Below are positions 1 through 64,000 of a stretch of 64,000 bases of DNA, piece by piece. Numbering within the stretch: the stretch's first letter is position 1; each line of letters begins with the position of its first letter. Below the pieces are notes generated by a model. The model saw only the letters and a list, made by a program, of their open reading frames with translations. It searched no databases and had not been told where the DNA came from. The DNA lies in the NCBI GenBank assembly GCA_002245135.1, contig NGBS01001166.1, positions 186,001 to 250,000 of the forward strand. The letters are read 5' to 3'. The DNA comes from Proteromonas lacertae. Its lineage: Eukaryota. Both the position numbers and the translations under genes were made by a program.

Positions 1-130
1 TCCAGGTACTTTTGGACCATCTCCAGATGGTGGAACAATGTGGTCTTGCTGTTTACAATCAGATAAAGAGAGCAGAGGCTGTGTTAAGAAGGTGTATAAT
101 CCTGATCAATTAAATGTTGCATCTATTTAA
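1..130 (+). CDS. 3' end of a gene; C-terminus has a Btk-type zinc-motif-like sequence
   Basis: Frame 2 reads PGTFGPSPDGGTMWSCCLQSDKESRGCVKK...ASI* (TAA 128-130), resembling the (H)PG-x-W-x-CC-x-GC motif; truncated by the window edge. Confidence 0.55.
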   Translation, partial: PGTFGPSPDGGTMWSCCLQSDKESRGCVKKVYNPDQLNVASI

Positions 131-240
131 GATATAAATGTATTTTAGTAATTATTTTTTCTTTGTTAATTATTTAGTAATTTTATTTTTTGTTGTATTA
201 GTTGAAAATAGATAGAATATAAATTTGAACAATCATTAAC

Positions 241-1094
241 TTATTTAGTTTTTTTCTTTTGTTTTATTTCTTCATATGTTTTACCTTCTGATTTACTTTC
301 TCTCTTATATTCATCAGAAGTTTGTATAGATTTTAATTGTTTCTTGGTCTTCGTTGGTTTTAAATCTTCTTTCGTCATTCCTATTGCTGCTAACGCCTCT
401 TCATCAACTTCCATCAACCTTTCATCATTTATTTCTTTACTTTCTTCTTTTGGTTTTGATGGTTTTAAATCTTCTTTCGTCATTCCTATTGCTGCTAACG
501 CCTCTTCATCAACTTCATCAACTTCATCATTTATTTCTTTACTTTCTTCTTTTGGTTTTGATGGTTTTAAATCTTCTTTCGTCATTCCTATTGCTGCTAA
601 CGCTTCTTCATCTGGTTCTTTAAATATGTATTCATCAAGAACAGATTTCTTCTTTTTATCTCCATTGACTGGCTTTGTAAAATTTTCCATTGCATTCTTT
701 TCTATTGTATTACAAATAGGAGCTATTTCTATTTCTATTTTCTTTAAAGCTTCAATAAATTCCGAGTGGTATAATTTTGATTCTTCATTACTGACATTAT
801 TAAATTTCAACTCAAGATTATTTAAATCATCTCTCAATTTACTATTTTGGGTTTGTATTTTTTTTATACTTTGTAATCTCCTTACATTTTGTTTTATCAG
901 TGATTCATATAATGACTTTGATTGTAAATCACTTGATAAATATAAAATTTTCAGTTTAGCACAATTACTGTTTATTGAGTTTGTCCTATTATAAATATTA
1001 TTTCAATATACCTTAAATTAAACATTTTATCTATTGTATTAAGGCAGTCACGAATTCTTGTACTTTCTAAAAATAATTAAATTCATATACCCAT
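241..1094 (-). CDS. Hypothetical coiled-coil protein with three 34-35 aa tandem repeats
   Basis: ATG at 1094; GT-AG introns of 24 nt (1090-1067) and 26 nt (1011-986) join it in frame to ORF 241..837. Confidence 0.7.
355..613. repeat. Coding tandem repeat, about 2.5 units of 102-105 bp
   Basis: GGTTTTAAATCTTCTTTCGTCATTCCTATTGCTGCTAACGC recurs at about 356, 461 and 563; encodes DEEALAAIGMTKEDLKP. Confidence 0.95.
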
Positions 1095-1184
1095 TATAAG
1101 ATTCAGAAAGACGAAAAGAAATATTGTTGAAACGGCTAGTATCTTTAACTGTAAAATACTCAAAACAAAAGTAATAATAACTAA

Positions 1185-2234
1185 TTAAGCTTTATAAATT
1201 TTATATATTGAGTTGATTATATCATCTGCAAGTGTTGAACAATCAAATTCATTAAAAGCTAGTAATTGTGCTTTGCAAATCATTGAACAAGCTAGGTAAC
1301 ATGCTGACATATATCCATATTCATTTCTAATGCATTTTATAAGCAATATAAATAATTATACACTTCTTCAACATAATTTCTGTCAGTGATTTGACTAAAG
1401 AATCCAATCATTCCAGCCAAAATATCTCCTTGACCTCCACATCTGCGGGGTGATTTTTCTGAGGTGAAACAAACTGTATGTTTGCCATTTGTTATAATAT
1501 CTTGAGCTCCTTTCAATACAATTGTAATATTATTCAATCTAATGACATATATATATATATATATATATATATCAATTACTACTATTATACCTTTTTGATA
1601 GTTTTTCTACTTTTTCAATTGATTTCTCTTTTTCTAATCCATAAGGAATATCTTCATGATAATAACTTTCATATATTCTCTTAAATTCATTGAAATTGGG
1701 TGTTAAAATAAACTTTGAATAATCTTTTACTATATTCTCATCACATGAAAGATAGAATAATGCATCTCCATCTAAAACAATTGGTATATTCACTTTCTTG
1801 ATATTTGATATAACAGTATTAATCATTTGTGGTATTATATCTTGTCTACCTAGACCTGGTCCTATTACTACTGAATTAGCTCTTTTAAAATCAAATGAAT
1901 CACTATTATATTCATTATTATAATAAGCTTATACTAATGTTTATCATTATCCCATTGTGGAATTACTATCAATTCAGGATGATATGATTTAATTGGAATG
2001 GCAGCATCTTTGTGACAGATAATATATGCTAAATCACTTCCCTTTCATCATATAATAGTACATAGATACGGTTTTTAAAGCAGAAACTCCAGCATAATAG
2101 GGAGCACCAGTATATTCTAAAGATCCACCGATTATACACACTTTACCAGCTTGACCTTTATGATTTCTCGGATTTACAATCAATTTTCTTAACTGTGATC
2201 CAATTTTCGCCGTGTCAGTGAAGTTCTTAAACAT
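1185..2234 (-). CDS. NAXD: ATP-dependent NAD(P)HX dehydratase (YjeF-C/CARKD family)
   Basis: [48 protein letters not shown] and [12 protein letters not shown] across 5 exons; TAA at 1187-1185. Confidence 0.95.
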
Positions 2235-2298
2235 TTCTTAATAAAAAGGTTTGGATATTGGTTTGATCATATCTCTTCATTTTTGGTTTATATCGAAA

Positions 2299-3251
2299 AT
2301 GGCTGATAATGATCTAATAAGATATACTTTACCAGGTCACACACGACCAGTAGTAGGCCTCTGTTTTAGTAATGACAGTAAAGATGGTGTTTTTTTGATT
2401 ACTGCTTGTCATGGTATATTATCTGATATAATTTATGTTATAGATAAGTTACCAATGTTACGAAATGCAGAAAATGGAGATTGGATAGGTACTTTTACAG
2501 GACATAGAGTATTGACTAAATATTTATATTTATTTTATAGGGAGCAGTTTGGTCTGCTAAAATTAATATTAATTCAACATTAGCATTGACTGGATCAGCA
2601 GATTTTACAGCAAATTTATGGGATGCAACAACTGGTAAACTGAAACACACATTTGAACATCACCACATAGTAAGAAGTGTATGTTTTTCAAAAACAGAAA
2701 AAGAAATCGCTACAGGTGGAAAAGAAAAGAAATTCAGATTGTTTAATATTTCAAAACCAGCAGAACCTGTAGTAACTTATGATTTTGAAACGGATATAAA
2801 TCAAATAAATACATTTACAGCTCATTCATACTTAGTAGCCACTACAGATGGTAATTTACATTTAATTGACACATCAACTAAAAAGGTAGAAGCAACAATT
2901 CCTATTGGCCAAAAAATCAATGATTTAGAATTGGCTCGATCAGGAGATATAATAACATTAGCTACAGGTCACAATATAAAGTTTTTAGAAACAAAATCAT
3001 TTGGATTAGTAAAGCAATATGATTATGATTTTGAAATTGAATGTGCATCTTTAAGAAATGACAAAGAAAGGTTTGTGTATGGTGGTGAAGATATGAGAGT
3101 TCATGAGGCTATTTATGAGAATGGAGAAGAGATATCTAATTTAGGAGGACATTTTGGAGCTATTCACTGTATAAGGTACCATCCAGCAGGTGACAGGTAT
3201 GTATCTGGTGGAGATGACTCATCTGTTAGAATGTGGAAGTATAAGAAGTAA
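2299..3251 (+). CDS. STRAP: WD40 protein STRAP/UNRIP
   Basis: GHTRPVV, PMLR..GDWIGTF.GH, TGSADFTA, HHHIVRSV and GHFGAIHCIRY; two short introns. Confidence 0.9.
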
Positions 3252-3486
3252 ATAATATAATAGAAAAAAGTATATGATAAATATAGAAGAAAAATAGTTG
3301 TTTTAAGTCTTTTTTTTCTTTAAATTAGTTTTATTGTCAATATCAATCTTTTTTTAAATTTGTTTTTGAGTTTAGCTAATTATTTACATTAATAAAAATA
3401 AAAATATAATAAATTTCAAAGTATTTTGTGTATGTAATTAACATTATTATTAATAATATTATTATTCTACTAAATGTCTAATAATT

Positions 3487-4692
3487 TTACGATGGGTAAG
3501 TATTTGTTGTTAAATTTGGTTCTGATTTCACAGTTTTAACTTCAATAATATTCTCACAACTTCCAGAATCTACTTTCAAAAAAGTCTCACTCATCATTTC
3601 AGATAAAGGTGTATAAGACGGTAGATTAATTGATTGAATATTCTGTGACTCTAATGATACAGGTTTAATAGGTGTAGGTCTAATTAAACCAGAGGAATTA
3701 ACTTGTATTTGTAGTGGAGATGGTGGACATATTAATTGTTGAGGCGGTTGTAATGGAATTGATGAAGATGATCCTCTTGTTGGAGTACCTATTGTGAAAT
3801 TAGGAGATGAAATATTATTATTACTATTATTTGTAGTTGTAGCTCTTGGTGTTACAGCATCAGCTGGAGATTGAGGCATATATGAATATTGAGCTAAGGT
3901 TTGTATTGATAATGATTGTTGGAATAACTGTTGTTGATGTAGCGGAGATAATGGTGACAGAGGTAATTGTGGAGGTGGTGGTGGAGGTTGTTGTTGTTGT
4001 TGTTGTTGTGAGGTTGGTGTTGACATTGAAGTCTGAGATATAAGTGATGCTAATACATCTAATCCACTTTGATTTTGATCAGTTTTTATATTCAATATAT
4101 TTTGTTGGTTTTGTTGTTGTTGTTGAGGTGTTGGTAGAGGAGGTGGTGTTTCACCTGTTCTTTCGTATAATGTATCTAAATCACTATCTGGACCAAATGT
4201 ATAACTATTTGAATCAGATCTTAAGAATGTCTTTTGAGGACTCATTTTCTTTTGGGGAGATTCGTAACTTTCCAATTCTTTAGCTACACAGTTGAGCAAT
4301 TCTGGATCTATATAACTTTGATTTCTTTTCATCTATTTGAAATATATGAAATTCTAAATAATAGACATTATACTCCTCCAAATGAATAGGTAGATAAACC
4401 TGTATCTACACTGATTGACCTTTTCATATTACCCAATCCACTACGTCTTTTCGATCTCATCTCTAGCTTCTTGCTTTCTTTGAGTTTTTGTTTTTCACAT
4501 GGGTTACAGACCAATCTTCGCTTGTATCTAAGCAATAACAGACATAACTCATACCTATCTCTGACACACATCACTCCAGGAGCATGGTCACATGATTCAA
4601 AACCCAAACACTGACAGTGGGTACATGTTAGACTCTTGCACCAATGGCATGGGTTTGGGCGAGGCCCTGGTTTTCTTGCTTTGAATTGATCT
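3487..4692 (-). CDS. Cys/His-rich (putative zinc-binding) protein with a long Q/P/S low-complexity tail; 5' end uncertain
   Basis: RKPGPRPNPCHWCKSLTCTHCQCLGFESCDH...CVRDR|YKRRLVCNPC spliced to ORF 3487..4332. Confidence 0.65.
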
Positions 4693-5239
4693 ATCTATTG
4701 GAGATAAAAATTAGCATATATGGAGAAATAATAATAATATATATAATAAGAAATGATAAGATTGAGAGATAATTCGGTGTATAGTGATAATACTTTAAAT
4801 AATCTTAATAACAAAAACAAAATTCTATTACAACTTTTTTAAGTAAAAAGTGGGTATTTTGTCATATTCAGATGGGTTTATGATGGTAATGTGATTATGA
4901 AATCGTAAATGAAACTGTATTCTTGCTGAATGCTGAAGAAAAACCATGATAAGTGTTGAAATTAAGCAGAAATTCATCATAATAGAATATTATATATTTA
5001 AATTGTACAGAATAATATCAAATAGCAAATAGACGATTAAACAGATATTATAATATGTTAGAATGCTGCTTTTCCATATCTTGATTGTGTTTCTCTAATA
5101 AATTTGTATTCTAAATCAAGAAATAGATTTCACTCATTCAATAGTAAAATAATGAAAGAATAGTGCCTTCTGGATCAGTCTTCGTCATGCAAAATGAAAA
5201 ATAATTCTGATTTATCAAGCCATTAGCTTGAAATTAAAA

Positions 5240-6992
5240 ATGAATTTTTTGGCTTTTTCTCGATGTTTGCTATCAAGAAGAGGGATAGCACAAAGAAATT
5301 TGCTTATGGGAGCATTTAAGATGCAAACAATCTATTTTTCATCAACTCCACAAGTATTTCTGTTTTTTTTATTGTTTAGAAACCTAAAAAAATAATATCA
5401 TTAGAAAATATAGGTGAGGAAGAAGATGATATAGGAAATAAACTCAAATTTGATGATAGAAAAGCAATTCCAACTGTGTTAGATGGAGAAACAGTAGTTA
5501 CACACAAAGAACAGGAAAAGAAAAACAAGCAAAAACCAAATATATCACTAAAACAGGTGAAACAAGCAGAAACCAATAGAATCAACCTCAAAATCTGTTA
5601 AAGAAGAAACGAAAATAGAAGTGCAAAAAGAACAAGTAGAAAAACAACCAGTCAAAACTCCAAAAGTCAAAAAATGGAAAGACATAAGATTAGGAACTTT
5701 AGAATTAACAGAAGAAAACGTAAATCCAATAATCAAAGCATTAAGAGAAATAGAAGAAGAAGAAGCAAGAAAAGAAGCAGAATTAATAGCAAGAGCAGGA
5801 ATAACAGAAGGAATGATAAAATCCGAAGAAACAAAACCAAAAGAAGGTGAAAAAGAAGAGAAAAAAGAAGAAGAAGCAACATCAGTAGCAGCTCCACCAT
5901 TACCAGTCTCAGAAAAAGAGAAGAAAAAATTAGCAAAATTGAAGAAGAAGGCAAAAGCTAAAGGAAAAAAATTACCTAAAAAAGTCGATAAAGAAAAGGA
6001 AGAAAAAGAAAAAAAGAAGAAAGAAGAAGAAGAAGAAGAAAAGAAAAAAGCATTACCCAAAGTGAAGAAGCAATATACACCAATAGAATATCGTGAAATA
6101 GCTGGTTATCAAGTACCAAAAGGTTTAACTTCGAGAATGATCGAGAAAATATATGCTCAACAATTATATAGAAATACTTACACTCCACTATCAAAACCAG
6201 TATCTGAATATATAAACGATAAGAAAATATCTATTACTGATTTACCTACTATTGGAATTGCATTTGAAAGAATCAGAAGATATACAATTGGTAATAAAGA
6301 TCAACCTAAAAGAATATGGGTTGATTATTTCATTAAAAGATGTTATGAAGAAGGAAAAGCAGCTTATGCGTTGAAAATTGCAAGAGTTTTGACTAGAAAT
6401 TTCTTTGATTTTTCTACAGGAATGTCTAGTATGTTGTTAGATACAATTGGAATGTATAAACCTGTATAAATATATTTATAATATACTGTTTTTTTTATAT
6501 ATTATTTAATAGAAAGATGTAGTTGTTGATATAATGAATGATATTACTCAATATAGATTATTTCCATCAGCATCTTACATTGAATCTTTAATTATTAGAT
6601 ATGCTTTAGATGGTAATATATTAATGGTTGATAAGTTGATATTTATGTATACTTCACAGTATAAATATCCTAAAAATCCACATCATTTATTCTATAAAGT
6701 AATGTGTTTCAAGAAAATGCAGAATTATACAGCCATCTGGAACTTTTTGAGATTAAATGAAGATAAATTGGATAGTGAGACTTTAGAATATATTATTAGG
6801 TTGGCTATGGAACAGAATAAAACAATCATTGTATAATTAGCATTATTTATATTTATATAGGCTAGTAATTGTCGTAAAGAATATGAAAAGAGATTGGAGA
6901 TGGAGAAATTGGAGAAGAAAGTGAATAATCCAGTAATTAATGAAATTAAAATGACAAATAAAAGTAAAAAAGTAATAGAACAAATAAAGTAA
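5240..6992 (+). CDS. Putative mitochondrion/MRO-targeted protein with a K/E-rich region and helical (PPR-like) repeats
   Basis: N-terminus MNFLAFSRCLLSRRGIAQR looks like a targeting peptide; three GT-AG introns; one apparent frameshift near 5560. Confidence 0.55.
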
Positions 6993-7114
6993 GCCATTTT
7001 AAAAGTTTTGTAATAATAATTATCTGTCGATTACACTTTGTTTTGTGATATTTACGAAAATACATAAATACACTTGTATTTGTATTAAATTAATAATTCA
7101 AAAATTCACAAAAA

Positions 7115-7976
7115 ATGGAAGATATGTATGAGCAAACTAACTCTGCTTTCAAACATTCATCTGAAGCTGAATGTCTGAACCCAACATATAGACCAACTAT
7201 GGAAGATGTTCATATAATCGTTGATCAATTCTGCGATAATCCCAACCAAGCATTTTTTGCTGTGTATGATGGTCATGGAGGTATAATATATTTTCTATAT
7301 TTTAGGAAGTGAAATAGCACACTATGTTGGTGAGCATTTCCACACAAACCTAGCAAAAAATATGAAAAAGAATAAAGATTTAACAATAGAGAATAATCTT
7401 AAATTAACATTCCTTGAAACAGACATAATGAGTAGAAATCAAGTCTATGGTCAATCTGGTGCAACTGCCGTATGTCTTTTCCTTCATGAAGGAGAAAAAG
7501 GTCAAAGAACGTTATATTCAGCCAATATTGGTGATGCTCGTGCTGTTATTTCAAAAGGTGGTAAAGCCATAAGACTTTCATTTGTATTTAATATGTTATT
7601 TGTTATATATAAATAGGATCATAAAGCTGGAGATGAGAATGAAAAGACAAGAATAGAGAATTTAGGTGGTTTTGTAAGAAATGGTCGTGTTATGGGTATA
7701 TTAGCTGTTGCTCGTTCATTTGGTGATCATGGACTTAAAGCTTATGTTACTGCTGATCCTTTCATTAATTCAATAAAGATTACAAAAGATTGTGAATTTA
7801 TAATAATAGCTTGTGATGGGTTGTGGGATGTAGTTGAAGATCAAGCTGCTGTTGATTTTGTGAAGAGAAAATTAGAAGAAAAAGAGAAACCAACTCATAT
7901 TGCTCAATTGTTGGTAGATGAAGCTATAGCTCAAGGAAGTCAAGATAATGTTACAGTATTAGTGATATTTTTGTAA
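7115..7976 (+). CDS. Protein phosphatase 2C (PPM family)
   Basis: RPTMED, FFAVYDGHGG, SGATA, ANIGDARAV, LAVARSFGD, IACDGLWDV and GSQDNVT. Confidence 0.97.
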
Positions 7977-8099
7977 TATATTAATAATTAATGTTTGATT
8001 GTTGTTTTGTTATAATATACAACACACATTCAATAAATAAAAATTAATTATAATTGAACTTTCTATTTATTATTAGTATAAGAAGAATTGAAGAGTAAT

Positions 8100-9260
8100 A
8101 AGTATTATTATTATTATTATCTCACACAATAGGGTTTTTGAATCACTATATTCATAAAAATAACTTAGGATATTGAAACATCATTGATAATAATAAAAAT
8201 AATAGATAGATAGATATATCATAATATTAGAAAAGATTCTAATCACATTTTACTATCTTCATAGAACCCATAGCCTAATATAATCATGTAAATAGAGTAA
8301 GGGAAAAAAAGAAAAAAGAAATCATACATTTTCTATCATTTCAACTTTAAATCTATAAAAACTATATAAGTATGATAATTATATAATATAAATATTTAAT
8401 AGTTCGATAAGACATTATATTTTTTGGTATATAGAAATTATAATGTCTGAAATCCTATTATAATTTCTAGCCAATGTAACTTGTGAATGATTAAAACACG
8501 AATGTTAAATTCACAATGAGTATTGGCAGAATATATATATAGTTTATAATAATATATACCTTTACTTGTGTGTGTTTTCCATACTACATATATCTTTCTT
8601 TTTCTTCCTATATATTATATATTAATAAAGAATGTTCGTATAATTTTGTTCTACATATATGGATATGAGTATGTAGAGATTGTTCTCATATACACCATTT
8701 AGCCTTACCTCCATACGAAAATATAAGATATAAATTATAATCTCGCTATCAGTGAAAGGCAATTATTAGTAATTAATGGTTCTCAGAATCAAGTTATCAA
8801 CAAATATAATTTAGACATACGCTCATGATATAAATCATCAAAGAACTTGATTAATAATAACAAAGAAAAGAGAATATATAAATAAATACCTTATCAACTT
8901 CATCGCTTCTTTGTTCTGAATTTGTATTGCATTGAATGTCACATCTATAATGTATAAACGATTATACTTTGGGAGTATATATAAAAGACATCAAAGTGAG
9001 TTTAGTTTAATAAGTATAGCATCATAACTACAGAATTGTTAATAAAACAAATCTAAATGCAGTTATAATGCATGAGAAATATAGAAATGAAAGAGAATTA
9101 AGAAAACTGAATAACAGGAAGTATCATTTATAGATTTGAAATATGAATTTAATATATATGATAATATAAATACCAAAAATAATAACAGATAAAGGATTAC
9201 TTCTTCATGCTTAAAAATAACATGCAAAATATGTAAATGCAAGTCAAGAGTTGACCGAAC
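8100..9260 (-). CDS. Probable multi-exon membrane-protein gene; structure unresolved
   Basis: Several minus-strand GT..AG mini-intron signatures separate short hydrophobic open frames; I could not assemble a complete model. Confidence 0.3.
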
Positions 9261-9356
9261 CTCAAACTTTTGTTTTGATTTTTTACGATTTTTACTTCTA
9301 TGTATAGTACTTATTTGATAATAACATTATTGCGATTAATAATATCCATAATTAAA

Positions 9357-10553
9357 TGGATGTGGATAGTTTTCACTATAGTTTGCTTAGTTGGAGCTGT
9401 AAATGATGCTTCAAGGAAGGTATTATTACTTTTTTATATTGTGATCTAGTATGAAGAGAAGATATTTAATACAAAAACAGACACAAATTCATCAGATTCA
9501 GAAACAGATGAAACTGAAACAGAATTTGAAGAAGATGATGAAGATAACACTGAAACAAGATGGAATCACTTCGTAACAGCTTTACATCTCAAAACAAAAG
9601 ACAAGAATAAAGATGATAATAAAGAGCCAGAAATAAAGAAACCTCCTCTGTTACTCAAAATAGCAAGATATATTCGGTATGTAATAGTAATAGGATATTT
9701 AGCACTACACAATTACTATGACATTCCAAGTGTAATATCATTTGTTTTTGGTATTTATATTGGCAAAGAGTTGTTTATGTCAGAGTATGCTACAATACCA
9801 ACCACTTTATTATCACCTGATAACTCAGATTATATTATTAATTTAAAAGATTTAAAATCAATAGATAAAATAAAGCATTTCCTTAAACAACCACATTATA
9901 AAGAAGTTAAAGAAAGAATAATAAAAGCCTTAAATATTCAATCATCTACATCAACTCCTGTTTCAACTCCTATTCCAGTAAGTACTCCAAGAAATAGAGA
10001 TAATAATAATAATACTTCATTCTTCCCACCTACTACTCCATCTAATAAAAACAACAACAACAATAAAGAGTTTAATATTGATACAAGTCTTACAATGAAA
10101 TCACCTCAATCAACTAATCCAGTTCAACAACAACAACAAAATACAACTCCATCTTCAACTACTCCATCTGCTTCCAATGTGAATCATCAAAGCAATAATT
10201 CAAATCAATCAGATAATAAAAATACTAAAAAATCAAATCTTTTACCACCTCCAATTAAACCACCCATACTTCTATCTGTTGTAAATACACCTGTAAAGGA
10301 CAATACAGATACATTGTTAAATAAATCACTGTCTGTGAGTAAGAACAGTAATAATCCTGCCATGCAAAGATTGAACTCAATTGGCTCACCTTTGACTAAA
10401 CAGACACCAGCATTGGCAAAGAAACAGAATATGATCATTCCGCATGTTAATAAAGAAGTTGTATTAGCTGAAATAGAAAGAGTTCAGAAATTATATGGAT
10501 CAAAGCCATTTATGTTTGATATTATTAAATATGTGAAAGAAAAACGAAGATAA
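9357..10553 (+). CDS. Hypothetical protein: acidic N-terminus, short hydrophobic segment, S/T/P/N-rich tail
   Basis: Open frame from about 9450 is continuous with ORF 9771..10553; start uncertain. Confidence 0.6.
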
Positions 10554-10630
10554 TTTAATTGCATGTTTTATTTATTATTCTTTTTATATATAAAAAAACA
10601 AGTCATATGAAAATAAAGAGATTAACTCGT

Positions 10631-11067
10631 TTAAGCAACTACTGGTTGAGTTTCAGCAACTGTAGCAAGACCTGGTGATGGCTTATCGAAGAAGGCTTCA
10701 TAACCCCAGATGAGTGTACATAAGATAGTGAAAATACCAGCTAACCAGTTATTATTTCCAACACCAATCCAACATAAATTGAGTATTAAATATAAAGCAA
10801 ATCTGTAAAGTGGTGGTTCAAGGAAGTGGGTTACAACACTTGCAAATGCTAAGAATGAACATGGAACAAACTCTGGTCCTTCTAATACACATAAAAATGC
10901 ACCTATTATTAAATCTAAAAGCATCCAAATTACTGAGCCAGCATTTTTGTATGTGGCGATCGCAACGATGGCATTGATGATGAAGATAGCTCCGGTTGCT
11001 AGGCCGAGCATCTTTGCTATTTTTAACATATCCTAGATAAGAATAGAAGCGAAGTAAAGCATACCAT
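10631..11067 (-). CDS. Small multi-pass Golgi membrane protein (TVP18/COPI-associated-like)
   Basis: ATG-only first exon, then an intron; hydrophobic helices with the LEGP..F.PC and RFALY pattern. Confidence 0.65.
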
Positions 11068-11441
11068 GTGAGATATTGATGATTTAAAAAGATTTGATGA
11101 AGTTGAAATCTATTGGTTAAAACACTCAAACTCAAAAAAACACACTTCAATCAACCTGACATTTAGTTTGAATAATGTTTAAACAATGTACTAACCTTCT
11201 GATCTGCTTCACCTAATTGCTTTTTTAAAAGATGGAGCTGTAATCATCTTGATAAGTGAAAGACAGTTACCAAGTGTATTTTTCTAAACATGATATTTTC
11301 ATGCTATTGATCGATTTTTATCAGAAACATACCTAATAATCTATTCAATTACATACTTCGAAAAATCATCATTTTCAGGATTGAGCAGATCTTGTCCAAA
11401 ATAGTAGAAACGTAGAACCTAAAATTGTTCCATTTCGAAAA

Positions 11442-12110
11442 ATGGAGGAAGTGGATGATTTTATTAACTTGGCAGGTATAGCACTCAGTGTAAAACGATA
11501 TGATGATGCTAAAGATTACATTTCTGAATATACAAAAGCAGAATTAAAATTGAATGACGATGAAAGAACTATTTTTGGTCAAACATGGGGTTGTCTAATC
11601 AAAGAAAAAATAGAATGGAGAAATACATTATTAAAAAAGCTAGAAGAAGGAGACTCCGTCAAAGATACAATTGAAAAATGTATAAGTGATTTAAACACTT
11701 ACTTAATATCTCTGTGTAATGAAGGCCTTAGTATAATAGAAAAACAATTACAATTTCCTGATATTACACAACAAGATATTTTTCATTACAAAATCTTAGA
11801 AGCAGATTTTAATTATGTGCTGTATAAACTTCCAGGTGATAGTGTGAGTATTGATGATATTAAAAATCTATTTGATCAAGCATATCAAATGGGTGTTGAC
11901 AATTTTGAACCTGAGAATAATCTAATCTTACAATTAAGCTTAGATTATTCTCAATTTTTGATTGATCAGAATGAAAAGGAGAAGGCAAAGGTAATATTAC
12001 AGAAAGCGTCAGAAAGTAGTATTGATGATGATGCGTATGTGCTGGATTCATCATTTCAAAATTCATCGTTAATAGAACAAATAAACTATGTACTTAGTCA
12101 ATTAGAATAA
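11442..12110 (+). CDS. Divergent 14-3-3-like protein
   Basis: LA.IA....RYDD, L..DER.IF, ADF.Y and L.L.LDYS.F patterns along a 222-aa helical protein; no introns. Confidence 0.8.
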   Translation: MEEVDDFINLAGIALSVKRYDDAKDYISEYTKAELKLNDDERTIFGQTWGCLIKEKIEWRNTLLKKLEEGDSVKDTIEKCISDLNTYLISLCNEGLSIIEKQLQFPDITQQDIFHYKILEADFNYVLYKLPGDSVSIDDIKNLFDQAYQMGVDNFEPENNLILQLSLDYSQFLIDQNEKEKAKVILQKASESSIDDDAYVLDSSFQNSSLIEQINYVLSQLE

Positions 12111-12265
12111 AATTATTAATATGTAATAAGTTTTTGAATTTTAGTGTTTTTTTATATCCGTTTCTGGGATTTCAACAAATCAAATCGAGAGTCGTGTTCC
12201 AAACAAATTTTCTTTAATTTTTCTTATATATAGCCCTTTTAGTTATACATATTTCGTTATATTAT

Positions 12266-13557
12266 ATGCCAGAACCGTCGTCTGAACAGTTATCAATGTC
12301 ACCTATACCTGATTCAACGACAGAAACAAATAATGAAGGTATGTTTTTAATATCTAACGTGTCTAGGTTATGAGATGTATGATGACTTACATCCTTTAAT
12401 CGAAGATTCTTCTCATAACTTTGCAGAACTTGAATCGCCCTATTTATCTCACAGTCTGTCAAGATTAGCTTTAGAAAAGTGCTGTTCACCTTTATCACCT
12501 AATTTATCCATACCACAGCTATCTCCATTTAAATGGTCGCCAACAGATCAACAAATAGTAACTCCACCAAAGCTTCCAGATGCTTCACAATCATCATCAG
12601 ATTTAACAGTCAAAGAAGAGATGGAAGAAGATAATCCTCCTCCAGTAGCACCTTTGCCTGAAGAAAAATCACCACAATTACAACAAAAACCACAATCAGA
12701 GCCAGATCCTTTACCGCCACTATCTCCAGAATAATATCTTTTTTATGTATTTGTAATATTAATCTATATACTTCTTTAACATTTGTAATTATACTGAAGA
12801 TTCTGATTCAGATGATTCTGATATTAATTCAGACCAACCAAATCTAAGAAGATCAACAGTATATATATATTATAAAATATACTAATAATGATAGAGACAC
12901 AAACGATTCAAGAATCTAGTTGAAGTAGTAGGTTTTGAACCAAGAGAAGTGAAGCTAAGACATCCTCATAGATGGAGTGCAGAAGAAGATGAACATCTAA
13001 AAGCAGCAGTGAAGCTAATAGGTGAAAGAAACTGGAGAAAAATAGCAACAAGTATATTTATATATTTATATATTTTATTTTTTGTAATAATAGAAGTTCC
13101 AGGTAGAAATCATGTTCAATGTTTACAAAGATGGAAGAAAGTATTAGCTCCAGGCTTAAAGAAAGGTCACTGGTCTCCTTCAGAAGATGAGGTATTAGTC
13201 AATCTTTTAAAACAAGGAGTGAATAAATGGACAACTATTGCTGAACAAATACCAGGAAGAACAGCTAAACAATGTCGTGAAAGATGGAATAATCATCTAG
13301 ATCCTGCTGTTAATAAAGGTGAATGGACTCCTAGTGAAGATAAGATAATAATTGATGGTCATTATCAATATGGTAATAGATGGTCAGTTATTGCGAAGTT
13401 ATTACCAGGAAGGACAGAGAATGCTGTGAAGATAAGATGGAAGAGTTTGGATAGGAAAGAGAGGAAGAAGAATAGATTGATGTTGAAAGAACAGATTAAG
13501 AAGCAAGAGATGTTGATGAAAAATGGGAAGAAAGATACAATAAAGATTGAAAATTAG
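12266..13557 (+). CDS. Three-repeat Myb (R1R2R3) transcription factor
   Basis: WSAEED..RNHVQCLQRW, KGHW..GRTAKQCRERW.NHLDP and KGEWT..GNRWS.IAKLLPGRTENAVK; N-terminal exons join via an AT-AC intron. Confidence 0.93.
12734..12794 (+). other. U12-type (minor spliceosome) AT-AC intron, 61 nt
   Basis: 5' ATATCTTTTT, branch TTCTTTAAC at 12772-12780, 3' TAC; removal converts the apparent TAA into TAT and restores the frame. Confidence 0.85.
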
Positions 13558-13777
13558 TTAATATTTTTAGATTTCGTGAATTTAAATTTTCCTAAATAGC
13601 GTATTAATAATGTATGTATTCTATCATTTTCTACAGTTTAAGATGATAAAATATTGTGTTTTTATTTATTATGACATGTTTTTTCTTTATAATTTGACTT
13701 TTTGGGTTATTTTAAAATTAAATAAAAAAGTAAAATAATAGTAATAATAATTATCTCAAAACAATAATAAACTAAAA

Positions 13778-15774
13778 TCATTTCAATAATCTCATTGAAT
13801 ATCCAGCTAATAATTCACATCTTATCTGTTGTATATTTTCACTACTAATAAATTCATTTGGTTGTAACGAATTGATTAAGGTAATAAAATATTCATACTG
13901 TTCAACACTGTAAAGTTTAACATCATATCTTATCAACCATATATTTAATTTCATTAATTTAATTAACAAACTATACAATAATAATAATAATAATATAATA
14001 TACATTGTTGGATAATCTAATAATTTCAATATATCATATATTGATGATGTTATTGCTTCTGTATAATTATGAATTTTATTCTCATTGCTTTTATCATTTG
14101 GTAGTTTCTTCATTGCTATGTAATTACTAATAACTGAATAATATTTATTAAGTAATTCTAAATTAGGTATTAATTCACTATCACAATAACATAATTCATC
14201 CAATACCACTATTAATATATATATATATATATAATAAGTTAATAATATATACATTTAACTACATCTAAATCATTATTACCATACAAATTATCCAATAAAA
14301 CAGTTGCCAATACAGATACAATTAAATTATAATATTTCCCTCTCAAAAACCACATTACTGCATTTCCATATAAACCTTTATTTACACAATCAATTCCTCT
14401 GATTTTACATATTTCGTTTATATAATCTGAATAATGATATTGTTTAGAATAATGTATCAATAAACTAGCATCATTGTCATCAACGATTGGATAAGAATGA
14501 ATCAATTCTTTCTGTAATATATTATAAAATGATTTATTATTATTATCATCAATTTGTGAGTATATTTCAAGATATTGTAATGATATATAATAATAATTTC
14601 TACCATAAAACTGTAAAAATGAACAATAATCATTCATTATATATTCTCTTAAAGACATTTCATTAGATTGAATAGAGGGGATTAATCCAGCAGTTATCAT
14701 AATATCAGATATATGAAATATCAACCATGAGTCTTTATATCCCATTATAAACTTAATAATTTGACTCAAATCACCTTTTAATAACATCAATATTTTACTC
14801 TCCTCTTTAGTGTGATTATTATTCTTATTATTATTTAATTTTATACAATTCTCAACGGTACTTTGTAAAACGTTAATATCTATAACTGGTGAAGTGTAGA
14901 GTAATAAAGACACTAATATCTCCGACCATTTTGAACTTAATCTTGAAATAATTGTTTTATTACCTGATAATATATCAAATACTTTCATCCAATTATCATC
15001 TACTTCATATAAGTGTTTTAATGATATTAATATTGAATGAAAAGTTCTCCATTTCTTCTCATATAATATTCTGTCAGTAATATTGTTGATATACTGTGGA
15101 TGGGATTGTATTATCATTATTGTCTATATATATAATGAATTATATTGATTTCTATTATACTTTTTTGAAGATACTATCTTCATCTTTAGATTCTGGTGCA
15201 CTTTGTAATACTTCTATTGCTTCATTAAACTATATATATAAATATTATAATAATATATATACTCTTCCTCTAACTAATGCATTTGTCAGTTTATTCCAAT
15301 CAAATACAACTGGTGTATTTTCTATCACATTGTCTGTATACACCATTACTATCCATCTTATTATTTTGGAGATTTGAAGTTCATCTTCTGCTGGTGTGTA
15401 TATAGAAGAAAAATCTAGTAATGTAACCATGATTGTCAAATGATTGATTAAATCACGAGTTCGTCTATTTTCTGGTAAATTTTGCAATGATGCAAGTTCA
15501 TTATTTATAATTTCAATATATCGTTTGTAACATTGAGGGTATAAGACTTGAGGTGCAATTTCTATCATTATATTCACAATAATATACTATTATTAGCATT
15601 TTCTTTGTGGAATTGAACAAAAACTTTATAAGAGTTGTGAATTATTCTAGAGTATGAAGGATGGAGTGAATTTGATAGTAATGATGCTGATAAATGTCTT
15701 CCGTTATTCATATTGTAATATTCATCATTTTTATCAATATTACAAAAATCTATACCTAATGGATCAACTTCCAT
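13778..15774 (-). CDS. Nucleoporin Nup85-like helical protein
   Basis: W..L..ALVRG.F.EA, W.E.LV..LLY..P, L.GD...I, W..FH..D, LREY....Y and G.A..W..R patterns; several mini-introns. Confidence 0.7.
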
Positions 15775-15834
15775 TTATAAAATGAAAATATAGCTCGGCT
15801 TGATTGTTTTTACTTTAGAATAATTTATTGAGCT

Positions 15835-16544
15835 ATGCAATTTAAAATTGACGATTTAGATGTTATTTTCCCGTATCATACCCATTATTACATTCTTATA
15901 GATATGAAAAGATATATCCAGAACAATATAAATACATGAAGTCATTAAAAACAGCATTGGATGCTAAGGGACATGCTTTATTGGAAATGCCTACTGGTAC
16001 TGGTAAAACTGCCGCATTACTGTCATTAATTACTTCATATAAAGAAAAACATAAAGAAATAGGAAAATTCATTTATTGCACACGTACTGTGCATGAAATG
16101 GATCAATGTATAACAGAACTAAAGCAAATAGAAAACACAAGGAAATTAATGAAAGGTGATTCATATAAGTCACTATTAGGATTATGTCTTAGTTCTAGAA
16201 GTCATTTATGTATAAATGAAGAAGTAATAAATAGTGAAGATTATATTGATTCACTATGTCGAGGAAAAACAGCAAGATGGGTAAGACAACAATCCAAAAT
16301 AGAGCATCCAGATTCAATGGAAGGATTATGTGAATATTTTGAAAATTTAGATACATCCATAGATTCAATAGCTTTAAAAAGAACAATTTATTCTTTAGAA
16401 GATTTAAGGAATTTTGGCAAGTCAAAATCAATTTGTCCATACTTTCTAGCTAGACAAATGTTACTATATAGTGATGTAATTATATTCAATTATCAATATT
16501 TATTAGATCCAAAAGTATCATCTTTAATATCATCAGATTTAGAA

Positions 16545-16589
<45 letters not shown>

Positions 16590-18345
16590 GAATAGAAAGA
16601 ATGTATAGTTGTATTTGATGAAGCTCATAATATTGACAGTGTTTGTGTAGAATCATTAACAGTAATATTAGATACAAATATCATAAAGAAAGCTGAAAAA
16701 CAAATACATACTTTAGAATCAAAGGTACAAGATTGTGAAAGAAATCAATCCAATCGATTGAAAGAAGAATATTTGAAATTAATTGGTGAATTAAACAGCC
16801 AAACCACTGGCAATAATAATAACAGTAATAATAGCAATGAAGTAGTAATATCAGGAGGTGAAGAACCATTAGCTACACCAGTAATAACGAATGAAATATT
16901 ATCAGAAATTGTGCCAGGAAATATAAGAAAAGCAAAGAAGTTTATTGAAATATTAAGTACAATATTGGCATTTATAAAAGATAAAATATGCAGTGATACG
17001 AATACAGAGATGGAAACTCCATTGTCGTTTAGATTAACACTTCAACAAGTATATATATAATTTACTATTATATAATACTATATTTATATAGAAAACTGGT
17101 ATTGATGAAAGAGTATTAAAAGCATGTAGTGCAAGACTAAGTTCATTATTATTAACACTGCAAGCTACCAATTATGAAGAATTTCACGAACTTTCTGAGA
17201 TTGCTAATTTCTGCACTTTGATTGGAACATATTTAAAAGGATTTATGATAATTAAAGAAACTTACAATCCATTCAGTAAAAATGATAATATATTAGATCC
17301 AATCTACGAATTAGCTTGTTTAGATGCAAGTATTTCAATCAAACATGTGTTTGACTATTTCCAATCCGTTATTATCACATCTGGTACTTTATCACCAATA
17401 GAATTCTATCCCAAAATATTAGAATTCCAACCAAAACAAATAGAATGTTTTGAAATGTCAGTGCATCGTAATTGTCTTTGTCCTTTAGTAATATCTAAAG
17501 GAAGTGATATGAATGATATCACTACAAAATTCGATGTAAGACACGATAGTGCAATAGTTAGAAATTATGCAGATTTGCTATTATTATTAGCTAAGACAAT
17601 TCCTGATGGTATTACATGGTTTTTCCCTTCATATGATTATATGGAGTGGATAATTGGACAATGGGATGATATTGGTGTTTTAAAGAGTATAATGGAATAT
17701 AAATTAGTATTCTTTGAGACTAAAGATGCTGTAGAAACATCCTGTGCTTTGAATAATTATAGAAGAGCTTGTGATAGTGGAAGAGGAGGTATATTTCTAT
17801 CAATTGCAAGAGGGAAAGTAGCTGAAGGTATTAATTTTGATGGTCATTATGGAAGATGTGTTGTTATTTGTGGAATTCCATTTTTGTATATTTATTTATT
17901 TATTTATTTATTTTTATATGTAGATCCTCTGAATCAAAGTCGTTAGAAGCGAGAGAGAATTATTTAAGAAGTGAATATAATATCAATGAAAATGAATTCT
18001 ATATATTTGATGCAATGAGACAAGTATATTTTTTAAATTATTTTTGTTTTTATTTAGACTGCTCAATGTACTGGCAGAGTAATAAGAGGTAAGAATGATT
18101 ATGGTGTTGTTATCTATGCTGATAAAAGATATACAGAAGAAAAGAGGAAGAAATTACCTGTTTGGATCAATCAGTTCATGAAATCTGATTATACAGATCT
18201 TTGTCCTTTTGAAGCTGTTCAATTAATTAAGAAATATCTTAAAGAAATTGTTCAACCTGTTGATGATGAAGAAGCAGATATAAATGAATTATCATCTCTA
18301 ACTAAATCACAGTTGGAACAATACGTTAAGATTAATCATTTATAA
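15835..18345 (+). CDS. ERCC2: TFIIH helicase XPD/Rad3
   Basis: FPYEKIYPEQ, LEMPTGTGKT, CPYFLAR, FDEAHNID, TSGTLSP, ARGKVAEGINF and GRVIRGK.DYG. Confidence 0.97.
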
Positions 18346-18439
18346 TTAATAGTATTTTGTAAGTCTTTTTTTTTATATTTAAATACCCCAATATATTTAA
18401 TAAGAATAACAATAAAACACAAAATTTTAACAAAAATGA

Positions 18440-19901
18440 CTATGCTTGTGAATAGTGATTTAATCTATACAACAATACTCTTCCTTTAGCATTTCCTATT
18501 GCTATATAACCACTATTTGGACTAAAGTCAACGTCATGAACATATTCTAATGGAGATTCTTTAGTAGGCCAGTTGGAATATACTGTCATTGTTGGTAAAT
18601 GAACTAATTTCAACTGATTCTTCTCAGAAAACGAATACATAGCCATAATTTGATTATCATGATTAAATTTAATACCGCCAACATAAGTTGTCAGATTTTT
18701 GAATGTTTTTAAGGGTTTTGGATTTTTTTCATTCACATTCTCCAATATATTTACATATACATTAACAATACCTGAATTAGAACCAACTGCACAATAACCA
18801 TTACTAGATACTGATATACAAGTGATTTTCATTGATCCTTCATCGTGAAATCTCTTTATACATTTATTTGTTTCTAAATTCCAAATGTAAACATCTCCTC
18901 CAACACCTCCTCCATATAAATACTGTGAATCTGTTGAAAATGTGACTGCGTAGACTGGACCATTGATTTTATAGTCATACAACCATCTATACGATGTACC
19001 ATCTATTAATATAATATATCCGTTACTGCCATAAAGTGCAATATATTTATAATCAGGTGAGACTGAGAATTTTGGATAACCATTTTCTTTTCTTCCCATT
19101 ATGTTTGGTATATTTTGTGATTTCCCTTCTTTTAAGTCATATACAAATATATTCTTTCTATCTTTACATATTGACAATATATTATCACCATTATTGATGA
19201 AAGATGATTGGATAATAGGAAAACCATCAAAAAATATACTATTAAATAGAATATTCTTTTTTCCATCTATTTTGAATATTCTTACAGTTTTATCAAAACC
19301 AGCTGTTAATAATAATTGACCTGATGGATGAAATTGAACAGATTGAATTACACACTATTGTATAAATAAAAAATAGAATTCATACTTTTGAATATTTGGA
19401 TATATTTGCATCTTTTAATCTTTGCACAGATATTATATTTGCTTCTAAAATTGTGGATTTTTTGTCTAAGGTTTTGGATGTAGAGTCTCTCATAAAAAAT
19501 TCTTCATCACTATCATCTGCTTCTGTCTTTTGTCTTTTTATATATTTTGCATTTGGATGTCTCATTTCATAACTATTATTGTAACAATTAATTCATCAAT
19601 AAAAATACAATTCTCGAAGTCTTTTATTATATTCTATACCATTTACATTCCTTTCTTCTTCTGATTTAAGTAGTTTTCTTGTTCTTCTTTTGTGTGATAT
19701 ATTAATTTCTGTATTTTCATCATCTTCATCTTGCCATACTGGAGAACCTTCTCTCTATTATTTATATAATCTTTAAAATACATTTTCTTCAAAATCTTCT
19801 TTTTCATCTGTTTCTATATCATTTTTACCAAACAGTGAGGATGTAAGTTCTTCATCTTCATCTTGATTGTAAATTACTTTCTCTGTTTCCTCGTTATTCA
19901 T
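18440..19901 (-). CDS. UTP18: U3 snoRNA-associated WD40 protein UTP18
   Basis: PVWQDEDD, RLKDAN, NLTT..FNHD.Q, LKLVHLPT.TVYSNWP and FSPNSGY.AIGN.KGRVLLYRLNHY. Confidence 0.95.
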
Positions 19902-19961
19902 GAAAATGCAAAACAATTTAACTTCAAGCCGAGTTTTTTTATTTCTCAAAAATCCAAAATA

Positions 19962-20867
19962 ATGGCTGATGAGCTTTATTCAGTAAGAAATGCTTTTTGG
20001 TGTGGATGTTATAATGTATGCTTTATTATTTTCTATCGTTTTTAGGCTGCTATTAAGGAAGCCACAGAAATTGGCTTAGAAGATCCTTCTTTAGAACTAG
20101 AAAGAACTATTTTTTTATTCAGATCAAAAATAGCATTGGGACAATGCGAAGCTGTATTTGGTAGTATACCAGAAAACGATGATAGACCAGTTATTGCAGC
20201 CATTGCAATGGAAGCTTTAATTTTATTCAAGGAAGAGTTAAAATCAGAAATTTTACCTAAATTACAAGAGATTGCTGTAAATACTAACGATCCAGTGATT
20301 CAAGTTATTGCTGCTCAATTATACTATCGAGACAATGATGTAGTAACTGCACTCAGATTATTAACTAGTAAACAATCATTAGAATGTCTCGCATTACAAG
20401 CACAAATTCATTTATCCTTAAATCGAATTGATTCAGCATTAGCAATCTTAAAAACAATGCAAAGTATTGATGAAGATTGTGCTTTAACACAAATTGTCAA
20501 CTGTTTATACTTATTAGCTGTAAGAGGTCCAAAATTGAATGAAGTATTGTTAATTTCTCAAGATTTAATGGATCGTTTTGGTGAGTGTCCTAAACTGTAC
20601 AATATACAAGCTGCAGGACATTTATTACTTGAACAATATGAAGAAGCATTACCTGTTGCACAAAAGGCATATGAAGAAGATGCTCAAAATCCAACTACTA
20701 TGATGAATTTAGTCACATGCTCTCTTCATTTAAATAAAACTGATATTGTTTCAAGTGTTATTAGTAAAGTACTTGAAGGTAATCCTCTTCATCCAGCTGT
20801 AAAATTTGCTATGAGTTTTGATGAAGAATTTGAAGCTGCTAAGAAGAAGTTCCAAACTGCTAATTAA
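19962..20867 (+). CDS. COPE: Coatomer epsilon subunit
   Basis: MADELYSVRNAFWCG.Y, LE..AL..QI.L..NR.D and MQSIDED..LTQ; TPR-like. Confidence 0.9.
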
Positions 20868-20988
20868 ACATTAAAAATAATATTATTAGATTCATTTGAT
20901 GTTTCTATTTTTAGTATGAAAGTACATAATTCAACAAACTGTTCATCAAGCTTATATTTAAAATCGGTTTTATTTTTTCTGTTACTAA

Positions 20989-21801
20989 ATGGAACTGTAT
21001 GAGTTAACTCCACCATTATGGGATGAAATAAAGAGCCGATTGAATCCTTCAGAATGGACTGAGGTACAAAGGATGCTTGGCTTTGATTTGATAAATGAGA
21101 ATCAAGTATTATATCTGCAATATAATTTCTATATTTGTATAGCAATTATATGAAGAAGCGAAATGTTTATTAGATATATTAGGAGAAGCTCAAATACAAA
21201 ATGAAGAATTGAGGGGAAGAGTAACCCAACACTCAATACTAGATGGAGCTGCTAAGTCATATCTAGAAAGACAAATATTAGATTTCATTGATCAGTTCAG
21301 AGTAAGACCAATAGCTCCAATTCTTGAATATCCTTTTTAAAAACAACACTAAAACATCCAGTTCCCTTAATAGAATATACTACTAAAGAAGAAAAGATAG
21401 TTAAATACATACAAAACAAAAATGCTAGTCCATCAAGGCCACAGTCAGCTTTATCTAGACCAGGCAGTGCATTCAGACCAGGTTCAAGTAGATCCTTTAA
21501 TAGTTGTCCTGAGCCTTATGCACCGTTAAGATCTATCTCAAAATCAATAAATGTATATTCTATAGATAAAGTAGCTGATCCATTGAAAGGTCTTTTGAGA
21601 GAAGAACAAGATAGGTATAATGAAGATATAGAGATGTTGAGAGAAGAATTAGAGAATGAAGTGACTTTTAAATGTGAAATTGAATCTGAGAAGAAAGAAC
21701 CATCTATAAAGGATATAAGAGCATTATCTCAGAAGCTGGAGAAGGAATTTAAGAATATTGATAATCCTGCACTTAATAATAACAATAATATTGAAACATG
21801 A
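20989..21801 (+). CDS. CCDC24-like coiled-coil protein (largely missed by the ORF track)
   Basis: MELYELTPPLWDEIKSRLNPSEWTEVQRMLG...L.EE...L.DIL; one GT-AG and one AT-AC intron join it to ORF 21583..21801. Confidence 0.7.
21328..21380 (+). other. U12-type AT-AC intron, 53 nt
   Basis: Canonical ATATCCTTT donor, branch TTCCCTTAAT at 21362-21371, 3' TAC; GA|T restores the frame. Confidence 0.9.
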
Positions 21802-21920
21802 AGTAATTGTTATTATTATATATGTAAATTATAATCTATTTATTTAATTCTTTATTTTATTGTTGTTGTGGAGGTGTATTATATAAATAAGCGAAAATAT
21901 ATAAATAAAATAAAAGCAAA

Positions 21921-23268
21921 TTACACATCTAAATTCTGTATTATTTTCATAACATCCTGTAAGTCATTTTTGTCAATTCCTATTAAACCATTTTCTTTTA
22001 ACTGAATATATCTATTATCTGCCGTTCTGATCATTATTCCTCTACTACTTATACTAGATATTTCCCCTTCTCCTTCTTCACCGTCATATTTATGAAAATA
22101 TACTTTATCGTTTTTCTTTAATTTGGTTAAATCACTCAATAACAATGGTTGAGTTGAAGGAGAATAATCTACTCTAGGCTTCTTTGCTGGAGGTAAATGT
22201 AAATAATCCTAAACTATTATTATTACCTGAATTGTCTGCTGTAGTTTTAATAACGTTCTTTTGTGGCGAAAAACTTGTATATTCTGGAGGTGAATCAGCA
22301 TTTGAATTAATATTATTATTATCATCATCGTCAGGTATAGTTTTTATAGGTGATGAAGAAAAAGCAGAGGACAACAAATCAGTACTTGCAAATTCAAAAT
22401 CAGTAGAATCAGCAACAGAAGTTGTTTTACTATTTGTATCTTTATTTGAAGTATTCTCACTATCAGAACCTTCATAAGATACTTCAACATTATTATTATT
22501 ATATTCATCCAAGTTCAAATTAGTAGAAGAAGATTGAGAAGTTGGCGGTGGTGGCGGTGGAGGGATAGATTTTAAAGGAGGTGACATAGATGGAAGTGGA
22601 GGTGATGATATATTTGATACATATTGACTTGATAATTGAGGCGATAAGTGAACAGGTTGAATTGGAGATTCTACAGGTGTTGATGGATTTGATGGTAGGT
22701 TCTTTTTAGATTGTTTTTTCATTAATGTTTTTAATAAATTGCTTGTTTTGGGTGGTTGAGATGATGTTACTAACGGTGAAGGTGTGGAAGATGGGTTGGA
22801 TTGGTTTATGATTGGCATATCTACAGAACTTGAATTACTATTATGTATAAGTTTATTACTTGGTATATTGGATGAAAAAGATTGCAGTTGTTGTATATCA
22901 TTTGATTGGTTATTACTATTATTAGAAGCTGATAGTACAATATCTTGAAATTGTGTAGACAAATGGTTATTATTATTATTATTATTATTAGCGAATGGGT
23001 TTTGTGGATCTTGATAACCTAACAGTGTTGAAGTTTGTGAATGATTTTCTGGAGATGCAGAGGATGAAGATATTGTATCTTGATTATCTAAGATATTATT
23101 GCTTTGATTGTCACTACTGTTGTTTAGTTTATTGTTATTGTCATCCAATGAGAAAGATGAACACCTGCTTCTATTTCCTTCTTTATTGCTACTATTAATG
23201 ATATTATCATTGTTATTATATGGTTGCATTGTTGGACTTAATTCAAATGCAGCAAACATAGGTGACTC

Positions 23269-23303
<35 letters not shown>

Positions 23304-26300
23304 CTATTTCATTTATATCAGTTAATTGATTTGATTCTGGTTTGGATACTGTAGGTGAATATGAAGCTTCAGATTGAGAATAACTTAATGTATTATTATT
23401 ATTATTGTGACTTTTATTATGATTTTTAATGTTAATATTTACAGGTGAAAATGCATTGGATGTATCTAAGATTGGTGTAATGGGAGGTTTATTTGTCATT
23501 AACTTATTATTATTATTGTTTGAATCATTAACTTTTAGTCTTTTCTTTGGATTTCCATCATCATCATCATCATTATCATCACTGAAACTAGTATCTTTTC
23601 TTTTTACCATTTTACTTGAACTACTAGTTTTATCATCATCATCATCTTCAAGTTCTAAAGTCAAACTATTCCTTGTTGGTGATGTAGAAGTAGTAGTTGT
23701 TGTAATATTCTGATTGTTGTTTTTATTCTTATTTGAACTAATTGCAGAGGGAGGTAAAAGTGTTGCATTTACAGTAGTTGTAGTGGATAGTTTGGGTGGG
23801 GGTGTTTGTGGTTTAAATGGAGATGTATGTGCATATTGAGAATGAGGAGAAACTCTTTTCTTTGTTATATCATCATCTTCGTTTATACCATCATCATTTT
23901 TATTATTATCTTTGTCTTTATTATTATTAATATTAGATGTAACTGGTTTTGGAGTATTTTCTTTATTTATTGTAACTTTATTACTAAACATACTCTTTTT
24001 CATCATAATATTATTTAATGTTGGTCTTGCTCCGGAAAGAATAGGTATTTTATTAACTGGTAGTAATGGTTTAGGTAGAGATAGTTTGGATGATTGTTTA
24101 GGAGGCGGTGCAGGTTGTTTCAATGGTTGTATTGGTTTAGATTTCTCTACAGATGATGATGGGTTAGATGATGATGATGATGTTGGTTTAGTAGGTTGAG
24201 AATTTAAAGGAGGCTTTTGTTTAGATGTAATTTGAGAAGTTGAAGTAGATGGTACAGATGGTTTAGTAAGTTTTTGTGGTTGTGGTAGTTGTTGTGATTG
24301 TTTGTTAGGCTTTGATTGGGGTGTAGATGTAATTTTACTCTTTGATAAAAAAATTCCAACTTTATTTCTATTAATTCCAATTGTTGGTTGATTCTTTTTT
24401 ACTGGTAATTTGCCAGGTAAAGAGGGAACTAATGATTGTTGTGATAGTATAGATGATGGAGGTAATAATGGTTTATTATTATTATTCTTTTCTCGTGGCG
24501 GAGGTGGAGGTTGAACTAATGGTTGATTTGCAAATGGACGTAATTCATTACTTGGTTTATTAGATTGTTTCTGAGTATTATTATTATTATTATTAACATT
24601 TAATTTAGAATCAGATCTATTATTATAACTACTTGCATTATTATTAATGCTATCAGTAGTAAGAGATGGTTGTATTAATATTGGTTTATTTGATTTTTCT
24701 TTATTTTTAGGAGGTAAAGGAGGAGGTATGGAATATATCATTATCTTCATCTATTTTACTAGAAGTATCTTCACTATCAACTGTATCTGTATATATTAAT
24801 TGATGTTCTATTGGAGAATCATCTGATTGTAGTTTGGGTGTGTTAGATTTAGAGGAAGAAGCTGAAGATGATGAAATTACAGTTTTATTATTATTATTAA
24901 TAAGAGATTTTGGTTTATTATGAGAAGTAGAAGAAGAAGGAGGAGTTACTTTTGATAGTATTAGTTGTGGTTGAGGTAATAATGGTATTATCTTCTTTTG
25001 GAGTGGAGTTGGTTGATCTAATGATGATATAGTTTGTTTACTGAGAGGTAATTTGATTGGTTTATTTGGAGTAATATTTGTAGATTTTGGCTGTTGTATT
25101 GTTTTAGGTTGTTGTTGTTGTTGTTGTTGCTGCTGCTGCTGTTGTGTTGTTGTTGCTGAATTAGAAGGTAACGATGGAGATGAATGCAAAGGAGGAGGTG
25201 AAGAAGGTAATAACTGTGATGGAGATTGTTTAGCTTTATTATTATGATTATTTTTGATAATAATATCATCATCATTATCTTCTTCTTCTTCTTCATTATC
25301 CATTACAGGTGGAGGTGGTAATGAATCAATATTACTATAATCATTATCATTAAGATCTTCATCATCATCATCATCTGCATAAATTACTTCATGAGTAACT
25401 TCATTATTAGATTTATTAGATGGTTTATTAGGTTGATTAACTTTCTCTTTCTGAGGTTGTTGTTGTTGCTGTTGTTGTTTTTGTGTTTGTTTATTCTTCT
25501 CTAATAGTTTCGGTTGTAGAGGTAATGGTTTTGCTTTCTGTATTAAATTAGTTCGATTGGGAGGTGAATTCTTAAATGGTTTATTACTAATAACATTACC
25601 ACTTTTATTATTGTTATTTCCTATCTTTGATTTATTATTATTATTATTATCTGATTTATTCTTCATTTTTATTCTATTATTCTTCTCTAGTTTCTTTAGT
25701 TTATTTTTATTGGTTACTTTTTTATTATTATTTAATGAATATTCTTCCTCTTCCTCATCAGATGTTGTTTCATCATCATCTTCCTCTTCTTCTTCTTCTT
25801 CTACCGCTTTATATTGTTTTTCTTTTTCTTTTTCTCTTTCTTTCTCTTTATTCTTCTTTTCAATCATCAATCTATACTTTTCTCTTTCCTTTTCCATTTC
25901 TATATCCTTTTCTTTCTCCTTTATTTTTCCTATTCAACTTTATCATTTCATCTTCATCACTACTGTCATTCTTATTGTTTATTATATTATCTATATCACT
26001 CATATATAAAACACTATTACTATTATCATTTTCATCTTCATCTGTACTATCCATCAATGCTAGGAATGATTCCGTATTATCTATTTGTGATAACATTGAT
26101 TCATTAATGGTATAATTACTAGAATAAGGACTATTTTCATTATTAAAACTACCATCTTCATATTCAAAATCATTTTTTAAATGATTGATTGTAGCTTGCA
26201 GTAGCAAGATTCCGATGTGAAAATATGTCATTTCGTATTGGAAATCTGTGTCTATTCTTTCAGAATAATATTTTAGTGGATTATGTCTTTCTATACGTAT

Positions 26301-26743
26301 GTGAAAAATTGATTTTGCTTCAATACAAAAACTAGAAGGTTATACAATAAAGATGTTATACATATTCGGCAATTTTAAGTATCCCAGCAGTTGGACAACA
26401 ACATATCCAGGTTTTGTGTAGAACTTATCTAGGATATTTTTATACTTTTCTTCTTTAAGCGAAATTATTGGCAATATCTATGCATTATAATATCAGCTAT
26501 ACAATAGCTGGCCAAAAGAACTTTTCTTTTCTTTCAAATATTTTGGCGGCATTTGCCCAACAGATGTGTTCCTCATCACATATATCATTGTCTATCTTCC
26601 TAATTTGCTCTTCAAGAATATTCATTTCATTATTATCGATATTAGTACCCTACAGGAAGATTATTTGATTAATGATAATATACATCATTAGTAAGTGTTC
26701 TAACAACTTCATTGAGTGTTACATTCCTTAGTTTCTCGTCCAT
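21921..26743 (-). CDS. Large PWWP-like-domain protein with an extensive N/S/P/Q low-complexity region
   Basis: ICWAN...FFWPAII near the N-terminus; four ORF-track segments join via introns and apparent 1-2 nt indels at about 25925, 24735 and 22210. Confidence 0.6.
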
Positions 26744-26989
26744 AATTATTTAAAACTTGATATTTAGCATTTAAATAAAGAAATTAAACTTGAAGTATGG
26801 TTTGATTTGTGGCCACCCAGGAAAATACTGACAAAAGTGGCTCAAAAGTGACTTTTTTAATCTGAAACTGAATTTAAGAAATATTAATTAATTGTCGTCT
26901 TTTATCATAATTACACTGTTAAGGGAATCAAAATATTTTATATGATCAAATATTTCAGTTTTTAAGAAAACTTATATCACATTCAAATT

Positions 26990-29900
26990 ATGTCAACCAC
27001 AAATCTACGGTTAAAGAATTCTAACTCAGTGCCTACATATCAAACTCCTCTTTCGAGTGTTCCTAGCCGATTAACTCAAGCGGAACACTCATCTTCTTCA
27101 TGCCTTCAAGTTGAACCAGAACATGTTATTAATTTTGATGGTATAAACAAATAATTTTTATATTATTATTTTAGTTCAAAGAGGATACTCTACATTTAAT
27201 ATTGTGACTTTAAGGAATAAAGATTATGAAAATAATTTAGCATTCATCACAAAAACAACAGCAGAACATATAACATCTAAACCAAATTGTGGTATTCTGA
27301 AACCACAAGAATGTATTTCAATCACCATATCTATAATGTCTGAGAGTGTTTTAACATACTTTCAAACAGGATTAGATAATATAAATGACAAATTTCTAAT
27401 TAAATATGTAAAGTGCAACAAATCAGATATTACAGATGAAAATGAAGTAATTTTAGAAAAAGTATTCTTAATTATATTATTTATATAGTTTCGTAAACAT
27501 CAATGGAATAAACCAATAAAGAAAATGATTCTATCAATCAAACTGAATGAAAGAGAGTATATGGAACCTGTTAAATCATTCATTATTCCACCAATATCCA
27601 ATAATTCATCATATCAATCTTCATCACCTTCATTTAATAACAATAGTAATAGAAATAGATCTGTACGTAATAATAACAATAATAATCATACATCAATAGC
27701 GAATAGAAGCAGTATAATTACACCCTCTCCATTACATACATCTTCATCGACAAATACACCAAAAGCTGCAACAAATGACGACATAACTAATTCAACAACA
27801 TCTCCTAAATCTAATATAAATATATCATCTATTATTGTTACACAGAATCAATCAAGTCAATTACAGCAATCACAACAACAACAACAACAAGAATCATTAT
27901 CTCATTCACCATCATCATCTTCATCTTCACCTAATAAATATTCACTATTAACACCAGAGATAACTAACACAACAACAGCAAGTGCTACTACATTAGAATC
28001 AAGATGTTCATTAATACGAAATAATAATAATAATAATAGTAATGTAGATGAATGTAATAGCAGTGTTAAACATACCAATATAAAATCACCACTGAATGCA
28101 ATCACTAGTAATTCTGATTCAATATCATCGCTATTAGATGATTTTGGTAAAGTAGAAGACGATACAGTACCGTGGGTGAAAGGATTGCCAATTGGAAAAG
28201 GTGTAATGGGAACAGTCTACAAAGGAATGCATAAACTAACAGGCGATCTATTAGCAATTAAAGAAATAATACTGAAACAATATGATAATAAAATAATAGA
28301 ACAAATATCAACAGAATTGGCTATATTAAAGAATATTAGACATATAAATATAGTTCATTATTATACTACACAAATTATTAAAGGTAATGATACATCTCCA
28401 GCATATATTAATATAATAATGGAATATGTATCAGGTGGATCTTTAGCAGATATTATTAAGAAATTTGGTAAAATATCAGAAGATAGTGCAAAAACATTTG
28501 TTCATCAGTTACTACAAGGTTTAGAGTATTTACATGAGAATGGAATAACCCATCGAGATATAAAAGGTGGAAATATTTTACTCACAGAAACTGGTATAAT
28601 AAAGATATCTGATTTTGGTACATCCTGTTCTATCTTCCACGATGATCCTTCTAAGAATAATATGCAAATTGGAACTCCACAATGGTGTGCTCCAGAAGCG
28701 TTAAAAGATCAATCGTTATTAGAGCCAAAAGACTGGAAGAAAGCAGATGTTTGGTCAGTTGGTTGTTTTATATTGGAGATTATTACTGCTGAACCTCCTT
28801 GGGGTATGTTTGATAATACTCAGAATGCAATATACAAGATTGTTGAAGCGAATACTCATCCACCAATACCAGAAGATGGTATTAGTGACGATCTTAGAAA
28901 TTTTCTAGAAAAATGCTTTGTAATTGATCCAAAGAAAAGACCTACAGTTCAATCACTGTTAGTGGAGAAATGGTTACATAGTGAAGAAGTTCGAAGAGTT
29001 TTGAATAATATTGATGTATGCATTAAATTATTTATTATATTATAGAGGCCTCAAACAGCAATTCCTCATTGTAACAGTGATTTAGTATCTCCAGTACATG
29101 GTGCAGGAGCTGTAGAAATCCAAGAGAATGATTTATTCGTAATGAAACGAAAGAATAAAGAAAAGAAGAATTATTTAGGGATATTCTCCAGTAAGTATAA
29201 ATCAAAGAAGAAAACAGTATTAACAATGGGAGGAGTAGCGAAACAGGAGAGAGTATTATCTGCATCAGTTGCTGATTGTTATTATCCACCAATTGATAAG
29301 AAATTAAATGAACAACAACAACAACAATCACCACCAACTCCTCCACTGAAGGTTCCAGTAACTCCACATGATTTTGAAGTTCAAGCTATGTTAAAGAAAA
29401 GTACATCCAATACAAGTAGTACAACTGTATTACCAGATATTAATTCAAAACAGAATAAATGTTCTTCATCAACTCATAAAGATGAAGAAAAACAGTCAAA
29501 GTTCAATTATGATAATTCTACAATTAATAAACTAACGAGAGACAATAAAAGACAGCCAATTTCATCAATATATAAAGAGTCAAAGGAATTAGTAGAAACA
29601 TTACGAATATCATCATCCGATGTGATAATAATCAAGCATGAAAGAAACAAATCAACAGATACAAGTGATGAGAAGATAATCACAAATAGAACATCAAAAT
29701 CACAAGAAAATTCAGATCCAATAAAGAACAGTAAAGATCATTCAGTAAGTCCATTAAAGAAATTAAAATCAACCAAATCTGGATTAATGCGTATATATTA
29801 TTTTTATTATTATTATATAAATAGATCCACCAATACCTCCCATTCCAGATATATCAATAGTAAATGTCAATACCAACAACACAGCATTAGGTAGACCAAT

Positions 29901-31671
29901 GACAGCTCCAGGAAAGAGTAAAAACAGTAGCACAATGAATTGTAATAGCAACTGTTGTAGTAATAAAGGTAGTAACTGTGTTAGTTCAAATTCATCCTAT
30001 TATTTACCTGAAAATGATCCAATATTAATATATTTAAATAATTTAAGGACTTTATATTCTGTAGTGTTTGGTTCAGTTCCATGTAAATATTCGGATAAGG
30101 AATTGTTAGAGAAATTTAAATCAAGCAGAAGTTGTTTATTATTGATAGATAATTTAGATTATATTAATCGAATATTTGAACATTGGATTAATATTGTCAA
30201 TAATTATAAAAACAGTAGGGATGAATCAGATTTGTTATCTCTATTAATCCAATCTCCAATACAGAAATATACATTTGCAAATCAAAATAAATATAAATCT
30301 TTAGATTATCATGTTATTAGAAAGGTACATAAATGGATTTATAAAGTGAGATTATACATTTTAGATGCAGGAATTGATAATAGAATAGGTGTAAAAGCAT
30401 GTAATACAATAGCCAATAAAATATGGAAATTATATCAATTATTTAGTGAAAGATATTTAATAATAAATAATCATTTAGTTTCATTATCTAATGATAAAAA
30501 CAATATATCTAGTAAAAAGTATATAGAATATATTTTGAAGAAGTTTAAAGCTGATGAAATCAAAGAAGAAGTGTATAATTCAATATCATATTTGAGGTTA
30601 TTATGTGAAATGAATACTCAATCATATAGTCGATTAAAATCACATCTTGCATCACCTACAGATAAAGATGATAGTTGTGGTATTCCAGATTTACATTCTC
30701 CTGTAAAGAAGAATATATTGAAAGAGAAAATAAATTTAGCAAATATAAAAGAAGAAACAGATAAAGAGGAGAAGTTGAAGAAGAAGAAGAATAAGAAAGA
30801 AGATGATGAAGAAAAGAACAGAAAGAAAAATGAAATAAAAGAGAAAGAAAAAGTGAAAGAGAAAGAAGTGAAGAATGGGAATAAAAAGCAAACATCGAAT
30901 ATAAAACCAACAAAAAAGAAAGAAGCAACTAAAACAGTTGCACCTTTACCAACAAAGTATAATAATAATAATATAACGATAGTAAAGACATTACTAACAG
31001 ATTTAATAGATCAAATAATAAATAAATATCAACAAGATATTACAGATTCATCACCACAACTTTTACTATTTCCAGACTCAAATAAGCAATCATTAAAACT
31101 GAAACCACCACCAACTACTACTTCATCATCATCTTCATCTTCTCAAAATTATTCCACTGAAAAATCTACACTTAAATCATTCACATTTTCAGGTGAATCT
31201 TCTCCTTATTACAGTATGTCTCCAAGTTTGTCAGTGTTTAATGACTCTCCTAATACAATGAATAGACAGTTAATCAATGATAGTTCAATAGTTATAACAC
31301 CGCTTACTGCTACTACTTCATTTTATGAAGATGGATCTGATGAACAAGATTATTATGTTATTGAAAATTATAAACCAGAAGAAACAAATGAATTAGAGTT
31401 GAAAAGAGGTGATATAATTAGAGCAAAAAAGAGTAAAAATGACTGGTGGGAAGCGACAAACCAGAAGAATCAAGTTGGTTGGGTGCCTAAGAATTTTCTT
31501 GAACCATTATCTAGAATAAATAATGATTTATCATTTATTGAGGAAGAAGGAAGTGTAATTTCAAGATCTGCTTCAGTGATGAGTATGGATGGTATTATTA
31601 AGAAGAAAGGTGATAAGAAAAAGGTGGATGATAAGATAAAGATGGATAGAATTAAAGAAGAAGAGAATTGA
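26990..31671 (+). CDS. MSP-domain + STE/MAP3K-like kinase + SH3 protein
   Basis: MSP-like LAFITKTT..PNCGILKP..DKFLI; kinase GKGVMG, AIK, MEYVSGGSL, HRDIKGGN, DFG, GTPQWCAPE; SH3 EL.LKRGD...WW...GWVP.NFL; four introns keep the frame. Confidence 0.85.
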
Positions 31672-31779
31672 TGAGTGTTTTTAGTTTAATTTACATACTT
31701 AGTTATTAAGAATGTGTTAAATTTCTTTTGATTTTTGTTTGTTATGATTATAATACAATAGATTACCATTATTTAGTCA

Positions 31780-32481
31780 ATGGACAAAATCAACTTTCTT
31801 ATGATAGGAACAAAAAATGTGTCTAAAGAAATTATTACAGATACATTTTCAAAGACACCTATATCCACTGAAACAGTAAACGATGTGAATATAAGCATTT
31901 ACGAGGATGATCAAATAAAACTGAAAGTATTTGATGTTGTTCCATCATGTGTATGTATTTTCATTTAATTTTAGAATTATGATGAAATATATAAGCAGAA
32001 TCCACAAATTCAAGGATTATTCTTTATAACAAAGAAAGATGATGATGAATCAATTAAAACAGGTATAATCATTCCATTAATAATATACAGTAATCGAACA
32101 AAGAAAAAGAATTGATGAATCATCACTTTATTCATCAATACCTTATGTATTTGTCGTTTTAAATGCAGTTGATTCTGAAGAAGGTTGTTTTCAACCAATT
32201 TTTGAACTAGATGGTTATACAAAGCATCCTTGGACAATATTTGTATAAAAATAAGTATTATTAATTAACATAGACTCCAGCTGATGGAGAAGATATATTT
32301 CCATCTGCTTTTATATTTGTAGCTAATAATATAGAAGAAACAGAAGAGTCTCTGTATTTGTTTTGATTTATGATATAATAGAAAAGCTGCATTTGAGAAT
32401 ATGGATTTTTCTGATTTAGGTCTAACAGCTGAAGATGAAGCACAGATTGCAAAAGAGATGGATTCATTATTTCACATGTAA
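31780..32481 (+). CDS. Degenerate Arf/Ras-like small GTPase-fold protein
   Basis: FLMIGTKNVSK at the P-loop position, LKVFDV, GLFFI and PYVFVVLNA; five exons, TAA 32479-32481. Confidence 0.5.
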
Positions 32482-32571
32482 TATTTTTCCTTCATTTTTT
32501 TTGTTTATTATTTGAGTATTTTACTACACAAAAAAACACATACATATACAGAAATAAATTTGCTTATTTAT

Positions 32572-33723
32572 TTATTTAGCTTCTTCCTTAATATCTTTCT
32601 TCTCTTCAATCAATCTATACCTCCAAATCATTCCTTCATCAGTAGTCATTATAATAGAATTAGTACCATCATATGTAACAGTAATAGATGTTGCTTTCCC
32701 TCTAAATTTAGGGAATCTAAGTGGATATTCTGTTAATTTCAAAGTCAAAGCTGTTAATTCATTACTACTTGATATAATGATTATATCTTTGGTTTTATCA
32801 ATACACATTGGGAAAAACTCAATATGACGGTTGTGTACATAAGTATACAGAATTTTAAAATCAGTATAAGATAATACATACACTCCTTTTGTTGCTAGCG
32901 AATTGATAATAATATAATCTTTGTAACAAATAATTTCATTAACAAAAGCTGGACAATTTTCTGGTTTTGGAATTTTCTGGGTTGGATTTGAGATTGTTTT
33001 ATCGGTTGCTTCTTCTGGAACATTCCATAAAAATATATTATCATCATCCATTGATATTAATTGATTACTATTATACCAACTACAACAAGTTATTCCTTTC
33101 ATATTATATCTATATTATATATAATAATAACATATAATATCAATACTCTGCTATTTTAACAAGTTCATTTTCACTCTTTTTCCATACTATACATTTACCA
33201 CTATGTGCTCTAGTGAAGATATAACCTAAATCACTAATATTCTCTTTTATATCAACAATTGCAGAATCAAATATTCTGTTTTGATATACTACTTTAGAAT
33301 AACCTACTGAAAAGACTTTCAACACTCCTGTATTATCACCAACAGCAATACCATAATCTAATGGTATACGATACCAATCAGCTGATGTGAAATACTATAA
33401 AAAAAAGTAATTAATAAATAATATACAACATTAATCTGATCTAAACTATGTTGATACATTAAATCTAAATTATAACCTAAATGATGATTGTCATAACTAT
33501 TAAAAATAAGTAGTTATTGATATACATATTCAGTTGCTTAGTGGCCAGAGTAAATATTATATTCCCACATTCTGGGTCATTAGTAGTTTTTACCAAAGTT
33601 ATGGATGAATTGTGATTTTCACGAATGACAGTATTTAATGCCATATGCTTTTCTTCAATGTCCCTAGAGTTCCTCATGATAAAAATAGAATTAATACAAG
33701 TCATCATCAGAAGATGTCTCCAT
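32572..33723 (-). CDS. WD40 protein, EED/LRWD1-like
   Basis: VIRENHNSSI, YDNHHLGYNLDL, IAVGDNTG.LKVF and G.IWRY; four introns. Confidence 0.6.
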
Positions 33724-33801
33724 TCTATTTTATAAAATGCAATTAATGAATTCAGGCTTGAATCTTCAAACTTATTTCTTTTTTCTTTTTGGATTTTTCT
33801 C

Positions 33802-35261
33802 ATGTCTTTTTTGGTTTGTAGAGATATAAAATATGCAGTTATTCGTAGATTAATAGCGTCGTTCAGAAATTTGAGATCAGGAGTCTCAACTCGTATATAT
33901 TAAATAATCTATTGAATAGTTGCTCCAGAATCTGAGGCAAAGAAGTCTAAATCATTACCAATATATTTAGATTGGCAAGTATGATGAAATATCAACATTA
34001 TAATCTATTTTAGGCAACAGCAATGTTAGATCCTCGAGCATTGGATGCTATGTTACCATACATGACTTATCAATTTGGAAATCCACACTCAAGAACACAT
34101 AAATACGGATGGGACTCTGAGGAAGCCCTAGAAAAAGCAAGATCTCAAATTGCTCATTTAGTTGGTGCTAATCCAAAAGAGATAATATTTACATCAGGAG
34201 CAACAGAATGTAATAATTTGGCTGTAAAAGGGTGTGCTAATTTTTATAAAGAAAAGAAAAATCATGTTATTACAACTCAAATAGTATATTTTCTATTTTA
34301 ATTCTTTTTATTTTAAATTGTTAAATAGGAACATAAGTGCGTATTAGATAGTTGTCGTTATTTAGAACGTCATGGATGTACAGTAACTTATTTGAAGGTA
34401 AATAAAAACGGTTTAATTGATTTAAACGAATTAGAATCATCAATCACTCCAAAGACAGTATTAGTCTCAGTGATGGGAGTCAACAATGAAATTGGTATAA
34501 TGCAACCGTTAAAAGAGATTGGAAAAATCTGTCATAAACATGGAGTATTTTTCCACTCAGATTGTGCACAAATGATTGGTAAGGAACCAGTGAATGTGAA
34601 TGATTTAGGAGTTGATTTAATGTCAATGAGTGGACATAAAATATATGGTCCAAAAGGTATTGGTGCTTTATATGTTAGAAGACAACCTCGAGTTAGACTT
34701 GAGCCAATTATTAATGGTGGAGGACAAGAAAGAGGTCTTAGAAGTGGCACTATGCCAACTCATTTGGCTGTTGGGTTTGGCAAGGCTTGTGAAATTGCTG
34801 AAAAAAGTTTGGAGTTTGATCATCAAAGAATAAAGAAATTATCTGATAAATTAATCAATACTTTACAAAAGAATGTATTTATATTATATTATATTAAATA
34901 GTTGACTCATATTACCATTAATGGTGATAGAAATCATTGTTATCCAGGTTGTATTAATATCTCATTTGCTGGTGTTGAAGGTGAAAGTTTAATATTGAAA
35001 TCTAAGGATGTAGCTGTTTCATCAGGTAGTGCATGTACTAGTGCATCATTAGAACCATCTTATGTACTAAGAGCTATTGGAGTTAGTGATGATTTAGCTC
35101 ATACTTCATTAAGAATTGGTATTGGTAGATTTACTACTGAGAAGGAGATTGATTATGCATGTAAGAAGATTATTGATTCTGTGAATAGTTTGAGAGAGAT
35201 AAGTCCTTTGTGGGATATAATTCAAGAAGGAGGTGATTTATCTAAAATGAAATGGAAATAA
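33802..35261 (+). CDS. NFS1: Mitochondrial-type cysteine desulfurase
   Basis: [47 protein letters not shown] and [17 protein letters not shown]. Confidence 0.98.
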
Positions 35262-35413
35262 GGATTCTATGTTAAAACTAATACAATTATTGCTATTAAA
35301 ATAATTAATATAATACCTTTTATTTGTTTTTAGGAAAGGACAGAAAAAATCAAACCTTTAGGTTTGTAGTTGTTTTGATTTTAAAGAAAACACTTTTTTT
35401 CGGAGTAATAGAG

Positions 35414-35805
35414 ATGTCTGTTCCACAAGGATGGTTGAAATCTTTTATCAGATCACCCACTGGACCTCTAACAATCCATTTTTGGGGACCTATGGCAAAT
35501 TGGGGTTTCGTTCTTAGTGTATGGAATTTTGGAGATTATTTTTAATAGGGCTTAGTTGATCTTAAAAAATCCCCCACATTTATATCTAAGAAAATGACTG
35601 GTGGTATAATCTTCTTCATATTTTCTTATTAGTTTTGTGTATGTATAGTCTTTTATTTATGAGATTTGCATGGATGGTACAACCCAGAAATTTGTTATTA
35701 TTTGCTTGTCATTTTTGCAATGAAGGAGTACAATGTACTTTACTAGGCAAAAGGATAAAATATGATATAGAACAAAAACGAAAAGGATTAAAGGTAGTAG
35801 ATTAA
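35414..35805 (+). CDS. Mitochondrial pyruvate carrier (MPC family)
   Basis: [15 protein letters not shown] and [23 protein letters not shown]; two introns. Confidence 0.92.
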
Positions 35806-35905
35806 ATATATGAATGTCTGGTTTAATTTTATTATTTCTAATTGTGTTATAATTCTTTATTTTGTATTAAAATACACTAGTAAATAACATAACATTATAT
35901 TATAA

Positions 35906-36581
35906 TTAAGCAATTGAACTATATATATCAGAAGATTGTGTTTCTACACTTTCACTATCACTAGGAACAATAATGTCTGGTTGAAGTAATGGTGTATTGT
36001 CTGGAGGTGACATTGATATTAGATTTGTCTAATAAAAATATAAATGTACTAATATACTTCATTTCCTTCTATTTTCAGCAAAGCTAACCGAAGTAACCTC
36101 GAAGATCTAAATCCTTCCAACTATATTAATCAGAAATAAGCCATATACTGCAATTGCAAAGAGTAGCATGAGTATAAGGAAAATTAAAAAATTGTTTCTT
36201 ATCATTTTCTCTTCAAAAAACAGGATTCTGACGCTCTGAACTACAATTCCAACAAATGAGGCAGTTAATATCACAATATTTACGATCCAATGCTAAAAAG
36301 AATATAACTATAGCAAATATACGATAAAAACAGCATTATTGTTATGAAAACCACTACCGATATATCCAACAATGGCACAAACTATATAACCAATTCCAAA
36401 TAAAGCAGCATAATATTGATAATCTTTAACGATAAATAACAAGATTGAGCAAACTATTCCAGCTACCTATAAATTATCAGCTTAAATGCGATACTAGTTG
36501 TGTCAGGGAAATTATTTTCACTCTAGTGGACAGAATAACTATTGCTTGTAGGTTTTGTGAAAAATTTGATTGCTCAAGCAT
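35906..36581 (-). CDS. Small membrane protein, about 4 TM helices
   Basis: Spliced frame VAGIVCSILLFIV..ALFGIGYIVCAIVGYIG..HWIVNIVILT..FLIFLILMLLFAIA; TAA at 35908-35906; first exon uncertain. Confidence 0.6.
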
Positions 36582-36637
36582 GTTTGACATTAAATTGTTT
36601 GAGGCTTGAATTATTCTTTTTTTCTTTACTTTTGAAA

Positions 36638-37796
36638 ATGAGTGATATATTGGATGAAAATTTGTTATCATTCTTGAAGAATGAATACAGAGTATATTTT
36701 GGTATAAATATATTATTTAGATTATAAAGTCATCACCTCGAAGTGGTAAATCGTATATAGTTGTGATAGAAAACTTATTAAGTGCCGATCATGAAGTATT
36801 GAAGGTGATTAATGTTAGAGAAGTTCCTAAAGAGAAGATCCAAGAATATATATTAGCATTAGAGGTAGTGAATAAAATTGAGAGCAAAAGAAACTATCTT
36901 GTAAAATATTCAATGATAAAAGAAGAAAATGGCTATATCTATTTGAAGATGCGAGAATTTATTGGTTAATTAGATTGTGAAGAATTAAGCGTATATAGAA
37001 TATATGAGAATATGAAAGATAATAATGAACAAACAGAAGAAGAAGAAGAAGAAGAAGAAGAAGATGATGATGATGATGATGATGAAGGTGGTGATGATGA
37101 AGATGATGAAGAGGAACATGAAAAAGAAACAAAAGAAAAAGATGAATTACAAGAAGTATAAAGGATGAAAAGGAAGTATAAGATATAATGCATATTATGA
37201 TATTTGTTATTCAGTATATCTTTTACATTCAAACAATCTGATTCATGGGCATATAAGTAAAAAGAATGTATTTTATTATAACAATCACTTCTATTTATCT
37301 GATTATTGTCAATACTTATTACATGATGATAATGATAAAGAAAAGGTAGAAGATGAAGATGATAAAAGTAATAGCATTTTTTACTATAAAGAAAAAATAA
37401 AATGTCGAAAGGCATATATCGGTAATAGAAATGAAGATATATGTAGTTTGGGATATATACAAAAATATTTATCAAAAATAGCAACAAGGGAATTTATTTT
37501 TTCAGGAAATGAAAAAATTGATGAAGATAGTTTTCCTGATATGGTAATTGAACGATTATGGGAAGAAACATATGATGGATTATATAATACTTTAGAAATT
37601 CTTAAAAGACTTGATAGTATAATTAATTTTATATTATTTATAGAAATGAAATTAAAAAAAAGGAAGAATATTTGTTTTAGAAAAAGAAAGAGAAAATCAT
37701 TTAGAAAGAATAACAGAATTAGAAAAAGAGGTAGAGACATATAGAAGAGAAAACAATGATATATCTGTTAAAAGAAAGAAATTATCAACAAATTAA
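36638..37796 (+). CDS. Hypothetical or decayed gene with an acidic D/E tract
   Basis: Fragmentary ORFs 36638-36969 and 37448-37744 flank a poly-Glu/Asp run; junctions not cleanly resolved. Confidence 0.35.
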
Positions 37797-37948
37797 CAAA
37801 CAATTACTATTATCATCCATTTATTATATTGTTATATGTGATTTGTTGATTAACACAAGTATTGCTTGATAATTCATATTAGACAATATCATTAATAAAT
37901 AAATTACATTAACTTAGAATAGTTTTTTCATTATTATCCTTATTATTA

Positions 37949-39206
37949 TTATGTACCAAACAAATTAGTTAACTCATCATCTAATGAATCACCTTCACTT
38001 TCTTCATCATCATCATGAATCTGTTCAATCACAGGTGGATGTTCTTTTACAGCACTTGGATCATATATTGCCTGATTACTATACATATATTTCTTCTGAT
38101 GAGTCATATAAGTTCTACCAAAATAAATACCTTTTGCTAAAATCTTTTTAATTTGAACATAATCTTGAGCAGCTGAGTTATAATCCCATAACTTTCTATA
38201 ACAAATAGCTCTTGCTTTTAACGCTTCCAAAAACATCTCATTGATCTCTAAAGCACTTGAAAAACAATCTATAGCTTCTTCATAGCGTCTTAACTCACAT
38301 AAACAAAAACCAAGATTATAGTGAATTAAAGCATTCTTTTTATTATGATATTTCAATGCATATGTATAAGAAGTGAATGCATCTTCATGTTGGCCTAGTT
38401 TACTCTGTGTATAACCTAAATTAAACCATCCTGGATAATATAAAGGATTGATTTTAATAGATTGGCGATAAGCATAATATGATTTTGAATAATTACCTTC
38501 AGTACGATATCTAAATCCTAACTTTGAAATAATAATCTGAATTATGTACACCTGATGCAGTTAAATTACCATGTGGACGTACTTCATACAGTGGAGGTAT
38601 AATTATATCACGATATTCCATTAAGTCTTCTTTCTTTGAAGCTTCTTGTATTACTTCTGGTAGAATATTAAATACTCTTACGTTGATGTGCGAATCTTTA
38701 CTCTTGGGTGGAAATAGTGCTGGATCTATACCTTCTATATATGGATCTGTTTTCTTGGTTGTTTCTAATTCAGCGGATGGAGGTCTGTAATTGATTAACC
38801 GAGATTCTGCAAAGGAGTTTTTAGTTGTTTTTGGTCTTTTTTGTGATGGTGTTTTGGGTTTCTTAATTGGAGAGTGATGTGGATTTTTATATCCTGGCAA
38901 TAGTTCTGGAGGTTTTCTGAATGCTTCTATTTCTTCTTTTTCCATTTTATTCAGTACATGAAACAGTTTCTTTGTGTCAAATGGTTGATGCATTGCTTCT
39001 ATTGTTTCATACCTTTCAACTTCTCTTGGTGTTTGTCTATATATTATAAACATAATTTATTTAATTAAATACCCCAAATTTGGTAAATATATAGGTTTAG
39101 GTTTTGAAGGCATTGAAATATGCCTTATATCAGATGTTCTAACCATAACATCTTTACATGTAAGAGGTATATCAAAGTCTGGATTAAATGGACTGGAATA
39201 GGCCAT
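37949..39206 (-). CDS. TPR-repeat protein
   Basis: WFNLG...A..Y..AL, HYNLGFCL..L.RYEEA..F..AL and RA..YRKL..Y..A.DY; two introns. Confidence 0.85.
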
Positions 39207-39298
39207 TTCTATATTTCATATAATGAGAAAATCGATATTTTTCAATAACAGAAACAGTTAGGCTTGAGGTTTGAGAGATTTTCTAAACTGAATTGCTT

Positions 39299-40213
39299 AT
39301 GAATAGAAATCTTGTTGTTACTGTAGGTGTATCTGTTGCATGTGGATACTTGTTGTATAGATTGTGGAACTCAAATAAACGTCATATAGTATTTCAATAA
39401 TATTTATGTTGTAGAAAAATATAAATAAAGATAGTAAATTAATCAAAAAAATAATAAACAAAGAAATAAAACCGAATGAAGGTATATTATGATTAGAATA
39501 ATGTTTTAGATGGAATTCTTTCTCTCAATGATCTGCAAATAATATTATCTGAAATAAATAAAACAATTGAACCAATATATTTGAAATTATTAGAAAATAG
39601 AAAAGAAATTTTATCTTCATATCGATTTTCTGAAAGGAAATTGAACGCATTATTAATGGAAGAATTTAAAAAATCATTAGGTGAAGTAACAGTAAGTGTT
39701 TACAAGAAATATAAAACCAATTCAGAGATAATTAGCAAATCTTCAAAAAACTATAAAGATATAAAAGAATATAAGCATTTAGCATATGAATTAGTTAATA
39801 TGGAAAAATCCTTAAAAGGAGAATCTCAACAATCAGTAGAAATACCTTCATTTCTAACAAAAGATTTTGCTTTATTAATATATGATAAATCGTTAGCAGC
39901 AATATGTGATTCAATGAAAGAAGCAATATTAGAGAAATGTGATGAACTGGGGTTGGATTTTGCATCATTTGTTTCAATAATGAATGGTAATGCTGATATT
40001 ATGGTAGATATAAATAATAAATATTACCCTTTGGTTAGTATTAGACATTTGATGTTATATAGGGAGTATAAAGTTACTGAATTAGAATTACAGACAGCAT
40101 TACGACTTTATGCTAATAGTGACCCATATTATACTGATAAATTGGATTATGTGAATAGTAAGCATAAAAAAATAATGAATGAATTTACTGGTGCTGCAAA
40201 TGAAATAGATTAA
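39299..40213 (+). CDS. Hypothetical protein with an N-terminal signal-anchor
   Basis: MNRNLVVTVGVSVACGYLLYRLW, two introns, then ORF 39581..40213. Confidence 0.6.
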
Positions 40214-40311
40214 TAATGTACTTTAAGATTTTATGTTTTGTTTTAGCTGTTGTATGTATAAAATAAAATAATGAAACTAAACTATTTATTTATTGTTAAT
40301 AAATATATCAC

Positions 40312-40955
40312 TTATTCAAGAGGTGAGACTAATTCAACATCATTGTCAGATATTGGTGATAGAGGAGGAGATTGTTGATTCAATTGATCTGCAATAGCAT
40401 TGCTGGTTATTCCATTTGGATTGTCATTACTCCTATTAATGTTATCCAAACGGATAGTTGACATTATCTCTTCAAAAGCTTCATCTGATGTAGATCTCAC
40501 ATATTCTGTATATTCTGTTCTATATTTCTTTACAACATCTTGCACATTCTTATTAACACCAAATTGTGATATCTATGTTGTAAATGATTGAATCATACTT
40601 TTTCTATCAGGTTTTCATATGGAATTTTGGGAAATAACTCTCTACACCAATCTTGATATATTGATATTAATATATTCAAATTATCTGTCTATTTCATAAA
40701 AAATAAAAATTCATTCTAAATACATCTGATTTATAGAAAGTTGTCTTAGTCATTACATTCATAAGAGCATCAATACCCTTTTCTCCAACTAACATATCTG
40801 GTTTGAAGGTTACTCTTGCTTTTCTCTTTTTGGCGCCAAGTTCAATTTCTTCATTAGGATTGGCTTCTTCTGGATTCTCTTCTATTACATATGCATAAAT
40901 AATTTATAATACTAGATGACTGCTTTCTTTTCTGTGGTTTAGGAGTAGAATTCAT
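40312..40955 (-). CDS. TIPIN: Replication fork protection factor TIPIN/Swi3/Csm3
   Basis: LVGEKGI, NLNILISIYQDWCRELFPKIPYENLIEK and FG.NKNVQ match the Swi3 domain pattern. Confidence 0.75.
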
Positions 40956-41016
40956 TGATTTATCAAAATAGATTGTCAAGCATTAATCAAGCCTAAACCC
41001 ATTTAAATTTTATTAA

Positions 41017-43221
41017 ATGGAACAGAATCCAGGTTTTATAGAAGGTTTAAAAGTACCTGATTATCAAAATGAAAAACGTATTTATTTAGTGTTATTGTAA
41101 ATAGAGCAATGCCTGAGTTTTCTAAGAGATTTTACTAGTGATGATCCTGAAACAAAACAGCCAATAAAGAAATATATGAAACAAATTGATTCTATTGCTT
41201 CAAGGGAAAGTTCCAGAGTTCTTATTGAATTAGACGATGTTTTTGCTATGGGTGATGATGTATTACTCGACCACATTGAAAATAACACAAGAAGGTATGT
41301 CAATATATTTGCTGATGCAATTGATGAATTAATTCCACAATCAAATCACATAATCGATAGTACTAGTGATATAGCCGATATTTTGGAAGCACATCGAGCT
41401 TCTTCAGGGGAAGGTGCACAATTGCCAAAATCATTAACACGTAGATACCAAGTAAACTTCAAAGCAAGAAGATCAATCAAACCAAGATCAGTAAGAGATA
41501 TTAAAGCATTAGATATTGGTCATTTGACTGTATTAAAAGGTGTAGTAACTCGTGCATCAGCAGTTAAACCACTAGTCAGAGTAGCTGTCTACACTTGTGA
41601 TGTTTGTGGCTTTGAAATATACCAAGAAGTCGATAGTAGAACATTTTTACCATTAACCGAATGTCAATCACAAAAATGTAAAACCAATAATCAAAAAGGA
41701 GATTTACACTTACAAACAAGAGGTAGTTCCTTTGATAAATATCAGACTGTTACAATACAAGAATTAAGTGAACAAGTTCCAAGTGGTGATACTCCCAGAA
41801 CAATGACATTACAATTACGAGGAAATTTAACAAGAAAGTGTTCACCTGGTAATATTATTACATTTAGCGGTATTTATTTACCAACACCTTATACTGGATT
41901 TAGAAGAATGAAAGCTGGATTAATAGCTGATACATATTTTGAGGTATTAGATTTAGAACAATATATACAGAACTATGAGAATACTGAAATATCGAATGAT
42001 TTAGTTGAAGAAATAAATGAAGCTAAAACTGATTCTAATTTATATGAGAAATTATCTCAATCTATTGCACCTGAGATATATGGTTTATCTGATGTAAAGA
42101 AAGCATTGTTATTACAAATGGTCGGTGGTGTGAGTAGAACAATGTCAGATAAGATGAAAATTAGAGGTGATATTAATATCTGCATGATGGGAGATCCAGG
42201 TGTAGCAAAATCACAATTGTTGAAATATATAGCAAATATATCACCAAGATCAGTCTACACAACTGGTAAAGGTAGTAGTGGAGTTGGTTTAACTGCTGCT
42301 GTGATTAAAGATCCAATTACCAATGATATTGCATTAGAAGGAGGTGCCTTGGTATTAGCTGATAATGGTATTTGCTGTATTGATGAGTTTGATAAGATGG
42401 AAGAAAATGATCGAACATCTATCCATGAAGTAATGGAACAACAAACATTATCTATTGCTAAAGCTGGTATTACAACTACATTAAATGCAAGAACATCAAT
42501 ATTAGCAGCTGCTAATCCAGTAGGAGGTAGATATAATGTTAAGAAAACTCCTCAAGAAAATATTAACTTACCTGCTGCTTTATTATCCAGATTTGACTGT
42601 GTATTTTTATTACTTGATACTCCAAATGCTGAAAGTGATAAATATTTATCTCAACATATATTGCATTTACATCAATATGGAAAAGCACCTGATATTGGTT
42701 TTGTACCTTTTAAACCTGAGTTTTTAAGAGCTTATATATCAGAAGCTAAACAAATATATCCAACCATTTCACCTCAAGTTGCGCCTTATATTATAGAATC
42801 CTATATTCAATTGAGAAAGATAGATAATGAAGCATCTAAAGGAGATAGAGTTAAATCATTGATCACTCCTAGACAATTGTTGTCGATACTTCGATTTGCA
42901 CAAGCATTAGCAAGATTAAGATTTAGTACCACTGTTGAACCACCTGATATTGATGAAGCTGTTAGAATAGTGAGGATGTCAGCTAATAGTAGTGAAGTTG
43001 ATGAAGATAGATCAGCATTTAGAAATGATCCTTCTTCAAGATTGTATAGTTTGATTATTGAGAAAATGAAAGGGACAAATTCTATAAAAATGGCTGATAT
43101 AGAGAATTTTGCTACTTCTAATGGCTTTAGTAAAGAACAATTTGATAATTGTATTAAAAGTTATGAAGATATGGGTATTTGGCAAAGAGCACGTAATTCT
43201 ACTACGCTAGAGCTTGTTTAG
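41017..43221 (+). CDS. MCM7: DNA replication licensing factor MCM7
   Basis: NTRRY, YTCDVCGFEIYQ, MKAGL.ADTY, GDPGVAKSQLL, IDEFDKM and NLPAALLSRFD. Confidence 0.97.
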
Positions 43222-43411
43222 ATGTATTGAATAGTGGATTTGATTATATTATTTTCTTAATATTAATATTTTGATTGTATTTATCAAAAAAATCATATTG
43301 TTTATGGTAAATAGAAAGAACGACAATCTAATTTGAATGTTTTAGAAGTCGGATTATCTAATTCTGTTAATTTAATTTGTTCGTTTTATTTATTCAAAAT
43401 TGTTTTTAATA

Positions 43412-46400
43412 ATGAGTTTGTTTTCATTCATTCTGTTTGTTAGTTTAGTTTTAGGTGGTGTAGATGATGCTGTAGGCTATGTGTTTAACAGTCCAGGAGG
43501 ATCATTAGAGCTATATATAACAGAATTTCTTCCATCTCTTGGCTTTAAAGCCCCTGCTTCATTTTATTATGTTACAAGTTCTAATGAGCAAGATTTAGAT
43601 ACAGAAATCGTTAAACTTGCCAAAATCAACAAGAGAGTGATTTTCGGTTATGTTCCCCAATTCAAACCCAGTATAATCAATAAAATTGCAAAAAAGAATT
43701 CTGTCGTTTTTATTACACCAGCAGTATCAACAGAAGACAGTTGCTACAGTAATCTAATTCAAGGGTATTCTGTGTGCAAATCAATTTCAAGAATATTAGA
43801 GTTAATTAAGCATGATTATAAATCATTTACTATCCTTTATGATTCACAATCGAACATTAATAATTGTGCAAATCTAATACATGAGTTTCTAAATTATAAT
43901 TCATATACGAATCCATCTATAACAGAAATTGTTTCTTCCTCAGATATAGATGTTTCTAGTATAAGTAGTGATGATGTAATTTTAAACTTTCTATCAACAT
44001 CATTATCAAATAGCTTATACTCTATTTCACCTCGATCATTTAATATTATTGGATTTCAAAATATCGATATTCAACAGCATGATTTAACAAAAATGACAGA
44101 TACTTATATAGCTAGTGAAAGTAATGATGATTGTGGCTCTATAGACTATGCGACATCATCATATCCATCACCAAATATTGAACAATTTTCACTGTACATT
44201 TATAATTATTTAATTTATATAATTTTCATAGAGGTCAATCACTATTTCTATTTTTAGAGAATGCCAAGAATATTGGATTTAAAGGTCATGTTGATTTACA
44301 CAAATTATTGACATTGACACAATTTTCATTCAAATCATCAACTATTACCTTATTACCAAATCTAAGACTATCTAATAGAATATCACTCTCTAAAATAGAT
44401 AATAGTAATAAATTTATTCCAATACAGAGTATTCCAGGAATTAATGGCATATATTATAGCGATATATTAGATAATCAATATGAAATGATATGTGACATAA
44501 CAAACTACAATGATGAAGTTAAATCAACTGATTATTACGTTATATTAATAACATATTTAACTGGAGATTTATCAAAATATGATTCAAGTGTTAAAACTGG
44601 ATTAAAAATAGCATTAGAAATATTAAACAATGATAATCCAATATTGAACAGAAATACTCATCCAATCTATATGGATGCAAATAGTAATAACTTAAATGAT
44701 GAAATAATTCATTATATTAATTCATTTAATGTTATTGCTATTTATACTACAATGGAATTTACTGATTTTGAAGTATTTACAAATACTGCAAATGAAACAA
44801 TATTTGAAACTCCATTTATATATCTCAATCTAGTACCAAACGAAATAGTGAGTGATAAATACTTCTTAAATGGAATGAATATAGGAAATTTATGGAGAGA
44901 AACTAAAACAGCATTAAATCCTAAAAACATATTCTTTATAGGCAGTAAAGGAACAGTATCAGCAAATGCAATATCTTATATATCCTATGATGCTTCATTG
45001 AATGGAATTAATGTTAGAGGTAGTTATATATTAGATAGTAATACATACGAACATGCTGTAAATGCGTGTAATGAGATTGAAGCAGAATGTAAACTACATA
45101 GTGATTGTTATATTATTACATTTATGGAAAGGAATTATACTTTGAAGTTTTATGAAGAATATAAGATTGCAAGATTAATATATCCAATTGTGTCTTATAA
45201 TTTAGATGAATTAATGATTAATTCTGTTAATAAAACATATGTATAATTATATTTTTCTTTTTATATTGTATTTAGTATGAAAACCATTATGTTATTGGAT
45301 ATTTCTTCAATGAAATGGAACTATCAGATGATGTTGATAATCGATTAAGCGATTACATTAAATCAAATTCATTTTATAAAGATTTTATTGTTACTTCAAA
45401 CACAGCTATTTTATATTCAGAAATAATGCTATTATCATCTGTATATTATTGTATTCTAAATTATATGAATAGGTTATTGATATTACAAGGCAAATATCCA
45501 AAGAAAAGATTAAATATTCAATGAAATATGGTTATGTAATAGGCATAGGAGGTGTAATAAAAGGAAATGATGAAGGATATGCTGATTTTAATGTTCATAC
45601 AGGAAAGATTAGTAATGGAAAGATAGAAGAAATTAGTAAATCATTTTTTGTAGAAGTATCAGCTGTCTTTAGTGATTCAACCAAATATTATGATAGAGAT
45701 TCAAACCAGATTAAAACAAGAGAAGTTAAGACAATATCTTTCTTATATGTGAGAAATGAAAAGAATGAAGATAGAATCAATCATTATGTATTATATGATT
45801 CATTTGTGATTGAATATTTGAATAATCAATACAATGGTGTAGCTGGTTATAGAATAAGAACAGCATTTCCTGAATTATATAGTAATGAAGACTTAAAGAA
45901 TTATGTTCAATCTGTTGCTAATAGTGATGATTTATTGTTATTTGTTGGTACTTTGACTTTTGAAGAGAGAGAATCAATTCAACAGCTGTTGATTGATAGT
46001 AATAAGTTGTTATTGAGTATTCATCCTGCTGTTGGAAATCAATGTTATAGAAATATTATTCAAATATCATTTTTTTTCGTTTATTTTTAGCATTTATCTG
46101 TTTCTATAATTCTAGTTTATTTTGGAGTATTGCCTCAACATTATATATTTACAATTATTGCATATTGGTATAAACACAGTAATAATTGCATTATGATATA
46201 TGGAGATAATGAAGTTAATAAACACACAGCAAATTACACTTTAAAATACACTGAAGAAATAAAGAATTATAAATGTGTTGGTGTATATGTATCAGATAAT
46301 TCAAATCTTACAGAAATCATTGAAAATGAAATTGTCAATAAATATACTGATGGTGCTGCAATAATAACAGCTTTAGATGAAAGAACAGAATCATTTCTAA

Positions 46401-47265
46401 TAGAAATGAGTAATTATAGTAGCAGTAATAATTATCTTTATCCAATTATAATCACTGATTATATTGAATATAAATACTTCGAATTAAAATATAAAGAATA
46501 TTATGAGAACGTTTATTTTACATCATCTTATTCATATCATTTAGATAATGAAGAAACAAGAACAATGTCAGAAACTATTACTAGTTACTATGGCAAATCA
46601 AAAGAACTAATGACAACAACAACACTTACATTATATTCTGCTTTGAGACTATTTACTGAAAGTTATCCAAATAATTATAACAACAACAGCAATGAAATAA
46701 GATATAACATGTATGATACTGTTATTACATCTCCAATGGGTAAGATTATTGTTGATACAAGTAATCTAATGAGAATGTATACAATGATGATTCAGATAAA
46801 GAATAATAACAGTGAAATAATACTAAGTTCTGATTATAGCTATTATGAATCACAATTTGCAGATATTGTATAATTTATCATTATATATATATTAATAATA
46901 GTTTAATAATGAATATTTAACATGTCATTTTGAAGAAGGTTCAATATCTGATGTAATAAAGGAAGAGGTTCAAGAAATAGGTATTTGGCTTGAAGATGAT
47001 GAAAGTGTTAGATTCACAGTTCAAGAATATCTCTATTATAATAAGTTCACATATGGAACTACTTATGTTGAAAAAACAGTATATTGTTCTGATGAAGAAT
47101 CGATATTTAAAATGGTTAATGATAGTTCAATATCATATATACTTTCAACATGTAATAGAACAGTCAATTCAAATATTGCTGAAGTTGCTAATGAGAAGAA
47201 TGTAAATATATTCATTTTAGAAGATCAATATGAACCAATATGTGAAAAGAGATTGTATATAATAT

Positions 47266-47297
<32 letters not shown>

Positions 47298-50200
47298 GAA
47301 ATAGTATGGTATTAGGATCTTCTCCTTCACAAAGACTCATTCCTCTAATTCAATATTTATTTACAGTAGTTGATTCAAATGTATATGTCATTATTCCACT
47401 TGCTTTCAACAATTCAATTGAAATTGATATGATACAAACCACAGTTGATGTAAATGGAGGTAAAGTAATTCAAATCCTATTCATTGATGAAGAAGATGAT
47501 AGTAAAAATGTGGCAAATGAAGTGAAAATCAGTAGTTTAATAGCTTCAATTTATAGAAATGGCAATACAGGTGGTATTATACTCAATTACCTTCATAAAT
47601 ATGATAAATACTTATTTATATATCTTGAAAATATGTTAAAATATCATACGCTTGGTCAAAATGAAAAAGAATCTGAATTTATCATTGTTTCAATGGATAT
47701 TGATAGAATCTTGGATATTGAAAATCCAAAGTTATTGGATAATCATGTTGCTTTAGGTGTGTCATACATAAGTAAAGAAACTAGTAAATTCTTATATGAT
47801 ATAAGTACAAATACATATGGAGAAGGAAATATATTAAAGAAAATAGAATCAAGAGGTTTAATTGCTATTGAATTTATATTAACTGTTAGTGTATTATTAG
47901 AGAATAGTGAAAATCATGATTTCATGGATTATATTCATATCAATGAGATTACCACATCTTTAGGAAATATTAGAATTGATTATGATAATTATTTTCCTTC
48001 AATAGTTTCCATATATGTTGCAAATACTACAAATATATTACATATAAGATATGTTTTATCCAACCAATGGCCTGGTGAAACTTATAGAATAACTTATCAA
48101 AATATCACATTATTTCCTTTTTGTGATGTTACAAATAAGAATAAAATTCAAGATAGATTGTCTATTAATGTCATTCTATTTGTTCCATTGCCAAGTAATT
48201 ATAAATTAGAAGGATATAGAATGTTACTCTCTTACTTATCAATAATTGATTATATTAACAAAAACTACAGAGTTAATGGGTTATATATAAATCCAATCGT
48301 TATTGATACAAAGGGAGGGTATGAAATAGTTAGAGAGGTATTATCAAAGATGTCAATAGAATATAACACCAAAATAGCATTGGGAATTGATAATAGTTTG
48401 AATAGGAAAGAAATAGCAAATGAATTAGATGATTATGATGTATTATTAGTATATCCAAATGATTTTGAAGGATATGAATGCAAAGAGAATATTATATACG
48501 TTGGAGTTCCATTTGCAGCTAAAGTAACTTACTTACCATGGATCTTAGGTCATTTAAATAACAAAATTTATGTTGTTTATACAGATTCATATGATAATGA
48601 TGTTATTTCTAAAATGATTAGTCATGAGTTGAATTTAAGAGGATATTCTATTGTTGGTATTTCAAAAGTACCAGAAACTAATTATATACTAAAAGAAGTG
48701 GTCAATATGGTACATATGAAGATGAGAAATGGTGGTGTAATATTATCATTCTTAAAAGGAAATGCAGCTAAAGAATTATACAAAGCATGTTATGATGAAG
48801 ATATTAAATATCCAAATTACTATATTATAAGCGATAATTTGAATGTAGCAAATATAAATAATGATGAAGGAGTGTATATGATGAATCATTATATATGGAA
48901 TACTTATCCTGAAGAGTATTATGATGTGGAAGAATATGTTAATGTTTATAACAACAAGTATACATTCATTACAAATCATACAACTAGTTTCGTTCCTGCA
49001 TTTCTTTCTGTTAAAATATTAGCATTAGCATTTCAACATATTACATTCAATGAGAATTATTCTTCTGCTTTTACAGTTGATTCTATTCTCAATAAAGTTC
49101 ATAATGTTTCAACATCACAGATTAAAATATATAACAACAATTTCGCATCTTTTACTTTGAGTATAAAACAGATTAAATATAATGAAACTTCAAAACAGTG
49201 TTATGGAGATATAATCTATAAATATCAATCAAATTCAGAACCAAATCCTTGGGCATCTACTTACAATCTAAATGGTAAATTTATATGTGATTGGAATGAA
49301 TCAAATCCAAATAAAAATGAAACAATTCCAGTGGATGCTGTTTCAATTGCATTAGTATTTCCATTAAGTGATCTGGAATTAGGTAGTTATGCAACTGATA
49401 TATTAGAATCAGCCATATCAACATTATCTGAAATAAATGATAAAAATGGAGGTGTTAATGGTTTGTATATTGATTACATTGTTTTTGATTATAAATATGA
49501 AACTGAATCAATACTAACTAAGATTGCTTATGATATATTAGAGAATGAAAATATTGTGTCTGTTTTTGGATGTTTGAGTGAAACTTGTAAGAATATTATT
49601 TCCAGTATATTGCAACAGAAATCAATTTCATTATGGTATCCAGGAACAGCATATTGTCTCAGATATGATATCTAAAATTGGTAATATAAGAACAGCAGTA
49701 TTCTTTTATTTAAGTGGATCTTTATCATCATCAGTTTTACATGAAATAGAAAATCAAGGTATTAGTTTATCTACAGTTAATCTAATTCTAATGAGATTTT
49801 CAAAAGCTGATTATTCAGATGAATTATTGATGAAATTATCAGGAGCTTTAATACCAGCAACTTATTCTTCAGATTTATCAAGTCCATTAGCAAGATCATT
49901 TCAATCAGATATGAAAGGTGGATTAGGAAATACAGTAGAAATACCAGAAGAAATGGAATATGTATATTCAGCCTTGCATTTATGGAAAAATAGTTTAGAA
50001 ACTAGTATAAAAGACAGTGGAGGTGATATAAACCCGCCAATTGAATATATTCGATTGAATATGATTGATAAAACATTTACATCTCCATCTGGTCCAATGA
50101 TCTTAGATAAAACATTATATGTAAAGAGAAGTATGTATGTATTTAGAGTTAGTGATGATGGTAAATTTATTCAAATATATCCAAAGACAGGATCAACTGT

Positions 50201-51469
50201 ATTATATGATCCAATTCCATATCCAGATGGTGTTCCAGCAGAATGTAATTTTGGTAAAAAGAAAGTATATTTTGAATATAATACCATGATGAAAGCTGTT
50301 GCTTATGTGTTAATGAGTATTGCAATAGTTTTATCATTTTGGTCATTGTTATTCACATATGCATCAAGAAATAAAATGATTATTAAATCATTTGGTAGAT
50401 CTTATAGTTTTATATTTGCAGTACAGTTGTTGATACTATCATTAGCAGTAATACCAATGGCAATTGCACCAACTAAAAGTAATGGGATTTGCACAGCAAG
50501 AGTTGTATTCTTAGGTTTATGTGTAAAAGGAGTGTTAGGTTTAATGATAGCTAAATGTATGAAAATATATAACAGATATAGAAGATTGAAAAGAAACATT
50601 AAAAAGAGTAGAATAAAAATGGTTAGATTATTATTTACTTGGTTGTTTTTTGAATTATTAGAATCATTAATATTGATATTGTGGTTTACTTTAGATCCAA
50701 ATGAATATGAAGAAACGTATAGTCAATCTCTCAGTGGTTATTTTTTCGATGAGTATATTAGAGAATGTACTACATCAACTCCATTTTTGTATATAATATC
50801 TATTATATATTTCATGAATATATTTCTAGAATCGTTGAATTTATTACTGATGGAATTCCATTAATAATTCTGTTATATATCACTAATGTAATAAAGAATA
50901 AAATTAATGATCATAATGAAGGAACAGCAATGTTTATTTCTAGTTGTGTGATATATATCTTTTTTTCATTAACATTTATCTTGTTATTAGCTTCATCTTA
51001 ATGTTTTTTACCTGTTTTTGGTGTTGTTATGACTGTATTAGATTTTTATGTTAATTCAGAACCTAATACTGTTTTGTTATTAAGAGCAATGGGAATTGAA
51101 ATTACTCAAATTTTAATGATTATGTTACAATATGGAAATATCTTTTTTTTTACACAATTTTCTTAATGATGTTATTTAATTCTATTGTTTACTAAAAATG
51201 ATTAATGTTTATATTGATGATGATTCAAACAGAATAACACAATCAGGCAGCCAAGCAAGTAAAACTGAAAAGAAATATCCTTTTCATATCTTATTCATCC
51301 TATTTATTTTCTTAATTTATTCAATCTGTTAGATTCTTCCCATCATTCTTCTAACTCTCAAAACAAAACTCAAACCTCTACATTCCTTACATCACACATG
51401 AAATCTATGTTTACAACATCTACATTAAATGCAATTACAAAAAATCAATCATCAAGGAAGTTGTTATAA
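43412..51469 (+). CDS. Giant class-C-like 7TM receptor with about 6 tandem AmiC/UrtA-like periplasmic-binding (Venus flytrap) domains
   Basis: Signal peptide MSLFSFILFVSLVLG; repeated motifs such as EIN..NGGVNG, VFGC.S, YPNDFEGYECKENIIYVG and F.SPSG; C-terminal hydrophobic helices with C..R, L...K..KIY and HNEG; frame break at about 49640. Confidence 0.75.
51138..51192 (+). other. U12-type AT-AC intron, 55 nt
   Basis: ATATCTTTTT donor, TTTTCTTAAT and TTATTTAAT branch candidates, 3' TAC; gives QYGIKMINVY at the end of the last TM helix. Confidence 0.8.
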
Positions 51470-51523
51470 TAATTGTTTTATTTTTATTATTTTTAGTATT
51501 AAACACACAAAATAGTCAAATAA

Positions 51524-54500
51524 CTATTTAATATTATAAAAATGGTTTGATAATTCTTTCTTTAATTCTTTACCAATTCCATCTATTGTTATTGATTTAA
51601 GTGATGAAAACGATTTTAAAAACGATACTAATTCTAATTTATCTATCTCTTCTTTTATTGTTATTGTTAATAGACTTAAACATTCAAACACTTCTTTGTC
51701 TTCTGTCATCAATCTTAATTCTTCTTCATTTAACTTATTTCCTGATAGATTTATCTTCTGCAATGGCTTATGAACTTTTAATCTTTCTATTAACATTTTT
51801 AATCCTCTTTCACTCATTCCTATATCTATTTCAATTAAAAAACTATGTTATATTCATAAAATACTTGAAATATTTAATATTAATGAATAATTATCATCAA
51901 TAAATTTATCAAAATTTTCACAAATAATCTCTATTCCTTCATCTCCAATTGGATTGTTAAATATTGAAATATAATTTAAATCTTTTGGTATAGATTGAAT
52001 TAATTCTGATAATCCTTTATAACTGATATGATTATTGGATAAATCAAGTGTTTCATAATCAATCTGTTTTATGATGGGAATGTGAGAATCATTGATATTT
52101 AAATCTATTGCATTATATACCTTGATTTAATACTGGATAAATCATAGTATTTATACATATCACTTTTTTTAGTACAATAGTCTAGATAATACTCCAATTC
52201 TTTATTTTTCCAAGATGAATTTTTCATCTGAATGAACGGATATTCTTCATTTTCTAACGATTTTGAACATATTGATTTTAATCCATTCATTTTGATATTA
52301 TTCTCATTGAGATTAATTACATTACACTCTCCAATTAAATATAATATATCTGTAAACATTACGGCACTTTCATCATTTATTGATGTATTACTCAAATTAA
52401 GATCACTGTCTATCATTATATCCAACTTCTCTTCCAACAATTTTAATCCAATATTACCAATCGGATTATCTATTACACAGAATAATAAAGATTATATAAC
52501 AATATATATATATATATATATATACTGTTAATAATTAATTGTTCAATATTATCATTCTCTTTCACATAATTCATTAAATAATCTATACCTTTTGAATCAA
52601 TATTATTATCAGCTAAATCAAGTACTTCAATCTTTTCATCAGCAATTCTTAAACCATCAACTAAATATTTCATTCCTAATGACGATAATCCCATTTCTAT
52701 AAAACATTTATAAAACAACAAACTATACTCGAACAATTCAGATAACTTCCTAATAAATGGATATGCAGAGATAAAATTCTCATTCCTTCATCTCCTATTT
52801 CATTTTCATATAATTGAAGTTCTTTTAGATTTGGAAATGAAGATAAATTGTTTATCAGTATTTCTACACTTTCACATGTCAGATTATTATCTAAACAAAT
52901 GGAAATTTAAAAACATACAACTCAAATCTAACACTTCTATTTCTTTAAATTCATTTAATCTTAAAGTAATGAATGATTTGAAAAAATCATCATTAATTCC
53001 ACAATGATTCAGATTTAATCCATTATTTTTGTATTTGACAAATTTAATTAACTCTGGAATATCTTTGTCAATCAACAATTCTTTATTTCTTCCATAAATA
53101 TCAAATACTATTTTTGAAATAGAAAATTTTGAGAATACTGCTTTTAATCCACTAGAATAAATATCCCAGTTGTATGTAATATTTATTTTCTTTAGATTTG
53201 GATATTTAAATAACTCTTCTGATAATATTATCATTGATTTATCATTTAAATTCATTCCACAAAGATTCAATTCATTCTTGTCATTTATTAATAAATGAAA
53301 TATGGAATTAATAATTTGAATCCTATTGGACCAATTGGATTATCTATTTCATAATAATCAATACAAATAGAAAAAAATCAATACATTCAAGATTTACATA
53401 TTTAAGTTTCATAAATGGAATTGATTTTACAAATGATTCTATAAAACGATATGTAAGATTACAACTACATAAATTCAACTCTTGCAGATTTGATATTTGA
53501 TTATATAATGCTCCAAATAAAGGCTGGTATCTGATCTGAATATCAAGAATTTCTAAACAAGTAAATAATACTACAATAATACCAAATTTTAGTTTTTTAA
53601 AATTGGATAGTTTTAGTAATCTAAAAAAATAATCCATCCCTTCTTCACATAAACAAACACAAAGTTTATTAGCAATGACTCTTTCATTTAAATAATGAAG
53701 AAGGAGATTGAAAATCATTTCATCTAAACAACAAATCTTGTTTTCTTTGTTTTTGTGATAAATTTGAAATTTCAGTTTATCTTTTATTGATTCATCTCTT
53801 TTGATTAGTTTCATCATTAATAATATCGATAATATTCTATCATTTGGTTTATTGTTGTAAGATTCAATCAAACCATCTCTCATTAATTCATTCTTATTAT
53901 ATTCTATATAATAGTCTCTTTGAGTATCTAATGGAGTTATTTCTAGTAAATAATCATTATTGAAGAATGTATATTTTCTTTCATTATATATCATTATATT
54001 ATTATTTTCATCTCTAAATATTTCACTCACTTTTATCATTTCTTTTCTCAACTCTTTTAAACTCAATCTTTCTTCATTCTTCACATTCAACATTCTCTCC
54101 ATCATCTCTTCCATCATATCATCACATTCTACATCTATACGATATTTACATCTCAGAATTTTATTCAGTGTTCTGTTGATATTATTATCTTCATTAAATG
54201 GTAATTTTTTGTTTATCATTTCATATAATATACAGCCAATAGACCAAATCACACTTTTATCATTACATTCTAATCCATTCAATTCTTCAGGGCTTTTGAA
54301 GCAGATATCATATAATCTTATATCTTCTTCTTTTCTCAATGTGTTTAAAAACAAATCACAGATCTTTATTTCACCTTCACTTTCATATACTATGTTACTA
54401 CTCTTCAAATTGTTTATTATTACATCATATTCACTCAATACCACTAATATATCACATATTGAACATATAATAGCACAAATATCACCAGTTATCAACGAAT

Positions 54501-54820
54501 TATTATGAATTATTTCTTCTAAGTCTCTTTCATAATATTCTCTTGACAATATCATATGATCACCATATTTATTCATCTCAAACACTTTTGAAGGATATAA
54601 TAACGATTTACAACTATCTAACAACAAGGAGTCAGTCTCATAGAATTTTAATATATTCTTTTCTTTTATATCACTAACATTTAACATTTTCAATTTTTTA
54701 ATATTACTTCCATATTCTACAACTATATCTACTTCAGTTACACTCTTTTCTATTCTCTCTTTTAGCTAATAATAATAAATCAATAAAAATACATCTGAAT
54801 TTGAGGGTAATATCGAGGAT
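51524..54820 (-). CDS. Pseudokinase + ribonuclease-inhibitor-type LRR protein; 5' end apparently cut by the viral insertion
   Basis: NNLKSSN, CDLF, SPE and IWSIG kinase remnants; LRRs NPIGPIG, NEIGDEG, NNIDSKG, NPIGDEG; the frame extends upstream through a 27-nt intron to the element edge with no ATG in that upstream part. Confidence 0.75.
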
Positions 54821-54842
54821 AGTAATAATAATAGTAAATAAA

Positions 54843-54891
54843 GGTTCTGGCACACCGAGCCGTATGACTCGGGCTCCTGGCACACCGAACC
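54843..54891. repeat. GC-rich subterminal direct/inverted repeat
   Basis: CTGGCACACCGA at 54847-54858 and 54877-54888, with complementary arms GGTTC/GAACC and GAGCC/GGCTC. Confidence 0.9.
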
Positions 54892-54972
54892 AAACTTTTT
54901 AAAATTACGTGACATATGTCATATTAGGTCATAATTTATTTTTGCATTTTCTAGAATATTCTAATTTCATAT

Positions 54973-55281
54973 ATGGATAATCTAATTAAAGAAGAAGCAG
55001 AAAATGGTTTTGATTCTTTATATGAAATGTGTAATGTATATCTCAATAAGAATGATGATGGGAGCAATGACTATCAAACATCAATTAAAATAGCATGTGA
55101 GATTATATTAAAATTAAAAGAATTAAATGAAGAATATCATTTAGGATTAGATGATATGGTATTACATCAAATAGGAAGATTAGAAGGGAAAAAAATAGCA
55201 AGTCAATATTTACAAAAAGAATTAGAAAAACAATTAAATGAAATAATACCAAGTTTAAACAATATGTTAAAAATCAAATAA
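54973..55281 (+). CDS. Element-encoded hypothetical protein, 102 aa
   Basis: Intronless ATG-TAA ORF, amphipathic helical pattern, no recognised motif. Confidence 0.65.
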   Translation: MDNLIKEEAENGFDSLYEMCNVYLNKNDDGSNDYQTSIKIACEIILKLKELNEEYHLGLDDMVLHQIGRLEGKKIASQYLQKELEKQLNEIIPSLNNMLKIK

Positions 55282-55289
55282 AAAATTAA

Positions 55290-55763
55290 TTAGTCTTTAT
55301 CATCTTCCAATCTGTTTTTAAAAATATAATATATAGAATTTAATTCTGAATTTGTATCGATTAAATAGAGATAATGATTTTTTATATATCTAAAATTTTT
55401 AATAGTATTTGCATTCAAATTGAAATCTTCTTCAGAAATATATGCAAAATCTTCTACATAGAAAGTGTCCAGTTTATTAATTAATTTTTCTAAGTCTTCT
55501 ATAATATCCAGTCTATAAGATGTTAATTCAGATTTGTTAAATGTGGTTGCTATTTTACTTCTGTTATATTTCAATTCGATATTTTGTATGAAAGTTACAA
55601 AAGACTTTATTTTATCTCTTAGATCTGTTTTATCTTTACTACTAAAATTTTCACTTAGATTTAATTTATAGACCCTTCTACTTATATCATTTAAACTACT
55701 AATATAATTTTTAAGTACATCAAAGAATACATAGAATTCATATACTCTAGCAAAATTACTCAT
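55290..55763 (-). CDS. Element-encoded hypothetical protein, 157 aa
   Basis: Intronless ATG-TAA ORF convergent with the previous one, 8 bp apart. Confidence 0.7.
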   Translation of the reverse strand: MSNFARVYEFYVFFDVLKNYISSLNDISRRVYKLNLSENFSSKDKTDLRDKIKSFVTFIQNIELKYNRSKIATTFNKSELTSYRLDIIEDLEKLINKLDTFYVEDFAYISEEDFNLNANTIKNFRYIKNHYLYLIDTNSELNSIYYIFKNRLEDDKD

Positions 55764-55996
55764 ATTTTTTGGTATAAATTAATTAATTAATTAGATATAC
55801 TACTAATAGAAATTGTTCTTCCAATTCAAATCTGATCCAAAGAATATAATATAATTCAAGTAAAAGAAAGAAATATAAAGCAATAATATAAAATAATAAA
55901 TATAAGTCGTAAAAGAATTGATATATAACTTTTAGAAATTTCTAAAAGAATAAAAATAATAATAAAAATATAAAAAATTAATTTTTAATTTTCTAG

Positions 55997-58900
55997 ATGA
56001 ACCCTTTCATCCCTCCTTATTATTATTATTCAAACTTTAATTATTATAGTCCACCACCATTTGGAGCACCTTATATTCCTCCTCCACAAAATTATGGATT
56101 TAATCCCATGCCCATGCCATATCCAGGTATGGCACCTCCTAATATGTATGAACCACCTCCACCTATTCAAAATATTCCAGTAGTTAGAAATTATGTTCCA
56201 CCAAGAAATCTAGTTACAAATACAAATCCTGGTTTCAATTATTATCCTGGAAATATAGGAGTAGATTCAACACCTCAAATTAATATTCCTGAACCAGGAT
56301 TTGTAACACCACCTCCCAAGAGAAGATTAGATTTCGAAAACATAAGTCCTCCAAAAATACAAAGAAAAGGAGGTATGCAGGTTCAAATGCCTAATCCAAA
56401 TCCTAATCCAAATCAACCTGTTGTTGTTGTTAATCAACCTCCACCAAATGCACAACAGCGTAATAGAGTAGCTGATTTAAATTTATCTTATCAAGAAGAA
56501 AGAGATTTAAGAGAAGCAAGTGATATATTAGAAAATCATCCTACTAAATTATTAAAATTACCATATGAAAAGAGATTATATTATATGGACTTAATTCAGA
56601 GAAGTACAGATAATTATAGTAGAACATATCAAATTAACTTTTTAAATGATGTAAATGGTAAAGATCCAGATGCTGTTGTTGAAATTATAACTGATCCTAG
56701 TAGCCCATTAATTACTAAAATAAGAGAATATTTAGAAGATGTTAAATATATAAAAGTAACATTAAGTTTTAGAAGTGGTTATATAGGAGCAGACGATCCA
56801 GATTATAATAATCCAAATGGTAATAAAATTACAAATTGGGTATTCTTAGAATGTAGACCTGTAGTTATTACAGAATCAGAAATGAATGTTGCACATAAAA
56901 TATTAAAAGATAGAATAAGAACAGAAATGGGACCTTTATGGCATACTGAAAAATCAAGTTTAAAATTTAGACATGTTGGTGAAGTTGAAGTTCAATTAGT
57001 CAAAGCAACTGCTATGGCAGGTAGTGGTAAAAATAAAGAACTTCCAGATTGGATTAGAAATAGAAAATGTGTTATATCAATAGATAATAATAAAGAAAAT
57101 GATCAATTATGTTTTCTATATGCTATAGCAGCAGCATTTTTTCATGGTAATAATAATAATAAGAATTTAAATAGAGTAGAACAATATAAAGAATATATTA
57201 GAGTTAACTACAATTATAGTATGTTATATTTCCCAGTAGATCCTATAAAACATAAAAAACAAATTCATGAATTTGAAACAATAAATCATATAACATTAAA
57301 TATATTCAAAATAACAGATAAAGAAGTAGTTCCAATATATGTAACACATATAGATAAGTTCAATAATTATCCACATGTGAATTTATTATATAATGATAAA
57401 CATTATTCTACTATTACAAAATTAAATGTAATATTAATACCTAAAGGAAAGAAGTGTAAAAATGGTTATCCTAGATGTAATTATTGTTTTGCTTTATTAT
57501 CAACAGATGAAAAAAGAATACAACATGAAAAATATAATTGTCAACAACATAAAGGTATTATAAGAAATTTCCCTGAGAAAAATATTCAATTAGAATTTAA
57601 GAACTTTAAATATATGCAACTAATACCTATAGTAATATATTGGGATACTGAAGTTTATCAGGAGAAAGTAACAGATCCAATTTTAAATGAGAAAGGTATT
57701 TTATCAAAGCATATATTATCCAGTTGGTGTTTATATGTTGTATCAAAATATCCTAATATATATCCTAATAAAATTGAGTATGATTTTAAAACACCTAAAG
57801 ATAATGAAACAGATTTAGAGGATAGATTAATAGCTAAATTTATGGAAATACAAAAAGAAATATTAGATTTATATGAAGAAAAATTAAAAAATCCTGAAAA
57901 AATGATAGGATATAATAGAGAAGATCCTAAAAATAAATTGAATTATTGCATATACTGTAAAGAACCATTTGATTATAGGAATAAGAATAAGAAACCTGTT
58001 TTACACCACGACCACTTTAGTGGACAATATATAGGTAGAATATGTAATAATTGCAACTTCCATGTATGTTTAAATAATATGCCAATCCCTTGTATTGCTC
58101 ATAATTCCAAAAATTATGACAATAATTTCATTATTAGAGGATTGTCCAGATGGGATAATAAGTTAAGAGATGAATTTTGTAAAGAAAATAATATTGATCC
58201 TAATGTAAATTATGCTTCAGATACTGAATCTGATAGTGATACTGAAGAAGAAGATAATACTAGTTATACTAATTCTATTCCTGTTCCACATCAAGATAGT
58301 GATACATTTACTCCATTACCTCCTTATACTAATGGCTTTATAACAGCAAATAAAATAAAAGATTATGTGAAAAATTTAAGAAAAGAAAAACAAGAAGAAA
58401 AAGATGATAATAATAATTTCAGTATGAGTCCATTACATGATTCTTTAAGTGATATGGAAACTCAAGAAGCTGAAAGTGAAGTAATCCAAATTAATAATGA
58501 AGAAGTTAATGCATTGTTAGAATTAGAAGAAATGTTAAGAAGAGATAGTCCTAGAAATGCAGAAGATGTTATAGATGAAATAGATGAACAATCTGCTTAT
58601 AGAATTATTAAATGTAAAGATGGTAAAATAAGAAAATATAAAAACAAAAAACAATATAAATCACAATTATCAGTATTACCCAAAACAGATAATAAATTTT
58701 TATTAATAAAGTTCAACAAATTATACTTTATGGACTCTTATCAATTCTTACCAAGTTCTTTAGATTCTTTAACAAAGTCATTATATACTCAAGCAAAAAG
58801 AGATAATGGAAATTATCAAAAATATTTCAGTTATGTATATGAAGATATTTATAAAAAATATTCTGCTCCTGGTAAATTGGATCATGATATGAATATTGAT

Positions 58901-60913
58901 GCTTTTATCCATAAATGGTGTTTATCTAAAGGATATTTTCCATATGAATATGTAGATTCATTATCTAAATATTTTAATACTTTTGAACTACCTCCTAAAG
59001 AAGCATTCTATTCAAAGTTAAAAGATGATAATACTGTAACAGATGTTGAATATGCTAGTTGTCAGGCTTTATGGAAAGTTATTAGATGTGATAACTTAAT
59101 GGATTACAATTTATTTTATCTCAGATTAGATGTTCTTACATTAACATGTGTATTTGAACATTTTAGAGATGTTATATGGAATAATTTTACTTTAGATCCA
59201 TTATGGCATTGTAGTTCACCTGGTTTATCTTGGAGTATATTCCTTAAAAATTGTGATGTAAAAATTGATTTAATAAGTGACTCTGATATTTATGACTTTA
59301 TACATTCTGGATTAATAGGTGGGATTTCTATGGTTGGTAGTATGAGATATGCAGAGTCTTGGAATCATTATCAACCTCAATGGCAAGAGAAAAATAAAAA
59401 GGAAGTACAGGATCCAGATAATCAAACATATATTATGTATATGGATTATAATTCTTTATATCCAAGTACTATGGCTAGCATGAAGTTACCATATAGTGAA
59501 TTTGAATGGATTGAACCAACTACTGAAAATGTAAAGAAAATATTATCATTACATTACTATGAAGAACAAAGAGAAAAATATTACAATACAGAATGGATTA
59601 ATAAAAATATGTATGGATATATTCTAGAAGTAGATATTTCTCCTCCTAGTAATAGTAATGAAAGAAAAAAATTTGCTGAATATCCTTTGTTACCTGAAAG
59701 AAAAATAGTTGACTATGATAATTTATCTGAAATACAAAAGAAATGGGCAGAGTCTTTAGGATTAGTTTCAGAAGTTAAAAATAATATTGATAAAACATAT
59801 AAAGTTAAAAAGTTAAAGTCAAATGTTCCTAAAATAGTATGTGATTTAACAACAAAATACAACTATGTTGTTCACTATCAATATTTGAAATTTGCATGTG
59901 AAATGGGTTATGTTATACATCATATTCATAGAATTATCAGATTTAAAGAGTCTAATTATGCACATAACTTTGTAATGATGAATCATAACTTAAGAAGACA
60001 AGCTAAATTAGAAGGAAGGGATGCCGATGCTGATACTTTTAAGCTTATTCTAAATAGCGCTTATGGAAAGACATGTGAAAATACTGAGAATAGATGTACC
60101 TCCAAATTGGTTAATAATGAAGAAGACTTTTTACAGTGTACTTCCAATCCATTTTATAGAAGTTTTATTGCTATAGATAATAGTAACTTACGTATATGCA
60201 AATTTCAAAAATATAAATGCACTATTGATAAACCATCTTATATTGGTATGAGTATATTATGTGAATCTAAAAGGTTAATGGCTCAGTTCTGGTATGGACA
60301 TTTATATAGGAAATATGGGAGTAGTTTAAGATTATTGATGAGTGATACTGATAGTTTCATATTTATGGTTCAAACTAGAGATTTCTATATGGATATTATG
60401 AACGATCCACATTTTGAAAAGAAAGTTGATACTGGTAATCTTAATAAACAATACTTAATAACTAGAGGTATACACTATTCAAATGTTAATCAAAGTTCAG
60501 AACTTAACTTATTAAAAATAGAAGAAAATAAGAATGGTTTATACTCTATTACTAGATTTGCAGGATTAAAACCTAAAATGTATGCCTATGAAAAAGTAAG
60601 AGTAGACGATGATATACATTGTGTTACACATGATAGTAGAGCTAAAGGAGTTACAACTGGATATAGAATTAAAACTTGTGATTTTGACTTTTATAGAAAA
60701 ATATTAACAGATGCTGAAGATGAAAAGTCTTACAGAGTAGATAAAATCAAACAATATAGTTTCAGAAGTGTTAACCAAACTTTATATACTATGGAACAAA
60801 ATAAGTTGGCTTTTAGCATATTTGATTCTAAAAGGTATTATTTAGATGTTTATCATAGTATTCCTTTTAATGATTATTATCCACCTATTATTAATAACAC
60901 TACTAATGTTTGA
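55997..60913 (+). CDS. polB: Protein-primed family B DNA polymerase (Polinton type), 1638 aa
   Basis: ExoI WDTE, ExoII HNSKNYD, KGYFPYEY, ExoIII YLRLDV, motif A DYNSLYP, motif B KLILNSAYGK, motif C SDTDS and LKPKMY. Confidence 0.95.
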   Translation: MNPFIPPYYYYSNFNYYSPPPFGAPYIPPPQNYGFNPMPMPYPGMAPPNMYEPPPPIQNIPVVRNYVPPRNLVTNTNPGFNYYPGNIGVDSTPQINIPEPGFVTPPPKRRLDFENISPPKIQRKGGMQVQMPNPNPNPNQPVVVVNQPPPNAQQRNRVADLNLSYQEERDLREASDILENHPTKLLKLPYEKRLYYMDLIQRSTDNYSRTYQINFLNDVNGKDPDAVVEIITDPSSPLITKIREYLEDVKYIKVTLSFRSGYIGADDPDYNNPNGNKITNWVFLECRPVVITESEMNVAHKILKDRIRTEMGPLWHTEKSSLKFRHVGEVEVQLVKATAMAGSGKNKELPDWIRNRKCVISIDNNKENDQLCFLYAIAAAFFHGNNNNKNLNRVEQYKEYIRVNYNYSMLYFPVDPIKHKKQIHEFETINHITLNIFKITDKEVVPIYVTHIDKFNNYPHVNLLYNDKHYSTITKLNVILIPKGKKCKNGYPRCNYCFALLSTDEKRIQHEKYNCQQHKGIIRNFPEKNIQLEFKNFKYMQLIPIVIYWDTEVYQEKVTDPILNEKGILSKHILSSWCLYVVSKYPNIYPNKIEYDFKTPKDNETDLEDRLIAKFMEIQKEILDLYEEKLKNPEKMIGYNREDPKNKLNYCIYCKEPFDYRNKNKKPVLHHDHFSGQYIGRICNNCNFHVCLNNMPIPCIAHNSKNYDNNFIIRGLSRWDNKLRDEFCKENNIDPNVNYASDTESDSDTEEEDNTSYTNSIPVPHQDSDTFTPLPPYTNGFITANKIKDYVKNLRKEKQEEKDDNNNFSMSPLHDSLSDMETQEAESEVIQINNEEVNALLELEEMLRRDSPRNAEDVIDEIDEQSAYRIIKCKDGKIRKYKNKKQYKSQLSVLPKTDNKFLLIKFNKLYFMDSYQFLPSSLDSLTKSLYTQAKRDNGNYQKYFSYVYEDIYKKYSAPGKLDHDMNIDAFIHKWCLSKGYFPYEYVDSLSKYFNTFELPPKEAFYSKLKDDNTVTDVEYASCQALWKVIRCDNLMDYNLFYLRLDVLTLTCVFEHFRDVIWNNFTLDPLWHCSSPGLSWSIFLKNCDVKIDLISDSDIYDFIHSGLIGGISMVGSMRYAESWNHYQPQWQEKNKKEVQDPDNQTYIMYMDYNSLYPSTMASMKLPYSEFEWIEPTTENVKKILSLHYYEEQREKYYNTEWINKNMYGYILEVDISPPSNSNERKKFAEYPLLPERKIVDYDNLSEIQKKWAESLGLVSEVKNNIDKTYKVKKLKSNVPKIVCDLTTKYNYVVHYQYLKFACEMGYVIHHIHRIIRFKESNYAHNFVMMNHNLRRQAKLEGRDADADTFKLILNSAYGKTCENTENRCTSKLVNNEEDFLQCTSNPFYRSFIAIDNSNLRICKFQKYKCTIDKPSYIGMSILCESKRLMAQFWYGHLYRKYGSSLRLLMSDTDSFIFMVQTRDFYMDIMNDPHFEKKVDTGNLNKQYLITRGIHYSNVNQSSELNLLKIEENKNGLYSITRFAGLKPKMYAYEKVRVDDDIHCVTHDSRAKGVTTGYRIKTCDFDFYRKILTDAEDEKSYRVDKIKQYSFRSVNQTLYTMEQNKLAFSIFDSKRYYLDVYHSIPFNDYYPPIINNTTNV

Positions 60914-60997
60914 AACTTTTATATTTCTTTTTATTATTATATTTTTATATTATTATTATTTCTTTTGTTTTCTTTATATTATAAAAAATAAAAAATA

Positions 60998-62365
60998 ATG
61001 TATTTCGGATGGGATCCTGCTAAAGCATTTTTTAATACTATGAATGATGTAGGTAACTTAATGGATAAAAATATACAACATTTACCTAAACAACCTAAAT
61101 ATCCTGAATCATTGCAATATTATATGAATTATGGTAGAGATGGTATACCTAGAGAACCTCCTACTACTGACTATAAATTATATCCTAATCCTGAATATTC
61201 TCAATATCAAAATCGTTTACAACAACTATATAATAAATATCATTATTTAAGTGATAGAGATTTTATTAAAATGGTAATGAATCCTGCAGATAATAATGAA
61301 GTACCACCACCTATAGATGCTATAAAAGAATTTTTAGCTAGACAACCTGGTCATCAAATAGTAGACTTTCAGTATAAAAAGGATAATCCTTTCGTTAGTA
61401 TTAAAAAGCCTGGTTGGTTCCAGATGGATATAGTTTATTTTTTACCTGAAACACATCATCTGTATTTTATTGAAACTAACTCTCGAAAAGTATGGGTAGT
61501 ACCTTTGAAAAGAGAAGATGGAAATACTTGTTTAAATGCTTTCTTTTCTTGGTATTATAAAGAAGATCAAGAAGCTTTTTTAAATCCAAACTATCAACCT
61601 AATATAGTAGCTAAAAGAAGAGTTATTAGTATATTAAGTGATCAAGATGATAGTTTTAATAAAATAAAAGAATTTTGTGATACAGAAGGTATAAATACTT
61701 ATCAAAAAAATCCTTCAGAACATAGAATAATGAGTGTATTAGATAGAAGTGTATCTATGGTTAAAAAACTATTATATAAACATCTTGTTGAAATAGACTT
61801 TCCTGATCCCTTTCGTTATAGAAATCAAACTCATGCTAAAAGCTTTCCACCTAGTGCATATATGAATCAGTGGCTTACTAACTTTAATCATGAAGTATAT
61901 AAAGTAGTACAAGACTATAATAATAAACCTCATCCTGCATTAAAAGGATATACTCCTAATGAAGTATATCATTCTGAATTACTACAGAAAAGAGTATTAG
62001 TTGAAAGCATAAATAAAAATGTAGATAATGAATTTAAACTAGAAGATAAACAACGATTTAAAGTAGGCGACTATGTTAGATTTAAAGAAAGAAGAAGACA
62101 ATTAGATAAAATAACTACTTGGAGTGATGATGTTTATATGATTATAAATAAGTTTAGATTTTCATATCAAATAGGTGATACTAATGGTAACTTTGTACCT
62201 AATGTTAGTAATCAGAGGTTTAAGCATTATGAATTAGAATTAGTAGAAAGAGCGCAAGATAGAAATGCTTATTTTAGAGCGTATCAAGCAAACAGAAGAT
62301 TTTATAATCAACATTTTAGAAAAACATTAAAAAGACCAGGACTCAAAAGAAAGGGAATAGTATAA
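60998..62365 (+). CDS. Retroviral-like (rve) integrase of Polinton type, 455 aa
   Basis: FQMDI, ET.SRK.W..PLK, ILSDQD, LDRSV..VK, YNN.PH..L.G.TP and an SH3-like FKVGDYVR...WSDDVY.I. Confidence 0.92.
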   Translation: MYFGWDPAKAFFNTMNDVGNLMDKNIQHLPKQPKYPESLQYYMNYGRDGIPREPPTTDYKLYPNPEYSQYQNRLQQLYNKYHYLSDRDFIKMVMNPADNNEVPPPIDAIKEFLARQPGHQIVDFQYKKDNPFVSIKKPGWFQMDIVYFLPETHHLYFIETNSRKVWVVPLKREDGNTCLNAFFSWYYKEDQEAFLNPNYQPNIVAKRRVISILSDQDDSFNKIKEFCDTEGINTYQKNPSEHRIMSVLDRSVSMVKKLLYKHLVEIDFPDPFRYRNQTHAKSFPPSAYMNQWLTNFNHEVYKVVQDYNNKPHPALKGYTPNEVYHSELLQKRVLVESINKNVDNEFKLEDKQRFKVGDYVRFKERRRQLDKITTWSDDVYMIINKFRFSYQIGDTNGNFVPNVSNQRFKHYELELVERAQDRNAYFRAYQANRRFYNQHFRKTLKRPGLKRKGIV

Positions 62366-62400
62366 TATATATTCCATTAATTAATTAATTAATTAATTAT

Positions 62401-63648
62401 TTAAAGTTCTGATATTTCAATAAGTGCTCTGCTATTTACAGGCACTTTTGATAAATTATTTCCTTCTTCTGGAGGAGGAGGAGGTTCTTCTTGTTTAATT
62501 TTGGGTTTTGGAGTTTCTTTTTTTTCTTTAATAATATGGTGTTCTTTTGAAACTCTTCTTCTTTTGTTATATTTTCTATCTTCTTCATAATCACTATCAT
62601 GATCACTATTATCACTACTACTACTACTACTACTATCACTACTAGAACTATCATTTTTCTATATCAACATCTTCATGAGGGAATTTCTGGATATTTGAAT
62701 GTAGACCATCTATATATATTTAATTTCTGTTTTCTTTAGAAAATACCACTTTTCATTATTTGATTTAGCATCTTCCTGAAAATTTTTGAAAAATCACCTG
62801 TAAATTGGAATATGTAATGTGCTGAATTTGGCAAATATTTTTATATTACTATTAACATATTTTATTTCATCACAATTAGTTACAGCTATTGTTACTATAT
62901 TATTTTCTAAAAATTGATTTTGAAATTCTATATTATTATGTAAATTCATTATATAAGTTGTTGGTAAATATTTCATATAATCATATAAATCAAATTGAAA
63001 ATCATTAATTAATACATTGTTATTTGAATTAAATTTTATCTGGATTTTAGATGAAGTAAAAATTATTTTGTATTTATTTATTAAATTCCTATATTGATAA
63101 AAAAAGTATTATCATCCAAAATTTTATTAAGAGGAATAGTATTTTTGCAGAATAATGAATTAATTTTACTTCGTGTATTTGTTTTACGATTTTTTGCATC
63201 CATATACTTATCTTTTAAATAAATAAAAATTTCTTGATTTGCAACAAAGGATAAACTATAATATTCTGGATTGTCATCACATATATAAAATTTAGTATAT
63301 TTACTTTATTTTTGTAATCACAACTATATTTGATAGTTGTCCATATATAATTAATATTATTTTTGAGATTATTATTATGTTCCTTAATATATAATTTGAT
63401 AGGATTATGAATAAACAAAATTTGAAATATCTTTCATCCATAATATAAAAAGGAATTTCACAAGACCATGTATAAAAATGTTGACCTCTATTCATATTAG
63501 TAACTATTTTTAAACACATAAAAGTGTTGAATAAGAAAATCCAATTTCGATACCCAGTCCAACTGTGGGTATCTTCATATGCAATATAATAATTGCCTTC
63601 CATGTATTTTTTGACACAGGAATAATCAACACCAATATTTCCAGACAT
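62401..63648 (-). pseudogene. Element gene of about 400 codons broken by multiple small indels (decay or assembly error)
   Basis: Overlapping open frames from ATG 63648 to TAA 62403-62401 join with shifts at about 63418, 63306, 63102, 62800-62710 and 62656. Confidence 0.55.
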
Positions 63649-64000
63649 TTTAACTAATTATAATTAAAAAATTATGTAAGTGTTTGCTATTATTATATAA
63701 AATAATACAACTAATAAAAACAACAAAAATATTTAAAACAAATACAGAAATAAAGAATAATATTTTTATGAATATCAGTAAATATAAAAAATATTTATAT
63801 ATATTTATATAATATATTTATATTTTTTGAAAGACTTTTTAAATAATTCAATTTGTTTTTCACCAGTCTGAGTATTAAAATTAGTGCTTTGCTTAAAACT
63901 TTTATTTTTCTTTAATATATTTTCTAAAAATTTTATAGCAAAAAATCCACAATTTGATGTTGTGGACTTTTGATTTTGAATAGCATTAACTTTTAACTCA

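Follow-up and report, generated by a model that had tools for sequence, protein, structure and literature searches.

A class C GPCR family gene of Proteromonas lacertae with a head-to-tail chain of UrtA-type flytrap units, in a copy probably broken by an out-of-frame deletion

The 64,000-nt stretch of contig NGBS01001166.1 analysed here (the window) contains, at 43412-51469 on the + strand, a signal peptide, six recognisable UrtA/AmiC-type periplasmic-binding (flytrap) units of ~380 aa and a complete class C seven-transmembrane (7TM) domain. We conclude that this is probably a gene of a giant class C GPCR family whose members carry UrtA-type flytraps in a head-to-tail chain, and that the copy in the window has lost ~3.2 modules by a ~3.7-kb deletion. 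Because this deletion is out of frame, the copy is unlikely to produce a receptor; its product would be a secreted five-flytrap protein of ~2,000 aa at most. The features on which this reading is based are listed in Table 1.

Table 1. Predicted features of the locus, in window coordinates
Feature	Position	Strand	Evidence
Start codon and predicted signal peptide (MSLFSFILFVSLVLGGVDDA)	43412..43471	+	Sequence read; hydrophobic N-terminus
Unit 1, degenerate UrtA-type flytrap; spans GT-AG intron 44194-44231	43568..44523	+	Unit HMM E 3.4e-12, HMM positions 52-382
Unit 2; spans GT-AG introns 45241-45275 and 45441-45472	44530..45643	+	Unit HMM E 7.8e-30
Unit 3; spans U12-type intron 46064-46120 and GT-AG intron 46868-46901	45800..46958	+	Unit HMM E 1.1e-45; Peripla_BP_5 4e-08
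Predicted U12-type intron, 57 nt, /ATATCATTTTTTTT ... TTTAT/ (AT-AT ends)	46064..46120	+	Holds in-frame TAG at 46088
Unit 4; spans GT-AG intron 47255-47304	47097..48139	+	Unit HMM E 3.2e-19
Unit 5, best-kept flytrap	48158..49306	+	Unit HMM E 2.4e-69; Peripla_BP_5 4.7e-30; AlphaFold2; Foldseek
Unit 6, N-terminal quarter, ending ...SLWYPGTAY	49337..49654	+	HMM match 49337-49648, positions 5-105, E 6.2e-23; aligns to P0001 up to residue 743
Predicted deletion junction and frameshift	49638..49675	+	Upstream frame follows P0001 to 49654; downstream (+1) frame from 49647/49656; upstream stop TAA 49673-49675
C-terminal half of membrane-proximal unit (unit 9 of the homologue), other frame	49656..50285	+	HMM positions 182-387, E 4e-32; 77% identity to P0001 1979-2360
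Class C 7TM, three exons (to 50788, 50830-50954, 51012-51137), GT-AG intron 50789-50829	50295..51137	+	7tm_3, mGluR4, family 7TM HMM
Predicted U12-type AT-AC intron in TM6, 57 nt, /ATATCTTTTTTT ... CATCTTAATGTTTTTTAC/	50955..51011	+	7TM HMM score; collinearity
Predicted U12-type AT-AC intron after TM7, 55 nt	51138..51192	+	Splice joins LQYG to IKMINVYIDDD, like P0005 LQYGIKIGNVYFDEE
Ser/Thr-rich cytoplasmic tail, stop TAA 51467-51469	51193..51469	+	Model least certain here, both for the tail frame and for a possible AT-AG intron 51286-51332

The first-pass annotation of this DNA had described a signal peptide, about six diverged units with a marker motif near 43740, 44840, 46040, 47230, 48470 and 49632, and a 7TM region. 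The ATG at 43412 indeed starts a hydrophobic N-terminus (MSLFSFILFVSLVLGGVDDAV), and the motifs are found at these six places. A unit HMM, trained on 351 units from relatives and run on the spliced model, recovers all six units (E 3e-12 to 2e-69), but the native count is higher, with nine in complete members, and the sixth unit here is a chimera. Protein identity among the units is only ~20-25%. A Pfam scan had been expected to return repeated Peripla_BP_5/6 together with 7tm_3; both types of domain were detected, Peripla_BP_5 in three ORF pieces only (46091-46873, 4e-08; 47300-49675, 4.7e-30; 49578-50864, 9e-11), but this ORF-piece scan gave no Pfam match for units 1, 2 and 4. The cysteine linker that had been noted after most units is present behind four of the five complete ones (CDI, CHF, CDV, CDW), but it reads as the C-terminal C-D-W motif of UrtA itself, also seen in 7s6e, and not as a class C cysteine-rich domain.

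That the units are of the UrtA/AmiC type, and not of the ANF type of animal class C receptors, is supported by sequence comparison and by a structural model. TIGR03407 is the top NCBIfam family for the matching window pieces and for 45/45 members of alignment A1, and sequence matches in the PDB comprise 8tg1, UrtA (7s6e, 7s6f and 8hic) and AmiC (1pea and 1qnl). The AlphaFold2 model of unit 5 (pLDDT 87.1, pTM 0.87) displays a type I binding-protein fold, for which Foldseek returns 8tg1, 7s6f, 8hic and 7s6e at ranks 1-6 (query-normalised TM-score 0.71-0.75), with E-values of 3e-23 to 3e-22 for urea-binding proteins versus ~1e-16 for the GABA-B and CaSR flytraps. The UrtA/AmiC affinity, proposed initially from short motifs, is thereby borne out, and so, for unit 5, is the type I fold. 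The TIGR03407 cut-off of 492.75 bits is not reached in the window (66.3 bits for the 783-aa piece 47306-49654 and 53.3 for unit 5 alone), and the distant member P0002 scores 2,996 bits over nine stretches, or ~333 per unit. A UrtA signature was defined as the 33 columns that are ≥ 85% conserved in 44 single-domain UrtA-like proteins. Units 5, 3, 4, 2 and 1 keep 16, 15, 7, 4 and 0 of these residues, respectively, and the units of P0002 keep 22-32. As the window units have shed much of the signature, binding of urea or amides cannot be assumed for them. The motifs YP..EG.EC and C-terminal CDW are common to the window units and bacterial UrtA/AmiC, whereas the window units lack partner ABC genes and the modules of the family form a series that is continuous with a eukaryotic 7TM. 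From the residues kept by P0002, it can reasonably be inferred that the module came from bacteria, as already suggested in the first-pass annotation.

At the C-terminal side, 7tm_3 (PF00003) matches the exon encoding TM1-5 over profile positions 2-175 with 69.0 bits (E 6.4e-19), above its gathering cut-off of 33.5. Given three predicted introns, two of which are U12-type, the spliced C-terminus contains seven Kyte-Doolittle hydrophobic segments and covers positions 3-270 of the 274 of the family 7TM HMM (E 1.7e-79), in agreement with the 7TM region annotated before. The domain matches the solved chains of mGluR4/7/8 and GABA-B2 (E 4.3e-06 for mGluR4). The NCD3G cysteine-rich domain gave no Pfam match between flytrap and TM1, a likeness to GABA-B receptors, which lack it as well.

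The reading frame of the gene depends on ten predicted introns of two types. U12-type introns are recognised by AT-AC ends, by /ATATCC(T)TT as their 5' sequence and by a branch site resembling TCCTTAAC that lies 10-15 nt from the 3' end. In this genome, U2 introns start with GTA(T/C)A and end with TAG, and U12 introns start with ATATC followed by a T-run; a near-perfect predicted U12-type intron is also located in another gene in the window (21328-21380). Stops that seem to interrupt the frame in unit 3 and TM6/TM7 are accounted for by predicted U12-type AT-AC/AT-AT introns. Those at 50955-51011 and 51138-51192 agree with the consensus, with a /ATATCTTTTT start, an AC end and an upstream CTTAAT/TTTAAT box; those at 46064-46120 (AT end) and 51286-51332 (AG end) are weaker candidates. 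Removal of 46064-46120 joins CYRNIIQ to FGVLPQ in agreement with the unit consensus and gives unit 3 a score of 142.5 bits, compared to 116.6-125.2 bits for three other splice models, which were rejected. Removal of 50955-51011 makes TM6 collinear with P0005 and P0007 and yields the top 7TM HMM score (255.8 bits versus 222.1-244.2 for alternatives); a GC-AG intron at 50991-51041 (244.2 bits) and a 99-nt GT-AG intron (222.1 bits) were discarded. A non-standard genetic code and germline-type eliminated sequences were likewise rejected as explanations for the stops at 46088 and 50999, both of which lie inside U12-type introns; other in-frame stops belong to the TAG with which ordinary introns end, and the standard code fits. 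Short AT-rich introns (GC 8-19%, standard ends) bridge every frame break except that at 49655, and the ORFs of the homologues P0001, P0151 and P0154 begin just 3' of the same intron 47255-47304. Once the U12-type introns are taken out, the predicted gene is otherwise intact, the deletion aside.

The wider family was delineated from 266 matches at E ≤ 1e-3. Among the 150 representative relatives listed, 29 have at least two full units and eight of these also have a 7TM. Each of the 7TM-bearing relatives (8/8) has at least five units, and no 7TM with a single unit occurs among these 150. In two distant members, P0301 and P0302, the protein is complete at 3,900-4,080 aa and runs from a signal peptide through nine units to a 7TM. 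Judged by these sequences, the multi-unit architecture with 7TM is that of a real, conserved family. Among the members read in the four nearest clusters, the long form is found in 4/4, 2/2, 8/8 and 11/12, the twelfth being a 1629-aa fragment. The units of P0001, P0004, P0005, P0007 and P0011 cluster by position (SH-aLRT 95-99 at each of five positions), so that the long form is read as the ancestral state; in the wider family, the nine units did not resolve into orthologous groups by position. Since each position has its own orthologues in the subfamily of the window copy, the modules are probably specialised for different ligands or structural roles rather than interchangeable copies. Matches in the protein atlas are generic binding-protein clusters only. 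An exact look-up of three window ORFs in the protein collection found none of them, a word-indexed protein search with 49698-50788 as query, restricted to near lengths, gave no match, and Rfam and tRNA scans across the window gave none either.

Comparison with P0001 locates the lesion. Residues 1-743 align to 47429-49654 (70.9% identity) and residues 1979-2360 to 49647-50792 (77.0%) in a different frame, and nothing in the window corresponds to residues 744-1978. As P0001 thus has 1,235 extra residues between 49654 and 49656, the window copy is read as carrying the deletion, although P0001 might be a paralogue rather than an orthologue. The deletion brings the first part of unit 6 directly before the last part of unit 9 and puts the two out of frame, which leads to a stop at 49673; the sixth unit would thus be a frameshifted chimera that lacks at least HMM positions 106-181. 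Consequently, the flytrap array and the 7TM are not in one frame (break at 49655/49656). After the break, 538 codons are open, splice signals are kept and similarity to P0001 is 77%, versus 71% before it. This undecayed state would be expected after a very recent lesion, but also if the break is an artefact or if the gene is still in use.

The second of these options, although not the expected one, deserves serious consideration: the deletion or the 1-nt frame offset could have arisen during assembly, amplification or base-calling, or could represent one of several alleles, in which case the receptor of the organism would be intact, with nine units or an in-frame six. The fully open downstream 7TM part, with both U2- and U12-type splice signals intact and undiminished similarity to P0001, is compatible with this, as is the prevalence of the long form in the nearest clusters. 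In addition, the two homology blocks share 8 nt where they meet, and short overlaps of this kind are also typical of chimeric amplification products. Collapse of repeats by the assembler is unlikely, however, because of the low identity among the units, and there is no long homopolymer at the junction to invite an indel error.

It is rather improbable that the shortened gene is still used, its frame being restored by ribosomal frameshifting or by removal of a cryptic intron (GT-AG 49656-49695 or AT-AC 49668-49740), to yield a receptor in which a broken linker module separates five whole flytraps from the 7TM. Both candidate introns connect the two frames without a stop, AT-AC introns do occur in the genome and the downstream ORF is intact, but the candidates start with GTCTCA and ATATCTAAAA, unlike the U2 and U12 introns of this genome, and would cut out residues conserved with P0001. 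Moreover, the fused module, without HMM positions 106-181, would hardly be able to close on a ligand beside the membrane. Several separate genes, encoding secreted binding proteins and a short class C receptor, are very improbable: the ORF pieces are divided by stops and frame changes and units 1, 2 and 4 escape Pfam, but the short introns bridge all breaks but one, only unit 1 has a signal peptide, and homologues read through 5-9 units into the 7TM in single, unbroken ORFs, for which reason the locus is read as a single gene, as the first-pass annotation had proposed.

Class C receptors, in the textbook view, have one flytrap per subunit that drives the 7TM. Like them, the family combines a type I periplasmic-binding-protein flytrap outside the membrane with a 7tm_3-type 7TM, but known class C GPCRs carry one ANF_receptor-type flytrap, whereas this family has up to nine of the UrtA type in tandem, and the copy in the window is frame-broken. 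Recruitment of domains of the periplasmic-binding-protein superfamily to a 7tm_3 core is shared with the fungal, Dictyostelium and gut-fungal receptors. In non-animal receptors, 7tm_3 cores are joined to BMP, OpuAC, SBP_bac_1 and LysR_substrate domains, with N-termini of up to 1,667 residues (PMC3251606), and class C GPCRs of gut fungi have type II SBP or pectin-lyase folds (PMC5168858). These are other domain families, and the portions of PMC3251606 and PMC5168858 consulted contain no tandem Peripla_BP_5 (UrtA-type) array. The flytrap protein EhVFT of the protist Entamoeba histolytica is related to bacterial binding proteins, but is a single, GPI-anchored flytrap without a 7TM (PMC12965686). 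Ciliates are reported in a survey to lack class C receptors (PMC9960496), which, with the fit of the standard code, makes a ciliate source unlikely. For MCM7, a single relative reaches 88% identity, and all named sequences are ≤ 55% identical and come from plants, fungi, oomycetes and animals. A literature search brought up no class C receptor described with UrtA-type units in tandem, though supplements of GPCR surveys may list some.

In intact members of the family, the flytrap chain would be extracellular, and the last module would be connected to TM1 by ~25 residues without a cysteine-rich domain, in a GABA-B-like manner. Ligand-driven closure of this last module would rearrange the 7TM and thereby activate a G protein, to which shifts in packing between modules of the chain, or within a dimer, might perhaps contribute. 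Multi-ligand sensing, as suggested in the first-pass annotation, is a conjecture, and its proposed microbiome role finds no support, as nothing indicates a microbiome setting. A bolder and tentative proposal, which we regard as less likely than its opposite by a clear measure, is that of an undescribed protist class C receptor family in which a fixed nine-module chain, derived from a bacterial urea-binding protein, acts as a multi-channel chemosensor; each position would be tuned to a different small nitrogen compound, occupancy would be integrated into one G-protein signal, and the window would hold a natural deletion allele.

For the annotation of this genome, the locus teaches that U12-type AT-AC introns mimic in-frame stops and that comparison with a close homologue is needed to reveal the deletion in the window copy. 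Nine conserved flytraps on one 7TM raise the question of how, if at all, closure of a distant module reaches the membrane. With a well-studied bacterial urea/amide binder as the probable source of the module, ligand tests on single modules would be easy. In this family, a bacterial-type binding domain would have become joined to the core of a eukaryotic receptor and then multiplied, a course of events for which it offers a clear example.

The receptor gene opens with a hydrophobic, signal-like N-terminus, as the first-pass annotation had proposed, and the marker motifs it listed lie where it placed them. The annotation's count of about six units holds. A unit profile, built from 351 units excised from relatives and applied to the spliced model, recovers all six (E 3.4e-12 for unit 1 to 2.4e-69 for unit 5), but the sixth is split between two frames: its N-terminal part covers profile positions 5-105 and its C-terminal part, in a different frame, positions 182-387. 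Pfam, run on raw ORF pieces, matches Peripla_BP_5 in three (E 4e-08 to 4.7e-30) and 7tm_3 (E 6.4e-19), but gives no match for the pieces with units 1, 2 and 4. The 'Cys linker' corresponds to the C-D-W motif found at the C-terminus of UrtA, occurs after four of the five complete units and is not a class C cysteine-rich domain. With predicted introns removed, the C-terminal part shows seven hydrophobic segments followed by a Ser/Thr-rich tail. The nearest solved chain to TM1-5 is mGluR4 (E 4e-06); for the 7TM of the homologue P0011 it is GABA-B2 (E 8e-15).

The top NCBIfam family is the urea ABC transporter binding protein UrtA (TIGR03407), both for the window pieces with a match and for 45 of 45 members of the alignment made from unit 5 and single-domain matches. 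The closest solved sequences are 8tg1, UrtA (7s6e, 7s6f, 8hic) and AmiC (1pea/1qnl). Fold modelling covered unit 5, the remaining units being crossed by introns. Its AlphaFold2 model (45-row alignment; pLDDT 87.1, pTM 0.87) has strands and helices predicted to alternate as in a two-lobed binding protein. In a Foldseek comparison the top hits are urea-binding proteins (E 3e-23 to 3e-22); aromatic-acid binders and AmiC come next, ahead of GABA-B, CaSR and mGluR flytraps near 1e-16; this unit thus models as the type I binding fold on which the first-pass annotation had staked its reading. Single-domain UrtA-like proteins share 33 conserved residues, of which the units of the distant member P0002 keep 22-32. 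Counts are lower in the lineage of the window: 15-21 in the units of the close homologue P0001, 16 in window unit 5 and 0-7 in window units 1, 2 and 4. Given the retention in P0002, its ligand can fairly be guessed to be urea or a comparable small amide.

GC content is low across the window, at 22-31% in 2-kb steps. The standard genetic code applies, introns are very short and the genes are ordinary eukaryotic nuclear ones (MCM7, Nup85, coatomer epsilon, 14-3-3, Myb, an XPD-like helicase and kinases). The top relative of MCM7 is 88% identical; all named proteins, across plants, fungi, oomycetes and animals, reach at most 55%. Directly downstream of the receptor gene, ORFs that by eye resemble leucine-rich repeats and a further ORF encoding a protein kinase domain are possibly one LRR-kinase gene. 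Farther on, an ORF matching a protein-primed type B polymerase of organellar or viral type and the ORF after it may represent a Polinton/Maverick-like or linear-plasmid-like element.

Features of the window and their coordinates
Feature	Position	Strand	Detail
Microsatellite intron	16530-16595	+	nearly all (TA)n or (TAT)n
U12-type AT-AC intron	21328-21380	+	53 nt; start of CCDC24-matching ORF
MCM7	41101-43218	+	one 706-aa ORF
Receptor gene	43412-51469	+	ATG to end of tail
In-frame TAG	46088	+	
Microsatellite intron	47255-47304	+	nearly all (TA)n or (TAT)n
Match to P0001 residues 1-743	47429-49654	+	70.9% identical
Match to P0001 residues 1979-2360	49647-50792	+	77.0% identical
Break	49655/49656	+	
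TAA reached by upstream frame	49673	+	
Intron at which homologue ORFs stop	50789	+	
In-frame TAA	50999	+	
Last predicted intron	51286-51332	+	AT-AG
LRR-like ORFs and kinase ORF	51524-54765	-	Pkinase E 3.4e-20
Polymerase ORF	55997-60910	+	1,638 aa; DNA_pol_B_2 E 8.4e-18
Following ORF	60992-62362	+	457 aa; no Pfam match

Six predicted GT-AG introns of 32-50 nt interrupt the receptor gene (5' GTA(T/C)A, 3' TAG, 8-16% GC). Three further oddities at first resembled decay, namely an in-frame TAG, an in-frame TAA and a frame change past TM7. Each lies inside a T-rich stretch of 55-57 nt that begins with ATATC and a T-run; two of the three terminate in AC, with a CTTAAT/TTTAAT box upstream. These features agree with the signals of U12-type (minor spliceosome) introns. 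All three apparent lesions are predicted to be introns. Once they are excised, TM6 is collinear, residue for residue, with the homologues P0005 and P0007, and the splice past TM7 reads LQYG|IKMINVY against LQYGIKIGNVY in P0005. The predicted-intron model scores best of five splice models with the 7TM profile (255.8 bits vs 222.1-244.2) and best of four for unit 3 (142.5 bits vs 116.6-125.2); its least secure part is the last predicted intron and the tail frame. A near-perfect U12-type intron at the start of the CCDC24-matching ORF has the layout /ATATCCTTTT ... TTCCCTTAAT, 10 nt, AC. With this one added to the three or four of the receptor gene, use of minor-type introns, about 47-57 nt long, is indicated for this genome.

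The window matches P0001 in two blocks, which share 8 nt but are read in different frames; P0001 residues 744-1978 have no counterpart in the window at that identity level. These 1,235 residues comprise the remainder of unit 6, units 7 and 8 and the first half of unit 9, so that the fused module is without at least profile positions 106-181. In the unit tree, units of P0001, P0004, P0005, P0007 and P0011 cluster by position (SH-aLRT 95-99 at each of five positions) and window unit 5 pairs with P0001 unit 5 (SH-aLRT 100). Because of this clustering, the long array is older than these homologues and the short form in the window is derived. Past the break, 538 codons are open, splice signals are kept and divergence is no greater than before it. 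This leaves three possibilities: the lesion is recent, it is not real, or it is bypassed. An artefact or an allele is a possibility we consider doubtful, and restoration of the frame by cryptic splicing is distinctly less probable, as the two candidate introns are unlike those of this genome and both would remove conserved residues. Several separate genes in place of the one receptor gene are very improbable. Read as a deletion with frameshift, the window copy as given is predicted either to yield no product or to give a secreted five-flytrap protein of about 2,000 aa that is severed from the 7TM.

The 783-aa exon, used as query in an exhaustive search without a profile, matched 266 proteins at E ≤ 1e-3, the top matches being giants of 1,900-3,745 aa. 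Pfam, run on 20 of these proteins, finds Peripla_BP_5 in repeated copies, and eight of the 20 also have 7tm_3. Among the 150 listed of the 266, our own profiles detect at least two full units in 29 and a 7TM in eight, each with at least five units; none of the 150 combines a 7TM with a single unit. Further search with P0002 found two complete, distant family members, P0301 (4,080 aa) and P0302 (3,909 aa; JGI label 'urea transport system substrate-binding protein'), both with a signal-like N-terminus, nine units and a 7TM. P0301 additionally has precomputed PF22562 and PF24280 domains, and the distant member P0303 (2,216 aa, transcriptome set) has four units and PF07699 without a 7TM, so UrtA-type arrays occur in other architectures too. 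The ten best clusters contain assembly-derived sequences only. Several homologue ORFs begin exactly past the second microsatellite intron and stop exactly at a later intron, which identifies them as genomic exons of homologous genes of the same structure. Read-through of the microsatellite introns gives Y/I runs in homologue ORF calls, such as the P0001 end ...LYYYYYYYV.

UrtA belongs to bacterial urea transporters, and the module type thus points to bacteria. In an unrooted 50-row tree, the single-domain proteins, which carry no taxon labels, form one clade (SH-aLRT 96) adjoining P0301 units; position-wise orthology of the nine units between the window subfamily and P0002, P0301 and P0302 was not recovered in the tree. 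Transfer of the module from bacteria, which the first-pass annotation had raised, may reasonably be inferred. Recruitment of varied binding-protein domains by non-animal class C receptors is already described in published work (PMC3251606, PMC3971589, PMC5168858, PMC12716839). No report of tandem UrtA-type arrays was found in the literature searched or in main-text passages of these papers; survey supplements may list such architectures. Against these sources, domain recruitment is known and the tandem UrtA-type array is apparently new.

Intact members would carry nine flytraps in an extracellular chain, the last joined to TM1 by a stretch of about 25 residues; as in GABA-B receptors, no cysteine-rich domain would lie between the two. 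In class C receptors, ligand closure of the flytrap acts through the 7TM on the G protein. By analogy, closure of the membrane-proximal module on a ligand would change the arrangement of the 7TM, probably in a dimeric receptor, and thereby activate a G protein. The outer modules may serve as a stalk or as binding sites for other ligands.

Follow-up and report, generated by a model that had tools for sequence, protein, structure and literature searches.

Does a single receptor gene carry several minor-class (U12-type) introns, some of them with non-canonical ends, and were these acquired recently, as a first-pass annotation of the locus proposed? The gene occupies positions 43412-51469 on the forward strand of a 64-kb stretch of Proteromonas lacertae DNA (the whole of which we call the window), and its reading frame is broken by short stretches that begin with ATATC. 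Both sequence anatomy and homology support their assignment to the U12 type, and we put at roughly 0.78 the probability that the gene carries four short introns with U12-type signals that are likely excised by the minor spliceosome. The annotation's "two or three" was an undercount, since it missed the one at 50955-51011.

The receptor gene

The gene was delineated from a chain of open reading frames (ORFs), Pfam matches and the ESM Atlas, and ten introns are predicted in it. It has a signal-peptide-like start (MSLFSFILFVSLVLG), about six periplasmic-binding-protein (PBP) repeats, a seven-transmembrane (7TM) domain and a Ser/Thr-rich tail. The ORF at 47300-49672 matches Pfam Peripla_BP_5 with 105 bits and Peripla_BP_6 with 59.5 bits, two further ORFs have weaker periplasmic-binding-protein matches, and the ORF at 49578-50861 matches 7tm_3 (PF00003) with an E value of 6.4e-19 and 69 bits (cut-off 33.5). 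In the ESM Atlas, GABA-B receptor subunit 2 is the cluster that comes nearest (score 0.95). With both a 7tm_3 domain and Venus-flytrap (PBP/ANF) domains, the predicted product is class C GPCR-like. It resembles class C GPCRs of the GABA-B/metabotropic type in its 7tm_3 domain and PBP-type extracellular domains, but those receptors have one PBP domain where this one has about six in tandem (and its 2300-3700-residue relatives have more). The 7TM region, TM1 through TM7, lies at 50274-51210 according to the 7tm_3 match (residues 233-416 of the 49578 ORF) and the homologue alignment; it is split by three introns, and TM6 and TM7 are recovered only once the putative AT-AC introns at 50955-51011 and 51138-51192 are taken out.

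The coding sequence is not continuous and intact. At 49647-49675 the 47300 frame stops (49673-75) and the 49578 frame continues; tblastn with P0001, the closest homologue, places its residues 1-743 at 47429-49654 and residues 1979-2360 at 49647-50792 in another frame, and about 1235 residues (about 3.7 kb) of P0001 are absent at this point, out of frame. The gene may therefore be a pseudogene, may have suffered a real deletion or may be misassembled and, because it may be a pseudogene, in-frame stops alone are weak evidence for introns in it.

Ordinary introns

Six of the predicted introns are of the ordinary GTAT...TAG kind and are 32-50 nt long. They lie at 44194-44231 (38 nt, GTACAT...CATAG), 45241-45275 (35 nt), 45441-45472 (32 nt, phase 0, GTATAT...AATAG as read from the sequence), 46868-46901 (34 nt; the ORF of a relative, P0221, ends by running into it, ...SDIVY), 47255-47304 (50 nt, containing a (TAT)n run) and 50789-50829 (41 nt, after TM5), all on the forward strand. 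The position of the last is common to paralogues or relatives: ORFs P0001, P0069, P0003 and P0079 each end a few codons past ...STPFL or ...S[IV]FL, at the site of this intron.

In the window as a whole there are 44 GT-AG candidates of the form GTAT...TAG with donors GTAT[A/T/G]. A at +3 and T at +4 are found in 43 of the 44, the exception being the 47255-47304 intron, which had been entered as 47263-47305; as a comparison set they are partly circular, in that the picking score rewards GTA and YAG and so shapes the consensus. One ordinary intron, at 27462-27488, contains TCTTAAT.

Four candidate ATATC introns in the receptor gene

The first of the four candidates, at 46064-46120 (57 nt, phase 0), would be an AT-AT intron with donor ATATCATTT, a branch-like TTTCTATAAT at 46101-46110 whose A lies 11-12 nt from the end, and a terminal AT at 46119-20. 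Its excision would remove an in-frame TAG (46088-90) and yield NIIQ|FGVLPQ, the junction that the first-pass annotation had given. The second, which had escaped notice, is an AT-AC candidate at 50955-51011 (57 nt, phase 1) with donor ATATCTTTT and a branch-like TCTTAAT at 50996-51002, its A 10-11 nt from the end; an in-frame TAA (50999-51001) would be removed with it. The third, at 51138-51192 (55 nt, phase 1), was correctly placed from the start: its donor ATATCTTTT has a single mismatch (+6T) to ATATCCTTT, it ends in AC at 51191-92, and its branch point could lie in either of two motifs, TTTCTTAAT at 51159-67, which is 26-27 nt from the end, or TTATTTAAT at 51172-80 (13-14 nt). No AG is read anywhere in 51140-51230, so the third intron has no GT-AG alternative.

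The fourth, at 51275-51324 (50 nt, phase 2), has a perfect donor ATATCCTTT, the branch TTTTCTTAAT at 51307-16, and a putative AA end at 51323-24 with the branch A 9-10 nt upstream; no GT-AG or plausible GC-AG pair could be read that joins the frames on either side of it. The donor, the branch, the AA end that restores a long frame and the AG that gives a short tail are all as the annotation placed them. The AA end is the weakest point of the model, since its branch distance is at the short edge and a valid AG lies at 51331-32. With that AG the intron would be a 58-nt AT-AG intron and the protein would end with KFFPSFF-stop (...SKTEKKFFPSFF-stop), or both ends might be used. The AG is 17-18 nt from the branch A, within the U12 range; among the non-canonical U12 types of Physarum, AT-AG is the most frequent (29%) in the available part of the preprint describing them (10.1101/2020.10.12.336362); and BLAST of the two tail frames gave no clear winner. 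On the other hand, the AA end enters a frame of 66 codons (51269-51469) that is open in DNA where stops are frequent, and the tail it predicts after QYGIK is Ser/Thr-rich and 73 residues long (33 with the AG end), compared with 84, 64 and 67 residues in the homologues P0002, P0004 and P0006. The other five ATATC introns in the window have branch distances of 10-15 nt, nearer to 9-10 than to 17-18. We therefore retain the AA end for the fourth intron and regard use of the AG as the less likely outcome, though one with a real chance of being correct.

Candidate ATATC introns elsewhere in the window

Two unrelated genes in the window have similar introns. A Myb-domain gene has a U12-like AT-AC candidate at 12734-12794 on the forward strand (61 nt, phase 2; ATATCTTTT...TTCTTTAAC...AC), in which the branch-like motif is at 12772-80 and its A is 15 nt from the end. 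A coiled-coil gene has what looks like a textbook U12-type AT-AC intron at 21328-21380, also on the forward strand (53 nt, phase 2; ATATCCTTT...TCCCTTAAT...AC), with the branch at 21363-71 and its A 10-11 nt from the end; without it, a 65-codon ORF runs on into an open frame of 139 codons. The window thus has six ATATC introns, four in the receptor gene and two in unrelated genes, beside about 44 GT-AG candidates. Because they recur in two unrelated genes and the ordinary introns are sharply different, the organism probably has a working minor spliceosome; minor introns may also make up an unusually large fraction of its introns, and those in this window are all of the AT subtype.

Splice signals and the spliceosome involved

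All six introns start with ATATC[C/T/A]TTT. The extended U12 donor ATATCCTTT is exact in two, and the other four differ from it only at +6, three with T (ATATCTTTT) and one with A (ATATCATTT). In each, the A of a TTAAT/TTAAC branch-like motif is 9-15 nt upstream of the 3' end (counting the nearer of the two motifs in the 51138 intron), and the motifs (TCCCTTAAT, TTCTTTAAC, TTTCTTAAT, TTATTTAAT, cATCTTAAT, TTTCTATAAT) resemble the U12 branch site TTCCTTAAC, which is expected about 10-20 nt from the end and with no long pyrimidine tract, although TTAAT-like motifs are frequent by chance in DNA of about 27% G+C and a loose scan also matched many antisense and coding sites. The termini, four AT-AC, one AT-AA (the inferred end) and one AT-AT, are U12-type combinations. 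The interiors are dissimilar, with z below 2 in all 15 pairs among the six.

In the mechanism we propose, U11 and later U6atac would pair with the extended ATATC donor, U12 would pair with the TTAAT-type branch motif, and the position of the 3' cut would depend chiefly on how far it lies from the branch, which would allow AC, AA and AT ends all to occur. The annotation's suggestion of relaxed 3' ends fits these data, the AA and AT ends being at the usual branch distance, but this is a known property of U12 introns and need not be special to the lineage.

Alternatively, the major (U2-type) spliceosome, or a single hybrid machinery, could take out real introns of this kind, if the GTAT...TAG consensus tolerates A at +1 with C, A or T as the last letter. 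U2-type AT-AC introns are rare but exist in animals, and hybrid U2/U12 snRNA features are present in some protists. The ordinary donors GTAT[A/T/G] are only two letters away from ATATC, and five of the six ATATC introns end in TA-N, in parallel with the ordinary TAG. A search for U11, U12, U4atac and U6atac, one of the checks that the annotation had recommended, returned no Rfam match in the window, whether at the gathering score or with the E limit relaxed to 1, but a stretch of 64 kb is so short that failing to find snRNA genes in it carries no weight. Against removal by such a machinery, C at +5 is present in 6/6 ATATC introns and 0/44 GT-AG candidates, and this C together with the four T's at +7 to +10, again in 6/6, is the hallmark of U11/U6atac pairing. 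Two of the donors are the perfect 9-mer, TCCCTTAAT is a near-canonical branch 10 nt from an AC end, and the ATATC introns form a separate length class (50-61 nt; the GT-AG candidates span 24-51 nt). It thus seems improbable that the major or a hybrid spliceosome removes them, and removal by the minor spliceosome is the reading we prefer.

The 9-mer ATATCYTTT alone is not enriched in the window (13 occurrences against 8.79 +/- 2.79 expected; 9 of 100 shuffles reached 13). Donor and branch motif together match twice against 0.33 expected, and a wider pattern, chosen after the sites had been seen, matches six times against 1.3 expected (1 of 200 shuffles reached six). Five of the 13 ATATCYTTT sites coincide exactly with a break in a long reading frame that afterwards picks up again, and each of the four receptor ATATC stretches falls exactly at such a break. 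The weight of the case is on these frame breaks and on the homologue gaps described below, not on motif enrichment.

Homology and age of the introns

The predicted spliced product is without a stop, and TM5 through TM7 align gaplessly to 7/7 homologues after removal of the two AT-AC introns. Without the 50955 intron the protein reads ...ISSCVI|S|VFGVVMTVLDF, with no gap relative to the seven homologues where tblastn leaves one of 19 residues, and without the 51138 intron LQYG|I|KMINVY matches LQYGIKIGNVY of P0002 and LQYGIKGILIF of P0006. The stretches at 46064, 50955 and 51138 correspond exactly to homologue gaps of 57, 57 and 55 nt. At the 46064 site, P0004 has NIIYFGRYPQ without the 19 codons (such homologues are taken as transcript-like from ORFs that nearly fill their contigs), as does the receptor's own internal repeat 5 (CKENIIYVGVPF).

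A comparison of intron positions with a relative (the annotation had recommended one among paralogs) bears on age. P0221, that relative's genomic ORF, has 77% protein identity and carries an insert of 18 diverged codons at this codon, between NILQ and FGVLPQ. The flanks there are 85-89% identical and the 18-19-codon insert only about 37%, with a length difference of one codon; the P0221 insert still begins with ISF and finishes with Y. Because the ends are conserved and the interior has diverged, the 46064 intron does not appear to be a very recent gain, and by this alignment at least this one is older than the split from P0221. The annotation's idea of recent U12 intron gain is thus not supported at 46064, the intron to which this comparison applies.

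Another reading is that the stretches are pseudogene lesions (short insertions and nonsense mutations), or that the 46064 stretch is a coding hydrophobic insert that gained a stop in this genome. The out-of-frame gap relative to P0001 is consistent with decay, the 46064 stretch is open and in frame in P0221, and two of the four stretches have lengths divisible by three. Random insertions would not, however, share the same ATATC start and the same finish, a branch-like motif followed after 9-15 nt by a terminal A-N; the 51138-51192 and 51275-51324 stretches shift the frame, yet the downstream frame is open and homologous; and similar stretches interrupt two other genes whose flanking ORFs are intact. 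The 46064 insert evolves far faster than its flanks, and homologues and the receptor's own repeats are without it. We consider lesions very unlikely. Least probable of all are ordinary GT-AG introns combined with sequencing errors, either 46079-46115 with a homopolymer error (the annotation's own alternative, 37 nt and out of frame) or 46044-46115 (72 nt, GT-AG and in frame as read): the eight consecutive T's at 46070-77 might conceal an indel, but the donors would be GTTT, which is absent from the GT-AG set, and GTTA, against the nearly invariant +3 A and +4 T (the one exception being mis-entered), the 72-nt intron would cost the protein CYRNIIQ, a segment conserved in P0221, P0004 and the receptor's own repeats, P0221 carries 54 extra nt at this very codon, and the 51138 intron has no AG to use.

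Comparison with known minor-intron systems

In animals and plants, U12-type introns have the 5' splice site [A/G]TATCCTT and the branch TTCCTT[G/A]AC, in the portion of the Physarum preprint that covers them (10.1101/2020.10.12.336362). The window's six introns are like these in their ATATCCTTT-like donors, branch near the 3' end, lack of a long pyrimidine tract and AT-AC ends. The AT-AA and AT-AT ends are known variants, the commonest non-canonical U12 types in the accessible text of PMC10639083 and the same preprint. Clustering in one gene is shared as well: the annotation's premise that U12 introns are mostly one per gene needs the caveat that they are known to cluster in the same genes, as the available part of PMC7367187 has it. 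The window's introns differ in being all of the AT subtype, with no GT-AG U12 type, in being only 50-61 nt long, in donors that depart at +6 (T or A) in 4/6 cases, and in their crowding, with a single gene holding four, three of which fall inside 370 nt. Locally, 6 of about 50 introns appear to be of this class, compared with less than 0.5% in animal and plant genomes; minor introns are usually below that figure, old and slowly lost, and Physarum is the sole known massive gain according to the part of PMC10639083 available.

In Blastocystis sp. subtype 1, AT-AC accounts for 77% of the minor introns, 49% of them are in phase 0 and their median length is 39 bp (PMC10639083, available part). It is like the window in its predominance of AT-AC, its very short minor introns and, in our comparison, its compact genome with short introns. 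Its minor introns are mostly phase 0, whereas only one of the window's six is, and the window's G+C content of about 27% counts as a further difference. For the MCM7 protein encoded in the window, identity to named relatives does not exceed 55%, which provides no link to Blastocystis.

Physarum polycephalum has over 20,000 U12-type introns and, in the accessible part of the preprint (10.1101/2020.10.12.336362), shares with the window a high density, frequent +6T donors ([A/G]TATCTTT), numerous one-letter end variants (AT-AG, AT-AA, AT-AT) and minor introns in young, lineage-specific genes. Its branch is a transformed TTTGA 9-12 nt upstream and its U12 introns are mostly GT-AG, in contrast to the TTAAT/TTAAC motifs and uniform AT-AN ends here; the terminal inverted repeats proposed there (rtatctt...aagATAT) were not found in the window's six introns. 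GT-AG-only gene finders will break or truncate genes of this kind, and the receptor's closest homologue in the public protein collection ends at the first intron after TM5, without TM6, TM7 and the tail. It is possible, though we hold this only tentatively, that the minor-intron load of this lineage approaches that of Physarum (several percent of introns), mostly AT-A[C/A/T] with classical branches, and would represent a second independent massive enrichment that includes young lineage-specific genes. Such a second minor-intron-rich lineage, exemplified by a young receptor gene with four of these introns and AA and AT ends among them, would provide an independent system for studying how minor introns are gained, why the AT-AC subtype dominates some compact genomes and how the 3' site is selected.

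Architecture of the receptor gene and its relatives

The window is eukaryotic (~27% G+C, standard stop codons) and gene-dense, with very short introns, and the analysis reported here rests on sequence anatomy and on how the encoded proteins compare with those in public assemblies. The receptor gene is a chain of open frames on the + strand that runs from an ATG at 43412 to a stop at 51467–51469 and begins with the signal-peptide-like MSLFSFILFVSLVLG. Of six receptor ORFs scanned with Pfam, three carry Peripla_BP_5/6 (periplasmic-binding-protein, PBP) domains, two of them above the family cut-off, and 7tm_3 lies on 49578–50861 (69 bits); in the ESM Atlas the nearest proteins to the 7TM piece are GABA-B receptors. 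An exhaustive HMMER search of 1.84 billion representatives (E up to 0.001) turned up just 68 relatives, and all eight of the relatives' clusters that were looked up are Logan assemblies. Together with the small number of relatives, the Pfam and ESM Atlas matches identify this as a putative class C GPCR gene whose architecture has many repeats and is confined to a poorly sampled lineage. The adjoining MCM7 gene (41101–43218) has one match at 88%, and its named matches (plants, fungi and oomycetes) are all at 55% or below.

The closest homologues, P0001 and P0069, are 71–77% identical to the receptor, and each is one uninterrupted ORF of 2367–2395 residues in a relative. By tblastn, the receptor in the window lacks their residues 744–1978 (~1235 residues); the two sides of this gap, which do not share a frame, meet at 49647–49675, a junction that is out of register with the PBP repeats. 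The gap resembles a genuine frame-shifting deletion (a pseudogene) more than a collapsed repeat, and the likely readings of the break are an out-of-frame deletion of ~3.7 kb, a pseudogene or an assembly fault.

At its other end, the receptor stop lies ~54 nt from that of a convergent leucine-rich-repeat gene on the − strand (51469–51524), so the 3′ ends of the two genes must be very short or overlapping. The leucine-rich-repeat gene (51524–52787 and beyond) has GT-AG introns of its own, 28–39 nt long. Farther along the + strand, a single 1638-codon ORF (55997–60913) carries a protein-primed DNA polymerase B domain (DNA_pol_B_2, E 8.4e-18) and is adjoined by a 457-codon ORF (60992–62365) that matches no Pfam family; together these are possibly a Maverick/Polinton-like or related mobile element.

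Ordinary GT-AG introns

Across the window, 44 GT-AG candidates were collected on both strands from ORF junctions; they are 24–51 nt long with ~15% G+C. GTAT occupies positions +1 to +4 and TAG the terminus in 43 of the 44, a consensus partly built in by a scoring that rewarded GTA and YAG; the exception is a mis-entered row (47263–47305, correctly 47255–47304). C at +5 occurs in none of the 44. The receptor gene holds six of them, all on the + strand: 44194–44231, 45241–45275, 45441–45472, 46868–46901, 47255–47304 and 50789–50829. ATATCCATC at 44161 was considered as a fifth U12 intron of the receptor, and the GT-AG intron 44194–44231 is preferred there. Several ordinary introns contain (TA)n or (TAT)n runs, for example 16545–16595 and 47255–47304.

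Putative minor-class introns near the receptor C-terminus

The first-pass annotation had proposed two or three minor-class introns in the receptor gene, at 46064, 51138 and 51275. The sequences at all three sites are as it described them, and the presence of U12-like introns in this gene is borne out; the number was too low, as a fourth candidate lies at 50955–51011. The intron at 51138–51192 (+ strand, 55 nt, phase 1) has the form ATATCTTTT...AC; the stretch 51140–51230 is devoid of AG, which leaves no GT-AG solution for it. The additional intron at 50955–51011 (+ strand, 57 nt, phase 1) has the form ATATCTTTT...TCTTAAT...AC, with TCTTAAT at 50996–51002, and its removal takes out an in-frame TAA at 50999–51001.

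Scripted splicing of the C-terminus, with 50789–50829, 50955–51011, 51138–51192 and 51275–51324 removed, gave a stop-free product whose TM5–TM7 segment aligns with zero gaps to all seven homologues compared (P0002, P0004, P0006, P0012, P0015, P0017 and P0018). At the 50955 junction the spliced ISSCVI-S-VFGVVMTVLDF lies over ISSIVIIVLGAIMVLLDF of P0002, and at the 51138 junction LQYG-I-KMINVY lies over its LQYGIKIGNVY; tblastn likewise places a 19-residue gap in the homologues at 50955–51011. The other in-frame 3′ ends (AT at 51002 and AT at 51180) would add three to four residues that are found in no homologue. In several of the aligned homologues the ORF takes up almost the whole contig (3012 residues on contigs of 9.4–9.6 kb in five assemblies, for instance), from which we infer that these homologues are transcript-derived. 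A search with the 79-residue ORF 50762–50998 for a relative's version of the three C-terminal introns returned no match, and a single-protein scan of metagenome DNA of relatives gave 238 pattern matches, none of them confirmed.

The last intron, at 51275–51324 (+ strand), has a perfect donor, ATATCCTTT, a branch-like TTTTCTTAAT at 51307–51316 and a predicted AA end. The sequence holds no GT-AG pair that links the frames of 51180 and 51269; the GC-AG pairs that do so (donors 51247 and 51250 only) have poor donors and would break up the conserved SGSQ. From a donor at 51275, 50 nt is the only length with an A-N end that enters the 66-codon frame. The AA end gives a Ser/Thr-rich tail of 73 residues, against 64–84 in the closest homologues, and the rival AG end at 51332 gives one of 33 residues. 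BLAST of the tail frames against homologue tails yielded 19–21 bits for all three frames, and motif-based cutting of the tails was noisy. The 3′ end of this intron is probably the AA at 51324.

The putative intron at 46064 is shared with a relative

The intron at 46064–46120 (+ strand, 57 nt) has the form ATATCATTT...AT, and its removal takes out an in-frame TAG at 46088–46090. In receptor repeat 3 the site reads CYRNIIQ, 19 codons and FGVLPQ; repeat 5 of the same gene reads CKENIIYVGVPF, and the homologue P0004 reads NIIYFGRYPQ. Two GT-AG introns were considered here, and both fail: 46079–46115, which the first-pass annotation had named as the outcome that would overturn its reading, is out of frame with a GTTT donor, and 46044–46115 would delete the conserved CYRNIIQ.

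P0221, a 414-residue ORF on a relative's genomic contig (77% identical), is open through this site as NILQ-ISFLFILFLIFSLISISY-FGVLPQ. Its flanks are 85–89% identical to those of the receptor, whereas the insert is ~37% identical and one codon shorter. The insert still opens with ISF, which is compatible with ATATCATTT, and closes with Y, encoded by TAT or TAC. Such a diverged insert between conserved flanks is what an intron would show that has kept its position while only its termini are under constraint, and it argues that the 46064 intron is common to the receptor and this relative and is not a very recent gain. The suggestion of recent U12 intron gain is thus unsupported at 46064, where it is testable.

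A few codons past the same conserved Cys, an intron interrupts both PBP repeat 3 and PBP repeat 4: in repeat 3 the AT-AT intron 46064–46120 follows C+6 in phase 0, and in repeat 4 the GT-AG intron 47255–47304 lies in codon C+4 in phase 2. The two positions are close and not identical.

The ATATC introns as a class

Two further ATATC introns lie outside the receptor, at 12734–12794 in a Myb gene and at 21328–21380, of textbook type, in a coiled-coil gene. The six are 50–61 nt long, in phases 0, 1, 1, 2, 2 and 2; all have C at +5, T at +7 to +10 and A at −2, and carry a TTAAT/TTAAC-type motif whose A is 9–15 nt from the 3′ end. Ciliate-type, TA-bounded DNA elimination at 21328–21380 would excise 49 nt from TA to TA, not 53 nt, and break the frame. 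An introner or transposon origin is disfavored by interiors that are unrelated (z below 2 in all 15 pairs) and by the six sequences, in which neither terminal inverted repeats nor TA duplications were seen; there is no sign that a single element spread in a recent burst.

The donor 9-mer ATATCYTTT occurs 13 times in the window, against an expected 8.79 ± 2.79, and so is not enriched; eight of the 13 are not at introns, being antisense to genes or within long ORFs. Loose branch motifs are also common. What carries the case for U12 introns is that motif, geometry, frame break and homologue gap coincide. U12-type identity is likely, and we put its probability at a little under 0.8.

The window holds six ATATC introns to ~44 GT-AG candidates in 64 kb, or two to ~38 without the receptor gene. 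By our arithmetic, at a rate of 0.5% the probability of at least two in ~45 introns is ~0.02, which hints at a high genome-wide share, as judged from a single window flagged for these very introns. An Rfam scan of the 64 kb gave no match at gathering score and no minor snRNAs; the sole match at E up to 1 is a weak SNORD27-like C/D-box snoRNA at 8779–8846 on the − strand (32.9 bits against a gathering score of 52; E 0.092).

Comparison with known minor-class introns

A full-text literature search found no paper on a lineage with these intron features. The commonest non-canonical U12 ends are AT-AA and AT-AT (PMC10639083; 10.1101/2020.10.12.336362), and U12 introns cluster in genes (PMC7367187). 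Blastocystis minor introns are described as 77% AT-AC, their median length being 39 bp (PMC10639083), and Physarum as having over 20,000 U12 introns, frequent +6T donors and a TTTGA branch (10.1101/2020.10.12.336362). The ATATC introns combine traits of these parallels with classical branch motifs.

Follow-up and report, generated by a model that had tools for sequence, protein, structure and literature searches.

A Polinton/Maverick-type element and the 5' end of a predicted pseudokinase-LRR gene: a candidate insertion at a first coding exon

Where does a host gene begin when its large exon opens without a start codon, a short distance from the genes of a mobile element? The question is raised by a locus near the right-hand end of the window, by which we mean the whole stretch of 64,000 nt of Proteromonas lacertae DNA that was analysed here. 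On the minus strand, a gene for a kinase-like protein with LRRs reads away from the element, and its beginning might have been removed by the element, might lie inside it, or might never have extended as far. The explanation we favour, to which we attach a probability of about 0.45, places a young Polinton on the 5' end of a host pseudokinase-LRR gene, from which it has likely taken away the original start. The features of the locus are collected in Table 1.

Table 1. Features of the locus, with coordinates in the window and the basis of each assignment
Feature	Position	Strand	Basis or remark
Downstream LRR exons of host gene	51524-53343	-	Introns 53384-53344 (41 nt), 52918-52891 (28 nt)
Large host exon: degenerate kinase-like domain and first RNI-type LRRs	53385-54765	-	Pfam Pkinase, homologues
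Candidate first intron, 27 nt, GTATTT...ATTAG, phase 0, ends in in-frame TAG	54766-54792	-	Fit to intron class
Nine-codon stub SSILPSNSD, likely first-exon remnant	54793-54819	-	Frame continues over the candidate intron into exon 2
GAGGAT, candidate 6-bp target-site duplication (TSD), left copy	54815-54820	+	Letters read
AGTAATAATAATAGTAAATA, candidate left terminus	54821-54840	+	One of three AG-starting candidates
49-nt G+C-rich block with 15-nt direct repeat	54843-54891	+	Likely subterminal non-coding part of element
Perfect 12-nt palindrome TGACATATGTCA	54910-54921		Contains minus-strand in-frame ATG 54915-54913
ORF102, 102 aa, without recognisable family	54973-55281	+	ORF; element membership likely, assumed
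ORF157, 157 aa, without recognisable family	55290-55763	-	ORF; element membership assumed
Protein-primed DNA polymerase of family B (pPolB), 1638 aa	55997-60913	+	Pfam PF03175
Retroviral-type integrase, 455 aa	60998-62365	+	Fold (Foldseek on AF2 model)
C-terminal 64 aa of ORF leaving window (..NCGFFAIKF..)	63805-64000	-	Possibly adenain-like protease

Gene content of the element

The element is recognised by two genes. The product of the first, pPolB, matches the organellar/viral type-B polymerase domain PF03175 of Pfam with E = 8.4e-18 and a score of 64.9 bits (cut-off 25.8). In a collection of 5.8 billion proteins it has 83 relatives, of which the closest (P0047) is 62% identical and the next 44%, both from read assemblies; the remainder form a broad set at about 30% identity that includes named insect proteins with PF03175. 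These relatives are Polinton-type polymerases. The polymerase at this locus is longer than most of them, which measure 982–1596 aa, and most relatives cover 43–57% of the query, that is, its C-terminal half or so, P0047 alone being aligned over the full length. Ahead of the PF03175 match lie about 850 aa of N-terminal sequence (55997-58600), which open with a Pro-rich low-complexity stretch.

The second gene encodes a product for which searches of Pfam and the PDB returned no sequence match. Its six relatives in the same 5.8-billion-protein collection are 45–61% identical and all come from raw-read assemblies; in their alignment (A1), D, D and E-like columns are conserved, together with a YTPNEVY block. 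The AF2 model built on this alignment has a mean pLDDT of 50, with roughly 50–80 per 10-residue block across the core residues 140–310, and the best Foldseek matches of the model are the integrases of HIV-1, PFV (foamy virus) and MVV (visna virus), at E ~3e-9 and a probability of 1.00. As modelled, and identified by fold only, this product has a retroviral-integrase (DDE, RNase H) fold, and it appears to represent an unannotated integrase lineage. According to PMC5499653, a protein-primed PolB and a retrovirus-like integrase are the two genes that define Polintons; because both pPolB and a retroviral-type integrase are present here, the element is of Polinton/Maverick type by gene content. Both reading frames are intact, which suggests that the insertion is young.

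Neither ORF102 nor ORF157 has a match in Pfam or Atlas, or a significant one in PHROGs. The fragment at the right-hand edge of the window resembles what we take to be the Cys motif of adenain, and may be part of an adenain-like protease; it has no match in Pfam, the PDB sequences or PHROGs. About 9 kb of the element falls inside the window, its right end lying beyond 64000; the genes that Polintons have for an adenovirus-type protease, a packaging ATPase and the capsid proteins (major and minor) are likewise expected past 64000. No inverted copy of the element's left end occurs within the 64-kb window. In viral_contigs, searches guided by the pPolB protein, by its alignment and by that of the integrase found no relative, and a search of genome_contigs (prokaryote genomes) found just one fragment of 143 nt (L025).

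A 23-nt similarity (83%) between 54933-54955 and 55975-55997 was considered as a signal within the element and set aside as likely chance, TTTCTAGA being found in host DNA as well. Both copies end in TTTTCTAGA, a short way ahead of where ORF102 and pPolB have their ATGs, and the similarity could be a promoter motif shared within the element, or chance.

The host gene and the beginning of its large exon

To the left of the element lies ordinary host chromosome. Two neighbouring genes at 45521-50864 (plus strand) encode periplasmic-binding-protein-like domains, the second also a class-C (7tm_3) receptor domain; MCM7 is found at 41176-43221, and elsewhere there are genes for coatomer epsilon, for Nup85 and for a second kinase, this one canonical. 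The large exon of the gene that adjoins the element opens on the minus strand at 54765, with a TAG directly upstream; from there 473 codons are open, with no ATG until residue 27 (54687). The exon matches Pfam Pkinase with E = 3.4e-20, over profile positions 61–259 only, and no part of its first 58 residues falls within the Pfam kinase match.

A search among homologues for longer forms of the kinase exon returned distant bacterial kinases only. A full-library HMMER search recovered a small family at 25–50% identity (alignment A2), whose members all come from Logan assemblies, on genomic contigs of 1–4 kb. The position of the catalytic-loop Asp (HRD motif) is occupied by Asn in nine of the ten aligned sequences, and the members are probably pseudokinases, judging from the alignment, fused to RNI-type LRRs; the term 'pseudokinase', which the first-pass annotation had applied to this gene, is thus a fair prediction. 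The family (the host exon and P0136–P0178) is without a glycine-rich loop.

The homologues bear directly on where the gene begins. P0137, which is 48% identical, aligns from its first residue (protein 1–297 with query 1–293), with MKEKLEK against LKERIEK at residue 1; hence, the host exon is homologous to coding sequence over its first 26 codons, although none of these is an ATG. Of the nine clusters aligned with the window, four have their predicted start no more than six residues from the 54765 column (P0143 at -1, P0137 at 1, P0141 at 3 and P0164 at 6), and the other five start at query positions 13–36. Among these nine clusters, all of them ORF-level calls, none has an N-terminal extension beyond the host exon. 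Three times the initial M of a shorter member stands against an L or V of a longer one (P0287 against P0137, P0325 against P0140, and P0308 against P0178), which indicates that TTG or GTG starts were read as M and that a tiny upstream exon would be invisible in calls of this kind. As evidence on an upstream exon, the start positions in the alignment are therefore ambiguous.

Taken at face value, they would suit a gene that never had such an exon. The family would then start at 54765-54763, where this copy now reads CTA, the element would lie in the 5' flank, and the apparent intron and exon ahead of it would be chance features of an A+T-rich leader. The methionine of P0137 aligned with the leucine at residue 1 of the window, and the starts of P0143, P0141 and P0164 close by, all speak for this, as does a kinase-like domain that begins at about 54765 and makes an N-terminal extension unnecessary. 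The present copy would have lost its ATG and would use Met27 at 54687, or else would be a recent pseudogene; the LRR exon that follows the 41-nt intron has an apparent 1-nt frameshift between 53339 and 53288 on the minus strand (..GFKLLIPY / FHLLINDKNELNL..), with no GT..AG pair to restore the frame, which would fit a decaying copy if it is real, and which is either genuine or due to a mistake made in assembling a T run. Against this stand the character of the homologues, ORF-level calls on contigs of 1–4 kb in which M was given for TTG or GTG in three clusters, and the five of nine clusters that start 13–36 residues further in. Moreover, the change from ATG to CTA takes two substitutions, and 473 codons downstream have meanwhile stayed free of stops, so that decay of the start codon by drift fits poorly. 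We consider a gene start at CTA with the element in the flank rather unlikely, and the same low standing applies to its combination with a lost ATG or a recent pseudogene.

What lies immediately upstream of 54765 argues further for an exon beyond it. The first-pass annotation had read the minus strand here as ..SSILPSNSD (54819-54793), a 27-nt GT..AG intron (54792-54766) and LKERIEK.. from 54765, and this reading was reproduced. For comparison, 24 introns in the window were identified with confidence, each joining long open frames (examples are 7281-7305, 27462-27488, 34875-34901 and 52918-52891; long ORFs are obtained with the standard genetic code). They measure 25–56 nt (median 37.5), begin with GTAT in 23 of 24 cases, end with TAG in all 24 and are 76–94% A+T, a class within which the candidate, at 89% A+T, falls. 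A partner resembling an intron start was found upstream of 146 of the 1896 TAGs in the window, and of 6.6% of those in block-shuffled sequence. If the element lay in the flank, a TAG at position -1 with a GTAT 27 nt upstream would be a coincidence of roughly 1–2%, an estimate obtained by multiplying the 6.6% by the estimated share of TAG among the bounding stops. Since the intron fits its class, the coincidence is rare and loss of the start by drift fits poorly, an upstream coding exon is favoured, and we regard its existence as fairly probable. The stub SSILPSNSD itself scores +0.40 per codon for host codon usage, against a host mean of 0.32, and is too short to decide the matter.

The candidate terminus and the DNA beyond it

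If there was an upstream exon, the next question is where host sequence gives way to the element. The letters read by the first-pass annotation as a target-site duplication and a left terminus, GAGGAT followed by AGTAATAATAATAGTAAATA, are as it gave them. Neither sequence is distinctive in this DNA. The window contains 17 copies of GAGGAT, where 24 would be expected; AGTAATAATAAT occurs three times exactly and 58 times with at most one mismatch, against 5.0 expected from shuffles, its near-matches being abundant because AAT microsatellites are common in the window. Two other positions provide ends that start with AG and are equally admissible, at 54833 (AGTAAATAAAGG) and 54841 (AGGTTCTGG).

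The ends of vertebrate Mavericks are reported in PMC8097293 as (AGT)2 or (AG)3 with TSDs of 6 bp, and for Polintons in general PMC10748475 gives TSDs of 5–8 bp and TIRs of 100–1500 bp. The candidate end reads AGT AAT AAT AAT AGT. It resembles the vertebrate elements in starting with AG or AGT beside a possible 6-bp duplication, and differs from them in that its motif is neither (AGT)2 nor (AG)3, AGT being unrepeated at the extreme end. The coding character of the minus strand also changes here: for the seven codons YLLLLLL over the candidate terminus the host-codon log-likelihood is -0.43 per codon, against +0.40 for SSILPSNSD, which weakly favours a junction near 54820.

A junction at exactly 54820/54821 would give the element a 5'-AGTAAT.. 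end and a GAGGAT duplication, and predicts a right end that reads ..TATTTACTATTATTATTACT, with GAGGAT and then the missing first codons after it. Its AGT start has the form of one class of Maverick end motif (PMC8097293), and the codon score changes sign at about that point; on the other hand, AGT occurs only once before the sequence turns into a common AAT microsatellite, and the AG starts at 54833 and 54841 are as valid. This precise placement is doubtful, and we conclude that the junction probably lies somewhere within 54794-54842.

From 54843 onward the DNA is foreign and non-coding in character, and is not host coding sequence. The G+C-rich block that begins there lies in surroundings of about 23% G+C and contains CTGGCACACCGA twice, at 54847-54861 and 54877-54891, 30 nt apart and nested in short inverted repeats (GGTTC..GAACC and GAGCC..GGCTC). 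The block occurs nowhere else in the window, and none would be expected by chance. It may be a putative binding site in the end of the element. No Rfam match was found at the gathering or E-value thresholds, ARAGORN found no tRNA, and the folding of 54815-54905 is no better than that of shuffled sequence (z = -0.99). Scanned for the G+C-rich motif, viral_contigs gave no match; the 24 loci found in metagenome_contigs were rejected, as all are tandem repeats without relation to the block (23 lie in DNA of 45–69% G+C, and L023 at 34%).

The minus-strand frame nevertheless runs on through this block. The first-pass annotation had described the host frame as free of an ATG up to the proposed junction, and this holds as far as 54820 only; beyond that point the frame continues for 32 codons and reaches an in-frame ATG (54915-54913) that a stop precedes by two codons. 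The first exon might be complete and begin at this ATG, in which case the end of the element would lie further right (for example within 55764-55996) and ORF102 and ORF157 would be host genes, or the exon would be chimeric, with a start codon and perhaps a promoter taken from the terminal region of the element. Consistent with such a start are the frame itself, which has no stop between 54918 and the donor at 54793, the 233 nt between ORF157 and pPolB, which could hold a short TIR, and the failure of ORF102 and ORF157 to match any Polinton family in Pfam, Atlas or PHROGs. However, the 41-codon open frame had to be discarded as evidence of coding, since all three minus-strand frames are free of stops from 54898 to 54793 and the openness is hence compositional; an in-frame ATG precedes a stop in 974 of 5000 local shuffles (19%). 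The 25 codons from the ATG to 54841 have a GC3 of 0.64, a value outside the host coding range and reached by none of 1083 host windows of 25 codons (mean 0.17, maximum 0.56). Only 57 nt separate this ATG from that of the diverging ORF102, and no homologue has an N-terminal peptide of the kind. A first exon, complete or chimeric, that starts at 54915 is distinctly unlikely.

One form of a start within the element deserves separate mention. The end of the Polinton could have been taken over as a first coding exon of the host gene, read from the ATG at 54915 through the G+C-rich repeat and the junction, spliced by way of the 27-nt intron onto the kinase-like exon and transcribed from the terminus of the element. 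As with TE-derived first exons, a chimeric N-terminus could arise here from the in-frame ATG in the end of the element; we nonetheless judge such a takeover very unlikely.

Insertion at the 5' end of the host gene

Our preferred explanation remains an insertion that removed the original start. A Polinton/Maverick-type element would have entered, or landed just ahead of, a short first coding exon, at a point within 54794-54842, and the original start codon and promoter would thereby have been separated from the large exon. Under this explanation the 27-nt stretch 54792-54766 would be spliced out, the 9–16 codons upstream of it would be the remnant of the first exon, and the missing start would be expected beyond the right end of the element. 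As the host exon is homologous from its first codon, has no start of its own and is preceded by a typical candidate intron, a start lost with the first exon is a reasonable reading.

The first-pass annotation had proposed in the same sense that the element decapitated the gene. This proposal survives in part: a Polinton does adjoin the gene, and the main exon does lack a start and follow a typical candidate intron; it is weakened by the frame that runs on beyond the proposed junction to an ATG, so that strictly the gene still has a start, and by homologues that are without an extension. As in TE insertions that truncate or re-head host genes, a host exon without its own start is found here beside the end of a large element.

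An insertion of this kind is an ordinary event, and its boundary is a prediction. The value of the finding lies in that predicted boundary, for which the rest of the contig is needed. If the junction is confirmed, the locus would provide a clean, young case of a Polinton whose insertion disrupts or re-heads a gene of its host, a compact, A+T-rich eukaryote that has introns of 25–56 nt, and it would supply an end sequence for a Polinton lineage whose integrase, with its six relatives, has so far been unannotated.

What the first reader, a model, noticed from the sequence alone, without database searches (positions are those of the whole stretch)
54821..64000. Integrated Polinton-like DNA virus with intact polymerase and integrase in a mini-intron gut-protist-like genome
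Seen: gene structure switches abruptly from mini-intron host genes to intronless ORFs, and a 4.9-kb pPolB and a 1.4-kb rve integrase are uninterrupted. Established: pPolB plus a retroviral-type integrase defines Polintons/Mavericks, which usually also carry a packaging ATPase, a protease and double/single jelly-roll capsid genes. Inference: a recent, possibly still active endogenous virus whose accessory ORFs I cannot assign, perhaps an undescribed lineage.
Basis: partly seen in the sequence, partly recalled or inferred. Interest (0 to 1): 0.88.

Follow-up and report, generated by a model that had tools for sequence, protein, structure and literature searches.

The report
Polinton virus inserted in protist gene
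The window ends in the first 9 kb of a Polinton-type DNA virus, with unbroken polymerase and integrase genes, that likely inserted into a gene of a single-celled host; it is an unnamed branch of a known kind of integrated virus, one of its genes reads as broken, and whether it is recent or still active is untested.

Summary
Confirmed: from about 54821 to the window edge lies the left part of a Polinton/Maverick. The 1638-aa polymerase is unbroken, keeps all catalytic motifs, and folds into the terminal-protein plus vOTU-protease front described for Polintons. The 455-aa ORF has no Pfam hit but folds as a retroviral-type integrase; its triad is D-D(33)-D. New here: the last 192 bases encode what is probably the tail of the virion maturation protease (weak by HHalign), and the element cuts an open frame of a host kinase-LRR gene. 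Against 'intact and recent': the gene at 63648-62401 is split over at least five frame changes, by decay or assembly error. Capsid, ATPase, right repeat, target duplication, copy number and junction reads could not be tested (no genome, no runs listed). The closest relatives are unnamed Logan proteins forming one clade. A PolB-plus-integrase virus from Blastocystis datasets is already in print (PMC8502044), and the host here is only Blastocystis-like, not identified. Verdict: new member of a known kind.

The parts
54815..54820 (+). Host bases GAGGAT; predicted target-site duplication if the element starts at 54821 and duplicates 6 bp
   Evidence: Sequence. Prediction only: the right flank is outside the window.
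54821..54972 (+). Likely left terminus / start of a terminal inverted repeat: AG-starting (AGT/AAT)n tract, then a GC-rich patch
   Evidence: Sequence. No inverted partner in the window. Folding not better than shuffles (z -0.95). AG termini of Polintons are recalled, not read in a paper here.
54847..54888 (+). Two exact 12-bp direct repeats (54847-54858, 54877-54888) 30 bp apart; candidate origin or integrase binding sites (inferred)
   Evidence: 2 matches in 64 kb, 0.01 expected, 0 of 100 shuffles with 2; the motif was picked by eye.
54973..55281 (+). Accessory ORF, 102 aa, unassigned
   Evidence: element-like codon use; no significant Pfam, PHROGs or NCBIfam hit.
55290..55763 (-). Accessory ORF, 157 aa, unassigned
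   Evidence: element-like codon use; no significant hit.
55997..60913 (+). Protein-primed DNA polymerase B, 1638 aa: Pro/Tyr-rich leader, terminal protein, vOTU, exonuclease with EndoVII-like and acidic inserts, palm
   Evidence: PF03175 E 8.4e-18; motifs D550/E552, NSKNYD, MDYNSLYP, KLILNSAYGK, SDTDS present.
56606..57013 (+). Terminal-protein domain (aa ~204-339), little-finger/PAD fold
   Evidence: Model pLDDT 85; Z 8.0 rmsd 2.8 over 108 (2r8j) and Z 7.8 rmsd 2.6 over 97 (4ir1); same fold match as reported for Polinton TP in 10.1101/2024.03.18.585575.
57008..57478 (+). vOTU cysteine protease domain (aa ~338-494), Cys372/His469
   Evidence: Z 6.2 rmsd 3.8 over 110 to viral OTU 3phu; both residues invariant in 56 of 56 aligned sequences.
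57926..58060 (+). EndoVII/HNH-like zinc insert (aa ~644-688)
   Evidence: Weak: PF02945 E 0.02, phrog_423 E 0.0036; the same Pfam is precomputed on many relatives.
60998..62365 (+). Retroviral-type (rve) integrase, 455 aa, triad D144-D215-D249
62401..63648 (-). Broken gene of about 410 codons with an acidic/basic tail; at least five frame changes or stops; unassigned
   Evidence: Coding frame steps 0-1-2-0-...-1-0 by codon-use scan. No homologue for the single-frame read-through among 1.84 billion proteins, none in PDB.
63805..64000 (-). C-terminal 64 aa of a gene that runs off the window; probable adenain/Ulp1-type maturation protease (Q-x6-C-G motif)
   Evidence: Best of 825 window frames against a protease profile from related loci (E 8.8e-4, next 0.28; 0 of 2000 shuffles reach it); profile is adenain-like; HHalign weak (prob 5.8, E 0.0065).
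51524..54820 (-). Host kinase + leucine-rich-repeat gene whose open frame runs up to the element; likely interrupted by it
   Evidence: Pkinase E 3.4e-20; a 27-nt GT-AG intron at 54792-54766 joins a 28-nt exon remnant in frame, with no start codon before the junction.

Best explanation
This is the left 9.2 kb of a Polinton/Maverick-type DNA virus with an unbroken polymerase and integrase, likely integrated into the 5' part of a host kinase-LRR gene and likely continued beyond the window by a virion module. Shown: gene content, folds, catalytic residues, position against the host gene. Inferred from Polinton biology (10.1101/2024.03.18.585575): an excised or incoming linear genome would be copied from its ends by the polymerase, primed by its own N-terminal terminal-protein domain, which the vOTU domain (Cys372/His469) would cut free; the terminal (AGT/AAT)n tract and 12-bp repeats would serve as origin. 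The integrase would join the ends to host DNA with a 5-6 bp duplication, using Asp249 in place of the usual Glu. The probable protease tail implies capsid maturation, so virions are likely in the lineage. Whether this copy can still complete the cycle is open, because its third large gene reads as broken.
For: PF03175 and all polymerase/exonuclease motifs. TP and vOTU folds; best viral fold match for that part is an adintovirus polymerase, E 5.4e-16. Integrase fold and profile match to integrases beside PolB in related loci. Protease-like tail. Locus L002 has the same order and strands PolB(+), INT(+), protease(-), ATPase(-) further on; in 4 of 10 loci with a protease gene it directly follows, on the same strand, an unlabelled ~450-aa gene that may be the capsid. 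Distinct dinucleotide signature. Host frame cut at the boundary. Relatives with full-length PolB and integrase exist; P0007 and P0129 share a longest-contig length of 7636, which hints at linkage but does not show it.
Against: No capsid, penton or ATPase gene is in the window. The protease call rests on 64 residues, came out of 33 profiles x 9 queries, had no PDB or Pfam protease hit on its own and is weak by HHalign. Gene 63648-62401 has at least five breaks in 1.25 kb against none in 6.3 kb of PolB + integrase (chance about 1e-4 if breaks were uniform). No second terminal repeat or duplication is visible. The integrase model is of modest confidence (mean pLDDT 50). The third catalytic residue is Asp, where 11 of 15 distant hits show Glu and 4 show no motif.
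Confidence: 0.8

Rival explanations
1. A Polinton derivative that now spreads inside the genome as a self-copying transposon: polymerase and integrase are kept by selection while virion-side genes decay.
For: Breaks are confined to the first gene on the protease side, while PolB and integrase are intact.
Against: The broken gene is not identified as structural. The protease tail is open and keeps its motif. Several breaks lie at A/T runs, a one-base shift also occurs in the adjacent host gene near 53295, and false frameshifts are reported for multi-copy viral insertions (PMC10120064, section 7).
Confidence: 0.1
2. Chimeric assembly: a free linear virus genome, or another genomic copy, was joined to this host contig.
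For: No reads or second flank could be examined; the breakpoint falls in an AT microsatellite-like tract that also occurs in the host.
Against: The join falls at what looks like a genome end (AG-starting tract, repeats, first ORF 150 bp in), not at a random internal point, and the element encodes an integrase.
Confidence: 0.06
3. A mavirus-like virophage or a linear plasmid rather than a Polinton.
For: Mavirus also pairs pPolB with an rve integrase; cytoplasmic linear plasmids also have TP-vOTU-pPolB (10.1101/2024.03.18.585575).
Against: The exonuclease domain is complete here but a remnant in mavirus (same paper). Fold matches rank an adintovirus far above mavirus (E 5e-16 vs 3e-4). An integrase and probable protease do not fit linear plasmids. 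No plasmid or virophage sequence was in my tree, so this was not tested by phylogeny.
Confidence: 0.04

Closest known systems
Polintons/Mavericks (class Polintoviricetes), PF03175-type 'Alpha' PolB
   Same: TP-vOTU-exonuclease-palm polymerase, rve integrase, probable adenain-like protease, terminal tract, integration in a eukaryote genome.
   Different: Only 28-35% identical in the polymerase core to the non-Logan relatives listed; integrase too divergent for Pfam rve and with D-D-D triad; 180-aa Pro/Tyr-rich leader and ~165-aa acidic insert shared only with P0007 of the 5 closest; virion genes not seen.
Blastocystis MELD virus (Starrett et al. 2021, PMC8502044 section 3.4; named 'Blastocystis MELD virus 3996' in 10.1101/2022.05.25.493380)
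   Same: Alpha-adintovirus-like PolB plus integrase, unrecognisable accessory/virion proteins, long PolB branch, gut-protist association (host here only Blastocystis-like).
   Different: Direct comparison was not possible. No named record appears among the 120 best PolB hits or the 6 integrase hits, and the 'MELD virus sp.' entries in BFVD match at 10-15% identity (which MELD viruses these are is not stated). Here the element is seen next to host genes.
Alpha adintoviruses
   Same: OTU-PF03175 polymerase class and integrase; best fold match of the TP-vOTU part is Drosophila-associated adintovirus 2.
   Different: Adintoviruses are defined as animal-associated; this host has protist-like gene structure; hexon/penton untested.
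Trichomonas vaginalis Mavericks and mavirus-like EMALEs
   Same: Integrated pPolB + rve elements in protist genomes (PMC10120064, PMC8547959 passages).
   Different: No KilA or helicase gene seen in the 9 kb; complete exonuclease, unlike mavirus.

Membership tests
Polinton/Maverick | Protein-primed PolB with intact exonuclease and polymerase motifs | tested here: met
Polinton/Maverick | N-terminal terminal-protein and vOTU domains with catalytic Cys/His | tested here: met
   (Z 6-8, modest but both domains in the expected order)
Polinton/Maverick | Retroviral-type (rve) integrase | tested here: met
   Fold Z 15; profile E 5.7e-23; third residue Asp rather than Glu
Polinton/Maverick | Adenain/Ulp1-type maturation protease | tested here: inconclusive
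   64-aa tail: E 8.8e-4 among 825 frames, HHalign prob 5.8
Polinton/Maverick | Packaging ATPase, double-jelly-roll major capsid, penton | not testable with these tools
   Window ends at 64000; no genome held; none recognised within the window
Polinton/Maverick | Terminal inverted repeats and 5-6 bp target-site duplication (PMC8547959, PMC3014272 passages) | not testable with these tools
   Only one end is in the window
Polinton/Maverick | 5'-AG terminus with short tandem repeats (definition recalled, source paper not held) | tested here: inconclusive
   AGTAATAATAATAGT at 54821, but its first 12 bases occur twice in the host part too
Alpha adintovirus | OTU-PF03175 polymerase class | tested here: met
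Alpha adintovirus | Animal host | tested here: inconclusive
   Flanking genes have 27-56 nt introns, dense packing and no named close relative; protist-like, not identified
Blastocystis MELD virus 3996 group | Sequence affinity of PolB/integrase to the published virus | not testable with these tools
   Record not available in the collections searched (no match); supplement was cut and had no 'Blastocystis' hit
Mavirus-like virophages | pPolB with only a remnant exonuclease | tested here: not met
   Exo I-III motifs present
Linear pPolB plasmids | No integrase, non-integrating | tested here: not met
   Integrase present

The most novel reading that the evidence does not exclude
A deep, unnamed Polinton clade specific to AT-rich gut stramenopiles, whose integrases work with a D-D-D triad (5 of 7 family members) and whose polymerase carries a long Pro/Tyr-rich leader and acidic insert; it is still inserting into and knocking out host genes, makes virions from capsid proteins too divergent for current profiles, and would be the first Blastocystis-type virus caught with its host junction.
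Probability: 0.3. Interest if true: 0.6.

Novelty: new member of a known kind. Interest (0 to 1): 0.38.

Why it matters
Polintons are common in protist genomes (PMC10120064), so the kind is ordinary. What this adds: a host junction for a lineage known otherwise only from unnamed Logan proteins; an integrase family invisible to Pfam with a Glu/Asp swap at the third catalytic position, which is directly testable in vitro; and a likely gene knock-out by insertion. If the host is a Blastocystis relative, an endogenous virus with its own integrase would be of use to a field with few genetic tools, and Blastocystis viruses are thinly described (5 papers held both 'Blastocystis' and 'Polinton'; the long-read genome paper PMC12129017 has no mention of 'Maverick').

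Tried and rejected
Whole genome: none held. Sequencing runs: none was listed for 54000-63900, which is no evidence either way. DNA context for close relatives: integrase alignment found none in viral contigs or metagenome contigs and one 304-bp scrap in genome contigs; P0008 found none; the PolB alignment gave only distant loci at about 25-42% best-segment identity (4; best 80 of 339). Terminal repeat motif in viral contigs gave only scattered matches that I took for chance and did not follow. tblastn of PolB against phage records: no match. ESM Atlas gave no result for either query. Broken gene and small ORFs: no assignment by Pfam, PHROGs, NCBIfam, PDB, the representatives library or profiles from related loci; the single-frame read-through covers only about two thirds of the gene in frame, so this is a weak negative. 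Ideas that its first piece is a protease or primase (from a G-x-H motif seen by eye) found no support. Mini-introns as explanation of its breaks: no fitting GT-AG pair was seen by eye. A statistical scan for a fixed intron length found no peak. Terminal hairpin: not better than shuffles. Rfam: 0 matches. Sigma-70 scan irrelevant and at chance level. Host naming by MCM7: nearest is an unnamed Logan protein at 88%; the E cut-off was strict and only 7994 candidates were scored. The original Polinton paper was not held. A search for D-D-D Polinton integrases listed 3 papers, none on point by title and abstract start; I did not read them. Earlier scan notes: nothing by place or sequence.
Full report
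OBSERVATION. Two long plus-strand ORFs, 55997-60913 (1638 aa) and 60998-62365 (455 aa), are uninterrupted. Two small ORFs precede them (54973-55281 +, 55290-55763 -). The region from 54821 differs from the rest of the window in dinucleotide signature (distance 0.090; five host blocks 0.021-0.038) and lacks the host's (AT)n runs (0 against 66 hits). GC is 24.9% against 27.6% overall, but the adjoining 51-54 kb is 22-24%, so there is no step. No whole genome is held and no sequencing run was listed, so everything right of 64000, copy number and junction reads are out of reach.

POLYMERASE. Pfam gives DNA_pol_B_2 at E 8.4e-18. Exonuclease and polymerase motifs are all present and shared with the five closest relatives. 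I folded aa 182-536 with a 56-row alignment (mean pLDDT 85). Residues ~204-339 match the little-finger domain of Y-family polymerases (Z 8.0, rmsd 2.8, 108 aligned; 4ir1 Z 7.8) and ~338-494 match OTU proteases (Z 6.2, rmsd 3.8, 110 aligned). The tool warns that Z under 8 can be a common arrangement, but this pair in this order is what Krupovic et al. report for Polinton terminal protein and vOTU (10.1101/2024.03.18.585575; parts 1-3 of 5 read). Cys372 and His469 are invariant in 56 of 56 rows. In BFVD the best match is Drosophila-associated adintovirus 2 (E 5.4e-16, 18% identity), mavirus is at 3.1e-4.

INTEGRASE. No Pfam hit for the window protein; 2 of 7 family members touch rve at E 0.088. 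The model (mean pLDDT 50, core 70-80) matches retroviral integrases (E 2.9e-9; core Z 15.0, rmsd 2.1, 132 aligned), and a profile of integrases from Polinton-like loci scores it at E 5.7e-23. The triad is D144, D215, D249 with 33 residues between the last two; D249's column aligns with the catalytic Glu of HTLV-2 integrase. The third residue is Asp in 5 of 7 family members and Glu in 2; of 15 distant hits 11 show Glu and 4 no motif. Several full-length Asp variants exist in one cluster, so the Asp form is likely functional; this is inference.

RIGHT OF THE INTEGRASE. A codon-use scan trained on the two large genes shows one minus-strand coding stretch from 63648 to 62401 that changes frame or stops at least five times. 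PolB and integrase have no break in 6.3 kb (chance about 1e-4 if uniform). It is either local decay or assembly error: several breaks are at A/T runs, the neighbouring host gene has a similar one-base shift, and false frameshifts in multi-copy viral insertions are documented (PMC10120064, section 7 read). The gene has no homologue in any search. The last frame, 63999-63808 (-), carries Q-x6-C-G. It is the best of 825 window frames against a profile of 9 proteases from related loci (E 8.8e-4; next 0.28); 0 of 2000 shuffles reached its 14.7 bits, the best 13.0. The profile is adenain-like (ASFV pS273R E 1.7e-10, adenain 1.5e-7). The match surfaced among 33 profiles x 9 queries, and HHalign rates it weak (prob 5.8, E 0.0065), so it is probable, not proven. 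Related locus L002 has PolB(+), INT(+), protease(-), ATPase(-) in that order.

LEFT END AND HOST GENE. 54821 starts AGTAATAATAATAGT, followed by two exact 12-bp repeats and a first ORF at 54973. AG-starting, microsatellite-like ends are typical of Polintons (recalled; the source paper was not held). The first 12 bases also occur twice in host DNA, so the exact base is inferred. On the minus strand a host kinase-LRR gene has a 27-nt GT-AG intron at 54792-54766; the 28-nt exon remnant above it is in frame and open up to the element with no start codon. The Pfam kinase match starts at profile position 61 at residue 59 of the next exon, so the domain begins about there and the gene's start likely lies beyond the element. 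A 5-6 bp duplication (PMC8547959 and PMC3014272, passages) predicts (G)AGGAT after the right end.

RELATIVES. The integrase has 6 relatives among 1809 candidates, 46-60% identical, all Logan-only and unnamed. The polymerase core has 143 hits among 3423 candidates; the five best (35-68%) are Logan-only, the other 115 listed are 28-35% and carry no informative name. From 164 core sequences I kept 46 after removing those over 65% identical to a kept one, forcing in the window and the five Logan proteins; these six form one side of a branch with SH-aLRT 100 (quick tree, LG+G4, no named references, midpoint root). Two rows in that clade's neighbourhood (P0008, and L003 on a long branch) call for caution about composition and long branches.

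HOST. Introns read by eye are 27-56 nt and inspected genes keep stops. Human Blastocystis subtypes have 30-nt introns and 39-55% GC, tortoise isolates longer introns, encoded stops and 21-23% GC, Proteromonas 27% (PMC12129017, passages and section 5). The window fits an AT-rich Blastocystis-like stramenopile loosely; MCM7 gave only an unnamed 88% relative. The host is not identified.

PRIOR ART. Starrett et al. [quoted passage not shown] Bellas et al. (PMC10120064, passages and section 7) show such elements across protists and do not mention Blastocystis in the main text. Searches for Blastocystis with Polinton, Maverick or endogenous virus listed no paper on integrated Polintons in Blastocystis genomes; subscription journals are not covered. 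10.1101/2022.05.25.493380 and 10.1101/2024.03.23.586382 were seen as passages only. Two earlier scan notes (other genomes, unchecked) report other integrated or integrase-bearing elements of protists; they were not tested here and are not support.

VERDICT. It works like a Polinton and meets every defining feature that could be tested; virion genes, repeats and duplication could not be tested. New member of a known kind, in an unnamed divergent clade. Recency and activity are open. Interest 0.38; the bolder reading (gut-protist-specific clade, functional D-D-D integrase, ongoing gene knock-out) has probability about 0.3 and would merit about 0.6.

Noticed in passing
window 49665-49675: Host periplasmic-binding-protein + 7tm_3 receptor gene changes frame without an evident intron, and part of the second binding domain seems missing (Pfam match resumes at profile position 183): deletion or assembly fault.
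   Followed up: partly
window ~53295 (-): One-base frame shift at a T run in the host kinase-LRR gene with no intron to explain it; decay after the insertion or a long-read error.
   Followed up: partly
window 43376-50864: Two tandem host genes that look like bacterial-type periplasmic binding domain arrays, the second fused to a class C GPCR membrane domain (PF13433 + PF00003); the first piece tested of the upstream gene had no Pfam hit.
   Followed up: partly
window 62376-62400 and 55777-55793: (TTAA)n palindromic runs between the convergent integrase and broken gene and upstream of ORF157; 12 hits in the 9-kb element against 1 in 55 kb of host. Possible element-specific transcription signal.
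   Followed up: partly
window 54910-54921: 12-bp palindrome TGACATATGTCA near the left end, a candidate binding site.
   Followed up: no
window 55997-56536 and 58154-58711: Pro/Tyr-rich leader (41 Pro in 150 aa) and acidic insert in the polymerase, shared with P0007 only among the 5 closest relatives.
   Followed up: partly
window 316-623: Three ~102-bp tandem repeats inside a host ORF at the window start.
   Followed up: no
L002:1044-13836: IMG/VR contig with PolB, integrase, protease and ATPase in the same order and strands as the window's element; a useful layout guide though only 29% identical.
   Followed up: partly
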